From Candidatus Saccharimonadota bacterium (GTDB lineage: Bacteria; Patescibacteriota; Saccharimonadia; Saccharimonadales; DTSZ01): a stretch of DNA of 64,000 nucleotides. The DNA lies in contig DTSZ01000001.1 in the NCBI GenBank assembly GCA_012965045.1, forward strand, positions 6,607-70,606. The letters run 5' to 3'. Position numbers and translations under genes: made by a program. How positions within the stretch are numbered: the first letter of the stretch is position 1; each line of letters starts with the position of its first letter. Below the pieces are notes generated by a model. That model was given only the letters and a program-made list of their open reading frames with translations, was not told where the DNA came from and made no database searches. This document shows positions 1 through 64,000 of the stretch, piece by piece.

Positions 1-2
1 TA

Positions 3-149
3 AATCAAAGGGCGCTCCAAAAGACGGGAACTGGCAGTTACACTATTACAGTTCCAAAACATTTAGTTAAAGCAATGCGCTGGCAAGTACGCCAAGAACT
101 AGTATTTGTTAAAAAGGGCGACAACCTGATTTTAAAAGACGCCGAATAG
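3..149 (+). CDS. C-terminal fragment of a small SpoVT/AbrB-type (MazE-like) DNA-binding protein; the 5' end lies outside the window
   Basis: The frame starting at nt 3 is open from the window edge to TAG at 147-149. My translation is NQRALQKTGTGSYTITVPKHLVKAMRWQVRQELVFVKKGDNLILKDAE*. This shows the '..ItvPk.l...l....gd.l....' pattern typical of SpoVT/AbrB swapped-hairpin domains. It is too short to appear in the supplied ORF track. Confidence 0.5.
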   Translation, partial: NQRALQKTGTGSYTITVPKHLVKAMRWQVRQELVFVKKGDNLILKDAE

Positions 150-187
150 GACCTTTGTAAACCGAAAAAAATTAGCGTAAATCTGTC

Positions 188-216
188 TTTACATACACCC
201 CTGTAGTTGCTACTAT
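188..216 (+). promoter_or_regulatory. Candidate sigma70-type promoter for the 23S-5S unit (TTTACA-N17-TACTAT)
   Basis: TTTACA lies at 188-193, followed by a 17-nt spacer and TACTAT at 211-216, about 200 nt upstream of the mature 23S 5' end. This is a by-eye match to the -35/-10 consensus only. Confidence 0.3.
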
Positions 217-324
217 AAATGAGCACTTTGTGAGTTTTGGCAGTAGTTTATTGACATCGACCTCTGTTTGAACTCACATATTTTCACTTATTTGATGTAA
301 GTGAGTTCGGATGTACTTTAAAAA

Positions 325-410
325 TTTGGATTATACAGATAGGCAAACAGAGGTAATCTTTGACCACGATGAGCGTCAAAGTAATTGCACTCTGTTAGTC
401 ATATGCACAT
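325..410 (+). other. 5' strand of the pre-23S processing duplex (leader)
   Basis: Positions 327-351 (ttggattatacagataggcaaacag) pair with 3961-3986 (ctgtttgctctatctgtataattcaa). Positions 381-411 (gtaattgcactctgttag...cacatg) pair with about 3934-3958 (catgtggctaacatagtgtaattac). Together they form a long RNase III-type duplex bracketing the 23S. Confidence 0.65.
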
Positions 411-682
411 GAAAAGAATAGTAAGAGCATACGATGGATGCCTTGACACAAAATACTGATGAAGGACGTGGTAATCTGCGATAAGCTTCGGGAAGCTGAT
501 ACACAAGCGTTATATCCGAAGATTTCCGAATGGGGAAACCCGGCTAGAGTTATGTCTAGTCACTCTTGTCTGAATATATAGGACAGGTAGAAGGTACCCG
601 GTGAACTGAAACATCTTAGTAACCGGAGGAAGAGAAAATAAGAATGATTCTCCTAGTAGTGGCGAGCGAACGGGGAAGAGAC

Positions 683-873
683 TAAACCTTATATGTTTCC
701 GTCTTTTAGAAGACGGATAAGCTGACAGGCGAAAATATATAAGGGGTTGCAAGAAATCTTATGTCATGAATATTACGATAATTGGTGTTAATTTAACTAC
801 GGTTAGATTGCAGCGATTAGAGTTATATTTATGAATGATTAAGGACTGTCATCCTGATCGTAATTTCGCTGTA
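683..873 (+). other. 23S insertion 1 (domain I, near E. coli position ~270): about 170 extra AT-rich nt
   Basis: About 190 nt lie between gagcgaacggggaagagactaaacc and attagtagaaggttttggaaagaacc, where E. coli (recalled from memory) has about 16-20 nt. The segment contains the self-contained hairpin tccgtctt-ttag-aagacgga flanked by ccttatat/atatataagg. No ORF is present. Confidence 0.6.
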
Positions 874-1241
874 TTAGTAGAAGGTTTTGGAAAGAACCGC
901 CAAAGAACGTGAAAGCCGTGTATACGAAAATGCAGTTTGAACTTATATAGAGGTTTCTTAAGTAGGTCGGGGCACGTGCAATCCTGACTGAATCTGGGAG
1001 GTCCACCTCCCAAGTCTAAATATATTTTGTGATCGATAGCGAACCAGTACCGCGAGGGAAAGGTAAAAAGAACCCCGAGAGGGGAGTGAAATAGATCCTG
1101 AAGTCGTATGCTTACAAGGAGTCGGAGCCTGCTTTATGCGGGTGACGGCGTGCTTTTTGTAGAACGATCCAACGAGTTAATTTTGTCGGCTTGGTTAAGT
1201 CATTTGACGGAGCCATAGTGAAAGCGAGCCTTAATAGGGCG

Positions 1242-1408
1242 TAGGGGTCTCATCCCTGCCAAAAGTTGTATTGCGAGTTTAAATCAGCTGCCTGAAACGG
1301 CGGGAAATTTTTGAAAAGTATCAACCTAGATACTTAGAAAAAATTTAACACCGTTATCAGACGTTGATTTCAGCTCTCATAACCATCTTTTGGTAGAGAC
1401 GAGACCCC
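1242..1408 (+). other. 23S insertion 2 at the helix-25 position (~E. coli 545): about 165 nt, IVS-like hairpin
   Basis: The insertion sits between aatagggcg and aaaggtcggcaggattagacacgaaac. It is closed by ggggtctc (1244-1251) pairing with gagacccc (1401-1408), extended by ctgccaaaag (1255-1264) pairing with cttttggtag (1387-1396). The interior is AT-rich and has no ORF. Confidence 0.7.
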
Positions 1409-2445
1409 AAAGGTCGGCAGGATTAGACACGAAACTAAGTGACCTAACCATGGGCAGGTTGAAGCGGCGGTAAAACGCCGTGGAGGACCGAACCAGGGCA
1501 CGCTGTAAAGTGCTTGGATGACCTGTGGTTAGCGGTGAAATGCCAATCGAACTTAGAAATAGCTTGTTCTCCTCGAAATAGCTTTAGGGCTAGCGTGACG
1601 TGGTAGCAAGTGGGGGTAGAGCTCTGTTTACGATTGGGGTCCGCAAGGATACCCACCGTTGACAAACTACGAATACCATTTGTGAAATCGTTGCAGTCAG
1701 AACCTGGGGGCTAAGCTCCAGGCTCGAAAGGGAAACAGCCCAGATCGCCATCTAAGGTCCCTAAGTCTATGCTAAGTGGGAAACGAGGTGGAATTTCTTA
1801 AACAATGAGGATGTTGGCTTAGAAGCAGCCATTCATTTAAAGAGTGCGTAACAGCTCACTCATCAAGAGATTCTGCGCGGAAAATGTAACGGGGCTAAGC
1901 ATAGCACCGAAGATGCGAATTGCAGTTTACTGCAGTGGTAGAGGAGCGTTCTTGTCAGCGTTGAAGTTGGACTGCGAGGTCTGGTGGAGCGGCAAGAAGT
2001 GAGAATGTTGGAATTAGTAACTATTCGGGAAGTGAGAATCTTCCCCGCCGAAAGAGTCAGGTTTCCTGGGCGATGATCGTCATCCCAGGGTTAGTCGGTC
2101 CTAAGCCGAGGCGAATAGCGTAGGCGATGGACAACGGGTTAATATTCCCGTACCGGTGTGAGTGTTGTAGGAAGTGCGCGGCGTGGTAGTTCGAGCGGTT
2201 TATGGTTATAACCGTTTAACTGTCTAGACTTCGGTCGAAGCAGGAATAAAACCGTTTCTAAGAAATGGAATTTGAATGACCCATGCTGACCAGAAAAGCT
2301 TTCCTATGTTAATAGCTCACTCCGCCCGTACCGCAAACCAACACAGGTACTCAGGTCGAGTAGACCAAGGCGTTCGAGAGAACCTTCGTTAAGGAACTCG
2401 GCAACAAAAGCGGCCGTAACTTCGGGATAAGGCCTGCCCCGTCAC

Positions 2446-2593
2446 ATTGTTTACAATGCGACGAAGCAAATGAAGTTTTGTTGTCAGTTTAAGAACGATT
2501 CATGTTAATTATTTCATATGATATCTATCGTTGAGAAGACACAATATAATTGCTCTTAACTGATGTAACTTCGTCAATAACGTTGTAAATAGC
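2446..2593 (+). other. 23S insertion 3 in the helix-63 region (~E. coli 1710-1750): about 120 extra nt
   Basis: The closing helix is ccccgtcac (2437-2445) paired with gtgacgggg (2594-2602). The interior is strongly AT-rich (for example ttaattatttcatatgatatctatcg). E. coli has a much shorter helix here. Confidence 0.65.
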
Positions 2594-2675
2594 GTGACGG
2601 GGCCGCAGTTAATGAGCCCACGCGACTGTTTACCAAAAACACAGGTCTCTGCTAACACGAAAGTGGATGTATAGG

Positions 2676-2708
<33 letters not shown>

Positions 2709-2764
2709 AAGAGAGTTCACGCTTTCGACTGAAGCCCCGGTGAACGGCGGCGGTAACTATAACC

Positions 2765-2813
<49 letters not shown>

Positions 2814-3050
2814 TGGCGTAACGATGTGGGCACTGTCTCAACGAAGGACTCGGTGAAAGTGCATTGGCGGTAAAGATGCCGTCTGTCCGCATCAGGACGA
2901 GAAGACCCCGTGGAGCTTTACTACAGCTTGGCATTGCATTAGGCTGCGGCTTGTGCAGGATAGGTGGGAGACTTTGAAGCAGATCCGCTAGGATTTGTGG
3001 AGTCACCCGTGAAATACCACCCCTGCCGCCGTTTGATGCTTACCTGGACC

Positions 3051-3199
3051 TCATTTTGCAAAGCAATTTGAAGGATTCCAGCGTAGCTAATTTAAGTAAG
3101 TAACACATATATATAACGGTTAATCGTAATTTTTTATCAAACCTTATGTTTTATTTATTCATTTAGATATACGTGATTTGAATTTGATTTGTAGAATCA
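3051..3199 (+). other. 23S insertion 4 in helix 79 (~E. coli 2200-2225): about 125 extra nt
   Basis: About 150 nt of very AT-rich sequence (taacacatatatataacgg..ttttatttattcatttagatat) lie between gaaataccacccc..gatgcttacc and gggaccgtgtctggtgggtagttta. The closing pair is cctggacc (3043-3050) with ggttcagg (3200-3207). Confidence 0.65.
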
Positions 3200-3423
3200 G
3201 GTTCAGGGACCGTGTCTGGTGGGTAGTTTAACTGGGGCGGTTGCCTCCCAAAGAGTAGCGGAGGCGTTCAAAGGTCGGCTAACCTCGGATGGAAATCGAG
3301 GCTATAGTGCAAGCGCAGAAGCCGGCTTGACTGTGAGACTGACAAGTCAAACAGATACGAAAGTAGGAGCTAGTTGTCCGCTGTCCGTACATTCGTACAT
3401 GAGAGTGGTATCGGCAGCGCTTT

Positions 3424-3454
<31 letters not shown>

Positions 3455-3486
3455 TATAGCGCCCAATAGTTCACATAGACGGCGCT

Positions 3487-3524
<38 letters not shown>

Positions 3525-3525
3525 C

Positions 3526-3593
<68 letters not shown>

Positions 3594-3643
3594 AAGACAG
3601 TTCGGTTTATATCCGATGTGGACGAAAGGAAACTTGAGAGAAT

Positions 3644-3674
<31 letters not shown>

Positions 3675-3885
3675 GAACCTCTGGTGTATCAATTGTCGCA
3701 CCTGCGGCATTGTTGAGTAGCTATGTTCGGTTGTGATAAGTGCTGAAAGCATCTAAAGCACGAAGCCATACTCAAGATTAGGTTTCCCTATGAGATCCCG
3801 GAAAGACTATCCGGTTGATAGGCGCAAGGTGTACGCACTGCAAAGTGTTTAGCCGAAGCGTACTAATAGATCCATTGTCTTTTCA

Positions 3886-3987
3886 TGCTCTGAGTATTTG
3901 GAATAATATGTTCCAGATATTCAGAGAAAACGCATGTGGCTAACATAGTGTAATTACTTTCTGTTTGCTCTATCTGTATAATTCAAT
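3886..3987 (+). other. 3' strand of the pre-23S processing duplex plus an internal spacer hairpin
   Basis: This region is complementary to 325-410 (see the feature above). It also contains a 16-bp hairpin, ctctgagtatttggaa-taatatg-ttccagatattcagag, at about 3889-3927. Confidence 0.6.
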
Positions 3988-4074
3988 TTAAACGTATATA
4001 ATTTAACAACGATTTATTCTTCGCGATGAGAAAAATCTTACGGTTTGTCTCATATCCAAGAATTTGTGGTTTTT

Positions 4075-4186
4075 ATGTTGGTGTCCAAGGCGGAGGGGGT
4101 CCACCCGGCTCCATTCCGAACCCGGCAGTTAAGCCCTCCAGCGGCGATGATACTCCTTGTGGGGAAAGTAGCACGACGCCAACATA
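4075..4186 (+). rRNA. rrf: 5S ribosomal RNA
   Basis: The sequence tgttggtgtccaaggcggagggggtccacccggctccattccgaacccggcagttaagccctccagcggcgatgatactccttgtggggaaagtagcacgacgccaaca carries canonical 5S blocks (ccgaacccgg, gttaagc, gtag). Helix I is tgttggtgtc paired with gacgccaaca. Confidence 0.9.
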
Positions 4187-4226
4187 AAGTTCACAAACAA
4201 AATTAAGTATTGTATCGTTCAAAGCA

Positions 4227-4772
4227 ATGAATATGCTTTCATTTTTTGCTGGCTTCACATACTGCGACGGTTTTCCGTTTGGCGGTGAAGATGGTGCCGG
4301 AATAGTAATCCTTATCGGGATCCTAATCTTTGTGACTGTCGTCTACAGTGTGCGGTTTAACTTCTCTAGCGTATTACTGACTGAACCGATCAACAGAGTA
4401 AAAAAACGGTTACTATTGCTTATAGTAGGGTTGCTAGCAAGCTTCATAACTTTTGGTGTGAGTATCACTTTGCCTTATTTTCTGCCCGTTAGGATAAAGG
4501 GTCTGAGGATGCAGCTTAAAAGGATTACTTTAATAAGTGCTTCTGCCACCCTTGTCCTAGCCTTGTCGGCACACGCTATATATATTCGAAGCAGGTTTTT
4601 GCAGCGGTGCAGCTCTGAGCGTTCAGACGACTATTATTTACCCAGCCAAATGGAGTTGCTTCAGTCACTTGTGATTGTAATTGTAGGGGCGATTGTAGTT
4701 GGGGTAGCGATCAAATATCTATGTAGTTTTTTCGTAGCTCTGGTCAAAATTTTGAGACGGTCAAAAACATAA
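4227..4772 (+). CDS. Hypothetical integral membrane protein (about 4 TM segments)
   Basis: A 181-aa ORF with several long hydrophobic stretches (GIVILIGILIFVTVVY, LLLLIVGLLASFITFGV, LISASATLVLALSA, LVIVIVGAIVVGVAI). I recognise no family. No clear Shine-Dalgarno sequence is present. Confidence 0.45.
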   Translation: MNMLSFFAGFTYCDGFPFGGEDGAGIVILIGILIFVTVVYSVRFNFSSVLLTEPINRVKKRLLLLIVGLLASFITFGVSITLPYFLPVRIKGLRMQLKRITLISASATLVLALSAHAIYIRSRFLQRCSSERSDDYYLPSQMELLQSLVIVIVGAIVVGVAIKYLCSFFVALVKILRRSKT

Positions 4773-4833
4773 TATTGACATAACCTTAATAAAGTGCTAA
4801 AGTTTGTGTAAGTTACGAAAGTTTCTTACAAAC

Positions 4834-4877
4834 AAAAGAGGGTAGTTCACTCCAATCGGAGCGAGCCCCTCTTTTTT
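4834..4877 (+). terminator. Rho-independent terminator-like hairpin (A-tract / GC stem / T-tract)
   Basis: The sequence is aaaagaggg..(cactcc aatc ggagcg)..cccctctttttt. The gaggg/ccctc stem flanked by A4 and T6 could terminate in either direction. It lies about 60 nt after the 4227-4772 stop. Confidence 0.5.
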
Positions 4878-4926
4878 GTTTGGCAGAGCTTGGTGGAACT
4901 TACATTAAATAATGGGAGTTTAAGCA

Positions 4927-5130
4927 ATGGCTGGAACTAAAGCAGGTGGCGCAAAAGCTGCACTAACTAATAAAAAACGATACGGCAAAGACTTTTACGC
5001 TAGCATTGGCGCAAAAGGCGGACGAAACGGTAACACTGGTGGTTTTGCTGCTAACCGTGAACTAGCTCGAAAAGCTGGTGCTAAAGGTGGTCGCATTAGC
5101 CGACGTACTAAAGCAAAAAAATCTGAATAG
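4927..5130 (+). CDS. KGG-repeat general stress protein (GsiB/YciG-like)
   Basis: A 67-aa Gly/Lys/Ala-rich protein with repeated ..GAKGGR.. units (IGAKGGRNGN, AGAKGGRISR), as in the stress-induced KGG repeat family. Confidence 0.7.
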   Translation: MAGTKAGGAKAALTNKKRYGKDFYASIGAKGGRNGNTGGFAANRELARKAGAKGGRISRRTKAKKSE

Positions 5131-5150
5131 AATACAATATATTTAGATCA

Positions 5151-5180
5151 AAAGCCTAAGGCTATGTCCTTAGGCTTTTT
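5151..5180. terminator. Bidirectional terminator hairpin between convergent genes
   Basis: The hairpin is aaagcctaagg-ctatgt-ccttaggctttttg, an 11-bp stem with an A-run upstream and a T-run downstream. It overlaps the stop codon of the minus-strand gene at 5170-5172. Confidence 0.6.
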
Positions 5181-5643
5181 GCTTTGTTGGCACTCGACAA
5201 ACACGCTTTTTTTGGTCAAAGCTGACTTTCCAGAAGGCTTGGCAATTAAGACAGGTGTAGTGAAGTTCGTGGTTTTGGTAGCCAGTTTGCTCACATTCTA
5301 TACATGTTGATCGTTTGTCTAGCCACAGTCGGTATGAGTCGAGGCAGTTTTCGGCAAGGTCATCATTAAATGTAATTGCATACCGTTCGCATAGCTCACG
5401 AGCTTTTTCCCATGCTGCGACCTCTTTTTTTAGAAGATCTACATCATTCTCGATTGAGTTATGGTCTAGCAGGGCGTGCCCTAATTCGTGCAGCAAAATC
5501 AATCGTCCATTTTCTTCACCAATAAATTCAGGATTAAAATAAACTGTTTTTTCTTCTGGGCTCCAGCGAAATTCATCGGCTGCCGAGAAGTTAAGATCAG
5601 TAAAGTCGGACTTAATTTGCTGCAAGGTACTGTTTTGCGGCAT
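5170..5643 (-). CDS. Hypothetical HExxH metallopeptidase-like protein with a C-terminal Cys4 zinc-ribbon
   Basis: The motif LLHELGHALLDH fits HExxH, and downstream CIECEQ...CLNCQ fits CxxC-x12-CxxC. It loosely resembles the ImmA/IrrE-type fold, but I cannot name a family. Its start overlaps the end of the ROK gene by 32 nt. Confidence 0.55.
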   Translation of the reverse strand: MPQNSTLQQIKSDFTDLNFSAADEFRWSPEEKTVYFNPEFIGEENGRLILLHELGHALLDHNSIENDVDLLKKEVAAWEKARELCERYAITFNDDLAENCLDSYRLWLDKRSTCIECEQTGYQNHELHYTCLNCQAFWKVSFDQKKRVCRVPTKQKA

Positions 5644-6445
5644 AAAAACATCCTCGTATTACGCATTGGTTGGGAAATGCGGCTTTCGTTATTGCAGGAA
5701 CCTGCTTTAGTTGTTTTTTGACAGAAAGATACTGGTCGAGGTGTTGAAGTAGGTATTGTTGGTATTTTTCAAACTGTGAGCCTACTGGTCCACCTAAAAT
5801 AACCAAGTCGGTGTCGATAGTTGAAATTAAGTGGCTGAGACCAAGGGCGATATCTTTGGAGAATTCATTCCAGATAGTAGGATCATCAATTTCAGTTGCG
5901 AGCCCACCATAGCGCTGATTAAACGCCCGCGCCGAGGCAAGATCCTCCCAAACCACAGTTGTGCCGTTCTTTTCGAACGGCATCATGCCTACTTCGTCCC
6001 GGCTCATTTCTGGTTCGATTTTTTTATCAACAATCACGCCAGCTCCTATACCGGTGCTCAGAGTAACGTATAGATTTACGCTATGACCTACACCAGCACC
6101 AGAAATTGCCTCTGAAAGTCCGCCGAGTTTCGCGTCGTTGTTAATAATCACATGACAGTTGAGTAATTTATTGAAATCTTCGACTAGATGAATGTTTTTC
6201 CAGTCTTTATTACCTAAAATAGGCACAGATTTTTTATCACGAGAAACAGGTCCTGGAACAGCAAAACTGGCAATAGTTAATGGTTGCGGTGAAAATTCAC
6301 TAACTATCTGTGCAGTGATGTTTTTAAATTCTGCATAAGTTTCTGGAGTGGCGATTTTTTTTTGAACAACTGGCTGTGGGTCGTTTTGTAATGGAAACAA
6401 CGAAAAAAGTGTTTTTGTTCCGCCAATGTCTACCCCTAAAATCAT
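5612..6445 (-). CDS. ROK-family sugar kinase (putative glucokinase)
   Basis: The N-terminal MILGVDIGGTKT is the ATP-binding phosphate-1 motif. NNDAKLGGLSE and GIGAGVI are typical ROK/glucokinase blocks. Confidence 0.8.
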   Translation of the reverse strand: MILGVDIGGTKTLFSLFPLQNDPQPVVQKKIATPETYAEFKNITAQIVSEFSPQPLTIASFAVPGPVSRDKKSVPILGNKDWKNIHLVEDFNKLLNCHVIINNDAKLGGLSEAISGAGVGHSVNLYVTLSTGIGAGVIVDKKIEPEMSRDEVGMMPFEKNGTTVVWEDLASARAFNQRYGGLATEIDDPTIWNEFSKDIALGLSHLISTIDTDLVILGGPVGSQFEKYQQYLLQHLDQYLSVKKQLKQVPAITKAAFPNQCVIRGCFYAAKQYLAAN

Positions 6446-6545
6446 AGACCTAATTGTAACGAAAAAAACATATATAAGGTATTTGTTTTTATTTCTCTTT
6501 TATAGTATAATTAACATAATCGAAAAAGGTGTAAGGAGTATTTAC

Positions 6546-7013
6546 ATGGCAGATTTGCAAGAAGCATTGGCAGCTAGAGAGCGTCGTTCGCGATTTACAG
6601 CGATAGCAATTAGTGTAGTTATTATTCTTATTGTTGGTTTTATTGTATTTAGGATTGCTAATAATGGCGACAGCGAACAAGACGTGGCAAGTAGTGGGCA
6701 AGAGCAAACAGAGCAAATCGAGTCAGAATCTGGCGACAATACAGAAACTGCAGTTGACCTCGACGAGTTGTTTGGATCACAAGAAAGTGACGCTAACTCA
6801 GACGAACCTGTGGCTGAAGTCGAAGACGAACCAGCTGAGAGTGCTACCGATACTACTGAGGTTGCGAGCAACGCAACCAGCACGACATCGACTGGGGATC
6901 TTCCTAACACCGGCCCTGCAGAAAACGCAGCACTTGCTGTTGTAGTGCTCGGTGCCGCCTATGCTGTTTATACTCAAAACAAAACGAAACTAGCCGAAGC
7001 TCGGCTTAAATAA
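6546..7013 (+). CDS. Small acidic LPXTG-motif surface protein (sortase substrate) with an N-terminal signal-anchor
   Basis: I prefer the start at MADLQEALAARE.. (ATG 6546) over the track start at 6426. The protein has an N-terminal TM segment (FTAIAISVVIILIVGFIVF) and an Asp/Glu/Ser/Thr-rich middle. The C-terminus reads LPNTG + hydrophobic AALAVVVLGAAYAVY + basic tail KTKLAEARLK, which is a classical cell-wall sorting signal. Confidence 0.65.
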   Translation: MADLQEALAARERRSRFTAIAISVVIILIVGFIVFRIANNGDSEQDVASSGQEQTEQIESESGDNTETAVDLDELFGSQESDANSDEPVAEVEDEPAESATDTTEVASNATSTTSTGDLPNTGPAENAALAVVVLGAAYAVYTQNKTKLAEARLK

Positions 7014-7199
7014 TTACCACCTGTTTACAAACAGAGGTAAACAGATTACAATACACTCCGAATACATTTATCAATTAATTCGGTGATGAATGGTCATGGG
7101 CTACCCCTCTTACTTTCTGAGGAAGGAATCTTCAGTAGATTTCTTTTACTCGAAAAAGTTAAGAAGGGAGTTACCAGAACAAAGGAGAATGCCTAAGAT

Positions 7200-8255
7200 A
7201 TGGCAAAAGATTTAACAATGGATGAGTTGCTAGCCGAAGAAGAGGTTAAGCAGCTAAAACAAAGCGAAACAATAGAAGGAACAGTACTTAGTGCTCACAA
7301 GCACGAGATTTGGGTAGACCTTGGTGCTCAAGGTGTCGGTATAGTTATGCGTCGTGAGATTGGTCACGGCAACCGAGACCTAAAAGAAGGTGACTCAATT
7401 GTAGCCAGTATTGTCGACCCAGAGCTCGATAATGGTGTGGCGTTACTAAGCTTGAGAAAAGCAGCGAAAGACCGTGGTTGGGATGATTTACTCGCCAAAT
7501 TTGAAGCTGGCGAAGTTATCGAGGTTAAACCTTACGACGCAAACAGAGGCGGTTTACTAGTTGAAGTTGATGGGATTCGCGGATTCCTTCCAGTCTCACA
7601 GCTTTCAGCAAAACACTACCCACGGGTAGCGGGTGCAGATAAAGATGAAATTCTACAAAAACTCAACGACCTACGAGGACAAATACTACGAGTACGAATC
7701 CTTGATGTAGATCGTAAGCAGAACAAGCTAATTTTCTCAGAAAAAGAAGCAGTGCGTGAAGACATGCAAGAACGTCTTAAAGAACTTAAAGAAGGTGACA
7801 AAGTAACCGGCACAATTACCGGCGTTGTAGACTTTGGCGCATTTGTGAACGTGTCTGGCATTGAAGGACTCATTCACATTTCTGAAATTTCTTGGGACCG
7901 CGTAGAAAACCCAAGTGACTATGTAAAAGTTGGCGACCAAGTTGACGCAAAAGTTATCGCAATCGACAAAGACCGGCTAAGCTTGAGCCTCAAACAACTT
8001 CAGGAAGACCCATGGCTTAAAGAAGTAAATGACTACAAAGAAAATGACACAGTAAGTGGAACTGTTACTCGAATAACTCCATTTGGTGCGTTTATCCAAA
8101 TTAGCCCAGCGGTAGAAGCGCTTGTGCATGTTTCTGAGCTTGGCGAAGGTGACGCAGCTGATCCTGATAAGTTGTTTAAACTTAATGAGAAAAAAGAGTT
8201 TACAATTATTGCTATCGACAAAGAGGCGCGCAAAATTTCACTACGATTAAACTAA
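7200..8255 (+). CDS. rpsA: 30S ribosomal protein S1 (four S1 domains)
   Basis: Repeated S1/OB units are visible (G.V......G..V.L....G.....E). An aaggag SD lies about 10 nt upstream. Confidence 0.9.
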   Translation: MAKDLTMDELLAEEEVKQLKQSETIEGTVLSAHKHEIWVDLGAQGVGIVMRREIGHGNRDLKEGDSIVASIVDPELDNGVALLSLRKAAKDRGWDDLLAKFEAGEVIEVKPYDANRGGLLVEVDGIRGFLPVSQLSAKHYPRVAGADKDEILQKLNDLRGQILRVRILDVDRKQNKLIFSEKEAVREDMQERLKELKEGDKVTGTITGVVDFGAFVNVSGIEGLIHISEISWDRVENPSDYVKVGDQVDAKVIAIDKDRLSLSLKQLQEDPWLKEVNDYKENDTVSGTVTRITPFGAFIQISPAVEALVHVSELGEGDAADPDKLFKLNEKKEFTIIAIDKEARKISLRLN

Positions 8256-8278
8256 ATTAAACAGAAGGAGGCACCACT

Positions 8279-10048
8279 ATGGCCGAAAAAACAATTACGA
8301 TCGGTGACTCCATAACTGTTTCCGATTTAGCAGATAAGATTGAAGTGAGCGCTGCTGAGTTAGTTGGAGCGTTGATGAAGAGTGGTGTAATGGCCACGCT
8401 TAATGACTATATTGACTTCGACACAGCTGCCATTATTGCTGCGGACTATGAAGTTGAGCTTGAACAAGAAGAGAAGAAAGATCCAATTGCCGAGCTAAAA
8501 AGTAAGCGCGATTTGTCTGATAAAGCGCAAGAAAGACCACCAGTAGTGGCTGTTATGGGTCATGTTGACCACGGTAAGACTACCTTGCTGGATTCTATTC
8601 GTGAAACTAAAATCGCCGAAGGCGAGTCTGGTGGAATTACTCAACACATATCCGCCTACCAAGTAACGCAAAATGACAGAGTAATCACCTTTTTAGATAC
8701 ACCTGGCCATTCAGCTTTTGCAGCGCTTCGTCAACACGGTGCGGCACTGACTGATGTTGCTGTTATTGTAGTGGCTGCTAATGATGGTGTGATGCCACAA
8801 ACCAAAGAAGCGGTTGAATATGCACAGCGTGCCGGTGTACGAATTGTCGTTGCTATTAATAAAATGGACGCCGATGGTGCCGACCCTAATCGTGTTAAGC
8901 AGCAACTGAGTGATCTGCAGTTGATCCCAGAAGATTGGGGTGGTGACACTGTAATGGTAGAGGTTTCTGCACTTAAAAATACGAATCTGGATAAGTTGCT
9001 TGAAATGATTCTTTTGGTGGCCGATATTGATGAACTTAAGGCTGATACTGAAGTGCCCGCAGAAGGTATTGTGATTGAATCTCACACTGCCACCGGCAAG
9101 GGTCCGATCGCGACTATACTTGTTGAGCATGGGGTGTTGCGTGTGGGTGACTTCATAGTTACTGCTGGCACATATGCCAAGGTGCGAACCCTAGAAGATA
9201 CATCAGGTAACGTTATTTCTGAAGCTGGCCCTTCGTGTCCAGCTGTTGTTACAGGATTTAAAGATGTCCCTGTTTTTGGCCAGCGGTTTGAAGAAGTTGA
9301 AAATGAAAAAACGGCCCGTAAATTAGCCAGTGAAGCTGGTCAGCAAATGCAAAAAGTTCGCACCAATGTAGTTAAATCTGCTAGCGACTCTGATGTTCTG
9401 CAAGCCATCGAACAAGAACGCCTAACGCAACAACTTAAACTAGTTCTAAAAGCTGACGTGCAAGGATCGCTCGAATCAATGATTACTTCGCTTGAAGAGC
9501 TTGGCAACGATGAAATTTCAGTGAAGGTTATTGCGTCTGGTGTTGGTGATATTAGCGAATCAGATATTACTGCCGCTCAAGCCGCAGAGGCTTCAATAGT
9601 TGGGTTTAATGTGCACGCCTCTGGCACTGTAAAACGCCAAGCAGTACGGGAAAATATTGATATAAAGAATTACACAGTAATTTATCAACTACTCGATGAC
9701 GTCAAAGAAAAGATGCAGGAGTTGCTGCAGCCAAATATCGTTGAAGAAGAGCTAGGAACACTAAAAGTAAAAGGCATATTTAGGACCACGCAGAAGCAAG
9801 TTGTCTGTGGTGGTTTAGTTACAGAAGGTAAACTCGTCAACAATCAATCAATCGTGAAGATTTTCAGAGAAGACGAACAAATAGCCGAAGCGACTATAGT
9901 TAGTCTGCAAAAGGGTCAGGATGTTGTTAAAGAAGTATTTAAAGATGACATGTGTGGCCTAGAGCTCGCCACCGATGAAAAAGTAAACTTAAAAGAAGGT
10001 GATAAGCTGGTTTGTATTCAGCGTACATCTGTAGTTAAAAAACTCTAG
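8279..10048 (+). CDS. infB: Translation initiation factor IF-2 (short N-terminus)
   Basis: GTPase motifs are GHVDHGKTTLLD, DTPGH and NKMD. Domain order is typical of IF-2, and a ggaggc SD lies upstream. Confidence 0.95.
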   Translation: MAEKTITIGDSITVSDLADKIEVSAAELVGALMKSGVMATLNDYIDFDTAAIIAADYEVELEQEEKKDPIAELKSKRDLSDKAQERPPVVAVMGHVDHGKTTLLDSIRETKIAEGESGGITQHISAYQVTQNDRVITFLDTPGHSAFAALRQHGAALTDVAVIVVAANDGVMPQTKEAVEYAQRAGVRIVVAINKMDADGADPNRVKQQLSDLQLIPEDWGGDTVMVEVSALKNTNLDKLLEMILLVADIDELKADTEVPAEGIVIESHTATGKGPIATILVEHGVLRVGDFIVTAGTYAKVRTLEDTSGNVISEAGPSCPAVVTGFKDVPVFGQRFEEVENEKTARKLASEAGQQMQKVRTNVVKSASDSDVLQAIEQERLTQQLKLVLKADVQGSLESMITSLEELGNDEISVKVIASGVGDISESDITAAQAAEASIVGFNVHASGTVKRQAVRENIDIKNYTVIYQLLDDVKEKMQELLQPNIVEEELGTLKVKGIFRTTQKQVVCGGLVTEGKLVNNQSIVKIFREDEQIAEATIVSLQKGQDVVKEVFKDDMCGLELATDEKVNLKEGDKLVCIQRTSVVKKL

Positions 10049-10074
10049 CGTTTTACTGTAGTAAACTTACATAT

Positions 10075-11754
10075 ATGGAACAAGAAAGCTTTGCTGAGCC
10101 GGTATTGGTTATAAATCGACCAGAGTCTTTTACTGCTCGTCCAGAAAAAAGCCAAGCAAACTTGCGCCAACGAGCTGCCAAATTTATAAGCGGCTTCCTT
10201 TTGCCAAGCAAAGAGGTTAAGACGAGCAGGGGTGTAGATTCAAAGACATCTATTTTCGACATTTTAGATGTCGATGTTCTTGGTCGGAAAAAGAAGGAAG
10301 AGAAAAAAGAACAACCAACCCTCTGGGAGCGAATACAGGAAAGAGCTCTATACTGGCGCGAAAAAGCAACTACTGATGAAGATACGTTTTTTGATACATG
10401 GCTAAAGAAGAAGACCCCCAATAACGATGTCCATAGTGGCGGCAGTGATTATGGCTTTGATATAGGGGAGTTGTTTTCGATTACAGCAACACAAAGACCG
10501 ACTGAGAGCCTGCTCAGCACAGAAGACGCCCTGCCGGAAGGAGCCGAAAAGCCAACAGGAACAAGAGAAACTATCGTGCAAAAATATTTTACAAAACAAA
10601 AAACTACTATCACCAAACTACTTACTCGGTCTAAAACACCAGAAACACAAGCAGAGTCGGATGCTACAGAATCACTGCCCACTGACCCTTCGGTGAACGT
10701 ACAGCAACCCGCAAAGGCCGAGACAGCTGGAGTTGACCTGTATCATTCAACCGAGAAGAAAGGGCGTACACACAGCGCACTCGGAGCGATCGGTGCAGCT
10801 GTATCGTTAGTTGCTTCTGAGATATCATCAACGCTTCATGTTCCAGCTAATGAAGGTGGAGATAGTGGAGTTGAGTTGGATCCGAAACCAACTCGCATGG
10901 AAGACGATATGAGCACTCCAGACGTTGAGAACAATGTCGCTACGGAGGGCCCGCTTGTTGCGAGAGTAAATTATTTTGACACCGAACAATTAACCGAACA
11001 CTCACAACTACCTCGAGTAGACATAGAAGAAGCAGCTGTCGAGCCTGTTATTGTATTCGAAAGGCGAGTCGTAGAGTCAGTAGACAAACAACCTAAAAAG
11101 ATCAACAAAACAGATCGAATAATTGAACACAAAAATAGTGCAAAGTCACCTTTCGAAGCTACGCAACAACCAGAAATTATTACCATGAATGATGGTGCTC
11201 AAAAAACAAAAGCAAGTGTCAAACAACAAAAATCAAACACAACAACGCAGAAGGAATTACCAAGAACCATTAAGCATAGTCGCAGGGAAAACCAACGGAG
11301 TGTTGTTGACGGTAAAGAGCAGGGTGTTGCGACAGCCAACAGCAAAGCTGATCTAAGTGAACATGCGAGGAGATTTACTGTGCGACGAAAACCCGAGCAC
11401 AGAAAGCTTCAATTTAGAGAAGCCGCACAGCCCGAACGGTATGCCAAAATATCTGAAAAAAAAGAGACAAAACGTATATCACCCGAGAGTGCGGATAAGC
11501 AGGAAATAGACAAGACCGCCAATAAGAAAACTATCGTATCATATGCAGAAATGGTTGCTGCTGCACCTACGCCTGAAAACTATCTACAGAAGCGCCAATT
11601 AGAGTACAGAGTATTGATTGATGACGCTAAACGAGCAGTTGAAAATGCCACACGGTCACTGCGAAACCCGAAGCTACGGTATTGGACTCGACGCAGCGTA
11701 GGGGCGGCTGGGGTAAGTGGAATTGCGTATTCAGTCATTAGGCTGGTATTCTAG
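10075..11754 (+). CDS. Hypothetical 559-aa low-complexity protein with a single C-terminal TM segment (tail-anchored)
   Basis: A long ORF rich in K/E/T/Q/S with no recognisable domain. The only hydrophobic segment is at the extreme C-terminus (SVGAAGVSGIAYSVIRLVF). No obvious SD is present. Confidence 0.5.
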   Translation: MEQESFAEPVLVINRPESFTARPEKSQANLRQRAAKFISGFLLPSKEVKTSRGVDSKTSIFDILDVDVLGRKKKEEKKEQPTLWERIQERALYWREKATTDEDTFFDTWLKKKTPNNDVHSGGSDYGFDIGELFSITATQRPTESLLSTEDALPEGAEKPTGTRETIVQKYFTKQKTTITKLLTRSKTPETQAESDATESLPTDPSVNVQQPAKAETAGVDLYHSTEKKGRTHSALGAIGAAVSLVASEISSTLHVPANEGGDSGVELDPKPTRMEDDMSTPDVENNVATEGPLVARVNYFDTEQLTEHSQLPRVDIEEAAVEPVIVFERRVVESVDKQPKKINKTDRIIEHKNSAKSPFEATQQPEIITMNDGAQKTKASVKQQKSNTTTQKELPRTIKHSRRENQRSVVDGKEQGVATANSKADLSEHARRFTVRRKPEHRKLQFREAAQPERYAKISEKKETKRISPESADKQEIDKTANKKTIVSYAEMVAAAPTPENYLQKRQLEYRVLIDDAKRAVENATRSLRNPKLRYWTRRSVGAAGVSGIAYSVIRLVF

Positions 11755-11758
11755 TTTT

Positions 11759-12070
11759 ATGTTAAAAATTGATGATTCATTACTACAAACAGCCGGTCTT
11801 GCCGATCTGCCCGACGAGGAAAAGAAAAAACTACTAGCTCAATTCCGAGAAATGCTAGAAATGCGCGTTGGTGTTCGCTTGGCGCAGAACATGACCGACG
11901 ATCAACTTGATGAATTTGAAGGCTTTATTGATACCAATGACCAGCCTGGTGCATTGAAGTGGCTTGAAACTAATTTCCCTAACTACAAACAAGTAGTTGC
12001 TGAAGAATTCGAAGGACTTAAAAAGGAAATTACCGAAAACGCAGAAGCGATTCGCTCAACTGTAGCGTAG
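11759..12070 (+). CDS. Small conserved hypothetical protein (from memory, resembles the DUF5663-type proteins common in Patescibacteria)
   Basis: The preferred start is MLKIDDSLLQTAGLADLPDEEKKKLLAQFREMLEMRVG.. (ATG 11759). The track ORF from 11717 would overlap the upstream gene. The protein is acidic and predicted helical. Confidence 0.5.
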   Translation: MLKIDDSLLQTAGLADLPDEEKKKLLAQFREMLEMRVGVRLAQNMTDDQLDEFEGFIDTNDQPGALKWLETNFPNYKQVVAEEFEGLKKEITENAEAIRSTVA

Positions 12071-12074
12071 GTAA

Positions 12075-13019
12075 CTATAGGTAGCCGTTGGCAAAATCTT
12101 TTGCAGCCATAGGCTTTTTGCCATCTGGTTGTAGCGAGAGGATTTCTAGCACGCCTTCTTCTGTATTGATTTTGATAATGCCGTCTTCGTAGATTGGGGT
12201 TGTGACTGGTAGTGAAGCTGTTTCATTTGCGCGGGCATCAAGGATTGCGCACGGTATGTCATTAATAGTCATTTTAACCTTAGGCCAGCCACTGTAGGCT
12301 TTAATCTTTTTAACAATGAACTCTGCTGGCTCGTCGGTTGAAACTTTGCCATCATGCTTAGAGATAAGCGGCGTATATGACGGCGTACCTGTTTGCTGGA
12401 ATGGCCGCAAGCTGCCACTCACAATATCGACCAGTGCATTTGGCAAAATGTCGACCGCCACAGCGACGACTTTTTCGTATAACTGCTGCTTGGTTGTTGT
12501 GTCGTCAATCTGAATTGTTTCTTGGAGAAATAACGGTCCTTCGTCCATCTTAGAGTTCAACTGCATGATCGATACACCAGTTTCTTTCTTGCCATCAAGC
12601 AAGGCTTGTTCGATAGGCGAGGACCCGCGATACACTGGCAGCAGTGACGGATGTACGTTAATAATTCCAAATGTGAATGCATCTAAAACGCTGCTGGGGA
12701 TAATCATCCCAAATGATGCAAGTACAGCTATTTCAGATTGTAGGTGCATTGTAGTTTGCTGAAGCTCTTCTTTAGTAGAAACCCAGATTGTCGGTATGTT
12801 GTGTTGTTTTGCGATGCGTTCAACGGCCCACTCTGTTTTAGCTGGCCCCGACCCACGCAGAATTACAGCCTCGATTATGTGGCCGTAATCGATGAGTGAT
12901 TGCAGAATTTGACCGTCACATTCAATACCAGTTGCAAGACTTTCATTACCAAAAAAAACTAATTTTTGGCCTAAGGAGGTCGAAAATCCGGCTCGTTTTA
13001 CGTCAGTCTTAAGTGGCAT
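12075..13019 (-). CDS. fmt: Methionyl-tRNA formyltransferase
   Basis: Motifs are INVHPSLLPVYRGSSPIEQALLDG and TGVSIMQL..MDEGP. I trimmed the start to MPLKT.. (13019), overlapping the def stop by 11 nt. The longer track ORF (to 13124) would run through def. Confidence 0.85.
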   Translation of the reverse strand: MPLKTDVKRAGFSTSLGQKLVFFGNESLATGIECDGQILQSLIDYGHIIEAVILRGSGPAKTEWAVERIAKQHNIPTIWVSTKEELQQTTMHLQSEIAVLASFGMIIPSSVLDAFTFGIINVHPSLLPVYRGSSPIEQALLDGKKETGVSIMQLNSKMDEGPLFLQETIQIDDTTTKQQLYEKVVAVAVDILPNALVDIVSGSLRPFQQTGTPSYTPLISKHDGKVSTDEPAEFIVKKIKAYSGWPKVKMTINDIPCAILDARANETASLPVTTPIYEDGIIKINTEEGVLEILSLQPDGKKPMAAKDFANGYL

Positions 13020-13608
13020 TTTTGGTAACGTCCATGTATTTGAGTAGTTTCGTTTTTTCGTCGCCGGTAACTTCGTCCATTTGCCCTTCGGGTAGTAATT
13101 TGAAAAAACGACCTTCCGCACCAATTTTATCTACGAATGTAATGCCATTAGTATGGTCGACTTCATGCTGGAAAACTCGCGCTAAAAATCCCTTTACTAC
13201 AAATTTAACTGGCCGCCCAAATTCGTTTTTGGCTTTTACTTTAACCTTGCTGTAACGGGGGACCATTCCGTACACATCAGACACACTTAAACAGCCTTCG
13301 TGCTCTTCGACAACCTCACCTTCATAGCGAGTTATTTCAGGGTTAATAAATATATCAAAATTAGTATTCGATTTGTCACGAAAGCTTTGCCGCACGACAA
13401 CTACTCGTTGCAGAACACCAATCTGGGTAGCTGCAAGGGCTACTCCAAATTCATGCGGGCGGCTTGCTTCCCAGTCCAGCGTTGCTGATTTCATGTCCGC
13501 AATTAATTTTTCAATTTTTTTATTCAATGGAAAAGACACTTCGTCGGATTGCTGACGGAGGTTTTTAGTTGGTAGTGTTACGATGTCTTCTTTTGACGCC
13601 ATGGACAT
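13009..13608 (-). CDS. def: Peptide deformylase
   Basis: The three PDF motifs are present: GVALAATQIG, EGCLSV and HEVDHTNG. Confidence 0.9.
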   Translation of the reverse strand: MSMASKEDIVTLPTKNLRQQSDEVSFPLNKKIEKLIADMKSATLDWEASRPHEFGVALAATQIGVLQRVVVVRQSFRDKSNTNFDIFINPEITRYEGEVVEEHEGCLSVSDVYGMVPRYSKVKVKAKNEFGRPVKFVVKGFLARVFQHEVDHTNGITFVDKIGAEGRFFKLLPEGQMDEVTGDEKTKLLKYMDVTKNAT

Positions 13609-13612
13609 TAGT

Positions 13613-15532
13613 TTACAGCAAATTTAATGGATCAAAATTACAAATTATATTTTCTGATTCTAGTTGACGAGCAATGGCATTCAGCGTTGATCGTTTTTTT
13701 GTCCTAAAAATTAAATGCCATTGTTTTTTGCCCGCTGGGACATACATGCTCGGAGCAGGACCAAGGCTATTGATGTTTTTAAACTTCTGCTTAATTCGCA
13801 ACAGATCATTCTTTGCAGAGCTGTCAGAGTTTCGGCGAGCAGTGATTTTTAGTAAGTACGAGAATGGAGGATAGAATCCTTCTTGTCTTTGTTTGATTTC
13901 ATACTCGTAAAATTCTTGATAATTTTCTGTCAGTGCCGCGGTAATGGCTTTGTTTTGCGGGTTAAGTGTTTGAATAAATGTCCGAGCACCTTTGCCTCGG
14001 CGATCATTTCTACCAATGACCTGCGTTAGCATTTGAAAAGTTAGCTCCTCGGACCGAAAGTCTGGAATGTAGAGCATAGAATCGGCGTCCACGACGCCAA
14101 CGGTCGATAGACTTGGAAAGTCAAAGCCTTTTGTTAGGAGTTGTGTGCCAATAAGGATATCAATTTTGTTGTCAGCAATATTGGTTAAGAGTGATTTGTA
14201 CGTAAATGCCTGCTTAGAGGTAATGTCGCGGTCAATTCTTTCAATGCGGGCCTGAGGAAATAATTTTTTAAGTTCTTGTTCCAGTTTTTGAGTACCAGTG
14301 CCGCGGTAATGAACATCGCTGGAGCCACAGTTTTTGCAATGGATGATCGGTTCGGACATCTTGCCGCAAATATGACAAGTGTTCTTTTTGTTGAAACTGT
14401 GGAATGTGAGGGGGTGAGAGCACAGGTCGCACTCGGCCTTCCACCCACACTCAGAGCACAGAATATTGGGCGAATGCCCTCGGCGATTTAAAAAAAGCAG
14501 CGACAGCTGTTTGCTGGCTGTTGATGTATCGATTGATTCGATAAGGGCATCGCTTAGCACTTTGCTTCGGCCAAAGAGTTGCTTATTAGTTCTATCAACG
14601 ACGGAAATCGAATGGTTGCTGCTTTTAAATATTCGCTCGGGTAGTTTTAAATAATTGATCCGCCCAGTTTCGGAATAATACTGCTCTGTAACATTTGGCG
14701 TTGCTGTGGCGAGCACTAATTGGGCTTTTGCTTGCTTTGCTCGAAATGCCGCTATGTGAACACTGTCGTAATACGGGCTTGAGTCTTGCTTTAATGATGC
14801 ATCATGAGCTTCGTCGATGATCACACAGCCAAGGTGCCGAACTGGTGAGAATACTGCCGAACGGGGCCCGAGCACAACAACGGGCTCGTCGCTAGTGGCA
14901 ACTGCTTGCCATGCAGCGTGTCGCTGGGCTTCAGATAATTCGGAATGCATGTGGACAGTATTGAATCCATGTGAGTGTAGGATGGCCAGTGTTTGGTTAG
15001 ACAAACCAATTTCGGGAACTAGTAAGATTACATCTTTTCCTCGCTGTATTGTTTTTTTGATAACTTCAAGCATAACCTTGGTTTTGCCGGAACCCGTTAC
15101 GCCATGGAGCAAAAATGTGCCGTTGGTTGTGTTTTCAATCTGTTTTATAACGCGTTTTTGAGCAGCGGTTAAGGGAGAGTCGTCTTCGGTAGCTGTGGCG
15201 CTGGGCGTGGTGAATTTTTTTCGTCTAGTAACATGCAGTTTTGATGGTACGACCAATCGTGCTGACTCAATAACACTTAAGCTGTAGTAGTCTGAAATCC
15301 AAGAAATTAATTGCATAAGATCCGGGGGGAGGCTAAAGATGGTTTCAAGGATGGGTTTTGTGGTAAACGAGGGCTTGGAGGTCTTAGTGTGCACTAAAGC
15401 GGTTATGGTTCGCTTACCGTAGGTGACTTTAACCACATCACCTATCTGCAGAGCGCTGTCGTAGTGATAGGTCGCGAACCCTAAGTGTTTTGAGAGCGGC
15501 GAAAGTGGGATAAGTTCATAAAAATTGCTCAT
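13613..15532 (-). CDS. priA: Primosomal protein N' (replication restart helicase PriA)
   Basis: Walker A is GVTGSGKT, the DEAH box is IIDEAHD, and a Cys-rich zinc-binding insert is present (CSECGW..CDLC..CHICG..CKNCG). The conserved priA-def-fmt order is retained. Confidence 0.9.
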   Translation of the reverse strand: MSNFYELIPLSPLSKHLGFATYHYDSALQIGDVVKVTYGKRTITALVHTKTSKPSFTTKPILETIFSLPPDLMQLISWISDYYSLSVIESARLVVPSKLHVTRRKKFTTPSATATEDDSPLTAAQKRVIKQIENTTNGTFLLHGVTGSGKTKVMLEVIKKTIQRGKDVILLVPEIGLSNQTLAILHSHGFNTVHMHSELSEAQRHAAWQAVATSDEPVVVLGPRSAVFSPVRHLGCVIIDEAHDASLKQDSSPYYDSVHIAAFRAKQAKAQLVLATATPNVTEQYYSETGRINYLKLPERIFKSSNHSISVVDRTNKQLFGRSKVLSDALIESIDTSTASKQLSLLFLNRRGHSPNILCSECGWKAECDLCSHPLTFHSFNKKNTCHICGKMSEPIIHCKNCGSSDVHYRGTGTQKLEQELKKLFPQARIERIDRDITSKQAFTYKSLLTNIADNKIDILIGTQLLTKGFDFPSLSTVGVVDADSMLYIPDFRSEELTFQMLTQVIGRNDRRGKGARTFIQTLNPQNKAITAALTENYQEFYEYEIKQRQEGFYPPFSYLLKITARRNSDSSAKNDLLRIKQKFKNINSLGPAPSMYVPAGKKQWHLIFRTKKRSTLNAIARQLESENIICNFDPLNLL

Positions 15533-15681
15533 AGTATTATTGTACAGTTAAACGAAAATCGTAGTAATCAAAACAATATAAACATAAGCGGTCGAATCGT
15601 AAATAGAGGCTATTGAAACTGTTAATAGGTACACATAAATTTGTATTTTTGCTAAATAGTAGATAAAAATACAAAAAATCC

Positions 15682-15711
15682 TTGACTATAAATCGTTGCA
15701 TTGAATACAAT
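15682..15711 (+). promoter_or_regulatory. Candidate promoter TTGACT-N18-TACAAT, only 9 nt from the ATG at 15721 (leaderless or near-leaderless mRNA?)
   Basis: TTGACT lies at 15682-15687 and TACAAT at 15706-15711. No SD sits between the -10 element and the ATG. Confidence 0.3.
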
Positions 15712-15720
15712 ATAGGCACT

Positions 15721-16008
15721 ATGTTGGACGTGTTTATTACATCTCGAGTTCGTCGAAAGATTTTGGTAGTCTATGCCAAATATCCTGATTTTCAGACGCA
15801 TGTTCGTGGTCTTGCTAAATTAATCAAAGAAGACCCAGGTAATATTCAACGTGAGTTAACTAAGCTAGAAAAAGTTGGCTTCCTTAATTCACGCAAGGAA
15901 TCAAACACCAAGGTATATAGTGCCAACACAGCTTTTCCCATATTTAAAGAACTTCAAAGTATTGTCTTAAAAAGCCAACGTGCGAAGCGAATTGCTCGTC
16001 AATCGTAA
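15721..16008 (+). CDS. Small winged-helix (ArsR/MarR-like) transcriptional regulator
   Basis: The protein is MLDVFITSRVRRKILVVYAKYPD..HVRGLAKLIKEDPGNIQRELTKLEKVGFLNSRKESNTKVY, which fits an HTH plus wing pattern. I trimmed the start from the track ORF (15682) to the first ATG after the promoter. Confidence 0.55.
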   Translation: MLDVFITSRVRRKILVVYAKYPDFQTHVRGLAKLIKEDPGNIQRELTKLEKVGFLNSRKESNTKVYSANTAFPIFKELQSIVLKSQRAKRIARQS

Positions 16009-16011
16009 TTA

Positions 16012-17625
16012 ATGAACACAAAAAAAGGTAGCTTATTTAACCAAGTTCTTTTAGCGCGTGGATTACGGACCGAAGCGAATACATTTTTTGAAGCACCATA
16101 TAGTAGACTTTCGCACAATCCATACCTATTAACAGATATGAATAAAGCCGTTACTAGAATTGTTCATGCAAAAAAAACAAACGAAAAAATTTGTGTATAT
16201 GGCGACTATGACATTGATGGGCTGACTGCAACTACCGTGCTGCTGGACGCTTTTAAGGCTTTTGGGATAGACGCCTTTGCGCATATTCCTAATCGATTTA
16301 GTGAGGGGTATGGGCTAAATAACCAGTCGCTTGATGCTATTAAAAGTAAGGGCGCAGACTTAGTGATAACAGTCGATTGTGGCTCGACGTCTATCAGCCA
16401 AGCAGCGCACGCTCGCGATCTTGGGCTAGACCTTATTATTACCGACCACCATACGGTTAGCGCACAGTTACCAGACTGCGTCGCAGTTATTAATCCTAAA
16501 CGCACAGATAATGATTATCCATTTATTGACCTTGCCGGGGTCGGGGTAGCCTTCAAATTAGTTCAAGCTTTGCAGTCCGAACTTGACGGACTGCCCGCTG
16601 GGCAAGAAAAGTGGCTCATGGACTTAGTGTCGCTGGGGACTGTTTGTGATGTGGTTGAACTTCAGGATGAGAATCGTATGTTAGTTAAATGGGGAACCGA
16701 GGTGATGAAAAAAACTCGCCGCCCTGGCATACAGGCCTTACTGGATGTCGCAGCTACTAATAGACACGACATAGACGCTGCGACGTTTGGTTTTAGGCTT
16801 GGGCCCCGGCTTAATGCGTCTGGTCGGTTAGAGCATGCGCAGTTGAGCTTAGATTTATTAACCGCAACCGCTGAAGATACAGCAGTCAACATAAGTAAAA
16901 CTTTAGAAGAGATGAATAGTGAACGGCGAAGAATTCAGTCAATTATTTATGAAGAAGCAATTAACCAGGTAGACCCGAACGATGATGTCATAGTTGTGGC
17001 GAGTGATTCATGGTCACATGGAGTTGTAGGCATTGTAGCTTCTAAGCTAGTTGAGAAATATAGAAAACCAGCCTTTGTAATGCAGCATCTGGGGGATGGA
17101 ACAACTAAAGGTTCGGCCCGTAGTTTTGGTAGCTTTAAGGCCGTCGATGCTATTCGATCGTGTGGTGAACTGATTATTAGTGGTGGCGGACATGCTGCTG
17201 CTGGAGGATGCACAATAGCGACAAAAGATTTCGATGGTTTTAAAAAAGCAATTAATGCTTTCTATGCGAGCCTCAACTTGTCTGATCAGATACAGTTTTT
17301 GCGACCACCTGTAGATGTTGAGCTTGAGGACCTATCAGCTGTAACTGTGCAAGAAATAGCGCAGTTTAAATTGCTTGAACCATTTGGCAGAGGTAATCCT
17401 GAACCGCATTTTTTACTTACCGATATTAATATTAATTCACAGCGACTGGTTGGGGCTCAAAAAAATCATCTACAGCTAACCATTACAGACAAACTTGGCA
17501 CCATGATGAGAGGCATTATGTTTGGCCAATCGTCTGAAATTACTGAGTCTATTTCGCCGATTGTAACGTTTTCGGAAAGTAGCTATCGACCTGGTGACGT
17601 TGAGTTTCAAATTAAGTTTGTGTAG
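16012..17625 (+). CDS. recJ: Single-stranded-DNA-specific exonuclease RecJ
   Basis: DHH-family motifs are present: GDYDIDGLT, VITVDCG, ITDHH and GGHAAAAG (DHHA1). Confidence 0.9.
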   Translation: MNTKKGSLFNQVLLARGLRTEANTFFEAPYSRLSHNPYLLTDMNKAVTRIVHAKKTNEKICVYGDYDIDGLTATTVLLDAFKAFGIDAFAHIPNRFSEGYGLNNQSLDAIKSKGADLVITVDCGSTSISQAAHARDLGLDLIITDHHTVSAQLPDCVAVINPKRTDNDYPFIDLAGVGVAFKLVQALQSELDGLPAGQEKWLMDLVSLGTVCDVVELQDENRMLVKWGTEVMKKTRRPGIQALLDVAATNRHDIDAATFGFRLGPRLNASGRLEHAQLSLDLLTATAEDTAVNISKTLEEMNSERRRIQSIIYEEAINQVDPNDDVIVVASDSWSHGVVGIVASKLVEKYRKPAFVMQHLGDGTTKGSARSFGSFKAVDAIRSCGELIISGGGHAAAGGCTIATKDFDGFKKAINAFYASLNLSDQIQFLRPPVDVELEDLSAVTVQEIAQFKLLEPFGRGNPEPHFLLTDININSQRLVGAQKNHLQLTITDKLGTMMRGIMFGQSSEITESISPIVTFSESSYRPGDVEFQIKFV

Positions 17626-17690
17626 TTGCAAAACCACATCTGTTACTGTAGGATACAAGCTGATAGAAATAGTATGACAGGAGCCTTTAA

Positions 17691-17903
17691 GTGGTTTTAG
17701 TTACAAGAAAAGACGGGAAAGAGTCATTAGAAAATATGATTCGTCGCTTCAATAAGCGAGTTGCTATGTCTGGTGTTATTGCTGCTGCTCGAAATAACCA
17801 GTATTTCGAAAAACCAATCAGTAAAACTGAACGCCGAAGCAAAGCTATTATCCGTAACAAACGTAAAGCTGAAAAACTTCGCCAAATTCGTCTAGGTAAG
17901 TAA
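17691..17903 (+). CDS. rpsU: 30S ribosomal protein S21 (GTG start)
   Basis: A 70-aa basic protein with ..ESLENMIRRFNKRV...G.....R....FEKP..KRR, typical of S21. Confidence 0.9.
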   Translation: MVLVTRKDGKESLENMIRRFNKRVAMSGVIAAARNNQYFEKPISKTERRSKAIIRNKRKAEKLRQIRLGK

Positions 17904-18349
17904 TGCAGGCGAGAGTATTAGAAGATCTAAAGCAAGCTATGTTGTCACGCGATGCCGTGACAACATCTGTTTTAAAACAACTCAAAGTCGCGTTTCAGTA
18001 CGCAGCCATCGATAAGCAGTCCGACCTTGATGAGGCTGAAGAGCTGAAGATCATAAAAAAAGAAGCTAAAAAACGTCGCGAAGCTATAGAAATTTACGAA
18101 AAAGCTAATCATATCGATAAAGCTGAAAGCGAACGCAAAGAACTTGCTGTACTAGAAACATATCTACCTCAACAATTGTCTGAGGCTGAAATGCTAAAAG
18201 AGGTGGAAGCAGCAGTCGAGAAACTTAACGCAACCCAGTTGTCAGATGTCGGTAAAGTAATGGGGCATCTGTCGCAAAAACTGGCAGGTAACGTCGACAA
18301 CCGCCGTTTAAGTGAAATTGTTAGAGACCGACTAAAAGGCGATTCTTAG
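17903..18349 (+). CDS. GatB/YqeY-domain protein
   Basis: The protein shows ..LKQAMLSRD......LKQL......A.......L.D.E....I.KE.KKR.E.I..Y.....D.A..E..E...LE.YLP, as in the YqeY family. Its start overlaps the rpsU stop by 1 nt (TAATG). Confidence 0.8.
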   Translation: MQARVLEDLKQAMLSRDAVTTSVLKQLKVAFQYAAIDKQSDLDEAEELKIIKKEAKKRREAIEIYEKANHIDKAESERKELAVLETYLPQQLSEAEMLKEVEAAVEKLNATQLSDVGKVMGHLSQKLAGNVDNRRLSEIVRDRLKGDS

Positions 18350-18880
18350 ATGATATATCTTATGATGGGTCAAATTGGGTCTGGTAAGTCTGTGCAGTCT
18401 AAACGAATTAGCGAGCACCTTGATGCGCTGCGCTTAGGGCTAGGGCAATTGCTCCGCGACCACTATCCAGACCATCCTTCGCTGCAGTCAGGTGACTTAG
18501 TAGAGCATCAACTTGTGGTTGACGCGGTGAAGTCATTTTTAGATAAACACCCTATGGAAACAATCATCATTGATGGTTTTCCGCGCAACATTGAGCAGAA
18601 AAAATGGCTGGACGAGTATGTAGCCGCACATCCCGACCACGAGATTGGTGAAGTATTTGTTCTTAACGTTGATGAAGACACGGTGCATGACCGACTTATA
18701 AAACGTGGCCGCTCTGACGATACTCCCGAAGCAATCGCAAAGCGTAAGGCGGTATTTGACAATGAAGTTAAGCCACTCATTGAGTCATATCGATCAGAGG
18801 GATTGGTCGTTGACATTGATGGCAATCAGTCGGTTGATGATGTTGATTCACAAATAGAATCGAAGTTAGCTCACCCCTAA
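18350..18880 (+). CDS. adk: Adenylate kinase (short form, no zinc lid)
   Basis: The P-loop is GQIGSGKS. IIDGFPRNIEQ is the NMP-binding block, and RGRSDDTPEAIAKR is also present. The gene sits upstream of map, as in the canonical adk-map arrangement. Confidence 0.75.
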   Translation: MIYLMMGQIGSGKSVQSKRISEHLDALRLGLGQLLRDHYPDHPSLQSGDLVEHQLVVDAVKSFLDKHPMETIIIDGFPRNIEQKKWLDEYVAAHPDHEIGEVFVLNVDEDTVHDRLIKRGRSDDTPEAIAKRKAVFDNEVKPLIESYRSEGLVVDIDGNQSVDDVDSQIESKLAHP

Positions 18881-18897
18881 GAGTGTAGAAAGTTAGT

Positions 18898-19668
18898 ATG
18901 AGTTTAAAACACTTAGTGCGCAGTAAAAAAGAAATCGACTCTATTCGACAAAGTGGAGCAATGTTAGCTCACGTACTTACAGTATTACGCGGTTCCATCG
19001 AAGCAGACATGAGCACGCACGATATTGACGAAATAGCCCGCAAAGAAATAAAAGCACTGGGAGGAAAGCCTTCTTTTTATGGCTATAACGGTTTTCCGGG
19101 TGCGGTTTGCGCATCTATCAATGACGAAGTGGTCCACGGTATTCCTTCAAGGCACAGAGTTATGAAAGCAGGCGATCTAGTTAGTTTTGACTGCGGCGTG
19201 ACCTACAACGGCATGGTTACAGATGCTGCTTTTACCGAAATTGTCGGCGGTGAATCCACGGTTAGTAAACGGGTAGTCGAATTAGTGAACACCACAAAAC
19301 AGTCACTGCAAGCCGGGGAAAATGCGGTGCACGGAGATGTAGCTATTTCTGAAATAAGCAAGGCCATCGAAGACACACTACAGGCAAAAAAATTCGGTAT
19401 AGTAAAAGATCTTGTTGGCCATGGTGTGGGCAGAAAATTACACGAAGAACCCGATATTCCAAACTATGTTACAGGTGGAAAAAGTAAATCGCTGCTTAGC
19501 GGCATGACAATTGCTATCGAGCCAATGGCAACACTTGGAACAGACCGCGTAACAATGGATTCTGATGGTTGGACAATTCGCACTCAAGATGGGAGTCTTT
19601 CAGCTCATTTTGAACAAACAGTACTGGTTACAGAAGAAGGCGTTGAAATTTTAACCGACTTTTTGTAG
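18898..19668 (+). CDS. map: Methionine aminopeptidase, type I
   Basis: Metal-ligand blocks are recognisable: FDCG..YNGMVTDAAFT, GHGVGRKLHEEP, IAIEP and AHFEQTV. Confidence 0.9.
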   Translation: MSLKHLVRSKKEIDSIRQSGAMLAHVLTVLRGSIEADMSTHDIDEIARKEIKALGGKPSFYGYNGFPGAVCASINDEVVHGIPSRHRVMKAGDLVSFDCGVTYNGMVTDAAFTEIVGGESTVSKRVVELVNTTKQSLQAGENAVHGDVAISEISKAIEDTLQAKKFGIVKDLVGHGVGRKLHEEPDIPNYVTGGKSKSLLSGMTIAIEPMATLGTDRVTMDSDGWTIRTQDGSLSAHFEQTVLVTEEGVEILTDFL

Positions 19669-19712
19669 GCAGCACTAGCTACCTAATTGCATAAGCGATA
19701 TACTACGTACTA

Positions 19713-20942
19713 ATGCAACGTCAAAATAAAGCTTTTGTTGGTCTAGATATCGGCACGAACTCGGTTCGGTGCATGATTGGTATTGACGAAGAATCATCGG
19801 ATAAAATTCAGATAATAGGTGTCGGAGTGCACGAGAGCGAAGGTGTTCGCAGGGGCTCGGTAATCAATGTCGAAGAAGTAATAGAACCTATCACCAAAGC
19901 AGTCGATGAAGCCGAGCGAACGAGTGGTTACACAATTGAAAGTGCTACAGTAGGCATTAATGGAAACCACATTGAAAGCCAACACTCCAAAGGTGTGATT
20001 GCGGTAACCGGTGGTAGCAACAGAACAATAGATGAAGCTGATGTTGAGCGTGTCGAAGAAGCAGCGTCGGTCGTTCAAATGCCGCCTAACCGAGAGATTA
20101 TTCATGTTTTTGCACGGAGCTACAGCTTAGATGGGCAATCGAATATACAAAATCCATTAGGTATGACTGGCGTTCGACTAGAAGCCGAAACCTTGCTGGT
20201 TTCTGCATCTACACCAGCCCTAAAAAACACTCAAAAAGCCTTAGCGCATGTCGGTTTAGCGCTTAATGACCAGTTTATTAATGGAATAGCCGCCGCTCAT
20301 GTTGGTTTAGCTAAAAAACAGCAAGAAACTGGCACAGTTTTAATTGATATTGGCCACTCTACAACTGGAGTAATGGTGTTCGAGGAAAAAGAGCCGCTTT
20401 ATTTTGCAGTTGTTCCAGTCGGTAGTTCGCACATTACCAACGACCTAGCGATTGGCTTGCAAGTTGATCTAACAACCGCTGAAAGAATTAAAGTAGAGTA
20501 TGAAAAAATCGCGACGAAGTTAAATAAGCAGTCAGCTGTAATAAATGACTCAAAAGGCAATGAAGTAAAATTTCGGCCGACGCTTGTGCGTGACATAATT
20601 GAAGCACGTACGGAAGAAATATTTGAAGCAGTTAACAAAAAACTTATGACTGTCGGAAAAGTTGGCGATCTACCTGGCGGAGTGGTGTTGGCTGGTGGCG
20701 GGGCGAATATGTATGGAATCGTAGATGTATGTAAATCGACTATGAAATTACCGGTTGAAACCGTTACGCTCAATACATATGGCGGTATTACTGACAATGT
20801 TGGCGGGTTGGAAATGGCTACGGTTAGCGGCCTTATGGAATTAGACAAGCTTGGGGCTGGAGTCGGCAAAAAGAACTTTAAGCTTAACTTGTCAGGCGGT
20901 AATTCGGTATTGCGCACAATTTTTGAACGCTTTAAACCATAG
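19713..20942 (+). CDS. ftsA: Cell division protein FtsA
   Basis: The actin-like ATPase motifs are GLDIGTNSVRCMIG and LIDIGHSTTGV, with a GGGANM block. The gene lies directly upstream of ftsZ. Confidence 0.9.
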   Translation: MQRQNKAFVGLDIGTNSVRCMIGIDEESSDKIQIIGVGVHESEGVRRGSVINVEEVIEPITKAVDEAERTSGYTIESATVGINGNHIESQHSKGVIAVTGGSNRTIDEADVERVEEAASVVQMPPNREIIHVFARSYSLDGQSNIQNPLGMTGVRLEAETLLVSASTPALKNTQKALAHVGLALNDQFINGIAAAHVGLAKKQQETGTVLIDIGHSTTGVMVFEEKEPLYFAVVPVGSSHITNDLAIGLQVDLTTAERIKVEYEKIATKLNKQSAVINDSKGNEVKFRPTLVRDIIEARTEEIFEAVNKKLMTVGKVGDLPGGVVLAGGGANMYGIVDVCKSTMKLPVETVTLNTYGGITDNVGGLEMATVSGLMELDKLGAGVGKKNFKLNLSGGNSVLRTIFERFKP

Positions 20943-21069
20943 CGAACAACCTGCATACATTATTTTAGATATTTGCTAAAAACGTAGTTAGCTACATTTT
21001 TCTTTTGTTTTTACTGAACACAAAAGTGTATACTTAGCAATCAGAAACACTTGTAATAAGGAGGGACGC

Positions 21070-22368
21070 GTGCCTCAAGTAACACCTAAAGTTGAAACAT
21101 TTGCTCGAATAAAAGTCGTCGGCGTTGGCGGGGCCGGCAACGCTGCCATAAACAGAATGATAGAAGCTGGCGTTCAAGATGTTGATTTCATTGCCGTCAA
21201 TACCGATGCTCAGGCTCTTCATAATTCAGCTGCACCTACTAAAATTCATATTGGTCAGCAAACCACACGCGGTCTTGGTGCCGGTGCTGATCCAAAGGTG
21301 GGACAATCGGCTGCAGAAGAATCATACGATGAAATAAGTAAAGCACTACAAGGTGCAGACATGGCGTTCATAACATTCGGTGCTGGTGGTGGAACTGGAA
21401 GCGGAGCCGGTCCAATCATTGCCGGCGTTGCTAAAGACCTTGAAATTCTAACGGTTGGTATAGCCACGAAGCCATTCGCATTTGAGGGTGAACGACGACG
21501 ACGCAATGCCGAGGAAGCGATCTCTAACCTACGCGGTAGCGTGGACACGATTATCACTATTCCAAATGACAGACTACTCCAGACAATCGACCGTAAAACT
21601 CCGCTGATGGATGCATTTAAAGTCGCTGACGATGTTCTACGACAAGGCGTAGAGGGTATTTCAAACCTTATTACGGTGCACGGCATGATCAACCTCGACT
21701 TCGCTGACGTAAAGGCCGTTATGAAGGATGCCGGATCCGCATTGATGGGCATTGGTTCGGCAACTGGCGAGAACAGAGCAGTAGAAGCTGCTCAAAAAGC
21801 TATCGAATCGCCGCTGCTCGAAGTGTCTATTGATGGTGCTCGTGGAGTGCTGTTCAATGTCACCGGTGGTCCAGATATGGGCATGCACGAAATTAACGAA
21901 GCTGCCGAGATTATTACCTCTGCCGTAGACGCTGATGCCAATATTATCTTCGGTGCCAATATGGATCAGTCTATGGGCGATGAAGTGCACGTTACCGTGA
22001 TTGCCACTGGTTTTGATGCTGCCTTCTTTGTAGATAAGTCCAATTCTAATGATGGTTTGGCATATTTCTCTAAACCGAACCGATCAACATTTGATGATTC
22101 TGATGACGAAGATGTTCAAGATGATGAAGGTTCAAGCTCTGTAGTGCACGGCAACGTCGATGCTCCGCAAGAGGAAGCCAACATGAACGATGAGATCGAC
22201 GATGATGAAGTTGATCTTTCCATGGATGATGACGAAAAAACTGAACAACCAGACGAAAAATTAAAAAAAGACGACAATGATTCTGGCGATATTTGGTCAA
22301 TAGACGACGACGAAGATGAGTTTGAAAAACCAGCCTTTCTACGCCGTAGAAAGCGCAAAAAAGACTAA
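21070..22368 (+). CDS. ftsZ: Cell division GTPase FtsZ (GTG start) with a long acidic linker and a basic C-terminal tail
   Basis: The tubulin signature is [10 protein letters not shown], preceded by [11 protein letters not shown] and NTDAQAL. The C-terminal peptide is [15 protein letters not shown]. Confidence 0.95.
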
Positions 22369-22496
22369 AAAAGTCATATAAATATTGATACTGCACACAT
22401 ATTTTACCCGACCAAAAACCGTCCGTTTGTGCTAAAAATGACAACACAAAGTAATTGACACAAACACCATAACTAGGGCTATAATCGATGCTAGGT

Positions 22497-22512
22497 ACAC
22501 CACATGTGTGGT
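22497..22512. promoter_or_regulatory. Imperfect palindrome ACACCACATGTGTGGT, weakly NrdR-box-like, just downstream of a TTGACA-N19-TATAAT element (22455-22485)
   Basis: The core cacatgtg is a perfect 8-bp palindrome, with ACAC on the left and TGGT on the right. It shares the ACAC....GTGT-type symmetry of NrdR boxes but is not a good consensus match, and I found no second box at the usual spacing. Confidence 0.2.
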
Positions 22513-22557
22513 TAAGCACATTTGTCGTACAGTACATAAATAGACGGAAGGAGACGC

Positions 22558-23031
22558 ATGAAATGCCCACAATGTAGTGGCGATGATACAAAGGTGCTTG
22601 AATCACGAGAAGTTTCTGATGTATCAGCAATTCGCAGGCGAAGACACTGTAATTCATGCTCTGCTCGATTTACAACATATGAGCGCATTGAACGGCCTAA
22701 TCTTGCCGTTATAAAACGTAATGGTGAGCGCCAGTTGTATGATCGGACTAAATTGCTTGCTGGGATATTGCGCGCATGCGAAAAACGGTCTGTGTCACGA
22801 CTCCAATTGGAGGAGATGATAAACAGTATCGAACGAGAATTGCATGAATGTGATGAATCAGAAGTGACTTCTGAATACGTAGGTGAACTTGTATTAGACC
22901 GATTGGCTCGTATTGATCCAGTGGCATATATACGGTTTACAAGTGTGTATAAAGACTTCACCAACCTAGAAAGCTTTGAGCGCGAACTCCAGCGTCTAAA
23001 AAACAAACAGAAGAAAAACAAAATTATATAA
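22558..23031 (+). CDS. nrdR: Transcriptional repressor NrdR
   Basis: The N-terminal zinc ribbon is MKCPQCSG..C.SCSARFTTYE. It is followed by an ATP-cone (..LYDRTKLLAGILRACEKR..). Confidence 0.9.
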   Translation: MKCPQCSGDDTKVLESREVSDVSAIRRRRHCNSCSARFTTYERIERPNLAVIKRNGERQLYDRTKLLAGILRACEKRSVSRLQLEEMINSIERELHECDESEVTSEYVGELVLDRLARIDPVAYIRFTSVYKDFTNLESFERELQRLKNKQKKNKII

Positions 23032-23221
23032 ATAATTTGAGGTACGTTCCGGTCAGTAGCGATTATGTATCACATCGCAGCTAATGGCCGGAGCATAGCT
23101 CGTAGACTCTTTAAAAACGTATGTAGAGACACGTAATTTTAATGAGACACAAAAATTAAAAACAAAAAATTTGTTAGGAAAATAACAATAAATAGCAAAT
23201 TTAAGGAGGGTAATAAAAGAC

Positions 23222-26005
23222 ATGACACCGTATCAACAAAAAATATCATCATTAGGGTTAAGCCGTTTTTTCACGAGTTCGGACACACATCCATACGATC
23301 AAGTTAAATGGGAAGTTCGTGAATCAAAAATTGTTAACCCGGTTACGGGCGAAGTCGTATTTCACCAACCAGAAGTAGAGTTTCCTACCTCATGGTCTGT
23401 GAATGCAACGAATATTGTTACCCAAAAATACTTTACAGGCACACCGGGCACGCCGGAGCGCGAATCATCTTTGCGACACTTAATAGACCGCGTTGCCGAC
23501 ACTATTACCGAACACGGGCTAAAAGAGGGTTACTTTGTCGATGAGGAAGAAGCTCGCATATATAACGAAGAACTTAAATATATACTTGTCACTCAACGAG
23601 CTGCATTTAACTCACCGGTATGGTTCAACATCGGTGCAAAAGATCGAAAGCAGCAAGCAAGTGCGTGTTTTATCCTTGGTGTAGAAGACGACATGAAGTC
23701 GATTCTTAACTGGTATGTTGAAGAAGGAATGATCTTCAAAGGTGGAAGTGGCGCTGGTGTAAACTTAAGCAAAATTCGATCAAGCAAAGAAAAACTAAGC
23801 GGGAGCGCAGGCTACGCGTCTGGTCCACTTAGCTTTATGCGAGGTGCTGATTCTTCAGCTGGTGCGATTAAGTCTGGCGGTAAAACTCGTCGAGCTGCCA
23901 AAATGGTTATTCTCGACGTTGATCACCCAGACGTAGAAGATTTTATTTGGAGTAAGGCAAAGGAAGAACGTAAAGCGCGAGCTCTGCGCGAGGCTGGCTT
24001 TGACATGAGCCTTAACGGTGACGATATTCACTCGATTCAATACCAAAACGCCAATAACTCAGTTCGCGTAACTGATGACTTTATGAAAGCTGTCGTTAAT
24101 GATGATGATTGGCAGTTAACAGCTCGAACCGAAGATGCTGCTGTTGAAACCGTAAAGGCTCGAAAAATTTGGCGACAAATTGCTGAAGCCGCGTGGGAAT
24201 GCGCAGACCCAGGATTGCAGTTTGATACGACTATTAACCACTGGCACACCTGTCCGGTTGCTGGTCGAATTAATGGCTCGAACCCATGTAGTGAATACAT
24301 GCACCTTGATAACTCAGCCTGTAACCTTGCTTCACTCAACTTACTTAAGTTCTTAAATGAAGACAGCACGTTTGATATTGAAGCCTTCCGACACGCGACC
24401 GAAATAATGTTTATTGGTCAAGAAATCTTGGTTGGCTACTCAAGCTACCCAACAGAAGGCATTACGAAGAACGCGAAAGCCTACCGTGAACTTGGTATCG
24501 GTTACGCAAACCTTGGCGCTATGCTTATGGCTCAAGGATTGCCATATGACTCAGACGCAGGTCGCGCCCAAGCTGCAGCCATTACTTCGCTTCTTACTGG
24601 CCACAGTTATGCAACCAGTGCAAAGATGGCTCGTCGCGTTGGACCGTTCGCAGGTTACAACCAAGACAAAGAAGGCATGCACAAGGTGCTTAAACAGCAT
24701 CGAGAGGCTGTTGGTAGTATCGACGCTAACTTTGTGTCAGAAGACCTTCTAAACGCCGCTACGATTGCCTGGGACGAAGCAAATGAGTTTGGTGAGCAGT
24801 TTGGTGTACGCAACTCGCAAGCTAGCGTGCTTGCACCAACCGGAACCATCGGCCTAATGATGGACTGTGATACAACCGGAATTGAACCAGACCTTGGCTT
24901 AGTCAAAACCAAGAACCTAGTTGGCGGTGGAACAATGAGTATTGTTAACCAAACTGTACCGCGAGCATTAAAGTCACTTGGCTACACGCCGCAACAAATT
25001 ACCGCTATCACAGACTACATCGACGAAGAAAAAACAATCATTGGTGCGCCAAGTCTTAAAGACGAGCATCTACCAGTGTTTGCCTGCTCAATGGGCGACA
25101 ACCCAATTCACTATCTTGGTCACGTAAAAATGATGGGTGCCGTACAGCCATTCTTATCTGGCGCCATTAGTAAAACAGTCAACATGCCAGAAGACGTGAG
25201 TGTTGAAGATGTCGAACAATTGCACCTCGACTCATGGAAGCTCGGCCTTAAAGCTGTAGCAATTTATCGAGACAACTGTAAGGTTGCTCAACCACTGAGC
25301 ATGACCAAAAAAGCTGGAGCAGACGAAGGTACAAAAGCTGACGAGGTCGTTGCCACAGAAGGCTTTGCAGTTGCTGGTGTCCACAGAAAAGAACTACCAA
25401 AGCGTAGAACTTCAAAAACTTACGAATTTAAAGTAGCGGGCAGCAAAGGTTACTTTACGGTCGGCGAATTTGAAGACGGCGCTCCTGCTGAGTTGTTCTT
25501 GAATGTATCAAAACAAGGAAGCACCTTAGCCGGAGTAATGGACGCCCTTGCCATTAGCGTGAGCCATGGCTTGCAATACGGCGTACCATTAAAGAGCTAT
25601 GTTAAAACCTTTACAAACATGGCCTTTGCCCCAGCTGGTCTTACTGACGACAAAGACATTCGTACAGCCAGCAGCTTAGTAGACTACATCTTTAGACGGA
25701 TCGGCAAAGACTACCTAAGCTTTGATGATCAGCTTGAAACCGGCATAAGCCATTTTGAGGATCAACCAGCTAACCAAGCGCAGCTAATTGCTGACGAGGT
25801 GGTTGAGAAAATCCAAGAAGTTGTAGCCGAAGAGAAGCCAGCCCAAGCGCCTCAGGCTGCTGCACCGGCACCAAGCGCGCCAGCAGAAACTCCAACAAAA
25901 GAGGACGACACAGCACCACTGTGTAGCTTCTGCGGCAACATAACGCAACGCTCAGGCAGTTGTTATGTATGTACGTCTTGTGGGATGACGACGGGTTGTA
26001 GCTAG
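23222..26005 (+). CDS. nrdJ: Ribonucleoside-di/triphosphate reductase, class II (adenosylcobalamin-dependent)
   Basis: A 927-aa single-chain RNR. The active-site blocks are NPCSEY and ACNLASLNL. A C-terminal redox/zinc tail reads CSFCG..CYVCTSCG. No nrdB/nrdF partner is present, and the gene sits adjacent to nrdR. Confidence 0.85.
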   Translation: MTPYQQKISSLGLSRFFTSSDTHPYDQVKWEVRESKIVNPVTGEVVFHQPEVEFPTSWSVNATNIVTQKYFTGTPGTPERESSLRHLIDRVADTITEHGLKEGYFVDEEEARIYNEELKYILVTQRAAFNSPVWFNIGAKDRKQQASACFILGVEDDMKSILNWYVEEGMIFKGGSGAGVNLSKIRSSKEKLSGSAGYASGPLSFMRGADSSAGAIKSGGKTRRAAKMVILDVDHPDVEDFIWSKAKEERKARALREAGFDMSLNGDDIHSIQYQNANNSVRVTDDFMKAVVNDDDWQLTARTEDAAVETVKARKIWRQIAEAAWECADPGLQFDTTINHWHTCPVAGRINGSNPCSEYMHLDNSACNLASLNLLKFLNEDSTFDIEAFRHATEIMFIGQEILVGYSSYPTEGITKNAKAYRELGIGYANLGAMLMAQGLPYDSDAGRAQAAAITSLLTGHSYATSAKMARRVGPFAGYNQDKEGMHKVLKQHREAVGSIDANFVSEDLLNAATIAWDEANEFGEQFGVRNSQASVLAPTGTIGLMMDCDTTGIEPDLGLVKTKNLVGGGTMSIVNQTVPRALKSLGYTPQQITAITDYIDEEKTIIGAPSLKDEHLPVFACSMGDNPIHYLGHVKMMGAVQPFLSGAISKTVNMPEDVSVEDVEQLHLDSWKLGLKAVAIYRDNCKVAQPLSMTKKAGADEGTKADEVVATEGFAVAGVHRKELPKRRTSKTYEFKVAGSKGYFTVGEFEDGAPAELFLNVSKQGSTLAGVMDALAISVSHGLQYGVPLKSYVKTFTNMAFAPAGLTDDKDIRTASSLVDYIFRRIGKDYLSFDDQLETGISHFEDQPANQAQLIADEVVEKIQEVVAEEKPAQAPQAAAPAPSAPAETPTKEDDTAPLCSFCGNITQRSGSCYVCTSCGMTTGCS

Positions 26006-26028
26006 GATCTTAGCTGCATAGCAAAAAA

Positions 26029-26055
26029 CAGGCCTCATACAGAGGTCTGTTTTAA
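26029..26055 (+). terminator. Rho-independent terminator after nrdJ
   Basis: The hairpin is acaggcctc-ataca-gaggtctgt (9-bp stem with one G-U) followed by TTTTAATTT. Confidence 0.6.
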
Positions 26056-26110
26056 TTTAAACCATGGTATACGTTTAGGATTCAAAATACTGTATTATCG
26101 TTGCAGCGCT

Positions 26111-26746
26111 ATGACAGAAATTAGATTATATCGACACGCACAATCAGAACTTAATATACGACGTGATTTGGTTGGAGGACGAAGCAATCAGACGAGACTA
26201 ACACAGCTTGGCGAATCACAAGCTGTAGCTTTGGCGTGGCACCTGCAAAGTGAGAACTATTCTCCTGACGTGGTGTTTAGTTCACCTGCCATACGAGCAA
26301 TCCATACTGGAAGAATTGCTCTTTTGGGCCACGGTATAAAGGAAGACGATTTTATAACTGATTATGGCCTGCAAGAATTGAGCCAAGGACATGCTGAAGG
26401 TGGGCCTAGAGAAACTATATATACTGACGAAATCAGGGCTCGAATAGGTGTTGAACTTGAGGAGTTCGCATTTGAAGGTGGTGAATCGATGAGGCAAACT
26501 GGGCAACGAATGCTAAACGATTGGTTGCTGCCAACATTAGAGAAATTTCCAGATGCAGATAGGATTGTAGCGTTTACCCATGGCTTTGCGATTAAATGTT
26601 TAGCAGCTCAGGTTGAAGATGGCTGGGATCACTCTCGAATACGCTTCCATTCTGTACCAAATGTATCAGAAACAACCTTATTTTATGATCGACAAAGTGC
26701 CGCGTTGACAGTTGGCGATGTAGGGAAAGTCACAGTTGCTGACTAG
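26111..26746 (+). CDS. Histidine phosphatase family protein (phosphoglycerate mutase-like)
   Basis: The N-terminal LYRHAQSE is a variant of the RHG catalytic motif. A downstream FTHGFAIK provides the second His. Confidence 0.7.
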   Translation: MTEIRLYRHAQSELNIRRDLVGGRSNQTRLTQLGESQAVALAWHLQSENYSPDVVFSSPAIRAIHTGRIALLGHGIKEDDFITDYGLQELSQGHAEGGPRETIYTDEIRARIGVELEEFAFEGGESMRQTGQRMLNDWLLPTLEKFPDADRIVAFTHGFAIKCLAAQVEDGWDHSRIRFHSVPNVSETTLFYDRQSAALTVGDVGKVTVAD

Positions 26747-26763
26747 TTTGGTATAGTACCTGC

Positions 26764-27036
26764 ATGAAGCTTACGATTATTACAAAAGAAGACCACGAAG
26801 ACCGCCGAGAGATTCGCCAATATATTGAATCGATTAAAGACGATCTGCATGAAGGTGTTGATTTCAATGTTTACGATTCTAAAACTAAAGAAGCCCAGTC
26901 TGTTATGCAGCTGTATGGCTTAATGCAGTACCCGGCAATAGTCATTACCCGACCACTCGATGGCAGCGTGATTCAGACATGGCAAGGGATGCCGTTGCCA
27001 CGCAAGAGTGAGATTGTTTATTTTGCTAATTCTTAA
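26764..27036 (+). CDS. Hypothetical 90-aa protein (possibly a thioredoxin-like fold, but without a CxxC motif)
   Basis: The ORF is compact with a plausible globular composition. I recognise no diagnostic motif. Confidence 0.45.
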   Translation: MKLTIITKEDHEDRREIRQYIESIKDDLHEGVDFNVYDSKTKEAQSVMQLYGLMQYPAIVITRPLDGSVIQTWQGMPLPRKSEIVYFANS

Positions 27037-27538
27037 GATTTAAGCAAACTAAAGTTTGCAATTTAATTCCACCATTTTGAGTGATCAAAACGGTGGAGCC
27101 AAAAGATCACCCTGTTCGTATCTCTTGATATCTTCATTGCTAAATAACACAACAGCCTCCGGAATGGCTAAAGCCAGTCTGAAAGTAATCCATAGGAGTT
27201 TCAGACAGGTCCTCGGCTTAATTCTTGTGTATTTAGGCATTCAGATTCAGGATCCGCTCAAAAGGGAGGGGCGAGCTTCGCTCGCCCTGTAGCCCTGCAG
27301 CCTCTTCCACTTCCTCAACCTACCTGATCAACGAGTGCCTCAAATACAACTAAAGCAAAAAACTTTGCTGAGCCTAATCCAATAAAATTATAGCGAAGCC
27401 GCTTGACGTTGTTTTTTGCGTTGTATTTCTAAGCAATGAGATGATAGAGAAGGGTGAGTGTGGTCGTATTTTTGGCTTCCGTTTTTGACGAGACAAAAAT
27501 GGAAGAGTAATGGCAAGCGTCAGCTTGCAACTAAGTAA

Positions 27539-27567
27539 TTCAAAAATATGTACATCTGCTATATACT
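27539..27567 (+). promoter_or_regulatory. Candidate promoter of the ileS leader (TTCAAA-N17-TATACT)
   Basis: TTCAAA lies at 27539-27544, followed by a 17-nt spacer and TATACT at 27562-27567, immediately upstream of the T-box leader. Confidence 0.4.
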
Positions 27568-27574
27568 TTTAACT

Positions 27575-27780
27575 ACAAAGCATTTGGAGCATTCCAAGAA
27601 GTGGCTATCAACCACAAGCTAATGGGAAGAACGGATTAGTCTAAGTAGAACCCATCGCAGATCCTCACTGCGAAATCAAAAGACCGAGATAAAGAAGTAA
27701 GTCGTATGATTTGCATGCACGGATGGTACCTCGCTAAAACAGCGATCCTGCACTCACAAGAATGTGAGTGTTTTTATTTT
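27575..27780 (+). promoter_or_regulatory. T-box riboswitch leader, isoleucine specifier (AUC), with a very short Stem I
   Basis: The T-box core tgcacGGATGGTACCtcgc lies at about 27716-27735 (compare the consensus GGGUGGUACCGCG). The antiterminator is gca-c-ggat[ggtacc]tcgct-aaaac-agcga-atcc-tgc. The hairpin gtgg-CTATCAA-ccac (27601-27615) displays AUC (27607-27609) followed by A. Downstream, the hairpin cactcaca-agaa-tgtgagtg (27751-27770) plus TTTTTATTTTT lies just before the aaggag SD of ileS. Confidence 0.7.
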
Positions 27781-27794
27781 TAAGGAGATAGATC

Positions 27795-30782
27795 GTGAAA
27801 TTTAAAGCCAAAACCCGACGAAAAGCTATAGAGTACGAAAAAGACATTGTTATGCAGTGGAAGAAAAACAAGACGTTTGAGAAGTCTGTAGAGACGCGTC
27901 CAAAGGAAAATAGTTACGTATTTTATGACGGCCCACCGTTTATATCTGGTGACCCGCATCACGGAACACTACTGAGCAGTATCGTTAAAGACGCCGTGCC
28001 GCGCTTTTGGACAATGAAAGGCAAACGAGTTGAACGTGTATGGGGCTGGGATTGTCACGGATTGCCGGCGGAGCGATTTACAGAGAAAAAACTAGGCATT
28101 CATTCTAGAGAAGAAGTAATAGAATACGGTATTGAAAAATACATTAACGCAGTACGAGCTAATATGGTTCAGACCAGTAGTCAGTGGGAAGACACCATTG
28201 ATAGAATTGGTCGTTGGGTAGAGTTTAAGGGTGCCTATAAAACTATGGACAAAGACTACATGGAAAGCGTGTGGTGGGCTTTTAAAACTCTGTATGAAAA
28301 AGGCAAGATTTACGAGGGTGAAAAGGTATTGACGTACTGTACGTTGGACGGTACGCCATTGTCTAAGGCCGAAGTAACCATGGATTCTGGTGCATACCAA
28401 GATGTCACCGACCCGAGTGTGTATGTGAAGTTTAAGTTAACTGATGGCTCAACGCTCCTAGCCTGGACAACCACACCGTGGACACTCCCAGCTAATACGG
28501 CTGTAGCGGTTAATAGCGATGTAGAGTATAGCGAAGTAAAGGTTGGCGACGAGCAGTTTATTGTTGCTACTGATTTACTAGAATCAGTTCTTGTTAACGA
28601 AAAAAAGCAACCACTGGAATATGAAGTCATTCGAACTCTAATGGGCTCAGAACTAGTCGGCAAGTCCTACGAGCCGCTGTTTGTTGATCGCGGCGAAAAC
28701 GCTCACAAAGTTTGGGCGGCAGACTATGTAGAAACAGAAGCAGGCACTGGTATTGTGCACTTAGCACCAACATACGGCGAAGAAGACTTTGAGCTGGCTA
28801 AAAAAGAAGGTTTTCCAACTGTTCACACCATTGATGAACACGGCTACTTTACTGAGGGGCCGTGGCAGGGTCAGAACGTGTGGGAGATTAATAAACAGAT
28901 TGCTAAAGACATGAATCGCTACAGTACAAAAACATTGCAGGGCGAATACGCTGCGATGGCGACTGAGCAACGCATCGAATTCCACAAAAACAATGAACCA
29001 GAGCCAGACGCCGCAATTTGGCGAGTCGACTACATAAAGCACAGCTACCCGCATTGCCACCGCTGTGATACAAAATTAATGTACCGCGCGCACCCGAGTT
29101 GGTTTATGGATATTGACGGACAGCGCCAGCAAATGCTGGAACTGAACGGCAATATAAATTGGTTTCCTGACCATCTAAAGCACGGTCGGTTTGCTAAAAA
29201 TATAGAGGCAGCACCAGACTGGAACCTTAGTCGTGACCGTTTTTGGGCAACTGCTATGCCAGTATGGAAAAGTGAGAGCGGCAACGTAAGGGTGGTTGGT
29301 AGTTATGCTGAACTCAAAAAGCTAAGTGGAGTAGAACTAGATGACTACCATCGTCCATGGATTGACGACGTTACGTTCGAACGCGACGGCGAAACATACA
29401 CTCGCGTAGATAAAGTTATGGATAGTTGGTTTGAAGCTGGTTCAATGCCGTTTGCTCAGTTCCATTACCCATTTGAAAACAAGCAAAAGTTTGAGCAAAA
29501 TTTCCCGGGTGATTTTATTGTTGAGTATATCGGACAGGTCCGAGCGTGGTTTTACTACATGCTGGCTGTATCAACAGCGCTATTTGGTAAAGAGTCATTC
29601 CAGAATGTTATTACCACCGGAACCTTAGCCGGCAACGATGGCCGCAAGATGAGTAAAAGTCTTGGCAACTATACCGACCCGAACGAGTTGATGGATCAGT
29701 TTTCTGCTGACGCATTGCGCCTTACTTTACTAACCAGCCCAGTACTTAATGGCGAAGATTTTGCCTTAAAAGACAAAGATGTGTCCGACGCTAATCGGAA
29801 GCTTGCCATGATCTGGAACATGTACGACTTTTTTACACTGTATGCAGAGGTGGACGAGTGGGAATGGGACGGTAGCTTAAACGACCCAACTGATTCACTT
29901 AGCAATAGTTTAGATTTGTGGGCGGTTAGCCGGGTGCACGAGGTAGCCAAAATTATTGAAGAATCAATGCAGCGGTATGATTTGCCAAGCGCCACACGTC
30001 CTATATTTGAATTGATTGAAGATATGTCTAACTGGTATGTGCGTCGTAGCCGTCGCCGGTTTTGGAAAAGTGAAGACGATTCAGATAAAAATGATGCCTA
30101 CAAAACACTTCATTATGTGCTTACTCAGATGAGTATAATTTTTGCACCGTTCACACCATTTTTAAGTGAAGAGCTTTATCAAAAGATGACCGGTGGTGAG
30201 TCAGTGCACTTGCTTGACTGGCCACGCATAGGCCACACTAACGAGCTTCTACTAGAACAGATGAAGGTCGCGCGATTAGCGATTAATTCAGGGCTTTCAA
30301 TTAGAGCAAAAAATCAGATAAAAGTAAGACAGCCGCTCGCTAATGTTACGGTTTCAAATAGTGCTGAATCAAAAATTACAGATGAATTGATCGACGTAAT
30401 TAAAGAGGAACTCAATGTTAAACAGATGACTTTTTCTAGCCTAGACTATGCCGAAGACAATTCATCAATGGATACATTTGCAAAAGAGTTTGTTGTACAA
30501 CTTGATACTAAAATCACAGATGAGCTTAAAGCTGAAGGTATGGTGCGAGACGTCATTCGACAGGTGCAGAGTGAGCGTAAAAAAGCTGACTTTGAGGTTG
30601 ATGATCACGTAGAGCTTACCCTGTGGACAGATGATAAAGAGTTGCAAAACGCTATCAAGGCCCATGCTGAACTAATTCAGCAAGAAACCCTCGCCACAAC
30701 ACTCCTAAGTACCAAGCCGAGCAACCAAATTGAATGCAAGATAGCCGGTAAAGAACTGCTAATTGCTGTAAAAAAAGTCTGA
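27795..30782 (+). CDS. ileS: Isoleucyl-tRNA synthetase (type 2 / eukaryote-like architecture; GTG start)
   Basis: Recognisable blocks are GPPFISGDPHHGT (HIGH region), WGWDCHGLP, the CP1 editing domain (TTTPWTLPANTA) and GRKMSKSLGN (KMSKS). The protein is 995 aa. Confidence 0.95.
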   Translation: MKFKAKTRRKAIEYEKDIVMQWKKNKTFEKSVETRPKENSYVFYDGPPFISGDPHHGTLLSSIVKDAVPRFWTMKGKRVERVWGWDCHGLPAERFTEKKLGIHSREEVIEYGIEKYINAVRANMVQTSSQWEDTIDRIGRWVEFKGAYKTMDKDYMESVWWAFKTLYEKGKIYEGEKVLTYCTLDGTPLSKAEVTMDSGAYQDVTDPSVYVKFKLTDGSTLLAWTTTPWTLPANTAVAVNSDVEYSEVKVGDEQFIVATDLLESVLVNEKKQPLEYEVIRTLMGSELVGKSYEPLFVDRGENAHKVWAADYVETEAGTGIVHLAPTYGEEDFELAKKEGFPTVHTIDEHGYFTEGPWQGQNVWEINKQIAKDMNRYSTKTLQGEYAAMATEQRIEFHKNNEPEPDAAIWRVDYIKHSYPHCHRCDTKLMYRAHPSWFMDIDGQRQQMLELNGNINWFPDHLKHGRFAKNIEAAPDWNLSRDRFWATAMPVWKSESGNVRVVGSYAELKKLSGVELDDYHRPWIDDVTFERDGETYTRVDKVMDSWFEAGSMPFAQFHYPFENKQKFEQNFPGDFIVEYIGQVRAWFYYMLAVSTALFGKESFQNVITTGTLAGNDGRKMSKSLGNYTDPNELMDQFSADALRLTLLTSPVLNGEDFALKDKDVSDANRKLAMIWNMYDFFTLYAEVDEWEWDGSLNDPTDSLSNSLDLWAVSRVHEVAKIIEESMQRYDLPSATRPIFELIEDMSNWYVRRSRRRFWKSEDDSDKNDAYKTLHYVLTQMSIIFAPFTPFLSEELYQKMTGGESVHLLDWPRIGHTNELLLEQMKVARLAINSGLSIRAKNQIKVRQPLANVTVSNSAESKITDELIDVIKEELNVKQMTFSSLDYAEDNSSMDTFAKEFVVQLDTKITDELKAEGMVRDVIRQVQSERKKADFEVDDHVELTLWTDDKELQNAIKAHAELIQQETLATTLLSTKPSNQIECKIAGKELLIAVKKV

Positions 30783-30815
30783 CCATATTTTTTACGAGCT
30801 TGCTAAACTAGGGGT

Positions 30816-31922
30816 ATGCTACGCAGCCGCTTGGGAACCGCAACAAAAACTGACTGGTTGTTAATTGCAGCTACTGGATTTTTAGTTGGTCTGAGTACCA
30901 CTATTTTATTTGCAATCGAAGAGGGTGCGGCAAACTCAGTTAATTTCTCACCGTATAAACACGTCTTACATGCCTTGATTGGCATTGGATTGGCCGCAGT
31001 AATATCTCGTAGTAATTTCGGTATATGGTACCGTCTGGCCAGCTGGTTGTATTGGGCATCGATACTTCTGTTGTTGATTGTTTTGTTCGCTAATCCAACG
31101 TCTGGTTCATCCCGTTGGATAGAACTTGGGTTTATGCAGTTTCAACCCAGTGAACTGGCAAAATTCGCCCTAATATTGCTTTTAGCGCGGCTGTTTTCTC
31201 GTCGGCGCGGAAAAATGAATAATCCTTTCAACATAGGCCTGTCAATTTTCTACACGGCACTACCGTCGGCGTTGGTCTTGCTTCAGCCCGACCTAGGCAC
31301 GGCAATTGTTTTTGTTGTTATTTGGTTTAGCATGCTGGTAATTAGCGACATAAAGCCGCTGTATCTTGTAGCAGGTTTTATTTTTGTAGCCGTTATCGGC
31401 GCATTATCGGTGCCGCTGCTGCAGGACTACCAGAAACAACGACTGCTAACGTTCTTAGACCCTTCAGCTGACCCGCAGGGCGCAGGCTATAACGTTCGTC
31501 AGGCTAGTATTGCCATTGGAAGCGGCAAGGTTTTTGGTCAGGGTTTAGATTCTGGCACCCAAAGTCAGCTTAATTTTTTGCCAGCCCAGCATACCGACTT
31601 TATATTTGCCGTAACAGCAGAAAAGCTAGGCTTGGTTGGGGCGATGAGTGTAGTAATAGCATTCGGGGTAATTGTAGTTCGCATATTGCAGCACGCTGCT
31701 CGGTTAAAAAACTCTTTTGCGGCCCATGTTTGTTTAGGGGTGGCGGTACTGTTGGCTTTTCATATAATTATTAATATAGGTATGAATCTTGGGCTTGTGC
31801 CGGTTACGGGGTTGCCGCTACCGTTTATGAGCTATGGCGGCACATACCTAGTGATAACCATGGTGGCCATCGGTGTAATGTTAAGTACGCTACGAAAACA
31901 AGAAAATCTAGAATTTGTGTAA
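30816..31922 (+). CDS. SEDS-family peptidoglycan glycosyltransferase (FtsW/RodA)
   Basis: The protein has about 10 TM segments. Conserved blocks are ELGFMQFQPSELAKF, QPDLGTA, TDFIFA and PVTGLPLPFMSYGGT. Confidence 0.85.
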   Translation: MLRSRLGTATKTDWLLIAATGFLVGLSTTILFAIEEGAANSVNFSPYKHVLHALIGIGLAAVISRSNFGIWYRLASWLYWASILLLLIVLFANPTSGSSRWIELGFMQFQPSELAKFALILLLARLFSRRRGKMNNPFNIGLSIFYTALPSALVLLQPDLGTAIVFVVIWFSMLVISDIKPLYLVAGFIFVAVIGALSVPLLQDYQKQRLLTFLDPSADPQGAGYNVRQASIAIGSGKVFGQGLDSGTQSQLNFLPAQHTDFIFAVTAEKLGLVGAMSVVIAFGVIVVRILQHAARLKNSFAAHVCLGVAVLLAFHIIINIGMNLGLVPVTGLPLPFMSYGGTYLVITMVAIGVMLSTLRKQENLEFV

Positions 31923-31967
31923 GAAGTCTTTACAGAGGTCACTTTAACTGTTAAGATTTATCAGATT

Positions 31968-32270
31968 ATGAAGCAAGCAGTGATTAAAACAGGTGGCAAA
32001 CAGTATGTCGTTAAAAAGAACGACGTTTTAGATGTTGAAAGTTTAGGCGATGCAAAAACCGTAAACTTTACTCCTTTGATGGTCTTTGATGACAATGACG
32101 TAACTGTCGGGGAGCCAGAAGTAAAAGGTGCAAAAGTTTCTGCTAAGGTCTTAGAACAAATTCGTGATGACAAAGTTGTAGCAATTCGCTACAAAGCTAA
32201 AAAACGTGTACATAAAAAACACGGTCACAGACAAAACTACTCTCGAATTCAAATTACTGATATTAAATAG
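31968..32270 (+). CDS. rplU: 50S ribosomal protein L21
   Basis: The sequence MKQAVIKTGGKQYVVKKNDVLDVE...KVVAIRYKAKKRVHKKHGHRQ.Y..I is the canonical L21 pattern. Confidence 0.9.
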   Translation: MKQAVIKTGGKQYVVKKNDVLDVESLGDAKTVNFTPLMVFDDNDVTVGEPEVKGAKVSAKVLEQIRDDKVVAIRYKAKKRVHKKHGHRQNYSRIQITDIK

Positions 32271-32321
32271 TAGTATTTAATACGACAATATGGCCCCACT
32301 TAACACCTGTAATTTTTAGCG

Positions 32322-33494
32322 CTATGTACTATTTTTGCTGGTAAGTGTCAAAAATACACCATTGGTCCAGCCAAAGCCTTCTTGGTTGGGGTAGCGACCT
32401 GGTTTGCCAACCGACTGGTTGACGACATCATATTTTTCCCAGAATTTACCTGTTTCTGTAAAAACAGCCATATTTAAACTAAGCCATTTGTCGGCGATGC
32501 GCTGCGCGTCGTCATCAAGGTTATATTTTTTTAGACCATCGATAACAAACCAGTGTAGCGGAGCCCAGCCATTTGGATAGTCCCATTGTTTAAACGGCTG
32601 CATAAGCTGCTGGTCAGTTGTGGCGCTTAAACCGCCAGAATGTTCGAACTCGCTAAGATGATCGACTAGTATTTGAGCTTCTTTTTTGGTTAAAACTTCC
32701 GCAAACAATGGCATAAAACCAGCCAATGATTTAAATGAGCTGATTTGGTTGGATGCAAGATCATAGTCATAAAAGAAACCACCGTGCCCCATAAGCTGTT
32801 TAATAGAAGTAGCTCTGGCTTTGGCTTGTTGTCTGTATTTGTGGGCCTTATCGGCGTTATCAGTAAGCTCATAAAACCACTGTAAATCGAGTTCATAGCG
32901 GTGCAGTAAGCAATTTAGATCAATTGGCACGTAGGACAGAGCATGATTATTGAATCGCGACGTCATATCCCAGCCCGATTCGTGCTCCGCTGTCTGGTCG
33001 ATTAAGTGGTGGTCGGCGTAGCGGCTTAATCCTTGATGGACAAGGTGATCCACAACATGATCAGCTGGATCAATGTTCATCCAATAGCCTGTTAATTCAG
33101 CCTCTGCAGTTGCCATAACTTTTTTTAGCCAAACGGTGTCGCCAGTTTTAGCATAGACCACTCGAGCCATGCTGGTGAGCAGCGGCGGTTGCGATATGCC
33201 GGTGTCGTAGGTTCTATTCCTCATTGGAATTAAGCCGAATCTGTCGAATAAAAACACTAAATTATCAACCATGCCACGGGCCAGGTCGATATTTTGGTCG
33301 TCATCAACTAAGCCTAAAATTATAAAAAAACTGTCCCAGTAGAACTGATCACAATGAAACTGGCCGCCGCTTGGAGACACGAATGGATTCGGTAGTTGAA
33401 TGTAGCTACCAGAGTCTTCTGTGGTGCAGGTCATTAAGTGACCCCAATAATTTTTAATATAGCTCCGTGCGGATTCTATTTGTTTTTGTTCCAT
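32322..33494 (-). CDS. treA: Trehalase (glycoside hydrolase family 37), apparently cytoplasmic
   Basis: GH37 signature-like blocks are SGGQFHCDQFYWDSFF (compare PGGRFxExYyWDsY) and KQWDYPNGWAPLHW (compare QWDxPxgWaP), plus ESGWDMTSRF. I trimmed the start to MEQKQIESARS.. (33494), because the longer track ORF overlaps the parA start. No signal peptide is evident. Confidence 0.85.
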   Translation of the reverse strand: MEQKQIESARSYIKNYWGHLMTCTTEDSGSYIQLPNPFVSPSGGQFHCDQFYWDSFFIILGLVDDDQNIDLARGMVDNLVFLFDRFGLIPMRNRTYDTGISQPPLLTSMARVVYAKTGDTVWLKKVMATAEAELTGYWMNIDPADHVVDHLVHQGLSRYADHHLIDQTAEHESGWDMTSRFNNHALSYVPIDLNCLLHRYELDLQWFYELTDNADKAHKYRQQAKARATSIKQLMGHGGFFYDYDLASNQISSFKSLAGFMPLFAEVLTKKEAQILVDHLSEFEHSGGLSATTDQQLMQPFKQWDYPNGWAPLHWFVIDGLKKYNLDDDAQRIADKWLSLNMAVFTETGKFWEKYDVVNQSVGKPGRYPNQEGFGWTNGVFLTLTSKNST

Positions 33495-33581
33495 AGTAAA
33501 CAGGTTAGCGTGCTTGGTGTATGGGTTGCAAACTGATAAACTAAAGCAAGATAGAAAAATATAAATGTTGAGGGCGTTAAA

Positions 33582-34328
33582 GTGCAAAAAGTGCTTGCGG
33601 TGGCTAACCAAAAGGGTGGGGTTGGCAAGACAACGACTACTATTAATTTGGGTAGCGCACTAGCTCGTGCAGGCTATAAAGTGCTGTTGGTCGATCTTGA
33701 CCCACAAGCTAATACAACCAGTGGACTCGGAGTTGCCCGACCAGAAACCTCAATATATGATCTTCTGTTTGACGACAGCAAAACGGCCCAAACCGTTGTT
33801 GATGCGGGTGAAGTTTCATTAATTCCATCACATCCTAATCTGGCTGCCGCAGAAGTAGAGCTGGTTAGCGAGCTTAATAGGGAACGACGGTTGCAGAATA
33901 TTCTACAAACCACAGCGTTCGACTATGTATTGATAGACTGTCCGCCGTCTTTAGGGATATTAACAATCAATGCGCTTACCGCCGCAGATGGAGTGTTGAT
34001 TCCTGTCCAGGCTGAATATTACGCGCTTGAGGGGTTGAGTCAGTTAGTTGATTCTATTCAACGAGTTCGTGTTGCGCTAAATCCACGCCTGACTATATCT
34101 GGTGTCGTGCTGACTATGGTTGATGAGAGGACCAGCTTATCAAAAGAGGTGCTAGAGCAGGTTAAACGACACTTTGGCGAACTTGTATTTAGTGAATTTG
34201 TGCCACGGAATGTCCGCTTAGCTGAAGCACCAAGCCACGGGGTTAGTGTGTTTGAGCATGACAAATGGAGCAAGGGCGCTCGCGCGTACAAAACGATAGC
34301 GAATGAATTAGTGAAACGAATTGGGTAG
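33582..34328 (+). CDS. parA: Chromosome partitioning ATPase ParA/Soj (GTG start)
   Basis: The deviant Walker A is ANQKGGVGKTTT. LVDLDPQAN and DCPPSLG are also present. Confidence 0.9.
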   Translation: MQKVLAVANQKGGVGKTTTTINLGSALARAGYKVLLVDLDPQANTTSGLGVARPETSIYDLLFDDSKTAQTVVDAGEVSLIPSHPNLAAAEVELVSELNRERRLQNILQTTAFDYVLIDCPPSLGILTINALTAADGVLIPVQAEYYALEGLSQLVDSIQRVRVALNPRLTISGVVLTMVDERTSLSKEVLEQVKRHFGELVFSEFVPRNVRLAEAPSHGVSVFEHDKWSKGARAYKTIANELVKRIG

Positions 34329-34343
34329 GGTAGAAAGAACATT

Positions 34344-35210
34344 ATGGCAAAAACAAAAGGACTAGGCAGGGGACTGGAGAGTTTAATACCCACAGAAGTT
34401 ATACAGGAGCAAATACAAGCTTCGCGAAATACCGGAGTACAAGAAATTGATCTCGCTCATATTGTTCCAAACCCTCATCAGCCACGAACGAATTTTAAAC
34501 CAGAGGCCATTGATGAACTTGCTCAGTCTTTAGAGCAACACGGATTGGTCCAACCGGTAGTTGTTATAAAAAATAACAATGAGTTTCAGCTTATTGCTGG
34601 TGAGCGGCGTGTGCGTGCAGCAAAGCAGCTCAAATGGAAAACAATCCCAGCGTTAGTCCGCACTGCAGATGAGCAACAGCAACTAGAGCTAGCCTTAGTC
34701 GAAAATATTCACCGGGACGATTTAAATCCTTTGGAGATTGCTGCTAGCTACATTAAGCTTGTTGAGCTATTTGGGCTGGAAGTTGTAGAGGTTGCCGAAA
34801 AAGCAGGTAAGGCGGAGAGTACTGTTCGGAATATTATTCGTTTGCTTAATCTACCCCAAGAAGCAAAGGACGCACTAACGGATAAGGTTATTACTGAAGG
34901 GCATGCTCGGCAGATCCTCGCCTTAAAAGACCCGAAAAAACAGCAAGAGCTGCTAAGTCTTATCAAAAAACACGACTGGTCCGTGCGGCAGACGGAAATG
35001 TTTACTAAACGGTTTAAAACCAAGGGGAGCACTAAAGAAGTTGCGGCAAAACGAACGCTATCAGAAACACCGCAAACGAAGAAACTCAGCCAGGTTTATA
35101 ACCGCACGGTGCGTATTCAGCGTACTGCCAAAGGTGGCCGGCTTATGTTTGAATTTAAAAACGAATCAGATTTAAAAAAGTTAACAAAACGCTTAGCCGA
35201 ACTAGAATAA
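34344..35210 (+). CDS. parB: Chromosome partitioning protein ParB/Spo0J
   Basis: NPHQPR and the ParB box GERRVRAA are present, followed by an HTH region. Confidence 0.9.
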   Translation: MAKTKGLGRGLESLIPTEVIQEQIQASRNTGVQEIDLAHIVPNPHQPRTNFKPEAIDELAQSLEQHGLVQPVVVIKNNNEFQLIAGERRVRAAKQLKWKTIPALVRTADEQQQLELALVENIHRDDLNPLEIAASYIKLVELFGLEVVEVAEKAGKAESTVRNIIRLLNLPQEAKDALTDKVITEGHARQILALKDPKKQQELLSLIKKHDWSVRQTEMFTKRFKTKGSTKEVAAKRTLSETPQTKKLSQVYNRTVRIQRTAKGGRLMFEFKNESDLKKLTKRLAELE

Positions 35211-35810
35211 ACGAGCATTTCCTAACGGGAACAGGCGGATTTCTAAGGTTCCAATGATTTTATCTATCGACACGGTGCCAAGTTCATTACGTGAATCGAG
35301 CGATCCTCCGGGACTGCGGTTGTCGCCGCTAACAAAAACATGATCATTTTCGACAGTAATATCAACCAGTCCGCTGGTGTATTCCAGGTCTAATTTTAGC
35401 TCAGCATCAACATTAAATCCGTCGGGGAATTCGTCATTGTAAATGGTGATTACGCCGTCTTCCAGCTTGACTCGCTCGCCAGGCAAACCAATGACTCGCT
35501 TGATTAACTGCAGATCCGAAGAGCCACGTGGGTCATTAAATACAATAATGTCCCCTCGTTTTGGTACAAATTCGCCCTGACTAATGCTCGAGAACGTTTT
35601 ACCTAACTTAGAAATTACCAGCCGATCACCAGGAGACAGTGTCGGCTCCATGCTTTGACCAAAGACTTCGTATGACTGCAAGCCAAAACCATTAATAATA
35701 AGAACGAGCAGAATTACCGCTCCAATGAACTTAAATGCCGATAGAGCATTTTGCACCCACGGGGTTCGCGCTTCTGCAAAATCAGGCTTTATGTCTTGTG
35801 GTGTTTCCAT
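35202..35810 (-). CDS. lepB: Signal peptidase I
   Basis: The protein has an N-terminal TM segment. The catalytic-Ser block is GQSMEPTL, and RGDIIVF, KRVIGLPGE and GDNR..S.DSR are also present. Confidence 0.85.
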   Translation of the reverse strand: METPQDIKPDFAEARTPWVQNALSAFKFIGAVILLVLIINGFGLQSYEVFGQSMEPTLSPGDRLVISKLGKTFSSISQGEFVPKRGDIIVFNDPRGSSDLQLIKRVIGLPGERVKLEDGVITIYNDEFPDGFNVDAELKLDLEYTSGLVDITVENDHVFVSGDNRSPGGSLDSRNELGTVSIDKIIGTLEIRLFPLGNARLF

Positions 35811-35911
35811 AGTTCTAGTAAAGTATGCCTCGTAGTTAGCATAACTTCAAATATTTACTGTTTTAGTCAATGAATTTCTACTGATTTTAGGCTATACTAT
35901 AAGAACATTTT

Positions 35912-37441
35912 ATGATGAACAAGAACAGAGGTGGTACACCTCAAGCTAAACTTTCTGGTAAAGGGCGTCCGTTGCGACGCTCTTTACGTGATGCGCGGCC
36001 TATTGGTAAAACTCAGCAACATATAGAAAAAAAGCAAACGACGCGACCTCGACGCCGAAATACTGCTGCAGATTTCGAAAAAGGCCTTAACAGCATCACC
36101 GATGTAGCTAAATCTCCTAAAAAACGGGGCATATACCGATTTAAAAAATTATTGAAATACAGCTTTTTATTGACTGTTTTCGTCGGCGTAGTCATGGCCG
36201 GCTATATAGGCTTTAAGATTTTTACATTCGCCCAAGACGTGATTGTTGACAGGGGTGATGGCGCTCTTGGATTGTCTGGTGATATTGATCCAAGCCAACT
36301 AAAAGGTGAAGGTGACGGCCGCGTGAACGTCTTGCTTGTAGGAATTGGCGGCGACGGCCATGAAGGTGCTAATTTGTCCGATGTCATTATGACCGTCAGT
36401 ATCGACCCAACCAACAACACGGCAGCCATGCTGTCTATCCCACGCGACCTGTACTTAACGATTCCAGGTTATTACTCAACCCGCATAAATGCTGCATATG
36501 CACTAGGCGAGCAAGACCCTGACACAACCGGAGCAGAGGTACTAACCGAAACAGTTGAGGGGATTCTCGACATTGATCTTCATTATTTTGTCCAGATTGA
36601 TTTCCAGGGCTTTATTGAGGTTATTGATCGACTTGGTGGTGTAGAAGTGGATGTACAAGAATACTTACGTGATCCTTTTATCGAAGAGACATTTGGCGGC
36701 GGTTATAGCGGGCCGTTTGAGGTTTTCCCTGGCATCCAGCAAATGGATGGCCCGACCGCCCTACAATATGCTCGGTCTCGAAAAACTACGAGTGACTTTG
36801 ACCGAGCCCGCCGACAGCAAATCGTATTAAAGGCGGTTAAAGACAAAGCTTTGAGCCTTGGAACGTTCTCTAACCCGCTTAAGATTGGCGATATGCTTGA
36901 CTCGCTTGGTCGGAATGTAAAAACCAACATTCAAATATCTGAGATGTTACGCATGCTTGAGATCGCTCAAACCATTAACAACGACACGGTGAGAAGTGAA
37001 GTGCTCGACAATAGTGCTGGCGGGTTTCTTGCCGCACAAAATATCTCGGGTGCTTCTGTATTAGTGCCCCGCGGTGGTTTGAATAATTTCTCTGAAATAC
37101 AAAAATACGTAAAAGGTGATTTATTTGCAGACGGGTTTATTACCAGCGAAAATGCAGCCATAAGTGTATTAAACGCCACAAACACTCCTGGCTTAGCGAC
37201 AGAACTCGGAGAAGAGCTTGAGGAGCTTGGCTACAACGTGGTTGAAATAGGGAACGCCACGTTAGAAGCTGTACCAGAAACAACAATTTTGTATGACAAT
37301 TCTCTCGGAGTCCTGCCGTACACCACGAGTTTACTGGAAAAGCGCCTTGATATTATTGCTCGAGGTAAAGCACCAGAAGTCGGCCAGACAGGTGTGAATG
37401 ATATAGTCATTGTTATAGGAGCGGATTATATCGATGACTGA
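35912..37441 (+). CDS. LytR-CpsA-Psr (LCP) family cell-envelope glycopolymer transferase with a C-terminal LytR_C-like domain
   Basis: A basic cytoplasmic N-terminus is followed by one TM segment. The LCP core shows NVLLVGIGGDG....SDVIM..SI......A.MLSIPRDL and ARSRK.TSDFDRARRQQ. Confidence 0.8.
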   Translation: MMNKNRGGTPQAKLSGKGRPLRRSLRDARPIGKTQQHIEKKQTTRPRRRNTAADFEKGLNSITDVAKSPKKRGIYRFKKLLKYSFLLTVFVGVVMAGYIGFKIFTFAQDVIVDRGDGALGLSGDIDPSQLKGEGDGRVNVLLVGIGGDGHEGANLSDVIMTVSIDPTNNTAAMLSIPRDLYLTIPGYYSTRINAAYALGEQDPDTTGAEVLTETVEGILDIDLHYFVQIDFQGFIEVIDRLGGVEVDVQEYLRDPFIEETFGGGYSGPFEVFPGIQQMDGPTALQYARSRKTTSDFDRARRQQIVLKAVKDKALSLGTFSNPLKIGDMLDSLGRNVKTNIQISEMLRMLEIAQTINNDTVRSEVLDNSAGGFLAAQNISGASVLVPRGGLNNFSEIQKYVKGDLFADGFITSENAAISVLNATNTPGLATELGEELEELGYNVVEIGNATLEAVPETTILYDNSLGVLPYTTSLLEKRLDIIARGKAPEVGQTGVNDIVIVIGADYIDD

Positions 37442-38255
37442 CGAAGCCCCACAACCGGAGATTATTAAGAAGCCTTTTAAGGAGCTGGTTTTAACTCAGG
37501 TAGCTCGGTTAATAAATGTCGCTATGATTGTTGCGGCCTATTTGCTCATAAGCAATGATTTGTTCGAGATTGCTTTAGTAGTTTTTATTTTTAGTAAGTG
37601 GCGGATATTTTTTACACGACCACGACTGTGGTTTACGAATCTAGTTAATTCACTGTGTGATGTGACGTTCGGTCTGTCTATTTTGCGGCTAATGGAGCTG
37701 TATTATCCAGTCGACGAACAGATTGCGATTGGATTAGCCGGGGTGTTGTTTATATGGCAGTTAATCCTTAAACCCTTAACCTCCCACTGGGCTGTTCGGC
37801 TTCAGGCACTACTGTGTATAGTAGCCGCGAATACGACAATTTGGACATTGTACGCCGACCCTGACATGCTGCACGGATCACTCGCTGTCCTTCTTAGTAT
37901 TATTGCGGCCTACGCTTCGGGGCGACATGTCTTGCGCCAAGTTGATAGTGAAAAAATTCGTGAAGAAATTCGCGGTAAAATTTTAACGGTTTGGGTGTTT
38001 ATTGCAGCTCAACTGGCGTGGTTTTTTTGGCTGTGGAATGTGTATTACGGTCTGCGATTATTTGACGTGTACGTACCGCAAGCAGCAATTATATTTGGTA
38101 TAACATTTTCGTATTTAGGTTCCGTGCTGTTGTACCAACAACCAGAAGAATCCAAACCGTCTTCACGACGATTTATGGTGCAACAAACTATTTCGTATAG
38201 CATAATTATGGTTGCTATTATTGTTCTTACGAACTGGAATACGAGTATTCAATAA
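37434..38255 (+). CDS. Hypothetical polytopic membrane protein
   Basis: A 273-aa ORF with about 7 hydrophobic segments and no motif I recognise. Its start overlaps the stop of the LCP gene by 8 nt. Confidence 0.5.
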   Translation: MTDEAPQPEIIKKPFKELVLTQVARLINVAMIVAAYLLISNDLFEIALVVFIFSKWRIFFTRPRLWFTNLVNSLCDVTFGLSILRLMELYYPVDEQIAIGLAGVLFIWQLILKPLTSHWAVRLQALLCIVAANTTIWTLYADPDMLHGSLAVLLSIIAAYASGRHVLRQVDSEKIREEIRGKILTVWVFIAAQLAWFFWLWNVYYGLRLFDVYVPQAAIIFGITFSYLGSVLLYQQPEESKPSSRRFMVQQTISYSIIMVAIIVLTNWNTSIQ

Positions 38256-38273
38256 TCCAAAAGGGAGGGCACT

Positions 38274-39440
38274 TTGGAAGACAACAACACAACCACAACG
38301 ACAACGACAATTGCATCAAACCAGAGGACTAAGAAACAGACTATAAACTATATAGTTGTCGTTATTTTGTCACTTGTAGCCGGATTTGCTGGCAGCTTTG
38401 TTTATAATCAGACATTTAAATCTAGCAGCATACATTCGCCAACCACAACAGAAGAGCGCCAACAGTTAGTATTGCAAGAGAGCGAAGTTATCGCTGAAAT
38501 TGCCGAGCAAGTAGAGCCGAGCGTAGTGAGTATTGTAACCGAGCAAACCGTGCAGGGCTTTTTCACTCAAGGAGTATCCGAGGGGGCAGGGAGTGGCATA
38601 ATTCTTACCGAGGATGGGTTGGTAGTTACGAATAGTCATGTTATTCCAAGTAGCGTGGATACGATTACCGTGGTGGCTTCGGACGGGACCGAGTACGAAA
38701 ATGTCGAATTAATCGACCGCGACCCATTTAATGATATTGCCTATCTAAAAATTCCAGACGTTTCCGACTTAAAACCGGCTCGCCTCGGAACATCAAATGA
38801 AGTTAAAGTGGGCGAGAAAGTAATAGCTATCGGTAACGCTCTGGGCCGGTTCGATAATACGGTGACATCTGGAATAATTTCTGGCCTCGGTAGACCGATA
38901 ATTGCCGGAGGTGACGGCGAAGAAGCAGAAAGTTTAACAAACCTATTTCAAACCGATGCAGCTATTAATCCCGGTAACTCTGGCGGGCCGCTTCTTAATA
39001 TTAACGGGGAAGTAATTGGCATAAATACAGCAGTAGCCGATGGAGAGAATATAGGTTTTGCTATACCGATTGACGATGTTACTCCTGGGATTCAGAGCGT
39101 TAAAGATAACGGGGAACTCATAAAACCATACTTAGGGGTGCGCTACATTACTCTTACGGCGGCAATATCAAAACAGTTTGGGCTTGTGAGTGAAACAGGT
39201 GCCTATTTGGTGGCCGACAGAGGCAATGCTGTGTTGCCAGAAAGTCCAGCAAGCAAAGCTGGGCTGCAAAACGGCGACGTAATTATATCTGTTGACGGCG
39301 TTTTAATTGATGACAGAAATACACTAAGTTCTTTAATTGGACGTCATCAGGTTGGCGATGCAGTAGAACTGGTCATTGAACGAAATGATGAGCAGCAGAC
39401 TGTTCAGGTAGAGCTAGAAGCGGTTCCTGATAGTTTGTAG
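38274..39440 (+). CDS. htrA: HtrA/DegP-type serine protease with one PDZ domain (TTG start)
   Basis: The catalytic triad blocks are TNSHV, D(I)AYLK and GNSGGPL. A C-terminal PDZ domain is present (..GLQNGDVIISVDG..). The protein has an N-terminal TM anchor, and an aagggaggg SD lies upstream. Confidence 0.85.
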   Translation: MEDNNTTTTTTTIASNQRTKKQTINYIVVVILSLVAGFAGSFVYNQTFKSSSIHSPTTTEERQQLVLQESEVIAEIAEQVEPSVVSIVTEQTVQGFFTQGVSEGAGSGIILTEDGLVVTNSHVIPSSVDTITVVASDGTEYENVELIDRDPFNDIAYLKIPDVSDLKPARLGTSNEVKVGEKVIAIGNALGRFDNTVTSGIISGLGRPIIAGGDGEEAESLTNLFQTDAAINPGNSGGPLLNINGEVIGINTAVADGENIGFAIPIDDVTPGIQSVKDNGELIKPYLGVRYITLTAAISKQFGLVSETGAYLVADRGNAVLPESPASKAGLQNGDVIISVDGVLIDDRNTLSSLIGRHQVGDAVELVIERNDEQQTVQVELEAVPDSL

Positions 39441-39485
39441 ATTGTTCAATCACTTTTATTTCATTGCTGGTGCTAGAATAAAGAC

Positions 39486-40295
39486 ATGACAACATTGGAC
39501 AAACAATTAGACTTAGCGAAAGATATTGCTAGGCAAGCTGGCAAGATTATGACTAGCTACTTTCGAGATGGCGCACCAACCAACACGAAAGATGATGGAA
39601 CTGTGGTTACATCCGCCGACATAGAGATTAATCAACTAGTAATCGATAGTTTCACCAAAGAGACTCCTGAATATTCAATATGGGGAGAAGAAAAGAGTGT
39701 AATACACCGAGGGGCAGAATTTACATGGGTCTGCGACCCAATAGATGGAACAGCGCCTTTTGCAAAAAAAATCCCTATATCTACCTTTTCGCTTGCACTA
39801 GTAAATGGACAAGGAGTGAGTGTCTTAGGTGTTGTGTACGATCCATTTACAGATAGACTATTCGAGGCAGTAAAAAGTCAGGGCGCCTTCATGAACAACG
39901 AGAGTATTCGTGTATCAAAAGTCGATAGTCTCCGTGGCGCCTCTATAGATCAGGAGCTTTGGGTAAATAATGTCGAAGGAGTAAGTTTTGAAGATCCAAG
40001 AGGTAGATTTGCCATCTTAGGCGCTCAAGTTAGTGTGCAGTGCTCAGCAGTTCTTACTGGCTGTCTTACGGCGAGCGGAGCGTTCGATGCTATGTTGTTT
40101 GGTCAGAGTAAACCAGAGGATATAGCAGCACTCGCCGTAATCGTTCCAGAGGCTGGGGGTAAGGTCACTGATCTCTACGGGAATAAGCAAAGGTATGATC
40201 AAAAAATACAGGGTGCAGTGGTTTCCAATGGTTTATTCCACGACCAATTAATTGAAATTACTAACTCCATGAACTATAAGAGTCTAAATCTCTAA
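39486..40295 (+). CDS. Inositol monophosphatase family protein
   Basis: WVCDPIDGT is the IMPase motif A. The metal site GEE and the downstream WD..AG-like region are also present. Confidence 0.75.
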   Translation: MTTLDKQLDLAKDIARQAGKIMTSYFRDGAPTNTKDDGTVVTSADIEINQLVIDSFTKETPEYSIWGEEKSVIHRGAEFTWVCDPIDGTAPFAKKIPISTFSLALVNGQGVSVLGVVYDPFTDRLFEAVKSQGAFMNNESIRVSKVDSLRGASIDQELWVNNVEGVSFEDPRGRFAILGAQVSVQCSAVLTGCLTASGAFDAMLFGQSKPEDIAALAVIVPEAGGKVTDLYGNKQRYDQKIQGAVVSNGLFHDQLIEITNSMNYKSLNL

Positions 40296-41110
40296 TCTCT
40301 TGCAAATATACTAATAAATTCGGAAGCTTTATGATATTTAAATCTATAGTGTTTAGCCTGTGCTGTTAGTTCATTGACTTGATCTGGGTTTGATTCAACG
40401 ATGAGTAAATTACAACTTTTAGGTAATCGCGACAGTAGTTTTCTGTACAATCTTAAACCATTATCCTCTGCAAATAACGCTAGACTTGGTTCGTATACGG
40501 TTTCTGGACTCCGCTCATCTGTTTTTCGAACATACGGCAGGTTGGCAACCACGGTATCTATCCCTCTCCAAGGCAACTCCTTGGAAAGAGAGTTTTTATG
40601 ATCTAGGATGTCGGTTTCAAAGACATTTATATCAAGTTTGAGTTGTTTTGCATTTTGCTTGGCGACTGTTAATGCGTCTGGTGATATATCGCAGGCCTGC
40701 ACCTCTAAGTCAGGACGATTGGCTTTTATTGCTAAGGCTATCGCTCCAGAGCCTGTGCCGACGTCAATCAATGTACTTCCTTTAGGCGCCACATTAATCG
40801 CCTGTTCAACCATTGTTTCAGTTTCGGGCCTTGGTATGAGCACTTCTGGAGTAACACTAATATCTAAACCGTAAAATTCAATACATCCGCGGATGTAGGC
40901 TAACGGCTCTCTGTGCGTACGGCGCTTTAAATAATTATTTGCTTCTCGGAGCTGCTCTTTCGTCAATTTTTCGGGTGGATTTGTTAATAATTTTGTCCGA
41001 TTAGTCTTTAAAACCAAAGCTACAATTAGCTCTGCGTCAAGCCGAGCAGAGCTAATACCTACACCCTTTAACTGTTTAGTAGCGGTTTCTAAAAACTGAT
41101 TAGTTAGCAT
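40292..41110 (-). CDS. prmC: Release factor glutamine N5-methyltransferase PrmC (HemK)
   Basis: The SAM motif is DVGTGSGAIA. The NPPY-type motif appears as ANLPYV. The gene lies in an operon with prfA. Confidence 0.85.
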   Translation of the reverse strand: MLTNQFLETATKQLKGVGISSARLDAELIVALVLKTNRTKLLTNPPEKLTKEQLREANNYLKRRTHREPLAYIRGCIEFYGLDISVTPEVLIPRPETETMVEQAINVAPKGSTLIDVGTGSGAIALAIKANRPDLEVQACDISPDALTVAKQNAKQLKLDINVFETDILDHKNSLSKELPWRGIDTVVANLPYVRKTDERSPETVYEPSLALFAEDNGLRLYRKLLSRLPKSCNLLIVESNPDQVNELTAQAKHYRFKYHKASEFISIFARD

Positions 41111-41627
41111 AATCTATAATTTGGTTTTTTATAGCGGTAACAGATTGAGACGAATCAATTATTTCCCATCCATTAGTTTGTGCAAGAACAAGCAGTCTTG
41201 ATGAATCGTTAAACACGACTTTACGTTCATCAGTCTTATACCCGTAGCCCTTTAGTTCCCGTGTGTCTAGGCGTTCATTTCTTACGCTGCTAGGTGCATC
41301 TAGAAGAATCACCTTATCAAAATATTGTTTTGCTCGTGAATCTATTTGTTGCGAAAAACCGCAAATAAATACCAAGTTACTTGAATGGAGATACTGTTCG
41401 AGTTTTTGTAAATTCCAGTCCCAGCGGTAGTCATTCCAATTAAAGCCAGGCTTATTAAATACTTTTGCAGAAACTTCCTTGCCTTGTTGATCGTAAAGAG
41501 CACCAATGCCCTTTATGTCTGTAGAATCATCAAAAGCTTTGTAACCAGCTTGATTGAGCTTACGGCAAAGGGTTGTTTTGCCGCTTGCCGCAGCGCCGGT
41601 TATTAAAATTTTCATTGTGTGGTGCAA
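41100..41627 (-). CDS. P-loop NTPase, nucleoside/nucleotide-kinase-like (paralog B)
   Basis: Walker A is ILITGAAASGKTTL, and ILLDAPSSVRNERL is a typical kinase lid/Walker-B region. It shares overall architecture with the adjacent gene. Confidence 0.55.
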   Translation of the reverse strand: MHHTMKILITGAAASGKTTLCRKLNQAGYKAFDDSTDIKGIGALYDQQGKEVSAKVFNKPGFNWNDYRWDWNLQKLEQYLHSSNLVFICGFSQQIDSRAKQYFDKVILLDAPSSVRNERLDTRELKGYGYKTDERKVVFNDSSRLLVLAQTNGWEIIDSSQSVTAIKNQIIDYAN

Positions 41628-42133
41628 CTTATAATCATGTTCACAGTTTCCTCAACTGTTAGTCGATTAGTGTCAACGACTATAGCTCCCAGACCTCTCA
41701 TTCGTTGTTTGTCGGAATCCTTGTATTTGGCTATTGCATCGCGCTCTTCCTGTTTCTTGCCGTAGGCATTATCTCGAGCATCGTATCTGTTAAAAAGCAC
41801 TTCAAGGGGGGCATCGAGAAAGAATATAAAACCACATTGGGTAGCAATTTTTTCAATACCGTCAACGTTACCAACTAAAAACAAGTTCTTATCTAGTTTT
41901 GTTTTGCTTTTTTTTGCTTGAAATTTGGCAGGATTAATCCGCCACTGAAAATACTGAAGATAACCATCCATATTCATCACAACCTTGCTTCCACGAGGGT
42001 GGAATTTATTAGTGCGTGTATCAAACCAATCAGAGACGGAGTCCAAATCAATTACTTGGTATCCGTCTTCTGCTAACGTATTGCCGACGGTTGTTTTTCC
42101 CGTACCGGCAACGCCCGTAATTAAAACCTTCAT
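41612..42133 (-). CDS. P-loop NTPase, nucleoside/nucleotide-kinase-like (paralog A)
   Basis: Walker A is VLITGVAGTGKTTV, and FFLDAPLEVLFNRY matches the corresponding block in paralog B. Its start codon abuts the prfA stop at 42133. Confidence 0.55.
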   Translation of the reverse strand: MKVLITGVAGTGKTTVGNTLAEDGYQVIDLDSVSDWFDTRTNKFHPRGSKVVMNMDGYLQYFQWRINPAKFQAKKSKTKLDKNLFLVGNVDGIEKIATQCGFIFFLDAPLEVLFNRYDARDNAYGKKQEERDAIAKYKDSDKQRMRGLGAIVVDTNRLTVEETVNMIISCTTQ

Positions 42134-43197
42134 TACACTCGAGCATCTTCCTCTATAAGTTGTTGCTCGAATTTAAGCAACTCTTCTACAAGGTCATCGA
42201 TGTCGCCGTCGAGGGCACTTAACATGTTAGAGCGTGAATATTTTATGCGATGGTCTGTAATGCGATCTTGCGGCAAGTTATAGGTACGGATCTTTTCGCT
42301 GCGATCGCCACTCCCAATAAGGCTTTTTCGATGTGCTGATTCTTTAGCTTGTTGTTCTTCTTGTTGCTTGGCTAGCAAGCGGGCTCGCAGGACACCCATG
42401 GCCTTTTCTTTATTTTTAATCTGAGACTTCTCATCTTGGCAGGTTACAACAACGCCAGTTGGTACGTGAGTTATTCGTACTGCTGAGTCGGTGGTGTTAA
42501 CGCTCTGACCGCCGTGGCCACTTGCTCGGTAGGTGTCGATTTGTAGGTCTTGCTGCTGTATATCAATGTCTTGTTCTTCGGCCTCTGGTAGTACGGCTAC
42601 GGTTGCTGTTGAGGTGTGTATGCGGCCTTGGCTTTCAGTAGCCGGTACTCGTTGCACTCGGTGAACGCCGGATTCGAATTTCATAAATCGGTAAACTTGC
42701 CGACCGGTCACTTCGAACGACACTTCTTTATAGCCGCCATTGTCGGAATTGCTAGTACTGATTATTTCGACTTTCCAGCCCTTGTTTTCGGCATACCGTG
42801 AATACATTCTAAATAAATCACCAGCAAAAATTGCCGCTTCGTCGCCACCAGCCCCAGCGCGGATTTCGACAATCACGTCTTTGGGGTCATTCGGGTCGCT
42901 TGGAGTAAGCTCATTCCGCAAGCTGGTTTCAAGTTTCTGTTTTGTAGCTTCTAATTCTTTTAGTTCTGATTGAGCCATCTGGCCAAGGTCTGGGTCGCCA
43001 ACCATCTCTTTAGTGTCGGTAATGGCGGTCTGTGTTTGTTCAAGTTCGTTTAGCGAGTTAACGACGTCTTGCAGCAGGGAATAGCGCTTAGACTTTGCAA
43101 TAAAATCAGGCTTTGCATGAACTCCTGGCTCGCTCATAAATGCTTCGAGCTGTTTTAGTTCTGATTCTAGTTTGGGTTTAAATTCTAGTAAGTTCAT
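42133..43197 (-). CDS. prfA: Peptide chain release factor 1
   Basis: The PAT tripeptide ([14 protein letters not shown]) identifies RF1, and GGQ appears as [10 protein letters not shown]. The start is placed at [11 protein letters not shown].. (43197). Confidence 0.9.
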
Positions 43198-43250
43198 AAA
43201 AATAAAATACTGCCTCAACTTGCAGGCAGTATAACGTGTTTTCTATTAGT

Positions 43251-43622
43251 TTAGGATTCTTTTAACTCGACTTTAGCGTTTTTATCACCAAGCTTCACAG
43301 CTTCTGATTGTTCTTTTTCGGTCTTAGGAGCTTGTTTTTTAGCTGCAGCTTTCATTTTAGCTTCACGAGCAGCCTTAGCTTTTTCTGCTTTGGCCTTAAA
43401 GCGGTCAACTCGACCTTCGAGGTCTAGAACTTTTTCTTTACCTGTGTAGAAAGGGTGAGATGAACTGCTAATGTGAGTTTTTACCAATGGGTATTCGTTG
43501 CCGTCTTCCCACTTAATAGTGTCATCGGCCTTTGCTGTCGATTTAGTTAAAAACGTCGAACCATCTGATGTGTCTTGGAACACAACTGGTCGGTAATCTT
43601 GTGGGTGTAAGTCTTTTCTCAT
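43251..43622 (-). CDS. rpmE: 50S ribosomal protein L31, type B (no CxxC), with a ~45-aa Lys/Ala-rich C-terminal extension
   Basis: The core is [17 protein letters not shown]...HPFYTGK......GRVDRF. It is followed by the tail [25 protein letters not shown]... Confidence 0.85.
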
Positions 43623-43655
43623 AAACGAAGACTATCATAACTGAGGTTGTGAAAC

Positions 43656-43684
43656 TTGTAAACCCCAATCTCATCTGATAGAAT
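43656..43684 (+). promoter_or_regulatory. Candidate promoter for rpsB-tsf (TTGTAA-N17-TAGAAT)
   Basis: TTGTAA lies at 43656-43661 and TAGAAT at 43679-43684, about 115 nt upstream of the rpsB ATG. Confidence 0.4.
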
Positions 43685-43800
43685 TTCTGGTAGCTCAAAT
43701 AATTAATGTAATACAGAGAGTTTGTGAGCATCCTCTGGTTTTTTCTTAGAACTAGTTAGAGCTCTCGGTGAATAAGGAAGCAAGAAAAGGAGATCTCTTT

Positions 43801-44529
43801 ATGAGTTCGATTGATCCACGTGATCTATTAAAAGCTGGTGGCCACTTTGGTCACAAAACAAGTCGGTGGCACCCTAAAATGGCGCCGTATATTTTTGACG
43901 CCAAGCAAGGTGTTCATATTATTGACTTAACAAAAACCGTAACACTACTGGACGACGCATTAGCTTTTGTTGAAAAAACAGTGGCTGGCGGCAAAGACGT
44001 GCTAATTGTTGGCACAAAACGACAGGCAAAGTCTGTTGTAAAGGACATGGCAGAAAAAACAGGTATGCCATACGTAGTAGAGCGCTGGTTGGGCGGAATG
44101 CTTACAAACCACTCGACAATGGGCGAAAGAATTAAACACTTAAAACAGCTCGAAAAACAAATGGAAAGCGGAGAACTTGAGGCAAAATACAATAAACTAG
44201 AAGTTCAACGATTCCAAGAAGATATTGATAAGCTAAATCTAAACTTTAGCGGCATCAAGGAAATGAAAGGTCAACCAGGAGCAGTCATTGTAGTTGACGT
44301 TGTTGAAGAAAATAATGCTGTTAATGAAGCAAATAAACTACACATTCCAGTTGTAGGTATTTGTGATACCAACGCGAACCCTCAAAACATTGATTTTGTT
44401 GTTCCGTGTAACGATGACGCAATTAAGGCAATTCAATTGCTAGCAGACGCGTTTGCTGGGGCGATCGATAAAGGTCTAGCTAAACGTGGCGCTGCAGAAC
44501 CAAAAGAAGACAAGGAAGGTGGAAAATAA
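43801..44529 (+). CDS. rpsB: 30S ribosomal protein S2
   Basis: LLKAGGHFGHKTSRWHPKM and ERWLGGMLTN are present. The start is trimmed to the ATG at 43801, which is preceded by aaaaggag. Confidence 0.9.
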   Translation: MSSIDPRDLLKAGGHFGHKTSRWHPKMAPYIFDAKQGVHIIDLTKTVTLLDDALAFVEKTVAGGKDVLIVGTKRQAKSVVKDMAEKTGMPYVVERWLGGMLTNHSTMGERIKHLKQLEKQMESGELEAKYNKLEVQRFQEDIDKLNLNFSGIKEMKGQPGAVIVVDVVEENNAVNEANKLHIPVVGICDTNANPQNIDFVVPCNDDAIKAIQLLADAFAGAIDKGLAKRGAAEPKEDKEGGK

Positions 44530-45122
44530 TGGCAAGCGTAGAAGATATCAAACGACTCAAAAGCCTAACAGGTGTTGGTTTAACCGCTGCAAAAAAAGCA
44601 CTCGAAGAAGCTGACGGCGACTTCGATAAAGCTTTAGAAGCTATGCGCATTAAAGGTATAGCTAAAGCCGACAAAAAATCTGACCGCGAAGCAAGCGCTG
44701 GTATGGTGCATGCTTACATTCATGGTGGAAAAATTGGGGTATTGGTCGAAGTGAATTGTGAAACAGATTTTGTTGCACGAACTGACGACTTTAAAGCATT
44801 TGTTAATGATGTCGCTTTGCACGTTGCTGCAGCTGCTCCACAATTTGTGTCTGCAGAAGATATTTCAGAGGACATTATTGCTAAAGAAAAAGATTTAATC
44901 GCTAAAGAACTTGAAGAACAGGGTAAGCCAAAAGAAATGCTGGATAAAATTGCAGAAGGAAAATTAAAGAAGTTTGCGTCTGAAATTTCATTACTTGAAC
45001 AAGGCTTTGTAAAGAACCCTGACATGACTGTCGGAGAGTATCTGAAAGAAACAATTGCTAAGCTAGGCGAGAACATGGTTATTCGTCGCTTTGAGCGAAT
45101 CGAGATGGGCGTATACAATTAG
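44529..45122 (+). CDS. tsf: Elongation factor Ts (short form)
   Basis: IKRLKSLTGVGLTAAKKALEEADGDFDKA is the UBA-like N-terminus, and VEVNCETDFVART is also present. The start overlaps the rpsB stop by 1 nt. Confidence 0.9.
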   Translation: MASVEDIKRLKSLTGVGLTAAKKALEEADGDFDKALEAMRIKGIAKADKKSDREASAGMVHAYIHGGKIGVLVEVNCETDFVARTDDFKAFVNDVALHVAAAAPQFVSAEDISEDIIAKEKDLIAKELEEQGKPKEMLDKIAEGKLKKFASEISLLEQGFVKNPDMTVGEYLKETIAKLGENMVIRRFERIEMGVYN

Positions 45123-45151
45123 GTATAGCAACAAACTTTGGAGGTTCAGTT

Positions 45152-45709
45152 ATGGACGGTGAATTAAAACAAGCCGAGCAAAAAATGAAAGGTGCCCTTG
45201 AGCACTTACATGGAGAGCTAAAGAAAATTAGAACCGGCCGCGCAAATCCGGCTGTTTTAGATAGTGTTCAGGTTGAGGCTTATGGACAACTGAGTCCACT
45301 GCAGCATGTGGCAAACGTAAATGCAGTCGATTCACAGATGCTTACTATTACGCCATTTGACCCGAGCAATCTAGACGCAATCACCGCTGCTATTCGTAAT
45401 GACTCGTCGCTTGGCTTAAACCCAGCGGACGACGGGAAGGTCATTCGTGTCCCAATCCCGCCACTTACAGAAGAGCGACGCAAAGAAATTGCCAAGCAAG
45501 TCGGCGAAAAAGCAGAAGAGGCTAAGATTAGTCTTCGGAATGCCCGCCACGACTGCTTGAGTAGCCTAAAAGACCAAGAAAAAGCTGCTGACCTTACTAA
45601 GGACGAGCTGTTTCGAGCCGAGAACAAGGTAGGGGAACTGATAGAAAAATACCAAGGCGAAATTGATTCTGCGGCAAAGACCAAAGAAGACGAGATAATG
45701 ACTGTTTAG
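45152..45709 (+). CDS. frr: Ribosome recycling factor
   Basis: LKKIRTGRANPAVLD, IPPLTEERRKE and RNARHD are all present. Confidence 0.9.
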   Translation: MDGELKQAEQKMKGALEHLHGELKKIRTGRANPAVLDSVQVEAYGQLSPLQHVANVNAVDSQMLTITPFDPSNLDAITAAIRNDSSLGLNPADDGKVIRVPIPPLTEERRKEIAKQVGEKAEEAKISLRNARHDCLSSLKDQEKAADLTKDELFRAENKVGELIEKYQGEIDSAAKTKEDEIMTV

Positions 45710-45713
45710 CTTT

Positions 45714-46820
45714 ATGATGATTTTTTTGGGGCTGATTTTATTTGTTTTGATCATCGTTGTTCACGAATATGGTCATTTTTTGGCTGCTAAACGCAACGGC
45801 GTGGAGGCTGAGGAGTTTGGCATTGGATTTCCTCCAAAGATTGCAGGCAAAACCATGGGAAAGGGTATTTTTAGGGGTTATTACACTCTAAATTGGCTGC
45901 CATTTGGTGGATTTGTAAAACTTAAGGGTGAAAACTCTGAAGATAAACGTAAAGGCAGTTTTGGCGCCGCTAGTTTTTGGGTAAAGACAAAGATTATATT
46001 AGCTGGTGTTTTTATGAACGTAGTTTTTGCTGTCATGGCTTTTAGTATTGTTGCAGCTATAGAAATTCCTCGGTTTCTGCCGAACCAGTTCACTGTAAAA
46101 AGTGAGGAAACCGTTATCGAGCAACATGTAGACATTGTACGCGTGGAAGAGGGCTCCCCAGCTGACCAGGCAGGGCTAATAGCTGGCCAAAGCATTGAGT
46201 CTATCGCTGGCGAGGATGTTAATACTTTAGACGACTTAAATCGACTGGTGGAGAAATACGCTGGTCAAACTGTAGGTATTGGTATTGTTCCAACCGAAGC
46301 TTACCAAACAGGCGAGTTTTCAGATGGTGTAGTCCAGGCGGAACTACGAGCAGACCCAGAGGATGGGGAAAGTTATTTGGGCGTTGGGTTGAATTCCATA
46401 GATACATACCGAGTTAGTCCATGGGCGGCACCGATCGCTGGCGCTGGCTTAACTGTTCAAATTGCTGGCGAAACTCTCCACTTTTTAGGAGATCTTGTTA
46501 CGAGTCCTTTTAGAGGTGACTTTCAAGAACAAAGCCAAGGAATTGCTGGTCCAGTCGGGTTGGTGTTCGGAATTTTTCCCGCTGTTGATTCACTGTTGAA
46601 CTTACTATTTTTGGGTGGCGTTATTTCAGTTTCACTCGCAATTATGAACGCGCTACCAATACCGGCACTGGACGGGGGGCGACTTGCGGTAACTGGACTG
46701 TTTTTACTGCTCAAAAAGCCACTTACTGCAGAGGTTGAGAACCGTATCCATGGCTCTGGTATGGTATTCTTCTTGTTTTTAGCAGTACTTATTACGTATT
46801 CGGACATTTTAAAGTTGTAG
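45714..46820 (+). CDS. rseP: RIP (site-2) zinc metalloprotease RseP/Eep-like with a PDZ domain
   Basis: HEYGHFLAAK is the HExxH motif, a central PDZ domain is present, and NALPIPALDGG is the NxxPxxxLDG motif. Confidence 0.85.
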   Translation: MMIFLGLILFVLIIVVHEYGHFLAAKRNGVEAEEFGIGFPPKIAGKTMGKGIFRGYYTLNWLPFGGFVKLKGENSEDKRKGSFGAASFWVKTKIILAGVFMNVVFAVMAFSIVAAIEIPRFLPNQFTVKSEETVIEQHVDIVRVEEGSPADQAGLIAGQSIESIAGEDVNTLDDLNRLVEKYAGQTVGIGIVPTEAYQTGEFSDGVVQAELRADPEDGESYLGVGLNSIDTYRVSPWAAPIAGAGLTVQIAGETLHFLGDLVTSPFRGDFQEQSQGIAGPVGLVFGIFPAVDSLLNLLFLGGVISVSLAIMNALPIPALDGGRLAVTGLFLLLKKPLTAEVENRIHGSGMVFFLFLAVLITYSDILKL

Positions 46821-46823
46821 AAT

Positions 46824-47585
46824 ATGGAATCCTTCAAAAAACACTGGAGTTTCAAGCCGTTCCAAGCTAAGCCACCGTGGGGTGTTGGTTTTTCGTTTTT
46901 TCTGGCCATCCTCGCTATTCCACTGCTTGATGCCGGGGTGGTTGTCTGGGCGCGTAACGTTGGTTTTTTAGATAGCAATTTCGATGCTTCAAATATGACT
47001 TTTATTGTGCTTCAACTGACAGTTTTATTAATGGAGTTAGTATTTATCGGCTTAGTATTAAAAGCAAAAGTAAAAGATAAACGGCTTTTTTCGTTAAAGC
47101 CAGTTACAAAAGCACTGGGACTAATAAAGCCGACAAAATCACAGTACAGTGAATTGTTGAAAACTGCCGCAGGCTATTTTTTTGTATTGTTTTTTATTCT
47201 TAGTCCGCTAGTTGGTCTATTGCCAGAAAGTATTACTAGCCAAGAACAGCAGATTGGTCTCGATAAGACAACGACCTCCATGCTAGAGATAGCGCTGAGT
47301 GGGCTTATTTTATTGGTGCTTGTACCTATTGTTGAAGAGGTTTTGTACAGGGGAGTAGTATTTCGTTCACTGACTCGGTCGATGACGATGCCAATTGCCG
47401 CGGTGGTTTCGAGTGTTTTATTTGCTCTGGCTCACTTTAATATTGTGGTAGGAATCGATACCTTTGTTTTAGGAATATTACTGTGCTTGGTTTATTCTAG
47501 AACTAAGAATCTTTGGATGGCAGTAGCGCTACATTCAGTAAAAAATTCAATTGCATTCGTACTATTATTTTTCACGAATACTTAA
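46824..47585 (+). CDS. CPBP-family intramembrane glutamic endopeptidase (CAAX protease-like)
   Basis: EEVLYRG is the EExxxR motif, and FALAHF and ALHSVKN are the His motifs. Confidence 0.75.
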   Translation: MESFKKHWSFKPFQAKPPWGVGFSFFLAILAIPLLDAGVVVWARNVGFLDSNFDASNMTFIVLQLTVLLMELVFIGLVLKAKVKDKRLFSLKPVTKALGLIKPTKSQYSELLKTAAGYFFVLFFILSPLVGLLPESITSQEQQIGLDKTTTSMLEIALSGLILLVLVPIVEEVLYRGVVFRSLTRSMTMPIAAVVSSVLFALAHFNIVVGIDTFVLGILLCLVYSRTKNLWMAVALHSVKNSIAFVLLFFTNT

Positions 47586-47596
47586 GGAGGATACCT

Positions 47597-48838
47597 ATGC
47601 GATATTCAAAACTGTTCAGTAAAACTCAAAAGAATTCTCCAGCTGACGAGGTATCAAAAAATGCTCAGCTATTAATGCGGGCAGGCTTTATACATAAGGA
47701 GATGGCTGGGGTGTACGCGTATCTACCGCTCGGAATTAGAGTCGTTGAAAAAATAAAACAGATTGTTCGCGAAGAAATGAACGCCATCGATAGCACTGAG
47801 CTAATAATGACTAATCTACAGCGGCCAGACATTTGGGAGCAAACCGATCGTTGGGATGATGAGAATGTCGACGTCTGGTTTAAGACAAAGCTTCAAGACG
47901 GAACCGACCTTGGTTTAGCGTGGTCGCACGAAGAGCCAATTTTAGAGATGATGCGACAGCATGTAGTCAGCTATAAAGATCTTCCAGTTAGCGTGTACCA
48001 ATTTCAAACTAAACTGCGTAATGAACTGCGAGCTAAAAGCGGCATAATGCGCGGCCGGGAGTTCGTGATGAAAGATATGTACTCCCTGCATTCCTCACAA
48101 GAAGACATGGATCGCTACTATGACTCTACAATTGAAGCCTACAAAAAGATTTACGACCGCCTAGGTATTGGTCAAGAAACCTTTGTTACATTTGCCAGCG
48201 GCGGCGCCTTCACTAAATTCAGCCATGAATTCCAGACGATTTGTCCTGCTGGAGAAGACACACTGTACGTCAATGAAGATAAAACTGTAGCGGTCAACGA
48301 AGAGGTGCTCGACGATGCTACAAAAGAAATTGGTGTAGATAAAACAACGCTTAAAGCGGTAACAACAGCGGAAGTTGGGAATATTTTTAAGTTTGGAACC
48401 GAAAAATCCGAAAAATTGAATATAAATTTTACTGATACAGATGGCACACAAAAACCAGTCTTTTTAGCGTCATACGGGGTCGGAATTACTCGAGTGATGG
48501 GTGTTATCGTTGAAAAATATGCCGACGAACATGGCATGGTCTGGCCAGAACAAGTAGCACCTTTTGCAGTGCACCTAGTCTCAATTGGAGACAAAGGACA
48601 AACTCAAGCCGAAAGTCTTTATTCGCAGCTTACAGAGTTGGGTATAGAGGTGTTTTATGACGACAGAGAGGTATCACCCGGCCAAAAACTTGGTGATGCT
48701 GATTTAATGGGTATGCCGCATAGGGTTGTAGCCAGCAATAAGACGGCAGAAAAGAATAGCTTTGAATATAAGGCTCGGACAGATAACGAATCGGCTATGG
48801 TGAGCTACGAACAAATACTTGAAAAACTCACTAAATAA
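47597..48838 (+). CDS. proS: Prolyl-tRNA synthetase, minimal bacterial-type form lacking the INS editing domain (414 aa)
   Basis: The class II motifs FRNELRAKSGIMRGREF and GVGITR are present, together with a C-terminal anticodon-binding domain. Only about 40 aa lie between motifs 2 and 3. The start is trimmed to MRYSKLF.. (47597, preceded by taaggagg), because the track ORF start at 47513 overlaps the CPBP gene. Confidence 0.85.
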   Translation: MRYSKLFSKTQKNSPADEVSKNAQLLMRAGFIHKEMAGVYAYLPLGIRVVEKIKQIVREEMNAIDSTELIMTNLQRPDIWEQTDRWDDENVDVWFKTKLQDGTDLGLAWSHEEPILEMMRQHVVSYKDLPVSVYQFQTKLRNELRAKSGIMRGREFVMKDMYSLHSSQEDMDRYYDSTIEAYKKIYDRLGIGQETFVTFASGGAFTKFSHEFQTICPAGEDTLYVNEDKTVAVNEEVLDDATKEIGVDKTTLKAVTTAEVGNIFKFGTEKSEKLNINFTDTDGTQKPVFLASYGVGITRVMGVIVEKYADEHGMVWPEQVAPFAVHLVSIGDKGQTQAESLYSQLTELGIEVFYDDREVSPGQKLGDADLMGMPHRVVASNKTAEKNSFEYKARTDNESAMVSYEQILEKLTK

Positions 48839-48900
48839 CAAATTTCACAACAAGCTTGCGCTAGACGCCAGTAACTGATTCAACGTACACTTACATACAG

Positions 48901-49941
48901 ATGGTAGCGAGGGACTTTGGGCGGTATGTAGCTCACGATATCGGCATTGATTTAGGTACGGCAAATACGCTGGTGACTGTTAAGGGCCACGGAATAATAA
49001 TTAACGAGCCGTCCGTGGTCGCAATTCATAAATCGACAAAAAAAGTAGTCGCAATCGGCGAACGAGCCAAGAAAATGATCGGAAAAACTCCCGACGATAT
49101 ACTTGCAGCTCGTCCACTCGTAGATGGCGTAGTCAGCGACTTTGAAATAACCGAACAAATGCTTAAATATTTCGTTGATAAAGTTCATCAACTCCAGCGT
49201 GTTGCCTGGAATCGCCCCAGGATAGTAGTTGGGTTGCCAAGTGGGGTGACGGAAGTTGAAAAACGCGCAGTTGAAGAGGCGGCCAGGAGTGCCGGGGCTC
49301 GAAAAAGTTATTTAATTGAAGAGCCCATGGCAGCAGCGATAGGTGTTGGTCTGCCAGTTAAGGAAGCCGAAGGTAGCATGATTGTTGATATCGGCGGCGG
49401 CACAACTGAAGTTGCCGTCATGTCACTTGGTGGAATTGTAGTGTCGCGAAGCTTGCGAATTGCTGGCGATGAATTAAGCGAAGTCATAATGAGGCTGGTG
49501 CGCGAAGATTTTAATCTACATATTGGTGAAACAACGGCCGAACGAATAAAGATTGAGATAGGCGCAGTGCACCACGATCAAGACCGTAAATCTATGGAAG
49601 TTCGGGGTCGCAACATTTTGTCCGGCCTGCCACAGTCGATTAACTTGAGCACAGAAAATGTTCGCATGGCGCTGTCAAAAGAAGTCCGACCAATTGTTGA
49701 AGCTGTCCGAACAACATTAGAAGAATCACCACCAGAACTTGTAGCAGATATTTATAAAAATGGCATTGTTTTAGCGGGTGGTGGGGCTTTATTGCGCGGC
49801 TTAGCGAACCAAATTGAATATGAAACACGTGTAAAAACCCGGGCCGCCGACAACGCGCTAACAGCCGTTGTTGAGGGTTGTGGACTAGTGTTAAACGAAC
49901 TCGATAGTCTAAAAGAAGTATTAGTTAGATCGGAGTATTAG
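48901..49941 (+). CDS. mreB: Rod-shape-determining protein MreB
   Basis: The actin-fold motifs GIDLGTANT, DIGGGTTEVA and GIVLAGGGA are present. Confidence 0.9.
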   Translation: MVARDFGRYVAHDIGIDLGTANTLVTVKGHGIIINEPSVVAIHKSTKKVVAIGERAKKMIGKTPDDILAARPLVDGVVSDFEITEQMLKYFVDKVHQLQRVAWNRPRIVVGLPSGVTEVEKRAVEEAARSAGARKSYLIEEPMAAAIGVGLPVKEAEGSMIVDIGGGTTEVAVMSLGGIVVSRSLRIAGDELSEVIMRLVREDFNLHIGETTAERIKIEIGAVHHDQDRKSMEVRGRNILSGLPQSINLSTENVRMALSKEVRPIVEAVRTTLEESPPELVADIYKNGIVLAGGGALLRGLANQIEYETRVKTRAADNALTAVVEGCGLVLNELDSLKEVLVRSEY

Positions 49942-49945
49942 CTAA

Positions 49946-50647
49946 GTGGTTGGGGAAAATCAGAAACAAATTCGGGTGGTAGTTTTTATTTTTGTGTTCA
50001 CGCTGAGTGTAGCACTAATGTCTGCGGCGCCAGTACGCGGATGGGTTGATATAATTTTGAGTCCATTGGAAAATCTTCTCACTATCAGTGCGGATGATTC
50101 AGTGAATGACCCTGAGCTTTTGGCCGAGAACGAGACTTTGATTGCGCGAATTACTGAGCTTGAACAAGAAGCTCGGGCCACTAAGGAGAGCGCAATTCTG
50201 GCCGAAGTCATTAGTTTTTCAGCCGACCCGTACGAACGGCGAGTCATTTTAAATAAAGGCAGTCTGAGCGGGATCAAAAAAGGCCAAGCCGTCCTGGCTA
50301 GTAACAGTTTTATCGGTATTGTCAGTGACACCCAAGAGCGACGAGCGGTGGTCCAGTTATTGAACGATCCTCAGTTTAAGGCGATTGCCAAAACTAAGGC
50401 TGGCACAGAAGGTTTGTTGTTCGGTCAGTTTGGCGCAATTACAATGACTCGAATACCCAAAGACGCAGCTATTTCTGTAGGCGATAGTATTTTTACTGTT
50501 GGGGAGGCGGGCACCGTCCGGTCTGGTTTGTTTGTAGGCAAAGTACGGGAATTACAGCCGGACAGTAGATTATTACAAACTGCCTTTATTGAACCAGTGG
50601 TGTCGCTCAATGATATACGCGCCGTTAGCGTATTAAAGGATAATTAG
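49946..50647 (+). CDS. mreC: Rod-shape-determining protein MreC (GTG start)
   Basis: The protein has an N-terminal TM segment, a coiled-coil (LLAENETLIARITELEQE) and a beta-rich C-terminal domain. It sits between mreB and the mreD-like gene. Confidence 0.75.
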   Translation: MVGENQKQIRVVVFIFVFTLSVALMSAAPVRGWVDIILSPLENLLTISADDSVNDPELLAENETLIARITELEQEARATKESAILAEVISFSADPYERRVILNKGSLSGIKKGQAVLASNSFIGIVSDTQERRAVVQLLNDPQFKAIAKTKAGTEGLLFGQFGAITMTRIPKDAAISVGDSIFTVGEAGTVRSGLFVGKVRELQPDSRLLQTAFIEPVVSLNDIRAVSVLKDN

Positions 50648-51082
50648 GTGCTTATAGTAGCTTGGCTTACATTTTGGTTGGGCATCGTATTTTCGGGCTC
50701 GTTGTCTCTTATGCTAATTCCGTGGTTTGTTTTAGCAGTACTTTTATGCGCCACAGCAAAAAATCACTATACCTATGTTCATTGTGCGCTGATGGGGCTT
50801 ATTCAAGCGAGTTGGTTTGGGTTTGGGGCTGATATACTAAGTGTAAACATGATATGTATGGGGCTCGCATACTATAACCAACTTGAAAACGGGGTGCGCG
50901 TATCACCGTTTATGCTAGCTGCAATCACGTGTCTCAGCCTGGAGTTGGGAACAGGGATTTTAGAAGTTAATGCTTCCATGCAATCGGCAGTAACTCTGAG
51001 TGTCGTGTATGTGTTTCGGGTTGTTCTGACGGCAATAGTGTTACGGTATTTTATCCGTAAAGTGCAGCTACAATATGTCTAG
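50648..51082 (+). CDS. mreD: MreD-like small polytopic membrane protein (GTG start)
   Basis: A 144-aa, very hydrophobic protein. The call rests on its position between mreC and the PBP2 gene, not on sequence motifs. Confidence 0.5.
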   Translation: MLIVAWLTFWLGIVFSGSLSLMLIPWFVLAVLLCATAKNHYTYVHCALMGLIQASWFGFGADILSVNMICMGLAYYNQLENGVRVSPFMLAAITCLSLELGTGILEVNASMQSAVTLSVVYVFRVVLTAIVLRYFIRKVQLQYV

Positions 51083-53015
51083 TTCACCATTTATTCGGGA
51101 TACTGGACGGATTGCTAAGGAACGATCGGTCCAGTTGAATTCCGTTCACACCACTAAAGCTAACTGGCTCGCTACTCACGACGCAGCACTCTTTAAACGC
51201 GACGTAAACCGCGGTGTTCAGCGACCAATAACTCTGTTGGTAGGGGCGTTTTTATTCATTGTTATTCTGAGTACATTTGCAGCACGACTATTTAGTTTGC
51301 AGGTTTCGGCTGGCACTGAATATTCTCAGTTGGCGAACGGAAACAGGATTCGTGAAAAAATAATATATGCTGAACGAGGTAATATTTTAGACCGCAACGG
51401 TGAAGTGCTAGCAAGGAATGTCGCAGGCTATCAAGTAACGATAGAACCACATAAATTACCCGAGGATAGCGATAGCAGAACAGCATTGTATACTCGCTTA
51501 GCGTCATATTTAGAAATCTCAGTTGACGAGATTAGGAAAAGAGCCGAGAGCGAAGGCCTAGATTATGTGTTGCCGATCGCTCTTGGTAAAAGTTTGGATC
51601 AAACTACGGCGCTACGGCTTGAAGTTGATCTAACATCTATCAGCGGGGTTAATTTAGAGCTTATTCCAATGCGCTACTACGAAAAAGACCTAGCTATGGC
51701 TCATGTTATTGGATATACCAGCCTAGCGAACCACGACGATTTACGCACACGCGATGACCTGGCCTTGGTTGATTATGTTGGCCGTGGTGGGGTAGAAGAG
51801 CAATATGATTCGGTTTTACGCGGCGAAAATGGCTACGAACGTTACGAAGTTGACGCGCTGGGAAAGCCGCTGAGGATCCTAGCTAGTAAGCAGCCCCAGG
51901 CTGGTAAAAATATTTACTTAACCATCGATAAAGGTTTACAAAAACAACTCTACGATCAGTTAACAAAAACAATCAACGAACTTGGTAAGCAGCGTGCCAG
52001 CGGCGTTATTGTAGGCCCACAGTCTGGTGATGTTCTGGCTATGGTCAGCTTGCCAACCTATGACAACAATTTGTTTTCTGGCGGCATTAGTTCAGCAGAA
52101 TTTAAAACGTTAGTTAATGACACGAACCAGCCACTTTATAATAAAGTCCTCTCAGGAACATATCCGACTGGATCTACCATAAAACCACTGGTTGCATCTG
52201 CAGGTCTTCAGGAAGGTAACATAGACATTAATACAACAGTTACTGACCGCGGTTCAATATATATTCCAAGTATTTATGATCCGTCTCAGGGCTTTACGTT
52301 CTACAGCTGGAACAGAGACGGCTTAGGTACGGTTAACGTGCAAAGCGCGATTGCCAAAAGCTCAAATATTTTCTTCTATAGTGTAGGTGGAGGTTTTGAG
52401 CACGTTACAGGCTTAGGAATAGAGAAACTAGCAGAATATTACAGCTATTTTGGGCTTGGCGAGTCCACGGGGATTGACCTACCGAATGAGTCGGTTGGGC
52501 TGGTGCCTACACCAACATGGAAGCAAGAAACCTTTGGGCAGACGTGGGTTCTTGGCGATACTTACAATACGTCAATTGGTCAGGGTGATCTACGTGCAAC
52601 ACCGCTACAGATGGCACTTGCAACGAATGCAGCTGCCACTGGTCAGCTAATGCAGCCGCGAGTGTTTTTACATGCAGAAGGCGAACAACCAGCAGATCCA
52701 ATCGTAAAACGAGACATTCCAGTGTCACAAGCAAATCGCGATATTGTCCGCGGGGGCATGAAAGACGCCATTTATAACGGAGCAAACTGTAGTTGTATTT
52801 TTGCAGGCGTTCCGGTGACATTTGCAGGAAAAACCGGCACTGCTCAAAACAAAGCCTTTAGAACTGACACGACACCAAATCATGGTTGGTTTACTTCGTT
52901 TGCGCCGTATGACAATCCGGAACTCGGCACAGTGATCCTTATCGAAGAATCTCAGACCAGCGGAAAGGTTGTACCACCAGCGGTGGAAACATATAAGTAC
53001 TATTTTAACCGTTAA
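51075..53015 (+). CDS. mrdA: Penicillin-binding protein 2 (class B transpeptidase)
   Basis: The three PBP motifs are present: SxxK as GSTIKP, SxN as KSSN, and KTG as AGKTGTA. The protein has an N-terminal TM anchor. Confidence 0.85.
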   Translation: MSSSPFIRDTGRIAKERSVQLNSVHTTKANWLATHDAALFKRDVNRGVQRPITLLVGAFLFIVILSTFAARLFSLQVSAGTEYSQLANGNRIREKIIYAERGNILDRNGEVLARNVAGYQVTIEPHKLPEDSDSRTALYTRLASYLEISVDEIRKRAESEGLDYVLPIALGKSLDQTTALRLEVDLTSISGVNLELIPMRYYEKDLAMAHVIGYTSLANHDDLRTRDDLALVDYVGRGGVEEQYDSVLRGENGYERYEVDALGKPLRILASKQPQAGKNIYLTIDKGLQKQLYDQLTKTINELGKQRASGVIVGPQSGDVLAMVSLPTYDNNLFSGGISSAEFKTLVNDTNQPLYNKVLSGTYPTGSTIKPLVASAGLQEGNIDINTTVTDRGSIYIPSIYDPSQGFTFYSWNRDGLGTVNVQSAIAKSSNIFFYSVGGGFEHVTGLGIEKLAEYYSYFGLGESTGIDLPNESVGLVPTPTWKQETFGQTWVLGDTYNTSIGQGDLRATPLQMALATNAAATGQLMQPRVFLHAEGEQPADPIVKRDIPVSQANRDIVRGGMKDAIYNGANCSCIFAGVPVTFAGKTGTAQNKAFRTDTTPNHGWFTSFAPYDNPELGTVILIEESQTSGKVVPPAVETYKYYFNR

Positions 53016-53033
53016 GTTTTTATGCTTTTTAAT

Positions 53034-53061
53034 TTGACTGCGTCCATGGCTTTGCTAAAAT
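53034..53061 (+). promoter_or_regulatory. Candidate promoter for greA-lysS (TTGACT-N16-TAAAAT)
   Basis: TTGACT lies at 53034-53039 and TAAAAT at 53056-53061. Confidence 0.35.
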
Positions 53062-53126
53062 CATTGAAACCACAAATTTCCAAAAAAATATAGCAAACAG
53101 ACTAATCAGACAGGAATAGCAAAATC

Positions 53127-53585
53127 ATGAATAAAGACTACCAATTAACCCAAGAAGGTTATGACGAATTAAAACAAGAAGCGGACGAACTAATCAGCCG
53201 ACGAGGTGAATTAGCAGAAGCAATTAAGGTAGCGCGCGATCAAGGCGATTTAAGTGAAAACAGCGAATATCACGACGCCAAGGACGAACAAGGTCGGGTA
53301 GAGAGCCGAATATCTGAAATTAATCACATTTTAACTAATGCTAAGATTATCGAGACCTCAAAAAGCTCAGAAGTAGTGATTGGCTCGACTGTAACACTTG
53401 AAAATGAAAAGGGTAAAGAAGTTAAATACGCGGTTGTTTCGAGTGTTGAGGCAAATCCGCTCGAGCGAAAAATCTCTGATCAGTCACCGATTGGCAAGTC
53501 GTTACTTGGTCAAAAAATCGGTGATGCTGTTGCTGTAGAATTGCCAGCAGGCACAGTGAATTATAAGATTAAGGAAATTAGTTAA
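53127..53585 (+). CDS. greA: Transcription elongation factor GreA
   Basis: The coiled-coil N-terminus carries the acidic tip block DLSENSEYHDAKDEQ. The C-terminal domain shows ..ISDQSPIGKSLLGQKIGD. Confidence 0.9.
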   Translation: MNKDYQLTQEGYDELKQEADELISRRGELAEAIKVARDQGDLSENSEYHDAKDEQGRVESRISEINHILTNAKIIETSKSSEVVIGSTVTLENEKGKEVKYAVVSSVEANPLERKISDQSPIGKSLLGQKIGDAVAVELPAGTVNYKIKEIS

Positions 53586-53628
53586 TAAAAGTCGGCCTTT
53601 TGTCACAGTGGCCGAGAAAGGCCTATAG

Positions 53629-55569
53629 ATGGCAACCATCCAAGACTACCGAAACGAACAACTCGAAAAACTCGAAGCACTAAAAGCCAAAAGGATTAAT
53701 CCGTACCCAGCAACCAGCAGGCGCACGGTATCTGTAGAGGATATTCTTGGTAATTTTGATGTCCGTGAAGGCAACCAAGTTGTTGTGGCGGGCCGTGTTG
53801 TCTCAGTGCGTACTCATGGTCGGCTTAATTTTATCGACTTACAAGACGGTCTACATAAAATTCAACTGGTTTTTAAAGATGGTGAGGTGGTTGAAAACTA
53901 CGAAGACGGTAAACTCGCATTTAGCGACATTAACCTCCTTGCGCGCGGAGATTTTATTGAAGCAGCTGGTGCGGTAGGGAAGTCCAAAACTGGTCAAGAA
54001 AGTGTAATGGTTGCATGGTATGCAGTGCTAAGTAAAGTGTTGCGGCCGTTGCCCGACGAGCTGGTTGATAAAGAAGCACGGTTTAGGCGACGCTACTTAG
54101 ACATGGCTGTAAACAAAGAAGTGCGCGAGCGGTTTTTACGACGCAGCAAATTTTGGCAAGCCACCAGAAATTACTTAAATAAACGTCAGTTTGTAGAGGT
54201 AAATATTCCAGTGCTGGAGCACACCACCGGGGGCGCAGATGCAAAGCCATTTGTTACGCATATGGATGCGCTCGACCAGGATTATTTTTTGCGGATTAGC
54301 CACGAACTGCCCCTAAAACGACTGCTTGGAGCTGGTTTTGAGCGAGTGTATGACATTGGCCCGCGCTTTAGAAACGAACATATCAGTGACGAACATCTGC
54401 CAGAACACATTGCAATGGAGAGTTATGCGGCCTATCAAAACTATGAAGAGGCAATGGATTTTTACGAAAAAATGATTCAGTACGTTGCTCAAGAAACGTG
54501 GGGAACGCTGCAATTTGACGATGCGAACGGTTTTGCTGTTGATTTGTCTGGTAAATGGCCAGTTCGTAGCTATGCCGATGTTTTGCAAGAAGAATTTAAT
54601 GTTGATGTATTTAACCCCGATCGCCAACAACTACTGAAAATACTGAAAGACAATAACGTAGAACTTGAATCTGACGAGGTGAGTGTTGGCAGATTGATCG
54701 ATAACGTCTGGAAGATTATTCGGCGCAAAAGCGCTGGACCATATTGGCTTGTACATGAACCAGCTAGCATGTCACCACTTGCTAAAACCGACCCAGCAGA
54801 CCCACGGTTAGCCTTGCGGTTCCACCCAATTATCGCTGGAAGCGAACTTGGCAATGGCTTTGCGGAGCTCAATGACCCGCAAGAACAGCTAGCCCGATTT
54901 AAAGAGCAACAAGCTATGCGTGATGGTGGTGACGACGAAGCTCAGATGTTGGATATTGACTATGTTGAAATGCTCGAATATGGCATGCCAACTGCTTGTG
55001 GCTGGGGTAATTCAGAGCGTAACTTTTGGTTATTAGAAGGTGTCACAGCGCGAGAAGGAGTGCCGTTCCCACACATGCGTTTTGAAATTGATGATAATAC
55101 TAAAGAAATCTATGATCTAAATAATTCAAAAAATAATCGTGATAGAAAGCAGGATTTTTCTAAACGAGTTGTGATTGTGGTTGATAAACAGCTTGAAAAT
55201 TGGCAGATAGCCAATGCTGTCGGACACACAAGCGCATACCTGGGGAATCAGCTTTCAAAAGAAGATTTTGATACTGCAGATTATTTCATAACAAAGGATT
55301 CTGCCGAGTTACCAAGGAACTCACAGTACCCAATTATTATTAAACGCGCTGCCTCAAAAGATCTAAAAAAGCTATATATAAAACTGCAGTCTTCTCACTT
55401 AAAGCACCATGTATTTATCAAGGAGATGATCGACACAACTGACGATACAGAGATTGTTGAGAAACTCAGTAAGAAAACCCGTGAAGATTTAGTAATCTAC
55501 GGTATTGGTGTTTTCGGTCCGAATGGAGATGTGAATGAGCTGACGAAAAACTTCCAACTTTGGACTTAG
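53629..55569 (+). CDS. lysS: Lysyl-tRNA synthetase (class II) fused to a C-terminal ~162-aa PTH2/DUF2000-like domain
   Basis: The core (aa 1-484) has an OB anticodon-binding domain and class II motifs (..FRNEHISDEHLPEH.., ..GSELGNGFAELNDP.., ..EYGMPTACGWGNSER..), ending ..VPFPHMR. The extension (55081-55566) reads ..KRVVIVVDKQLENWQIANAVGHTSAYLG...LVIYGIGVFGPNGDVNELTKNFQLWT. Confidence 0.9.
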   Translation: MATIQDYRNEQLEKLEALKAKRINPYPATSRRTVSVEDILGNFDVREGNQVVVAGRVVSVRTHGRLNFIDLQDGLHKIQLVFKDGEVVENYEDGKLAFSDINLLARGDFIEAAGAVGKSKTGQESVMVAWYAVLSKVLRPLPDELVDKEARFRRRYLDMAVNKEVRERFLRRSKFWQATRNYLNKRQFVEVNIPVLEHTTGGADAKPFVTHMDALDQDYFLRISHELPLKRLLGAGFERVYDIGPRFRNEHISDEHLPEHIAMESYAAYQNYEEAMDFYEKMIQYVAQETWGTLQFDDANGFAVDLSGKWPVRSYADVLQEEFNVDVFNPDRQQLLKILKDNNVELESDEVSVGRLIDNVWKIIRRKSAGPYWLVHEPASMSPLAKTDPADPRLALRFHPIIAGSELGNGFAELNDPQEQLARFKEQQAMRDGGDDEAQMLDIDYVEMLEYGMPTACGWGNSERNFWLLEGVTAREGVPFPHMRFEIDDNTKEIYDLNNSKNNRDRKQDFSKRVVIVVDKQLENWQIANAVGHTSAYLGNQLSKEDFDTADYFITKDSAELPRNSQYPIIIKRAASKDLKKLYIKLQSSHLKHHVFIKEMIDTTDDTEIVEKLSKKTREDLVIYGIGVFGPNGDVNELTKNFQLWT

Positions 55570-56786
55570 CTTTTTAGTAGTCGTCTAATAGCAATATCAA
55601 AAGCTGCTTCTTTAAGGCTGATGTTGTTATCTTGAGAATATTTCCAAACAGCTTCGGTGGCAGGGGTTATTTGGTTCTGTAGTTTTTGCACTACATCATC
55701 GGCCGACCAGGATTCATTCAGTCGGTTTTGCATCCACTCAAAGTAGCTGACTATTACGCCACCGGCATTCGCCAGAACGTCTGGTATTACCACAATACCT
55801 TTATGTGTTAGGTAGTCGTAGGCTTCATCGGTTGTCGGCCCATTGGCCATTTCTACTGCTACCGTAGCTTTAATGGCGCCCATATTTTCTTTAGTCACAG
55901 AGTTTTCCAAAGCTGCAAGTACTAAAATGTCGCATTCGAGTTCTAGTATCTGGCCACCTTCCAATACCTCACCAAAATTACTGTCGGCTAGTTTCCCTCG
56001 ACCAGACTTGTATTTAGCTACAGCGGCAATGTCCAAACCATTCTGGTTAATGACAGCTCCGCTGGAGTCTGATATTGCAATAACGCTCCAGCCTAATTCA
56101 TGCGCAACTTGGGCAAACCATATACCAACATTGCCAGCACCTTGCACAGCAACCGTCGGCTTTTTTGAGACGTCTCTGGACAGTGTGTCGAGTATGGTTT
56201 TTGTAACAATAACGCCGCCGCGTCCAGTGGCATCTTCGCGACCATGGCTGCCACCTTTACCGACAGATTTACCGGTGAATGTAGCTGGTGCTTGGGTGTT
56301 GGTGTGCTCTTGGTATTCGTGTAACATCCAGTCGATAATTTGAGCGTTGGTATTTACATCCGGAGCAGGAACGTCACGATCAGGACCAATTATCGGTGCT
56401 AACTTACGGGCGAACTGTCGAGCTAGAGACTCGAGCTCGTCAGCCGTTAGATCTTTGGGGTTTACGGCAATCCCGCCTTTGCCGCCGCCCATTGGAATAT
56501 CAACCAAGGAATTTTTAATTGACATAAGGGTCGCTAGTCCGGTCACTTCTTCAGCAGTAACATCAGGGTGGAATCGTAGCCCGCCTTTATACGGTCCGCG
56601 TGAATTGTCGTGCTGGGCGCGGTATGCATCGTAGACGACTGTTTCGCCGTTTTGTTTGCTGAGCGGCAACCGAAGATGAGCAACTAAGTCCGGCGCTAGT
56701 AAATGTTCTAAGTCCTCGTCACTTAATCCAAGTCGAGCTGCAGACTTTTTTATAATTTCGTGGGCATTTTGCAAGATAGTACTCAA
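55566..56786 (-). CDS. gdhA: Glutamate dehydrogenase (Glu/Leu/Phe/Val dehydrogenase family)
   Basis: KGGLRFHP and the catalytic-Lys region GGGKGG are present. The Rossmann motif is VQGAGNVG. Confidence 0.9.
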   Translation of the reverse strand: MSTILQNAHEIIKKSAARLGLSDEDLEHLLAPDLVAHLRLPLSKQNGETVVYDAYRAQHDNSRGPYKGGLRFHPDVTAEEVTGLATLMSIKNSLVDIPMGGGKGGIAVNPKDLTADELESLARQFARKLAPIIGPDRDVPAPDVNTNAQIIDWMLHEYQEHTNTQAPATFTGKSVGKGGSHGREDATGRGGVIVTKTILDTLSRDVSKKPTVAVQGAGNVGIWFAQVAHELGWSVIAISDSSGAVINQNGLDIAAVAKYKSGRGKLADSNFGEVLEGGQILELECDILVLAALENSVTKENMGAIKATVAVEMANGPTTDEAYDYLTHKGIVVIPDVLANAGGVIVSYFEWMQNRLNESWSADDVVQKLQNQITPATEAVWKYSQDNNISLKEAAFDIAIRRLLKS

Positions 56787-56836
56787 AGCGTGATCCTTAC
56801 TTTATAGCTAACAGTTTATACCTTATACTATCCTCC

Positions 56837-58144
56837 ATGATAGACATTCAAACAATCCGCGATAATCCAGAAGCAGTAGAAGAAAACGCTCGTAATAAAG
56901 GCTATGAAGTGGACGCAACACTCATTACCAAACTTGATTCAGAGCGGAAACAATTGCTACAACAAGTCGAGACGCTTCGACAAAAACGTAACGAGCTTAG
57001 TTCGTCTATGAAAGGCGGCAAGCCAGATACCAAAACTATTACTGAAGCCAAACAAGTAAAAGAGCAGTTAGCAGACCTTGAAGAGCGCCTCGCCCCAGTC
57101 GATGAACAGCTACATGCCTTACTTAAACAGGTGCCCAATATGGCGTTGGACATTGTTCCGATTGGCCAGAGTGAAGACGAGAATGTTCAGACAGAAGAAG
57201 TCGGCACTATTCCTGAATTTAGTTTTACTCCCAAAAGTCATGCAGAACTTGGGTCTCTTCACGACTGGATTGACAAAGAACGGGCCGCAAAGGTTGCGGG
57301 TAGTCGCTTTGCTTATGTCAAAGGTGAGCTGGCGGAATTGCAGTTTGCCATTGTAAATTGGGCGCGCGATCAACTGGCTTCGACTGAGTACTTAAAAAAA
57401 CTTATCCAATCCGAAAATCTAAACGCTGACCCTACGCCATTTGTATTTACATTGCCGCCGGCCATGATAAAGACCGACATATTCGATGCCATGGACAGAC
57501 TAGAACCACGAGATGACCGCTACAGGGTTGGCAGCGACGAGGACGATATTTGGTTGCAGGGAAGTGCCGAGCACACTCTAGGAGCTATGTATGCTGGAGA
57601 AGTAATTGACGTAGCTACGCCAGTGCGTTTGGTTGGCTACCTTACAAGCTTTCGTCGTGAAGCCGGTACCTATGGGAAAGATACTGAAGGCCTAATACGA
57701 ATGCACCAATTCAATAAGTTAGAAATGGTTAGTTTTTCAACTCGTGAAAGCGGCTTAAATGAGCATCAGCTTATGGTGGCGATTCAAAAAGATCTTGTGA
57801 AGCAGCTAGGATTGCCATACCGCGTGCTTAATAAGTGCACAGCCGATATTGGCAAGCCCAACGCCAGTGGCTGGGATATAGATGTGTGGTTTCCAAGCCA
57901 AAATAAATATCGCGAAACACACACCGCAGACTATATGACCGATTATCAGGCTCGCCGCCTCAATACTCGGTACAAAGACCGCAATGGGACTTTACAGTTT
58001 GTTCACAACAATGACGCTACCGTATTTGCTGTAGATCGTTTTAGTGCAGCGGTGCTGGAAAACTTTCAGCAACAGGATGGTTCTGTTAAAGTTCCTGAAG
58101 TGTTACAAAAATACATAAACAAGGAGGTACTTGGTGAAAATTGA
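56837..58144 (+). CDS. serS: Seryl-tRNA synthetase
   Basis: The protein has an N-terminal coiled-coil arm and class II motifs (FRREAG..G.D..GLIRMHQF.K.E, and ..NNDATVFAVDR..). Confidence 0.9.
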   Translation: MIDIQTIRDNPEAVEENARNKGYEVDATLITKLDSERKQLLQQVETLRQKRNELSSSMKGGKPDTKTITEAKQVKEQLADLEERLAPVDEQLHALLKQVPNMALDIVPIGQSEDENVQTEEVGTIPEFSFTPKSHAELGSLHDWIDKERAAKVAGSRFAYVKGELAELQFAIVNWARDQLASTEYLKKLIQSENLNADPTPFVFTLPPAMIKTDIFDAMDRLEPRDDRYRVGSDEDDIWLQGSAEHTLGAMYAGEVIDVATPVRLVGYLTSFRREAGTYGKDTEGLIRMHQFNKLEMVSFSTRESGLNEHQLMVAIQKDLVKQLGLPYRVLNKCTADIGKPNASGWDIDVWFPSQNKYRETHTADYMTDYQARRLNTRYKDRNGTLQFVHNNDATVFAVDRFSAAVLENFQQQDGSVKVPEVLQKYINKEVLGEN

Positions 58145-58520
58145 TATTAAAAGTGATGGCTATGATTTAGACGACCAGTCGAAAAAATATGCAGAAAGCA
58201 AAATCGTAAAGCTTGGCAAGAAACTAAATAAGCACCAAAAAGACTCCTTGCACGCAATTGTTACCTTAAAAGAAACCAGCAAAAAGTCGGCTGATATTTT
58301 TGAGGCAGAGATATTGCTGCGTCTGCCACCAAAAGAAGAACTTATTGCTAAAGAGTCAGCACAAAATATGCTCGCTGCCTTAGATATTGTTGAATCAAAA
58401 CTCGACAGACAACTTAGAAAGTACAAAACAAAGTTTAACGAAAATAAGAAAGACCGAAAAAACTCGTTCGCCAAGCTACGAAAGTTAGCCGACAGAGATT
58501 TTTGGGGACGACAAAACTAG
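58131..58520 (+). CDS. hpf: Ribosome hibernation promoting factor / RaiA family (short form; GTG start overlapping the serS end)
   Basis: The sequence ..L.D....YAE.K..KL.K.......A.V.L.......F.AEI.L..... fits the S30AE fold pattern. An aaggagg SD is embedded in the serS 3' end, and the hpf-secA adjacency is conserved. Confidence 0.7.
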   Translation: MVKIDIKSDGYDLDDQSKKYAESKIVKLGKKLNKHQKDSLHAIVTLKETSKKSADIFEAEILLRLPPKEELIAKESAQNMLAALDIVESKLDRQLRKYKTKFNENKKDRKNSFAKLRKLADRDFWGRQN

Positions 58521-58568
58521 TAATCGAACCCAAATACTCTATACTTATATACTGAATCCTGGAGGACT

Positions 58569-61160
58569 ATGAAAACAGTACTTAAACGCCTGTTAGGTGG
58601 CGATCAGCAAGGCCGTAGACTTAAAGCGCTCAATAAGCGAGTAGCGAAAATTAATGAGCTCGCGCCAGACATAAAAAAGCTGAGCGACACACAGCTGCGT
58701 ACGCGCATGGACGAAATAAAAGCGAGTGTTAGAGCCGAAGAGGTGAGCCTAGAAACACAGCTTAACGAAGTATTTGCTATCACCAGAGAAATGTCCGAAC
58801 GAGTGCTTGAAATGCGCCACTTTGATGTTCAGTTGGTTGGCGGCATGGTGTTGCACGAAGGTGATATTGCCGAAATGCGCACCGGTGAAGGTAAAACGTT
58901 GGTTGCCACACTACCTATGGTGCTTAATGCGCTCGAAGGTAAGGGTGCTCACTTGGTGACCGTTAACGACTATCTGGCCAAGCGTGACGCAGGCTGGATG
59001 GCTCAGCTATACGATGCCCTTGGCCTCAGTGTCGGTGTTATTGCCCCACAACAGAGCTACATTTATGACCCTGAATATACCGATGACAGCCACGACGATG
59101 AACGCTTGTGGCACTTAAAGCCCTGCTCGCGCCAAGACGCTTATAAGGCTGACATTACCTACGGAACTAATAACGAGTTTGGCTTTGATTACTTGCGCGA
59201 CAACATGGTTGGTAGCCCGAAAGACTTACGGCAGCGCGAACTTCATTATGCGATTGTTGACGAGGTCGACTCGATCTTAATCGACGAAGCTCGGACACCG
59301 CTAATTATTTCTGCTCCAGCAAGTAGTAGTAGTAATCAGTACGAGGTTTTCTCAAAAGCTATTCGCATGCTAAAGCCAGACGAGCACTACGAAGTCGACG
59401 AAAAGCAACGCAGCTCAACACTAACCGATGCCGGTGTTGAGAAAATGCAGGAACTGCTTGGTATCGATAATTTGTATGACCCACAACATGTTCAAGCTGT
59501 GTACCACATGGACCAAGCTCTAAAAGCCCAGACGTTATTTAAAAAAGACAAAAACTATGTCGTTAACAACGGCGAGGTGATTATTGTCGATGAATTTACC
59601 GGACGGTTGATGCAAGGTCGACGCTACAGTGAAGGCCTTCACCAAGCGATTGAGGCTAAAGAAGGCGTTAATGTGCTGCAAGAAAGCACAACTCTTGCCA
59701 CTATTTCGTTCCAAAACTATTTTAGGTTGTACACTAAGCTCTCTGGCATGACTGGCACGGCCGAAACCGAAGCCGAAGAATTTTATCAAATATATAAACT
59801 CGATGTTGCTGTTATCCCAACTAACAAACCAATTGCTCGTGTCGACCATGCAGACAAAATTTTCAAAACAGAGAACGGTAAGTTCAAGGCAATCATTGAA
59901 GACATACAACAAAAACAAGCAGACGGTCAGCCAGTGCTGATCGGTACTGCATCTGTTGATAAAAACGAGCTATTAAGTCGCGCTTTAAGTAAGGCTGGTG
60001 TAAAACACGAAGTTTTGAATGCTAAAAACAACGAGCGTGAAGCCGCAATCGTTGCCGCAGCCGGCGAAAAGGGCGCAGTCACTCTAGCTACCAACATTGC
60101 TGGTCGTGGTACCGACATTAAACTGGCGGACGGCGTCAAAGAACTTGGCGGTCTGCATGTTATCGGTACCGAACGCCACGAGTCGCGTCGAATAGATAAC
60201 CAGCTACGTGGACGTTCCGGACGTCAGGGTGACCCCGGTTCTACTCAGTTTTATGTGTCGGCAGAAGACGAATTAATTCGAATCTTTAGCGGCGAAAAAA
60301 TGAAGGGGTTAATGGAGCGGTTCGGCGTAGATGATGAAACGCCAATACAACATAAAGCTGTTTCGCGCGTACTAGAACAAGCTCAAAAGAAAGTAGAGAA
60401 CTTTAACTTTGATTCGAGGAAGAATGTTGTTCAGTACGACGACGTTATGAACCGTCACCGTAAGAGCATTTATAGTTTACGAAAAGACATTTTAACGAAG
60501 GATCAAATAAACGAATTGGTCGAAGAAGTTATTCGCGACGAGGTTGATGCCTTACAGCAGGCTCCAGAGCCAAAAACTGAAACAATTGTTGCCGAATTTA
60601 AGCGGCTTATTCCGTTAACCAACGCTGAAGAGAAAAAACTTAAAAAGGTATCAGTTGATAACTTAGACACTGAATTAACCGATCTAGCTATTGCAAAACA
60701 CAATCAGCGTAAAGAAGAGTTTGGCGATGAAATAATGGGTCTTATGGAGCGTGAGATATATTTACGTCTACTTGATGACTTATGGATGCAGCACCTTGAG
60801 AACATGCAACATTTACGCGAAGGCATTAATTGGCGCAGTGTTGGTCAAAGAGACCCCTTAGTTGAATACCGCCGGGAAGGTCAAAACTATTTTGAAGGTC
60901 TTATGGTAGAGCTTAAGACTCGGGTCGTACAACTGCTATTTAGAACTCAGCCGCGCATTGAGCAACCTACCGAGCAAGCAGAAGTCCAAACCGAGCTAAC
61001 TAAAGCAGCCGAACAGGCGAGTACCAGCGGCGGCGGTGCAGAAGCGCCAAAATCTAAAACTAAAACTCGCACAATCAGAGGTTCAGCAAACCAAAAAGAT
61101 ACTACAACTAAAAAGTCTACCGAACGGTACCAAAAACGTAAGAAGAAAAATCGACGCTAG
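58569..61160 (+). CDS. secA: Preprotein translocase ATPase SecA
   Basis: MRTGEGKTLVA is Walker A, VDEVDSILIDEARTPLIIS is the DEAD-like block, and TNIAGRGTDI is also present. The protein is 863 aa with a basic tail. Confidence 0.95.
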   Translation: MKTVLKRLLGGDQQGRRLKALNKRVAKINELAPDIKKLSDTQLRTRMDEIKASVRAEEVSLETQLNEVFAITREMSERVLEMRHFDVQLVGGMVLHEGDIAEMRTGEGKTLVATLPMVLNALEGKGAHLVTVNDYLAKRDAGWMAQLYDALGLSVGVIAPQQSYIYDPEYTDDSHDDERLWHLKPCSRQDAYKADITYGTNNEFGFDYLRDNMVGSPKDLRQRELHYAIVDEVDSILIDEARTPLIISAPASSSSNQYEVFSKAIRMLKPDEHYEVDEKQRSSTLTDAGVEKMQELLGIDNLYDPQHVQAVYHMDQALKAQTLFKKDKNYVVNNGEVIIVDEFTGRLMQGRRYSEGLHQAIEAKEGVNVLQESTTLATISFQNYFRLYTKLSGMTGTAETEAEEFYQIYKLDVAVIPTNKPIARVDHADKIFKTENGKFKAIIEDIQQKQADGQPVLIGTASVDKNELLSRALSKAGVKHEVLNAKNNEREAAIVAAAGEKGAVTLATNIAGRGTDIKLADGVKELGGLHVIGTERHESRRIDNQLRGRSGRQGDPGSTQFYVSAEDELIRIFSGEKMKGLMERFGVDDETPIQHKAVSRVLEQAQKKVENFNFDSRKNVVQYDDVMNRHRKSIYSLRKDILTKDQINELVEEVIRDEVDALQQAPEPKTETIVAEFKRLIPLTNAEEKKLKKVSVDNLDTELTDLAIAKHNQRKEEFGDEIMGLMEREIYLRLLDDLWMQHLENMQHLREGINWRSVGQRDPLVEYRREGQNYFEGLMVELKTRVVQLLFRTQPRIEQPTEQAEVQTELTKAAEQASTSGGGAEAPKSKTKTRTIRGSANQKDTTTKKSTERYQKRKKKNRR

Positions 61161-62497
61161 TGATTGAATTTGCACAAAAACAGGTGGCAGTTGCAGGGTT
61201 TGGCGTAGAAGGTCAGGCGACAGCAAAATTTCTTCAAACACGCGGAGCGATTGTAACGGTGCTTGATGAAAACACCCAGCTTGATCAGGCAGGGCCGTAT
61301 ACGTTTAAGGTAGGTAAACAAGCGTTTTCTGATCTTGAATCATACGACTTTGTGTTTCGCACTGCTGGACTGCATCCACGGAAATTATCAGTCGATCAGT
61401 CCAAAATTCTTACCGCCTACAGCCTTCTGCTGCAAGACTACAGGCAACAGGTTATTGGGGTGACTGGGACTAAGGGCAAAGGCACTACATCGACGTTAAT
61501 CGGGCATATTTTAAAAGCCGCTGGTAAAGACGTTTATGTGGCGGGTAACATCGGCCACAGTCCACTCGACTTTTATGACCAACTAACTGCCGACTCATTA
61601 ATTGTTATGGAGCTGTCGAGTTTTCAGCTTATTGATGCGCAGCAGTCACCACATGCGGCTGTTATGTTAATGATCGAACCTGACCATATGGATTGGCATA
61701 GCAACATGGACGAATATATTGACTCAAAACTTAATCTTGTTCGATTTCAGTCAGATCTTGATATCGCTGTTTATAATCCCGAAAATCCTAACACCAAAGA
61801 TATTAGCCAGGAGTTTGAATGGGCTTTGCCATATTTGCGTGGAACTCAAGGTCATGTGCGAAATGGTTATATTTGTTTTGCCGAAAATAAAATCACTCCA
61901 GTTAGTGAAGTTGGCCTGATTGGTCCGCATAACCTCGAAAATATTTGTGCAGCAACAACTGTTTGTTGGTACATTCTAAAAGAACAGGGTTTGGATGAAA
62001 AACAGATTATTACCGCGCTTAATGCTGCAATCCGTAGTTTTAGTGGTCTGCCGCATCGTAATGAAGATCTAGGTGAGGTAAATGGGGTTCGCTACATTAA
62101 CGATACGTTCTCAGCCAACCCAATTGCGTTGCAGGCGGCATTGTCTTCTTTTGAGCAACCAAAAATTCCTATCGTTGGCGGATTTGATAAAAAAGTCGGC
62201 CAAGAAAACATTATAAAAGCGCTTATTAAATATACGGATTCGATCCGTCACGTGGTGTTGATTGGTCAAACAGCTGAGGCGATTGCTGAATTACTCCAAC
62301 ACGCAGGGTTTAGTAATTACTCGATTTTGCCGCTTAACACCAACATGAAGACGATCGTTGCTATGGCAAACAGTCATGCAGAGCCTGGAGATGTTGTGTT
62401 GCTGAGTCCGGGCCATGCTAGTTTTGATATGTTCAAAAACTATAAAGATCGCGGTGAGCAGTTTAAGCAGGCTGTCGCGGAGCTAAGCAATGAGTAG
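61160..62497 (+). CDS. murD: UDP-N-acetylmuramoyl-L-alanine--glutamate ligase homologue (MurD family; possibly the L-Glu-adding MurD2 type)
   Basis: The N-terminal Rossmann region is VAGFGVEGQA. The Mur ligase P-loop is GVTGTKGKGTTS. The protein also carries the central and C-terminal Mur ligase domains (..HRNE..NDT.SANP..). The GTG start overlaps the secA stop. Confidence 0.8.
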   Translation: MIEFAQKQVAVAGFGVEGQATAKFLQTRGAIVTVLDENTQLDQAGPYTFKVGKQAFSDLESYDFVFRTAGLHPRKLSVDQSKILTAYSLLLQDYRQQVIGVTGTKGKGTTSTLIGHILKAAGKDVYVAGNIGHSPLDFYDQLTADSLIVMELSSFQLIDAQQSPHAAVMLMIEPDHMDWHSNMDEYIDSKLNLVRFQSDLDIAVYNPENPNTKDISQEFEWALPYLRGTQGHVRNGYICFAENKITPVSEVGLIGPHNLENICAATTVCWYILKEQGLDEKQIITALNAAIRSFSGLPHRNEDLGEVNGVRYINDTFSANPIALQAALSSFEQPKIPIVGGFDKKVGQENIIKALIKYTDSIRHVVLIGQTAEAIAELLQHAGFSNYSILPLNTNMKTIVAMANSHAEPGDVVLLSPGHASFDMFKNYKDRGEQFKQAVAELSNE

Positions 62498-63698
62498 GGT
62501 CCAAACCTTCATTTTCGATCACTTTGGTTATGATGCCGACGCAAAAGTGGCTGATTTTTACTATAAAACAGATGCTGGTCATGAATTTCATGAACGGCTG
62601 GAGTTTAATCATGCCCACGTTAATGACTTTCCGCTTACAGCCCTCGAAGAAGCCCTTAAACTGTACTGGCTTTTAGCCGGTGTTTCATATTACAAGGCTC
62701 ATTTGGCTACCACAATCGAATTTAATGCTCATAATATTGATGCCTGGCAAGCCGAGAGATTAAACACAATTTACACCAATGGACTTGGCGAATTTTTGTA
62801 TATGAATGAACGAGGCCCAGATGCAGTTGCATCGTTTTTTGGCTTTCAAGACGACCGCGAAAGAACCGTGCCAAAGACTGTGGTGTCAGAGGCAGCTTTG
62901 GTGCTTATTGGCGGAGGCAAGGACTCATTAACTACTGTTAGTTTGTTTGACCAACAACGCCAACCATATGAGATTTTTAGAGTTAACCCCCAGGGCTGGA
63001 TTGTTGATCAAATGTCAGAAATTGGCGTCCCGCCCATTACTGTCGAACGCACGATTGATTCGTTTTTAACTTCTGACGAAGACCAAATGAAGGGGCATGT
63101 GCCGATAACGGCAATTATTTCGGCCAGCGCTATTATAGCTGGCATCCTTGGCGGTTTTGCCGATGTTGTTACCAGTAACGAAAAGTCTGCCGATGACCCC
63201 AACATTACAGAGTACGAGGGAATGGCCATTAACCACCAGTGGTCGAAAGGCTTAGAACTAGAAAACATAATGCAACAATGGACACGACGCTATATTAGCA
63301 GCGACCTTCGGTACTATTCGTATTTAAGAGAAATGACTGAACCGCAGATTGCCGAGATTTTTAGTCGTACAGCTTTTGAGCGGTTTAGTGGTTTGTGGTC
63401 GTCGAGTAACGAGAACTTTAAGCAAGACTCTGATGGAACATTAAGTTGGGACTTACGGTCGTCAAAAGCGATCTCTACGTTTATATTGTTGCTGCCTCAT
63501 ATTAAAAAAGAAAGCCTTATTGCAGAATTTGGCGGTAATCCGCTAGATATGGCTGAAAATAAGGACATGGTTTTGAAGTTGCTTGGCAAAAAAGACATCA
63601 AACCATTCGAGTGCGTGCCGTCGCCATATGAACTACAAGTGTCCATGGAGCAGGCAACAAAAAGCCAATGGCCAGAACTACAAGCATACTTAGGCTAG
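62490..63698 (+). CDS. Conserved hypothetical protein with a PP-loop-like GGGKDS motif; candidate MurL-type UDP-MurNAc-L-Ala-L-Glu epimerase (hypothesis)
   Basis: This 402-aa ORF overlaps the murD-like stop by 8 nt, suggesting translational coupling. The central LVLIGGGKDSLTT resembles the SGGxDS PP-loop of ATP pyrophosphatases. The CDS itself is well supported, but the functional assignment comes from context and memory only. Confidence 0.4.
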   Translation: MSRVQTFIFDHFGYDADAKVADFYYKTDAGHEFHERLEFNHAHVNDFPLTALEEALKLYWLLAGVSYYKAHLATTIEFNAHNIDAWQAERLNTIYTNGLGEFLYMNERGPDAVASFFGFQDDRERTVPKTVVSEAALVLIGGGKDSLTTVSLFDQQRQPYEIFRVNPQGWIVDQMSEIGVPPITVERTIDSFLTSDEDQMKGHVPITAIISASAIIAGILGGFADVVTSNEKSADDPNITEYEGMAINHQWSKGLELENIMQQWTRRYISSDLRYYSYLREMTEPQIAEIFSRTAFERFSGLWSSSNENFKQDSDGTLSWDLRSSKAISTFILLLPHIKKESLIAEFGGNPLDMAENKDMVLKLLGKKDIKPFECVPSPYELQVSMEQATKSQWPELQAYLG

Positions 63699-63787
63699 CA
63701 TAGTAGTGCTAGTAATACTTTAAACACACTATTGACAATTAAACAAAACTATTTACAGATAAATATTTGTATGGTTTTATAATATTT

Positions 63788-64000
63788 ATGGAAACTACAC
63801 CCTTACATCCCGAGCAAGAAGCTACATTCGAGAGATTAGCTATTCATTCGGCTAGCGAAGTTATCTCAAAATCCGAAGTCAAAGGTAGCGCAGAATCTCA
63901 ACCACCACAAGATGTCGTCATAGATAGAGCAGATCTAGGGCTGTTTGTTGCGATCGATGGTGTCGGTGGGAATGGAGGAGGTGACTTAGCGGCTGAAAGT
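63788..64000 (+). CDS. PP2C-family Ser/Thr protein phosphatase, N-terminal fragment (continues beyond the window)
   Basis: My translation is METTPLHPEQEATFERLAIHSASEVISKSEVKGSAESQPPQDVVIDRADLGLFVAIDGVGGNGGGDLAAES. It contains the PP2C motif ..lfaVaDGmGGh..G..As. Confidence 0.65.
   Translation, partial: METTPLHPEQEATFERLAIHSASEVISKSEVKGSAESQPPQDVVIDRADLGLFVAIDGVGGNGGGDLAAES

Follow-up and report, generated by a model that had tools for sequence, protein, structure and literature searches.

A probable structured RNA family absent from Rfam, represented by two divergent copies between p90 and ileS in a Candidatus Saccharimonadota genome

RESULTS

A hairpin-rich gap between p90 and ileS

The window, that is, the whole 64,000-nt (64 kb) stretch of Candidatus Saccharimonadota DNA analysed here, contains a gap at 27037-27538 that sits between p90, a gene of 90 aa (26764-27036), and ileS (27795-30782). 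By its IleS the organism belongs to Saccharibacteria, the best species representative being 69% identical. The ileS leader has a promoter-like site at 27539-27567. It looks T-box-like, with a terminator and the motif GGAUGGUACC, but for the T-box that the first-pass annotation placed here Rfam gave no T-box match, whether the cut-off was the gathering score or E <= 10. The same annotation had seen no credible ORF in the gap, and this was borne out: the longest entry in the ORF listing has 78 aa, and the small ORFs are without Pfam match.

Folding of the 502 nt of the gap with RNAfold gave energies well beyond chance on both strands, with -165.5 kcal/mol (z = -5.95) for the plus strand and -168.7 kcal/mol (z = -7.0) for the minus strand; none of 100 dinucleotide shuffles was as good in either case. 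The six local hairpins picked out earlier by eye were all located at their positions. Three nested long-range pairings had also been described, and the outermost of these was recovered as an inverted repeat of 27134-27153 with 27420-27439 (80%), the inner ones being present in the minimum-free-energy (MFE) fold.

A module missing in the closest relative

The distance between p90 and ileS is 758 nt in the window versus 226 nt in L085, the closest relative, whose p90 is 76% identical. Homology between the window and L085 ends at the p90 stop codon and restarts at 27578 in the ileS leader, so that ~0.5 kb is extra in the window. The gap is indeed unusually long, as had been remarked: many relatives keep the nrdJ-p90-ileS order, with p90-ileS spacers that range roughly from 230 to 430 nt and are ~280 nt in many of them, and nothing gap-like was found by blastn, nhmmer or tblastx at 80 Saccharibacteria ileS loci. 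Contigs with an identical p90 protein are 100% identical through the gap and hence represent the same genome as the window. A search for closer relatives via p90 gave a single further cluster, at 76% identity and without the insert. Searches of phage and plasmid collections and of viral contigs gave no match. Conservation of the element came from non-syntenic loci, which are described below.

Alignments of the arms and of the junctions delimit an imperfect-palindrome module of ~503 nt (27033-27535). The junction alignment puts the empty site at TAATTC^ATAAAT, and 16 of 21 positions agree with L085. The sequence TAATTCATAAAT of L085 is present twice in the window, as TAATTCTTAA at 27027-27036 and as TAATTCAAAAAT at 27536-27547. 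The direct repeat itself is TAATTC, which is short, AT-rich and single copy in L085. Its left copy (27027-27032) spans the final p90 codons, the rest of the stop codon coming from the element, and its right copy (27536-27541) shares positions with the -35-like hexamer in the promoter of the ileS leader; the doubling leaves both the stop codon and the hexamer intact. This doubling looks like a target duplication, and the alignments show the 0.5 kb module as a probable lineage-specific insertion.

Two inverted copies within the module

Positions 27033-27278 and the reverse complement of 27279-27538 are identical at 156 of 216 positions (72%), and the alignment score of 50 compares with 6.5 +/- 3.4 for shuffles (z about 13). 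Judged by this alignment, the left and right arms are shown to be homologous. The inverted homology runs over ~250 nt, and in each arm the same series recurs: an outer small hairpin, a CCATTTT(T)G-loop-CAAAA(A)CGG hairpin, a GCCAAAA heptamer and a complement of the hairpin loop. The stem differs between the arms by compensatory changes (CCACC/GGTGG versus CTTCC/GGAAG), with the same mismatch retained.

Each arm contains one copy of an RNA-like unit. Copy 1 (27067-27267, minus strand) consists of a rod domain and then a 3' pseudoknot hairpin, and is the better conserved of the two as judged by its match to covariance model R1, its pair count and its fold alone. Copy 2 (27308-27507, plus strand) is more diverged, and its matches to R1 and to covariance model R2, together with its pair count, indicate that the canonical 3' module and the rod are kept. 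The copies are divergent: their 5' ends meet at a central GC-rich hairpin on the symmetry axis (27269-27287), and their 3' modules point outward. On the minus strand the central hairpin is terminator-like and is followed by CTCCCTTTTG; a central palindrome is also found in other back-to-back pairs of the family, e.g. L131.

The 3' hairpins were assigned from the sequence and the covariance-model (CM) alignment. That of copy 1 (27069-27096, minus strand) reads CCACCGUUUUG-AUCACU-CAAAAUGGUGG in RNA sense and contains a conserved G.U pair. Its loop sequence GAUCAC (27081-27086) can form a pseudoknot of 6 bp with GUGAUC (27105-27110) across the linker UUUUGGC (27098-27104). That of copy 2 (27476-27505, plus strand) reads CUUCCGUUUUUG-ACGAGA-CAAAAAUGGAAG, and its loop sequence ACGA (27488-27491) can pair over 4 bp with UCGU (27464-27467) across the linker AUUUUUGG. 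On the outer side of each copy lies a terminator-like terminal hairpin: GCAAAC-TAAA-GTTTGC (27044-27059) is 3' of copy 1, beside the p90 stop codon, and GCAAGC-GTCA-GCTTGC (27513-27528) is 3' of copy 2 and mirrors the left one in the arm alignment. Hairpins equivalent to 27044-27059 flank other family members as well.

The first-pass annotation had left the strand open on account of wobbles that favour the plus strand in one hairpin and the minus strand in the other. Because the two copies are read from opposite strands, the conserved G.U appears as G.U on the plus strand in the right hairpin and as A.C in the left one, which accounts for the conflicting wobbles.

A family in Saccharibacteria and Kazan

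Positions common to both arms gave the search pattern CCATTTT N8-10 AAAACGG N2-4 GCCAAAA. Within the window it matches the two arms only, and in viral contigs it had no match. In metagenome contigs it matched 65 loci, ~45 of which are clearly related and share far more than the pattern. The hosts belong to Saccharibacteria and to candidate division Kazan; the Saccharibacteria assignment is based on the LepA beside the L139 member, which is 81-84% identical to named Saccharibacteria proteins. At this lepA locus synteny is broken over >1.4 kb, so that there is no clean second empty site, and the same comparison brought up a different small element in L153 and L154.

Members are intergenic and lie beside unrelated genes. 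Housekeeping genes are the neighbours at some loci (RarA, LepA, CtpA, FtsA, HolB, NrdJ, TyrRS) and accessory genes at others (Fic/Doc, ImmA-like M78 peptidase, SnoaL-like protein); no recurrent, transposase-like, TnpB or IscB neighbour was found in the flanks of the ~45 loci. The orientation of units relative to flanking genes is inconsistent, and in about one-third of loci a co-oriented ORF ends 8-70 nt upstream.

One Kazan contig of 0.6 Mb has at least three diverged copies. These three paralogs differ in their helix sequences. Two of them align with the model over its full length and have 41 and 38 of its 52 consensus pairs, the remaining cells being mostly alignment gaps. Since paralogs differ through compensatory changes, selection seems to act on the fold itself. 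Saccharibacteria are sparse for the family, with one further locus in the 0.79 Mb sampled around ileS.

Back-to-back (5'-to-5') pairs are found at seven loci at least, namely the window, L143, L116, L128, L131, L146 and L031. The arms of such pairs are 64-76% alike, and outer hairpins agree within one element but not from one element to the next. There are also true single copies, which directly follow ORFs of the same orientation. In some pairs, such as L143, the 5' ends are only ~5 nt apart, too close for separate promoters to fit between them; no conserved sigma-70-type promoter was found upstream of the 5' ends that the model gives for family members.

Covariation, fold and strand

The covariance model R1 was made from eight sequences, none of them from the window, and has 188 positions and 52 pairs. 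RNAalifold gave 50 pairs, 23 of them with compensatory changes, for these eight members in the functional orientation, and recovered almost nothing from a MAFFT alignment in the opposite (search-pattern) orientation. R1 had 31 strong matches. In their alignment 90% of pair cells are paired, both-sided changes occur at 46 of 52 pairs and the covariation score is 0.525, versus 0.138 for shuffles and <=0.10 when partners are slid; in an R2-based alignment of 57 sequences, which includes Kazan members outside the training set, 90.9% of cells are paired and both partners change at 48 of 52 pairs. Fitting of the alignments to the model inflates these covariation figures to some extent, yet the margin is a very wide one.

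In the 64 kb window R1 found the two copies and nothing else. Copy 1 was matched with 42.7 bits (E about 6e-12) over model positions 1-188, from 27267 to 27067 on the minus strand, and copy 2 with 28.9 bits (E about 1e-7) at 27397-27507 on the plus strand, which covers the 3' module. R2 gave 55.6 bits to copy 2 over 27308-27507, part of copy 2 being in the R2 training set. The consensus pairs formed number 44 of 52 in copy 1 (minus strand) and 42 of 52 in copy 2 (plus strand). Both arms of the window are members of the family, and the helices within each arm covary. Folded alone, each copy gives the rod, the 3' hairpin and the outer hairpin, with z = -4.35 for copy 1 and z = -2.08, marginally better than shuffles, for copy 2; given this value and its divergence, copy 2 may be decaying.

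The rod is irregular and closed by 5'/3' pairing. Close to its base lies a tandem-G.A internal loop that is conserved, as is its apical junction, CGAGGAC...UGUYUGA-hairpin(s)-GAGUUCCGCAG. In the 3' module a pseudoknot (PK) strand is joined by a UUUUGG linker to the hairpin CUUCCGUUUUG-loop-CAAAAUGGAAG. A small hairpin usually follows, and often a U-rich tract after it. Four U-A pairs of the 3' hairpin are invariant, the G.U pair is present in 41 of 50 sequences and the outer pairs covary; both window copies fit exactly, having the four U-A pairs and the G.U, preceded by the UUUUGG linker. Moreover, the hairpin loop matches its own upstream strand with >=5 bp in 58% of members versus 13% with mismatched partners (permutation p < 1e-4), which agrees with the pseudoknot.

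Folding is biased towards one strand. The strand opposite to the search pattern is the more stable one by 12.7 +/- 7.7 kcal/mol in RNAfold (32 of 34 units, p = 5e-7), and 177 G.U cells stand against 43 A.C cells in the functional orientation. These energies and G.U counts ruled out the strand that reads CCATTTT...AAAACGG...GCCAAAA as the functional one. The bias is no strict proof of RNA, because G.T pairs are also tolerated in single-stranded DNA.

Searches against known RNAs

Rfam matches in the window are limited to 23S and 5S rRNA, and 26900-27900 yielded only chance-level matches at E <= 10. The element is unmatched even at E <= 10 by the families of Rfam 15, including tmRNA, RNase P, SRP, 6S, HEARO, OLE, ROOL, raiA and ribozymes, in line with the earlier failure to place the gap by eye among tmRNA, RNase P, SRP and 6S. 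Rfam gave no match at the element in eighteen family loci, nor in the best family member at E <= 10, and ARAGORN found no tRNA or tmRNA in the window. Inspection by eye also led us to drop hammerhead, SRP, RNase P, tmRNA, 6S, retron msr, attC and type I toxin mRNA, for which defining motifs or Rfam support were absent. Literature searches on the topic and with sequence strings turned up no account of the element. The proposal of a structured, RNA-like sequence without Rfam assignment has thus held, and the sequence belongs to a strongly covarying family.

DISCUSSION

The family is absent from Rfam and is probably a new structured-RNA family among the dispersed structured intergenic RNA elements. 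We consider it probable that a new class of stable structured RNA is encoded in the gap by a pair of genes, of which one may be decaying, with a 3' pseudoknot that would protect the RNA end, and that this pair lies on an inserted, possibly mobile module. According to this explanation, a module of ~0.5 kb inserted between p90 and the ileS leader would carry two divergent (5'-to-5') copies of ~170-200 nt, which would be transcribed separately as stable RNAs. Each would fold into an irregular rod, then a 3' H-type pseudoknot and then a small terminator-like hairpin. The pseudoknot hairpin, CYNCCGUUUUG-loop-CAAAAUGGNRG, would pair through its loop with the PK strand across the UUUUGG linker. H-type pseudoknots in which a U-rich linker adjoins an invariant run of U-A pairs are the classic setting of U.A-U base triples. 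From this general feature of RNA structure we infer that the U-rich linker of the 3' module may join the four invariant U-A pairs in a U.A-U triple helix, which would cap the 3' end and protect it. The RNA may act in trans, for example as a protein-binding scaffold, and not on a fixed neighbour gene. The module itself may have been acquired through transposition-like or site-specific integration, in the course of which the target TAATTC was duplicated.

Two other accounts of the gap were weighed. ORFs do exist in it, a 51-aa one on the minus strand and a 78-aa one on the plus strand, and a gene is called here in a JGI annotation, so that a small protein gene or a decayed pseudogene may be considered. 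We give this next to no credence: tblastx against 80 related loci found no match, the JGI-called gene holds in-frame stop codons, and ORF length, frame and start position are not kept among 31 family members. The first-pass annotation proposed instead a single closed domain of ~300 nt, and the region of ~300-500 nt does fold as one nested structure on either strand, with z of -6 to -7. The same stability on both strands is, however, what a DNA palindrome is expected to give, and the nested long-range pairings arise mostly because one inverted copy mirrors the other, the inter-arm complementarity (64-76%) following from the homology of the copies. Relatives often have a single copy, single-arm members carry the full conserved structure, each copy folds alone, the covariance models set the copies on opposite strands and all covarying helices lie within one arm. 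As the conserved pairing is within arms and single arms are complete, one long RNA closed by pairings between the arms is very improbable.

Readings in which the DNA itself, or the transcript of a neighbouring gene, is what matters have to be taken more seriously. The element could be a MITE-like or foldback element. A transposase encoded at some other place would then bind the long terminal inverted repeats of this non-autonomous transposon, and the RNA-like structure would be a by-product or would act in a single-stranded DNA intermediate. The presence/absence polymorphism with TAATTC at both junctions, the mirror-image ends, whose outer hairpins match each other both in the window and in L031, the accessory genes such as Fic/Doc and ImmA-like M78 that adjoin some members, the synteny that is also disrupted at a second locus, downstream of lepA in L139, and the failure to find a promoter all point this way. 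On the other side, the 64 kb window has no second copy of the module, the flanks of ~45 loci show no transposase-like or other recurrent neighbour, and many members are single arms and not palindromes. Within-genome paralogs are old and differ through compensatory changes, and the pseudoknot between loop and strand covaries. Terminal inverted repeats are present, but as whole RNA units and not as short transposase-binding sites. Even the apparent empty site could have another origin, since a precise deletion between the short repeats in the L085 lineage would give the same picture as a site never occupied, but a short spacer is the usual state among relatives, which speaks for insertion in the window. 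On balance we regard a MITE-like element, the main rival, as unlikely. A cis-acting module for gene 3' ends, working as a bidirectional terminator, insulator or mRNA stabiliser for read-through transcripts in the manner of REP/BIME, with the inverted pair making it independent of orientation, seems to us distinctly less plausible. It would fit the intergenic position of the units at gene 3' ends, the terminator-like hairpins that bracket them, the co-oriented ORFs that end shortly upstream in about one-third of loci, and the place of the window element directly after the p90 stop codon and ahead of the ileS promoter. However, 190 nt with 52 pairs, a pseudoknot and invariant loops far exceed what termination needs, orientation to the flanking genes is inconsistent, and the closest relative does without the element.

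The readings overlap in part, and a mobile RNA gene would combine the RNA genes that we prefer with the MITE-like behaviour. In its boldest form, which we offer as a speculation and think rather unlikely, the family would be an undescribed class of self-contained mobile RNA gene in the candidate phyla radiation (CPR, Patescibacteria). A ~190-nt rod with a 3' triple-helix pseudoknot would spread, singly or as back-to-back pairs, to the 3' ends of genes and would work with a protein partner, for example by providing a new RNA-dependent system of mobility or defence with its guide or scaffold, and would not be a passive repeat.

Our results can help to account for a gap that annotation leaves "empty". 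CPR genomes are tiny and tightly packed, so that 0.5 kb of structurally selected non-coding DNA is costly and probably functional. To our knowledge, very few non-coding RNAs specific to CPR have been described. The present family has a well-defined fold of 52 pairs and a pseudoknot, ~45 members in at least two deep lineages (Saccharibacteria and Kazan) and paralogs with compensatory changes; new riboswitches, ribozymes and guide RNAs have been discovered in the wake of evidence of comparable quality. In addition, the recurrent back-to-back pairs and the insertion polymorphism point to an unusual way of spreading. The element is thus more interesting than a one-off hairpin-rich spacer. It also holds a caution for annotation, in that long-range complementarity may be just two inverted gene copies.

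The element can be compared with several known systems. HEARO/IscB omega-RNAs and IS605-orfB RNAs are likewise structured, a few hundred nucleotides long, intergenic and present several times per genome; they have pseudoknots, show insertion polymorphism and are sometimes found without their partner ORF. The element differs from them in having no Rfam match at E <= 10 and no TnpB, IscB or transposase neighbour at ~45 loci. Moreover, unlike in TnpB or IscB omega-RNAs, there is nothing guide-like just beyond the ends of the element: its 3' end is succeeded by a conserved outer hairpin, and the 5' ends abut in pairs.

6S RNA is likewise 170-200 nt long and forms a single irregular rod with internal loops, closed by 5'/3' pairing. 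However, the element has no Rfam 6S match, an extra 3' pseudoknot module, several paralogs and inverted pairs. Close relatives differ in whether they have it, as would hardly be expected of a housekeeping regulator. The 3' module resembles SAM-II and SAM-V riboswitches, the pseudoknot of telomerase RNA and the ENE, where a U-rich strand likewise lies beside invariant U-A pairs in an H-type pseudoknot, an arrangement that forms major-groove U.A-U triples. As in the ENE and A-tract caps, the pseudoknot of the element is at the 3' end. The element differs from these triple-helix pseudoknots in lacking sequence or covariance-model similarity to them and in being attached to a rod of ~140 nt, and from riboswitches in having no riboswitch-like position upstream of a gene.

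REP/BIME/REPIN repeats and Correia or ERIC MITEs are likewise intergenic palindromes at gene 3' ends, often in inverted pairs, which form long hairpins whichever strand is folded; such repeats can affect termination or mRNA stability. Compared with them, the unit described here is 5-6 times longer and combines 52 pairs and a pseudoknot with covariation and a strong strand bias; its observed copy number is low, and it is conserved across the distant CPR lineages Saccharibacteria and Kazan.

Results and Discussion

Lineage-specific insertions seem to have a hot spot in the neighbourhood of nrdJ and p90, the 90-aa gene upstream of the insert with the RNA pair. A histidine-phosphatase gene (window 26111-26746) is located between nrdJ and p90, and in most relatives these two genes are directly adjacent, with no histidine-phosphatase gene between them. 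L085, the relative with the closest other p90, has a different gene of 181 aa at this position. Downstream of p90, the public JGI annotation places a '55-aa' gene on the minus strand across window 27085-27555. This call contains several stop codons in frame, and is an annotation artefact over the RNA element.

A conserved insert of ~95-145 nt was found after lepA in two Saccharibacteria contigs (L153:4280-4450 and L154:4280-4412), with the common sequence ATCGGGAAGAGCAGCCCA...GCGATGAGAAACCCC...GGGGTGTCTCAT. Around this insert, ~26-42 nt from the 3' end of lepA occur as a direct duplication. The insert is missing from contigs L155 and L156, in which the gap at this site is 9 nt. No Rfam match was obtained for it, and it seems to be a small structured element that is distinct from the RNA-pair family and likewise lands at gene 3' ends.

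The metagenome contigs L128 and L143 are related, and both carry the back-to-back RNA pair with one flanking 90-aa ORF. On the other side of the pair, genes are inverted and relocated between the two contigs, which suggests rearrangement at the RNA element. L143 also contains two tRNA genes and, at the end of this Saccharibacteria contig, a group I intron match (5042-5212, 53 bits).

The 23S rRNA match of the window (410-3887) extends over 3478 nt, compared with 2925 nt in the Rfam model, and the gene hence contains ~550 nt of insertions. These are possibly CPR-style rRNA insertions or introns, and no convincing ORF was found inside the gene.

The ileS leader (window 27578-27794) shows 80% conservation with L085, and ends with a terminator hairpin and U-run (27750-27771). 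No Rfam T-box match to this leader was found, even at E <= 10. Nevertheless, the leader has T-box-like motifs, GGAUGGUACCUCGC and an AUC in a loop-like context, and may represent a diverged T-box of CPR bacteria, one that the current model does not detect.

Follow-up and report, generated by a model that had tools for sequence, protein, structure and literature searches.

How a Saccharibacterium supplies its peptidoglycan with D-glutamate is the question raised by two overlapping genes in a window of 64,000 nucleotides (the whole stretch of DNA analyzed here) from Candidatus Saccharimonadota bacterium. The first gene encodes a MurD-like ligase and the second, ORF2, a 402-aa protein. In Xanthomonas oryzae, the epimerase MurL (XOO_1319) and the ligase MurD2 (XOO_1320) together provide a route to this amino acid (Feng et al., 2017; reviewed in PMC8788868 and PMC5808125). 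A preliminary description of the window had exchanged these two locus tags, which are assigned here as published (PMC8788868). The evidence discussed below indicates that the window pair is probably a Saccharibacterial counterpart of the MurD2/MurL pathway for making peptidoglycan D-glutamate. The pathway is a known one in a variant form, and the phylum is absent from the papers searched on MurD2/MurL.

The locus comprises the following elements:
58569..61160, forward strand: secA, an ORF with SecA Pfam domains and a conserved anchor 5′ of the murD locus in Saccharimonadia
61160..62497, forward strand: murD, GTG start, 445 aa; UDP-MurNAc-L-Ala–glutamate ligase of the Mur ligase family
62479..62482, forward strand: GGAG, Shine-Dalgarno-like, 7 nt 5′ of the murL ATG and within the murD 3′ end
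62490..62497, forward strand: murD/murL overlap of 8 nt, read from the sequence as ATGAGTAG
62490..63698, forward strand: murL (ORF2), ATG start, 402 aa

The last base of the secA stop codon TAG (61158–61160) is the first base of the murD GTG, a 1-nt overlap, and the following junction reads ...AAT GAG TAG with the murL ATG inside. This 8-nt overlap suggests translational coupling of murD and murL; in Saccharibacterial homologues, the two genes overlap by 4 nt. The pair is preceded by gdh (reverse strand), serS, hpf, and secA, and followed by a PP2C/SpoIIE phosphatase gene. The arrangement secA-(M16)-murD is common to related loci (L085, L086, L088, L094, L095, and L096). Neither mraY, murG, nor ftsW adjoins the pair, and a tblastn search found no second Mur ligase in the 64-kb window. 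A RodA/FtsW-family gene lies at 30816–31922, ~30 kb away, and the wall-building set of the window can be called full (mreB, mreC, PBP2, rodA, ftsA, ftsZ, and an LCP protein). The ORF listing and the junction sequences thus agree with the preliminary description on the coordinates of both genes, the position of murD directly after secA, the 8-nt overlap, and the location outside a dcw cluster. The source record labels the ligase "D-glutamate ligase" and its partner "hypothetical protein".

By sequence, ORF2 is a MurL homologue along its full length, as had been guessed earlier, although the same description had placed the protein in an unknown family. ORF2 matches the NCBIfam model NF041275 (E=4e-73, 246 bits), with residues 4–395 aligned to model positions 7–400 of 447, and the Pfam domains PF26299 (MurL_N) and PF26298 (MurL_epimerase_C), precomputed for an identical protein, cover it. 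The score falls short of the 700-bit equivalog cutoff of NF041275, as do those of a Pelagibacterium protein (403 bits) and an E/R-type Saccharibacterium (360 bits). Because Pelagibacterium is a published host genus, this cutoff is order-specific. Across 86 MurLs, including Stenotrophomonas and Pelagibacterium proteins, 32 columns show no variation, and ORF2 keeps every one of them, among them GGGKDS, H203, NHQ 248–250, K253, C375, and E381. The MurL family comprises ~3,700 representatives at 50% identity and occurs in at least 597 species genomes, among them many CPR lineages (Saccharibacteria, Peribacteria, Parcubacteria, Microgenomates, and Gracilibacteria). In 79 of 80 reference-genome loci, murD adjoins murL, and MurD-MurL or MurL-MurD fusions, in both orders, make up 16 of the best 150 MurL family representatives. 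On the strength of this synteny and of the covalent fusions, murD-murL is a conserved functional unit, as the earlier pairing of the two genes implied.

The neighborhood also indicates what murL may have replaced. In Saccharimonadia, position X of the arrangement secA-(M16)-murD-X-RF-ftsEX is occupied by either murL or a MurI-type racemase gene. It holds murL in the window and in loci L085–L089 and L096, and a convergent MurI-type racemase gene in L093, L094, L097–L103, L107, L109, L111, and L166. Within the available flanks, no MurL was found in 72 racemase loci (71 plus L166), and no racemase in the window, in locus L001, or in ~90 MurL loci. Searches with E. coli MurI and lineage-specific racemase queries gave no match in the window and L001, which cover ~74 kb of a 930-kb scaffold. 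None of the best 120 lineage-specific racemase matches comes from this 929,678-bp scaffold, which is weak evidence, and D-amino-acid transaminase (dat) was checked solely by a Pfam scan of 30 larger ORFs. This genome presumably lacks a racemase. Because murL sits in the slot of the relatives' MurI-type racemase, it is probably a non-orthologous displacement of the racemase in this lineage, and the notion that the pair stands in for a racemase thereby gains strong comparative support. MurI (PF01177; a short ~215-aa form in Saccharimonadia) likewise supplies D-Glu for peptidoglycan from beside murD. In contrast to MurL, it is cofactor-free and reversible, has an unrelated fold, and takes free glutamate as its substrate, ahead of ligation, whereas MurL acts on the nucleotide-dipeptide after ligation. 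An active racemase in another Saccharibacterium is attributed to Penalver 2024 in the citing article (PMC11974145).

The glutamate pocket of the ligase is the caveat to this reading. The window MurD scores 324.9 bits against TIGR01087 (cutoff 212), contains Pfam Mur_ligase_M and Mur_ligase_C, and matches the Streptococcus agalactiae MurD 3lk7 with 195 bits. Like canonical MurD (E. coli b0088; structures 1UAG, 2JFF, 3LK7, and 4BUC), it is a three-domain Mur ligase with a P-loop and a DH motif; unlike canonical MurD, it is encoded outside the dcw cluster and translationally coupled to an epimerase. TIGR01087 is uninformative on chirality because the Stenotrophomonas ligase adjoining MurL passes it too. 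The alignments place the following residues:
61466..61489, forward strand: MurD ATP-binding P-loop GTKGKGTT, residues 103–110, in register with the P-loop in MurDs of solved structure
61682..61684, forward strand: MurD Asp175, at the position of D182 in E. coli and E197 in X. oryzae MurD2 (first published chirality-switch position)
62108..62110, forward strand: MurD Phe317, at the position of K319 in E. coli
62183..62185, forward strand: MurD Phe342, corresponding to position 346 in E. coli; Ser with a racemase, non-Ser with MurL
62189..62191, forward strand: MurD Lys344, at the position of K348 in E. coli and R358 in X. oryzae MurD2 (second published chirality-switch position); canonical, racemase-type

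The E197D/R358K double mutant of X. oryzae MurD2 is a D-Glu ligase (PMC8788868). The window MurD has Asp175 and Lys344, in common with Asp182 and Lys348 of E. coli MurD, where MurD2 has Glu197 and Arg358, and the MurD2 identity suggested for it earlier is not supported. Asp175 is non-decisive and only weakly diagnostic, since Asp also occupies this position in 7 of the 16 covalent MurL/MurD fusions. At the K348 position, Arg is found in 78/82 MurL-linked MurDs and 15/16 fusions, and Lys in 10/10 racemase-linked CPR MurDs and in the clade of the window MurD. At six columns, racemase-linked Saccharimonadia MurDs differ from E/R-type MurL-linked ones, and the window protein is racemase-type at five of these (F331, K344, V412, H419, and Y428). 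A bootstrapped MurD tree likewise interleaves its clade with racemase-linked MurDs.

The K319T substitution lets E. coli MurD accept L-Glu, and the window MurD has Phe in place of Lys319. However, this position is non-discriminating within the lineage, because none of the CPR MurDs examined, with a racemase or with MurL as partner, has Lys here. One column alone follows the partner, E. coli position 346, with Ser in 14 of 15 racemase-linked MurDs (nine Ser and one His in one set, five more all Ser) and a residue other than Ser in 19/19 MurL-linked MurDs; Ser is lost in 7/7 members of the window's MurD clade. Position 346, where Phe342 replaces the Ser of racemase-linked CPR MurDs, is a candidate specificity determinant on the alignments. 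MurDs that combine non-Ser346 with Lys348 form a third signature class, which accounts for 17 of the 120 nearest MurDs and looks intermediate. The window MurD presumably uses L-Glu, at least in part.

An unlikely alternative is that the ligase of this clade is still mainly a D-Glu enzyme or accepts both isomers, with an unlinked racemase or the host as the source of D-Glu. Asp175, Lys344, the five racemase-type columns, the interleaved tree, and the intermediate-looking class all lean in this direction, and S. mutans MurD is reported to accept L-Glu slightly (PMC8788868), so that weak promiscuity exists in canonical MurDs. Yet MurL and a racemase never occur together in any locus seen, and the absence of this scaffold from the best 120 racemase matches also speaks, weakly, against an unlinked racemase. 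The change of Ser346 in all seven clade members suggests a pocket adapted to a new partner. A purely corrective MurL would, moreover, hardly sustain strict translational coupling throughout a clade in which the MurLs differ as far as 40–63% identity. It is possible, though doubtful, that the clade marks an intermediate third stage in how glutamate stereochemistry evolved in wall synthesis, in which MurL displaced the racemase in situ while MurD kept a racemase-type (D-Glu-type) pocket with Lys348, Tyr422, and His/Cys413 and changed only Ser346. If so, acceptance of L-Glu would be set outside the Glu197/Arg358 pair, with position 346 as a candidate, or both isomers would be accepted and MurL would serve as an irreversible "chirality corrector". 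Either way, MurL would function without the Cys cluster of ~90% of its family.

In the preferred MurD2/MurL-type route, ORF2 would activate a carboxylate, and its predicted structure bears on this point. The AlphaFold model is confident (pLDDT 94.6) and divides the protein as follows:
62490..62879, forward strand: MurL N-terminal domain (Pfam MurL_N), ~residues 1–130, from predicted models
62886..63695, forward strand: MurL C-terminal PP-loop ATP-pyrophosphatase-like domain, ~residues 133–402, from Foldseek and the model
62910..62927, forward strand: PP-loop motif GGGKDS, residues 141–146; predicted ATP alpha-phosphate/pyrophosphate site
63612..63614, forward strand: MurL Cys375 in the invariant KPFECV, conserved in 86/86 homologues; acid/base candidate

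The topology of the N-terminal domain resembles an RNase H-like one only weakly (TM 0.41–0.44). In contrast, the top Foldseek matches of the C-terminal domain, all of them PP-loop enzymes, are Cap9, TtuA, QueC, PH0300, GMP synthetase, and argininosuccinate synthetase (Cap9 9nto_B, E=3e-4; QueC 2pg3, E=1e-3; QueC 3bl5, target-normalized TM 0.53 over 191 columns), and the matches include just three unrelated structures, at ranks 38–47. The stretch LIGGGKDSLTT (residues 139–149, nt 62904–62936), compared earlier with the SGGxDS motif, contains GGGKDS, which is invariant in two alignments of 45 and 86 MurL homologues. In the model, the motif (141–146) forms an SGGxDS-type loop that joins the first strand (136–139) of a Rossmann-like domain to its first helix (144–155). 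An hhalign comparison of the MurL profile with E. coli QueC places GGGKDS in register with SGGQDS, although the match is non-significant (E=0.027, probability 1.8%). As modeled, the C-terminal domain is a PP-loop adenylating fold, which confirms the earlier interpretation of the motif and would account for the published ATP-to-AMP chemistry of MurL. The domain resembles PP-loop ATP pyrophosphatases (QueC, TtuA/Ncs6, Cap9, QatC, GMP synthetase, argininosuccinate synthetase, and NAD synthetase) both in the strand, loop, and helix that open it and in an adenylating chemistry that gives AMP. Unlike these enzymes, MurL carries an additional domain of ~130 residues at its N terminus and acts on a UDP-muramyl dipeptide carboxylate, and its adenylate leads to stereo-inversion and hydrolysis rather than transfer to a nucleophile.

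This resemblance also admits a very improbable reading, in which ORF2 is a PP-loop enzyme with another job (a QueC-, Cap9-, or QatC-like nucleobase, defense, or tRNA-modifying function) and a chance neighbor of murD. Its closest structures are Cap9, TtuA, and QueC, the local Pfam copy contains no match to it, and the source record names no function. However, the MurL model matches at E=4e-73, with no match to QueC, TtuA, or any other NCBIfam family. No PADLOC defense family matches ORF2, its sequence similarity to QueC is non-significant, and the 79/80 murD-adjacent loci and the fusions rule out chance adjacency. GGGKDS invariance and murD-murL adjacency both far exceed chance. An unrelated PP-loop enzyme is effectively refuted by the MurL match, the adjacency, and the fusions.

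The ORF2 protein departs from most MurLs in one respect. A four-Cys cluster, SSCN...WCGxCPKC, is present in ~90% of the family, whereas the window MurL reads SSSN...WDLRSSKAIS; the four cysteines are also lost in L085–L090 and L070. The CxxCxxC cluster of most MurLs may resemble the zinc site of QueC structures, and the four-Cys cluster probably serves as a structural metal site rather than as a feature universal to the family. Cys375 is kept in the window clade although the four cluster cysteines are lost. Long-term purifying selection on the Cys-less MurL is indicated by at least eight intact homologues that share this state at 40–63% identity, each coupled to murD. More improbable still is that murL is a decaying remnant beside a MurD that reverted to D-Glu, for although the cluster is gone and the MurD residues are canonical, none of the 32 invariant residues is lost, the ORF runs to full length, the model is confident, and the Cys-less state recurs in those homologues.

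In the proposed route, MurD would ligate glutamate, L-Glu at least in part, onto UDP-MurNAc-L-Ala. MurL, the product of the overlapping gene downstream, would then adenylate the alpha-carboxylate of the terminal L-Glu through its PP-loop domain (ATP → AMP + PPi), which would acidify the C-alpha proton. The conserved active-site candidates Cys375, His203, His249, Lys253, and Glu381 might invert the center, possibly by way of an oxazolone or enolate intermediate; the adenylation site and these catalytic residues are putative, and Cys375, on its invariance, is a candidate acid/base for C-alpha proton exchange. The epimerase reaction itself, its one-way direction, and the formation of AMP are taken from published work, in which one ATP yields one AMP and the biochemistry comes solely from the MurL enzymes of X. 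oryzae, Micromonospora, and Salinispora (PMC8788868).

Like the X. oryzae pair, the window locus combines the same two families side by side, with a full-length MurL match that keeps the invariant residues and a MurD homologue encoded outside the dcw cluster. The predicted net reaction is also the same, with L-Glu incorporated and then epimerized at the cost of ATP. The X. oryzae enzymes are EC 5.1.1.23 (MurL) and EC 6.3.2.53 (MurD2). The window MurL is ~32% identical to Xanthomonadales proteins and follows murD, whereas murL precedes murD in Proteobacteria. Unlike the X. oryzae pair, it lacks SSCN...WCGxCPKC, and in its MurD, Asp and Lys stand in place of the Glu197 and Arg358 that determine specificity in MurD2. 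As a CPR episymbiont, the host belongs to a group missing from the published distribution of MurD2/MurL.

These results bear on how MurL is regarded. Published reviews place the MurD2/MurL route in relatively few genera and, for that reason, present it as a narrow-spectrum antibiotic target; the occurrence of MurL in at least 597 species genomes and in many CPR lineages alters this premise. Reviews also state that MurL is devoid of recognized conserved domains, and the PP-loop assignment gives its ATP-to-AMP chemistry a specific footing that can be tested and points to candidate catalytic residues. A single MurD lineage alternates between racemase and epimerase as the partner in the same slot, yielding three natural signature classes for mapping L- versus D-Glu specificity. 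Finally, metabolic reconstructions of reduced genomes would err wherever murL is present if they treat the lack of murI as a hole in wall synthesis.

The pair under study comprises a ligase gene and ORF2, the reading frame downstream of it, both found where the preliminary description had placed them:

61160-62497, + strand, murD-like gene, GTG start, 445 aa
62490-63698, + strand, ORF2 (murL), ATG start, 402 aa

The two genes overlap by 8 nt (ATGAGTAG), with the ATG of ORF2 inside the end of murD (...AAT GAG TAG) and a GGAG 7 nt upstream of that ATG. The murD GTG, in turn, shares one base with the secA stop codon (the last base of the stop). Because these junctions overlap, secA, murD, and ORF2 are packed without gaps. 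As previously described, murD lies outside a dcw cluster: mraY, murG, and ftsW are not beside the pair, and tblastn detected no other Mur ligase in the 64-kb window. The GC content of the murD-ORF2 region equals that of the remainder of the window, and scanning 58-64 kb for promoters and terminators gave nothing exceeding shuffled expectation. Identical protein records come from a hydrothermal-vent Candidatus Saccharibacteria genome, on a 929,678-bp scaffold and a 75.8-kb contig, where the annotations read 'UDP-N-acetylmuramoyl-L-alanine--D-glutamate ligase' for the ligase and 'hypothetical protein EYO12_00300' for ORF2. ORF2 is an intact gene that is under selection and is coupled to murD in translation.

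About 90 nt beyond ORF2 lies a gene for a 744-aa PP2C/SpoIIE-type phosphatase (63788-64000, + strand, running on into L001 11299-13533, the sequence past the window), followed by several ORFs lacking a Pfam match and then by a release-factor gene and an ftsE-like ABC ATPase gene. Upstream of murD, at a distance of four genes, is a glutamate dehydrogenase gene (55566-56786, - strand). A relative, L085, shares the gdh-serS-hpf-secA-murD-murL block; the proximity of gdh could reflect a local source of L-Glu or mere synteny. Other genes of the window include a lysyl-tRNA synthetase with an unusual C-terminal fusion to DUF2000 (PF09391; 53629-55569, + strand), a B12-dependent (class II) ribonucleotide reductase bearing a TSCPD domain at its C terminus, in this genome of <1 Mb (23222-26005, + strand), and a trehalase/MGH1-like glycoside hydrolase (PF01204, E=2.7e-85; 32322-33611, - strand) among housekeeping neighbors. 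Four ORFs, all on the + strand, have no Pfam family at E <=1e-5: 10075-11754 (559 aa), 37434-38255 (273 aa), 4227-4772 (181 aa), and 6426-7013 (195 aa).

By sequence, ORF2 is a MurL, and the homology suspected in the preliminary description is thereby borne out. ORF2 matches NCBIfam NF041275, the model of MurL (UDP-N-acetyl-alpha-D-muramoyl-L-alanyl-L-glutamate epimerase), with E=4e-73 and 246 bits, residues 4-395 aligning to model positions 7-400 of 447. It also keeps all 32 residues that are invariant across 86 aligned MurLs, among them the Stenotrophomonas maltophilia and Pelagibacterium proteins, which are 32-33% identical to it. The score is below the equivalog cutoff of 700 bits, but that threshold is Xanthomonadales-specific. 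Stenotrophomonas reaches 826 bits, whereas Pelagibacterium, among the genera that the discoverers of MurL list for the pathway, reaches only 403 and another Saccharibacterium 360. MurL_N (PF26299) and MurL_epimerase_C (PF26298) are the precomputed Pfam domains of a sequence identical to ORF2; novelty based on an empty local Pfam-A scan was rejected, as the Pfam copy used lacks both models. The MurL clade of the window departs from the family in one respect, the loss of a cysteine cluster that reads SSCN...WCGxCPKC in ~90% of MurLs and SSSN...WDLRSSK here. Despite this loss, the invariant Cys375 (KPFECV) is retained.

MurL relatives occur in at least 597 genomes when one genome per species is scanned. 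Among the matches listed, hosts are Saccharibacteria, Peribacteria and Peregrinibacteria, Parcubacteria, Microgenomates, Levyibacteriota, Moraniibacteriota, Gracilibacteria, Alphaproteobacteria, Xanthomonadales, and one member of Weeksellaceae. A murD homologue adjoins murL in 79 of the best 80 loci, where the order is murD-then-murL in the window and ten Saccharibacterial loci and murL-then-murD elsewhere. Searching 1.84 billion representatives with a family profile recovered 3,724 members at E <=0.001; 16 of the best 150 are MurD/MurL fusions, in either order, of 799-914 aa. These include MurD-MurL proteins (P0124, P0128, and P0136) and MurL-MurD proteins (P0134, P0147, P0159, P0168, and others), and fusions are also encoded at L018 3989-6370, L035 3986-6445, and L078 3998-6442. 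In a CPR contig (L090 2264-8086), murL resides within a dcw cluster, mraY-murL-murD-ftsW-murG-...-ftsA, and the MurL-linked MurD is evidently the main MurD of the cell. Given the 79/80 adjacency, the fusions, and this dcw insertion, a functional link between MurD and MurL is not in doubt. In another relative, L089, a reverse-transcriptase (RVT_1) gene at 1294-2271, immediately upstream of the murD-murL pair, may belong to a group II intron or retron.

The chirality of the ligase is less straightforward. In X. oryzae MurD2, chirality is controlled by Glu197 and Arg358 (Asp182 and Lys348 in E. coli MurD), changing both residues (E197D/R358K) turns the enzyme into a D-Glu ligase, and E. coli MurD K319T accepts L-Glu (PMC8788868). 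The MurD2/MurL pair proposed in the preliminary description holds for the identity of MurL and its coupling to the ligase, but not for the published MurD2 signature, since the window MurD has Asp175 and Lys344 instead of Glu and Arg. Among 82 MurL-linked MurDs, the first position is Glu in 71 and Asp in 11, and the second is Arg in 78 and Lys in 4; the MurDs of the 16 fusions have Glu (8), Asp (7), or Ala (1) and Arg (15) or Thr (1), with Ala and Thr found together in P0168. Asp at the first position is evidently tolerated in MurL-linked MurDs, to judge from these alignments. Lys at the second is confined to the clade of the window (the window, L085, L086, L087, L088, L089, and L096, all MurL-linked), in which L086 is exceptional in having Arg. 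A match to TIGR01087 ('D-glutamate ligase') is uninformative on chirality because the Stenotrophomonas ligase adjoining MurL passes it too. A rule tying the loss of Lys319 exclusively to MurL linkage was also rejected, as racemase-linked CPR MurDs lack this Lys as well. At the two chirality positions, the 120 nearest MurDs are mixed, with Asp/Glu at 63/57 and Lys/Arg at 60/60, and none of them has Lys at E. coli position 319.

A comparison of 10 racemase-linked with 12 MurL-linked Saccharimonadia MurDs of the E/R type, that is, with Glu and Arg at the two chirality positions, identified six columns that split the two sets without overlap.

MurD columns separating racemase-linked from E/R-type MurL-linked ligases (E. 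coli numbering)
333: racemase-linked F; MurL-linked I/V/L
346: racemase-linked S (one H); MurL-linked F/Y/K
348: racemase-linked K; MurL-linked R
406: racemase-linked V; MurL-linked A/S/T
413: racemase-linked C/H; MurL-linked F (one S)
422: racemase-linked Y (one V); MurL-linked F

The window clade is racemase-type at five of the six columns (F331, K344, V412, H419, and Y428). Its sole departure is position 346, which is Phe342 in the window and F, Y, Q, V, H, A, and V across the seven members. Five extra racemase-linked MurDs, outside the derivation of the rule, all carry Ser346 and Lys348. The 120 nearest MurDs fall into non-Ser346/Arg348 (59), Ser346/Lys348 (43), non-Ser346/Lys348 (17, the class of the window MurD), and Ser/Arg (1). 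In a bootstrapped NJ tree, the Saccharimonadia MurDs form one clade with 90% support and the partner classes are interleaved; therefore, the partner has changed inside one ligase lineage. An earlier NJ tree had united the MurL-linked MurDs in one clade, an outgroup artefact that disappeared once racemase-linked CPR MurDs were added.

The lack of the MurD2 signature and the resemblance to racemase-partnered cousins speak for a ligase of dual specificity with MurL as a chirality corrector, which is nonetheless unlikely. Because published MurL acts on the L-Glu dipeptide alone (PMC8788868), the ligase must supply that dipeptide at least partly.

That MurL would bypass the racemase is best seen in the Saccharimonadia slot secA-(M16 peptidase)-murD-X-release factor-ftsEX, where X is murL in some loci and, in others, a PF01177 racemase in convergent orientation. 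MurI motifs (FDSGVGG, ACNT, and GCTHY) are present in the slot racemases, for which comparison with E. coli MurI gives E=2e-27 and 3e-23. Unusually short MurI-type racemases (213-221 aa) of Saccharimonadia converge on and slightly overlap the murD 3' end:

L093 5268-5918, - strand
L094 5276-5917, - strand
L166 334-999

A metagenome scan with slot racemases yielded 69 loci, murD abutting in ten of the closest. MurL was found in 0/71 racemase loci (the 69 plus L093 and L094) and is absent from a 72nd, in which murD is present; conversely, the window, the adjoining 10 kb past its end, and ~90 MurL loci yielded no racemase. Thus, within the flanks sampled, murL and the racemase exclude each other, both as occupants of a single genomic position and as solutions to D-Glu supply, which is the strongest comparative evidence for murL replacing the racemase here. 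The top 120 lineage-specific matches contain no racemase from the 929,678-bp scaffold, which is weak evidence that murI is absent from the other ~855 kb of the genome. Co-occurrence of racemase and MurL on one 4,211-bp contig was rejected, as look-up gave only racemase and murD. At L095 (Saccharimonadales), the slot after murD has neither gene and is filled by an ORF of 170 aa (5386-5898) that appears to encode a signal peptide, and the MurD has the racemase-type signature Ser346/Lys348. An active MurI is reported in another Saccharibacterium, Ca. Saccharimonas aalborgensis (Penalver 2024, as cited in PMC11974145).

The AlphaFold2 model of ORF2, built with 45 homologues (pLDDT 94.6, pTM 0.94), retrieves PP-loop ATP pyrophosphatases almost exclusively in a Foldseek search of the PDB: Cap9, TtuA, QueC, PH0300, YcfA, GMP synthetase, argininosuccinate synthetase, and NMN synthetase. 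QueC matches with a target-normalised TM of 0.53 over 191 columns, and the list includes just three unrelated structures, ranked 38-47. Residues 139-149 read LIGGGKDSLTT, from which a PP-loop had initially been guessed; the model, the matches, and the placement and invariance of the motif confirm that guess. GGGKDS, invariant in family alignments, is flanked by strand 136-139 and helix 144-155, and such a strand-to-helix junction is the classic PP-loop position. In hhalign, the MurL profile places GGGKDS in register with SGGQDS of E. coli QueC, in an alignment that is non-significant alone. Enzymes of the PP-loop type activate a carboxylate or carbonyl oxygen by adenylation, with release of AMP and PPi. 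This chemistry fits the published stoichiometry of MurL, which consumes one ATP, releases AMP, and acts only in the L-to-D direction; its discoverers, whose reviews state that it 'lacks known conserved domains', hypothesized alpha-carboxylate adenylation (PMC8788868, PMC5808125). The Glu alpha-carboxylate would be adenylated, after which C-alpha would be inverted and hydrolysis would follow; an oxazolone or an enolate would be a chemically plausible intermediate, and Cys375, His203, His249, Lys253, and Glu381 are candidate acid/base residues. A PDB sequence search with ORF2 gave only noise (E >0.3), indicating that no MurL structure has been solved. An RNase H-like N-terminal domain was set aside: modelled alone, the ~130 residues reach pLDDT 80.8, and the Foldseek topology match is weak (TM 0.41-0.44). 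A Cap9/QatC-like defence role was rejected, as PADLOC defence models match neither MurD nor ORF2.

The pathway and the MurD and MurL families are already known and curated; the literature searched did not link MurL to Saccharibacteria, Patescibacteria, CPR, or a PP-loop fold. A MurL bypass is the best explanation for the window pair, and probably the correct one. The pair is a variant form of that system, combining a Cys-less MurL with a ligase that has kept Lys348 and lost Ser346.
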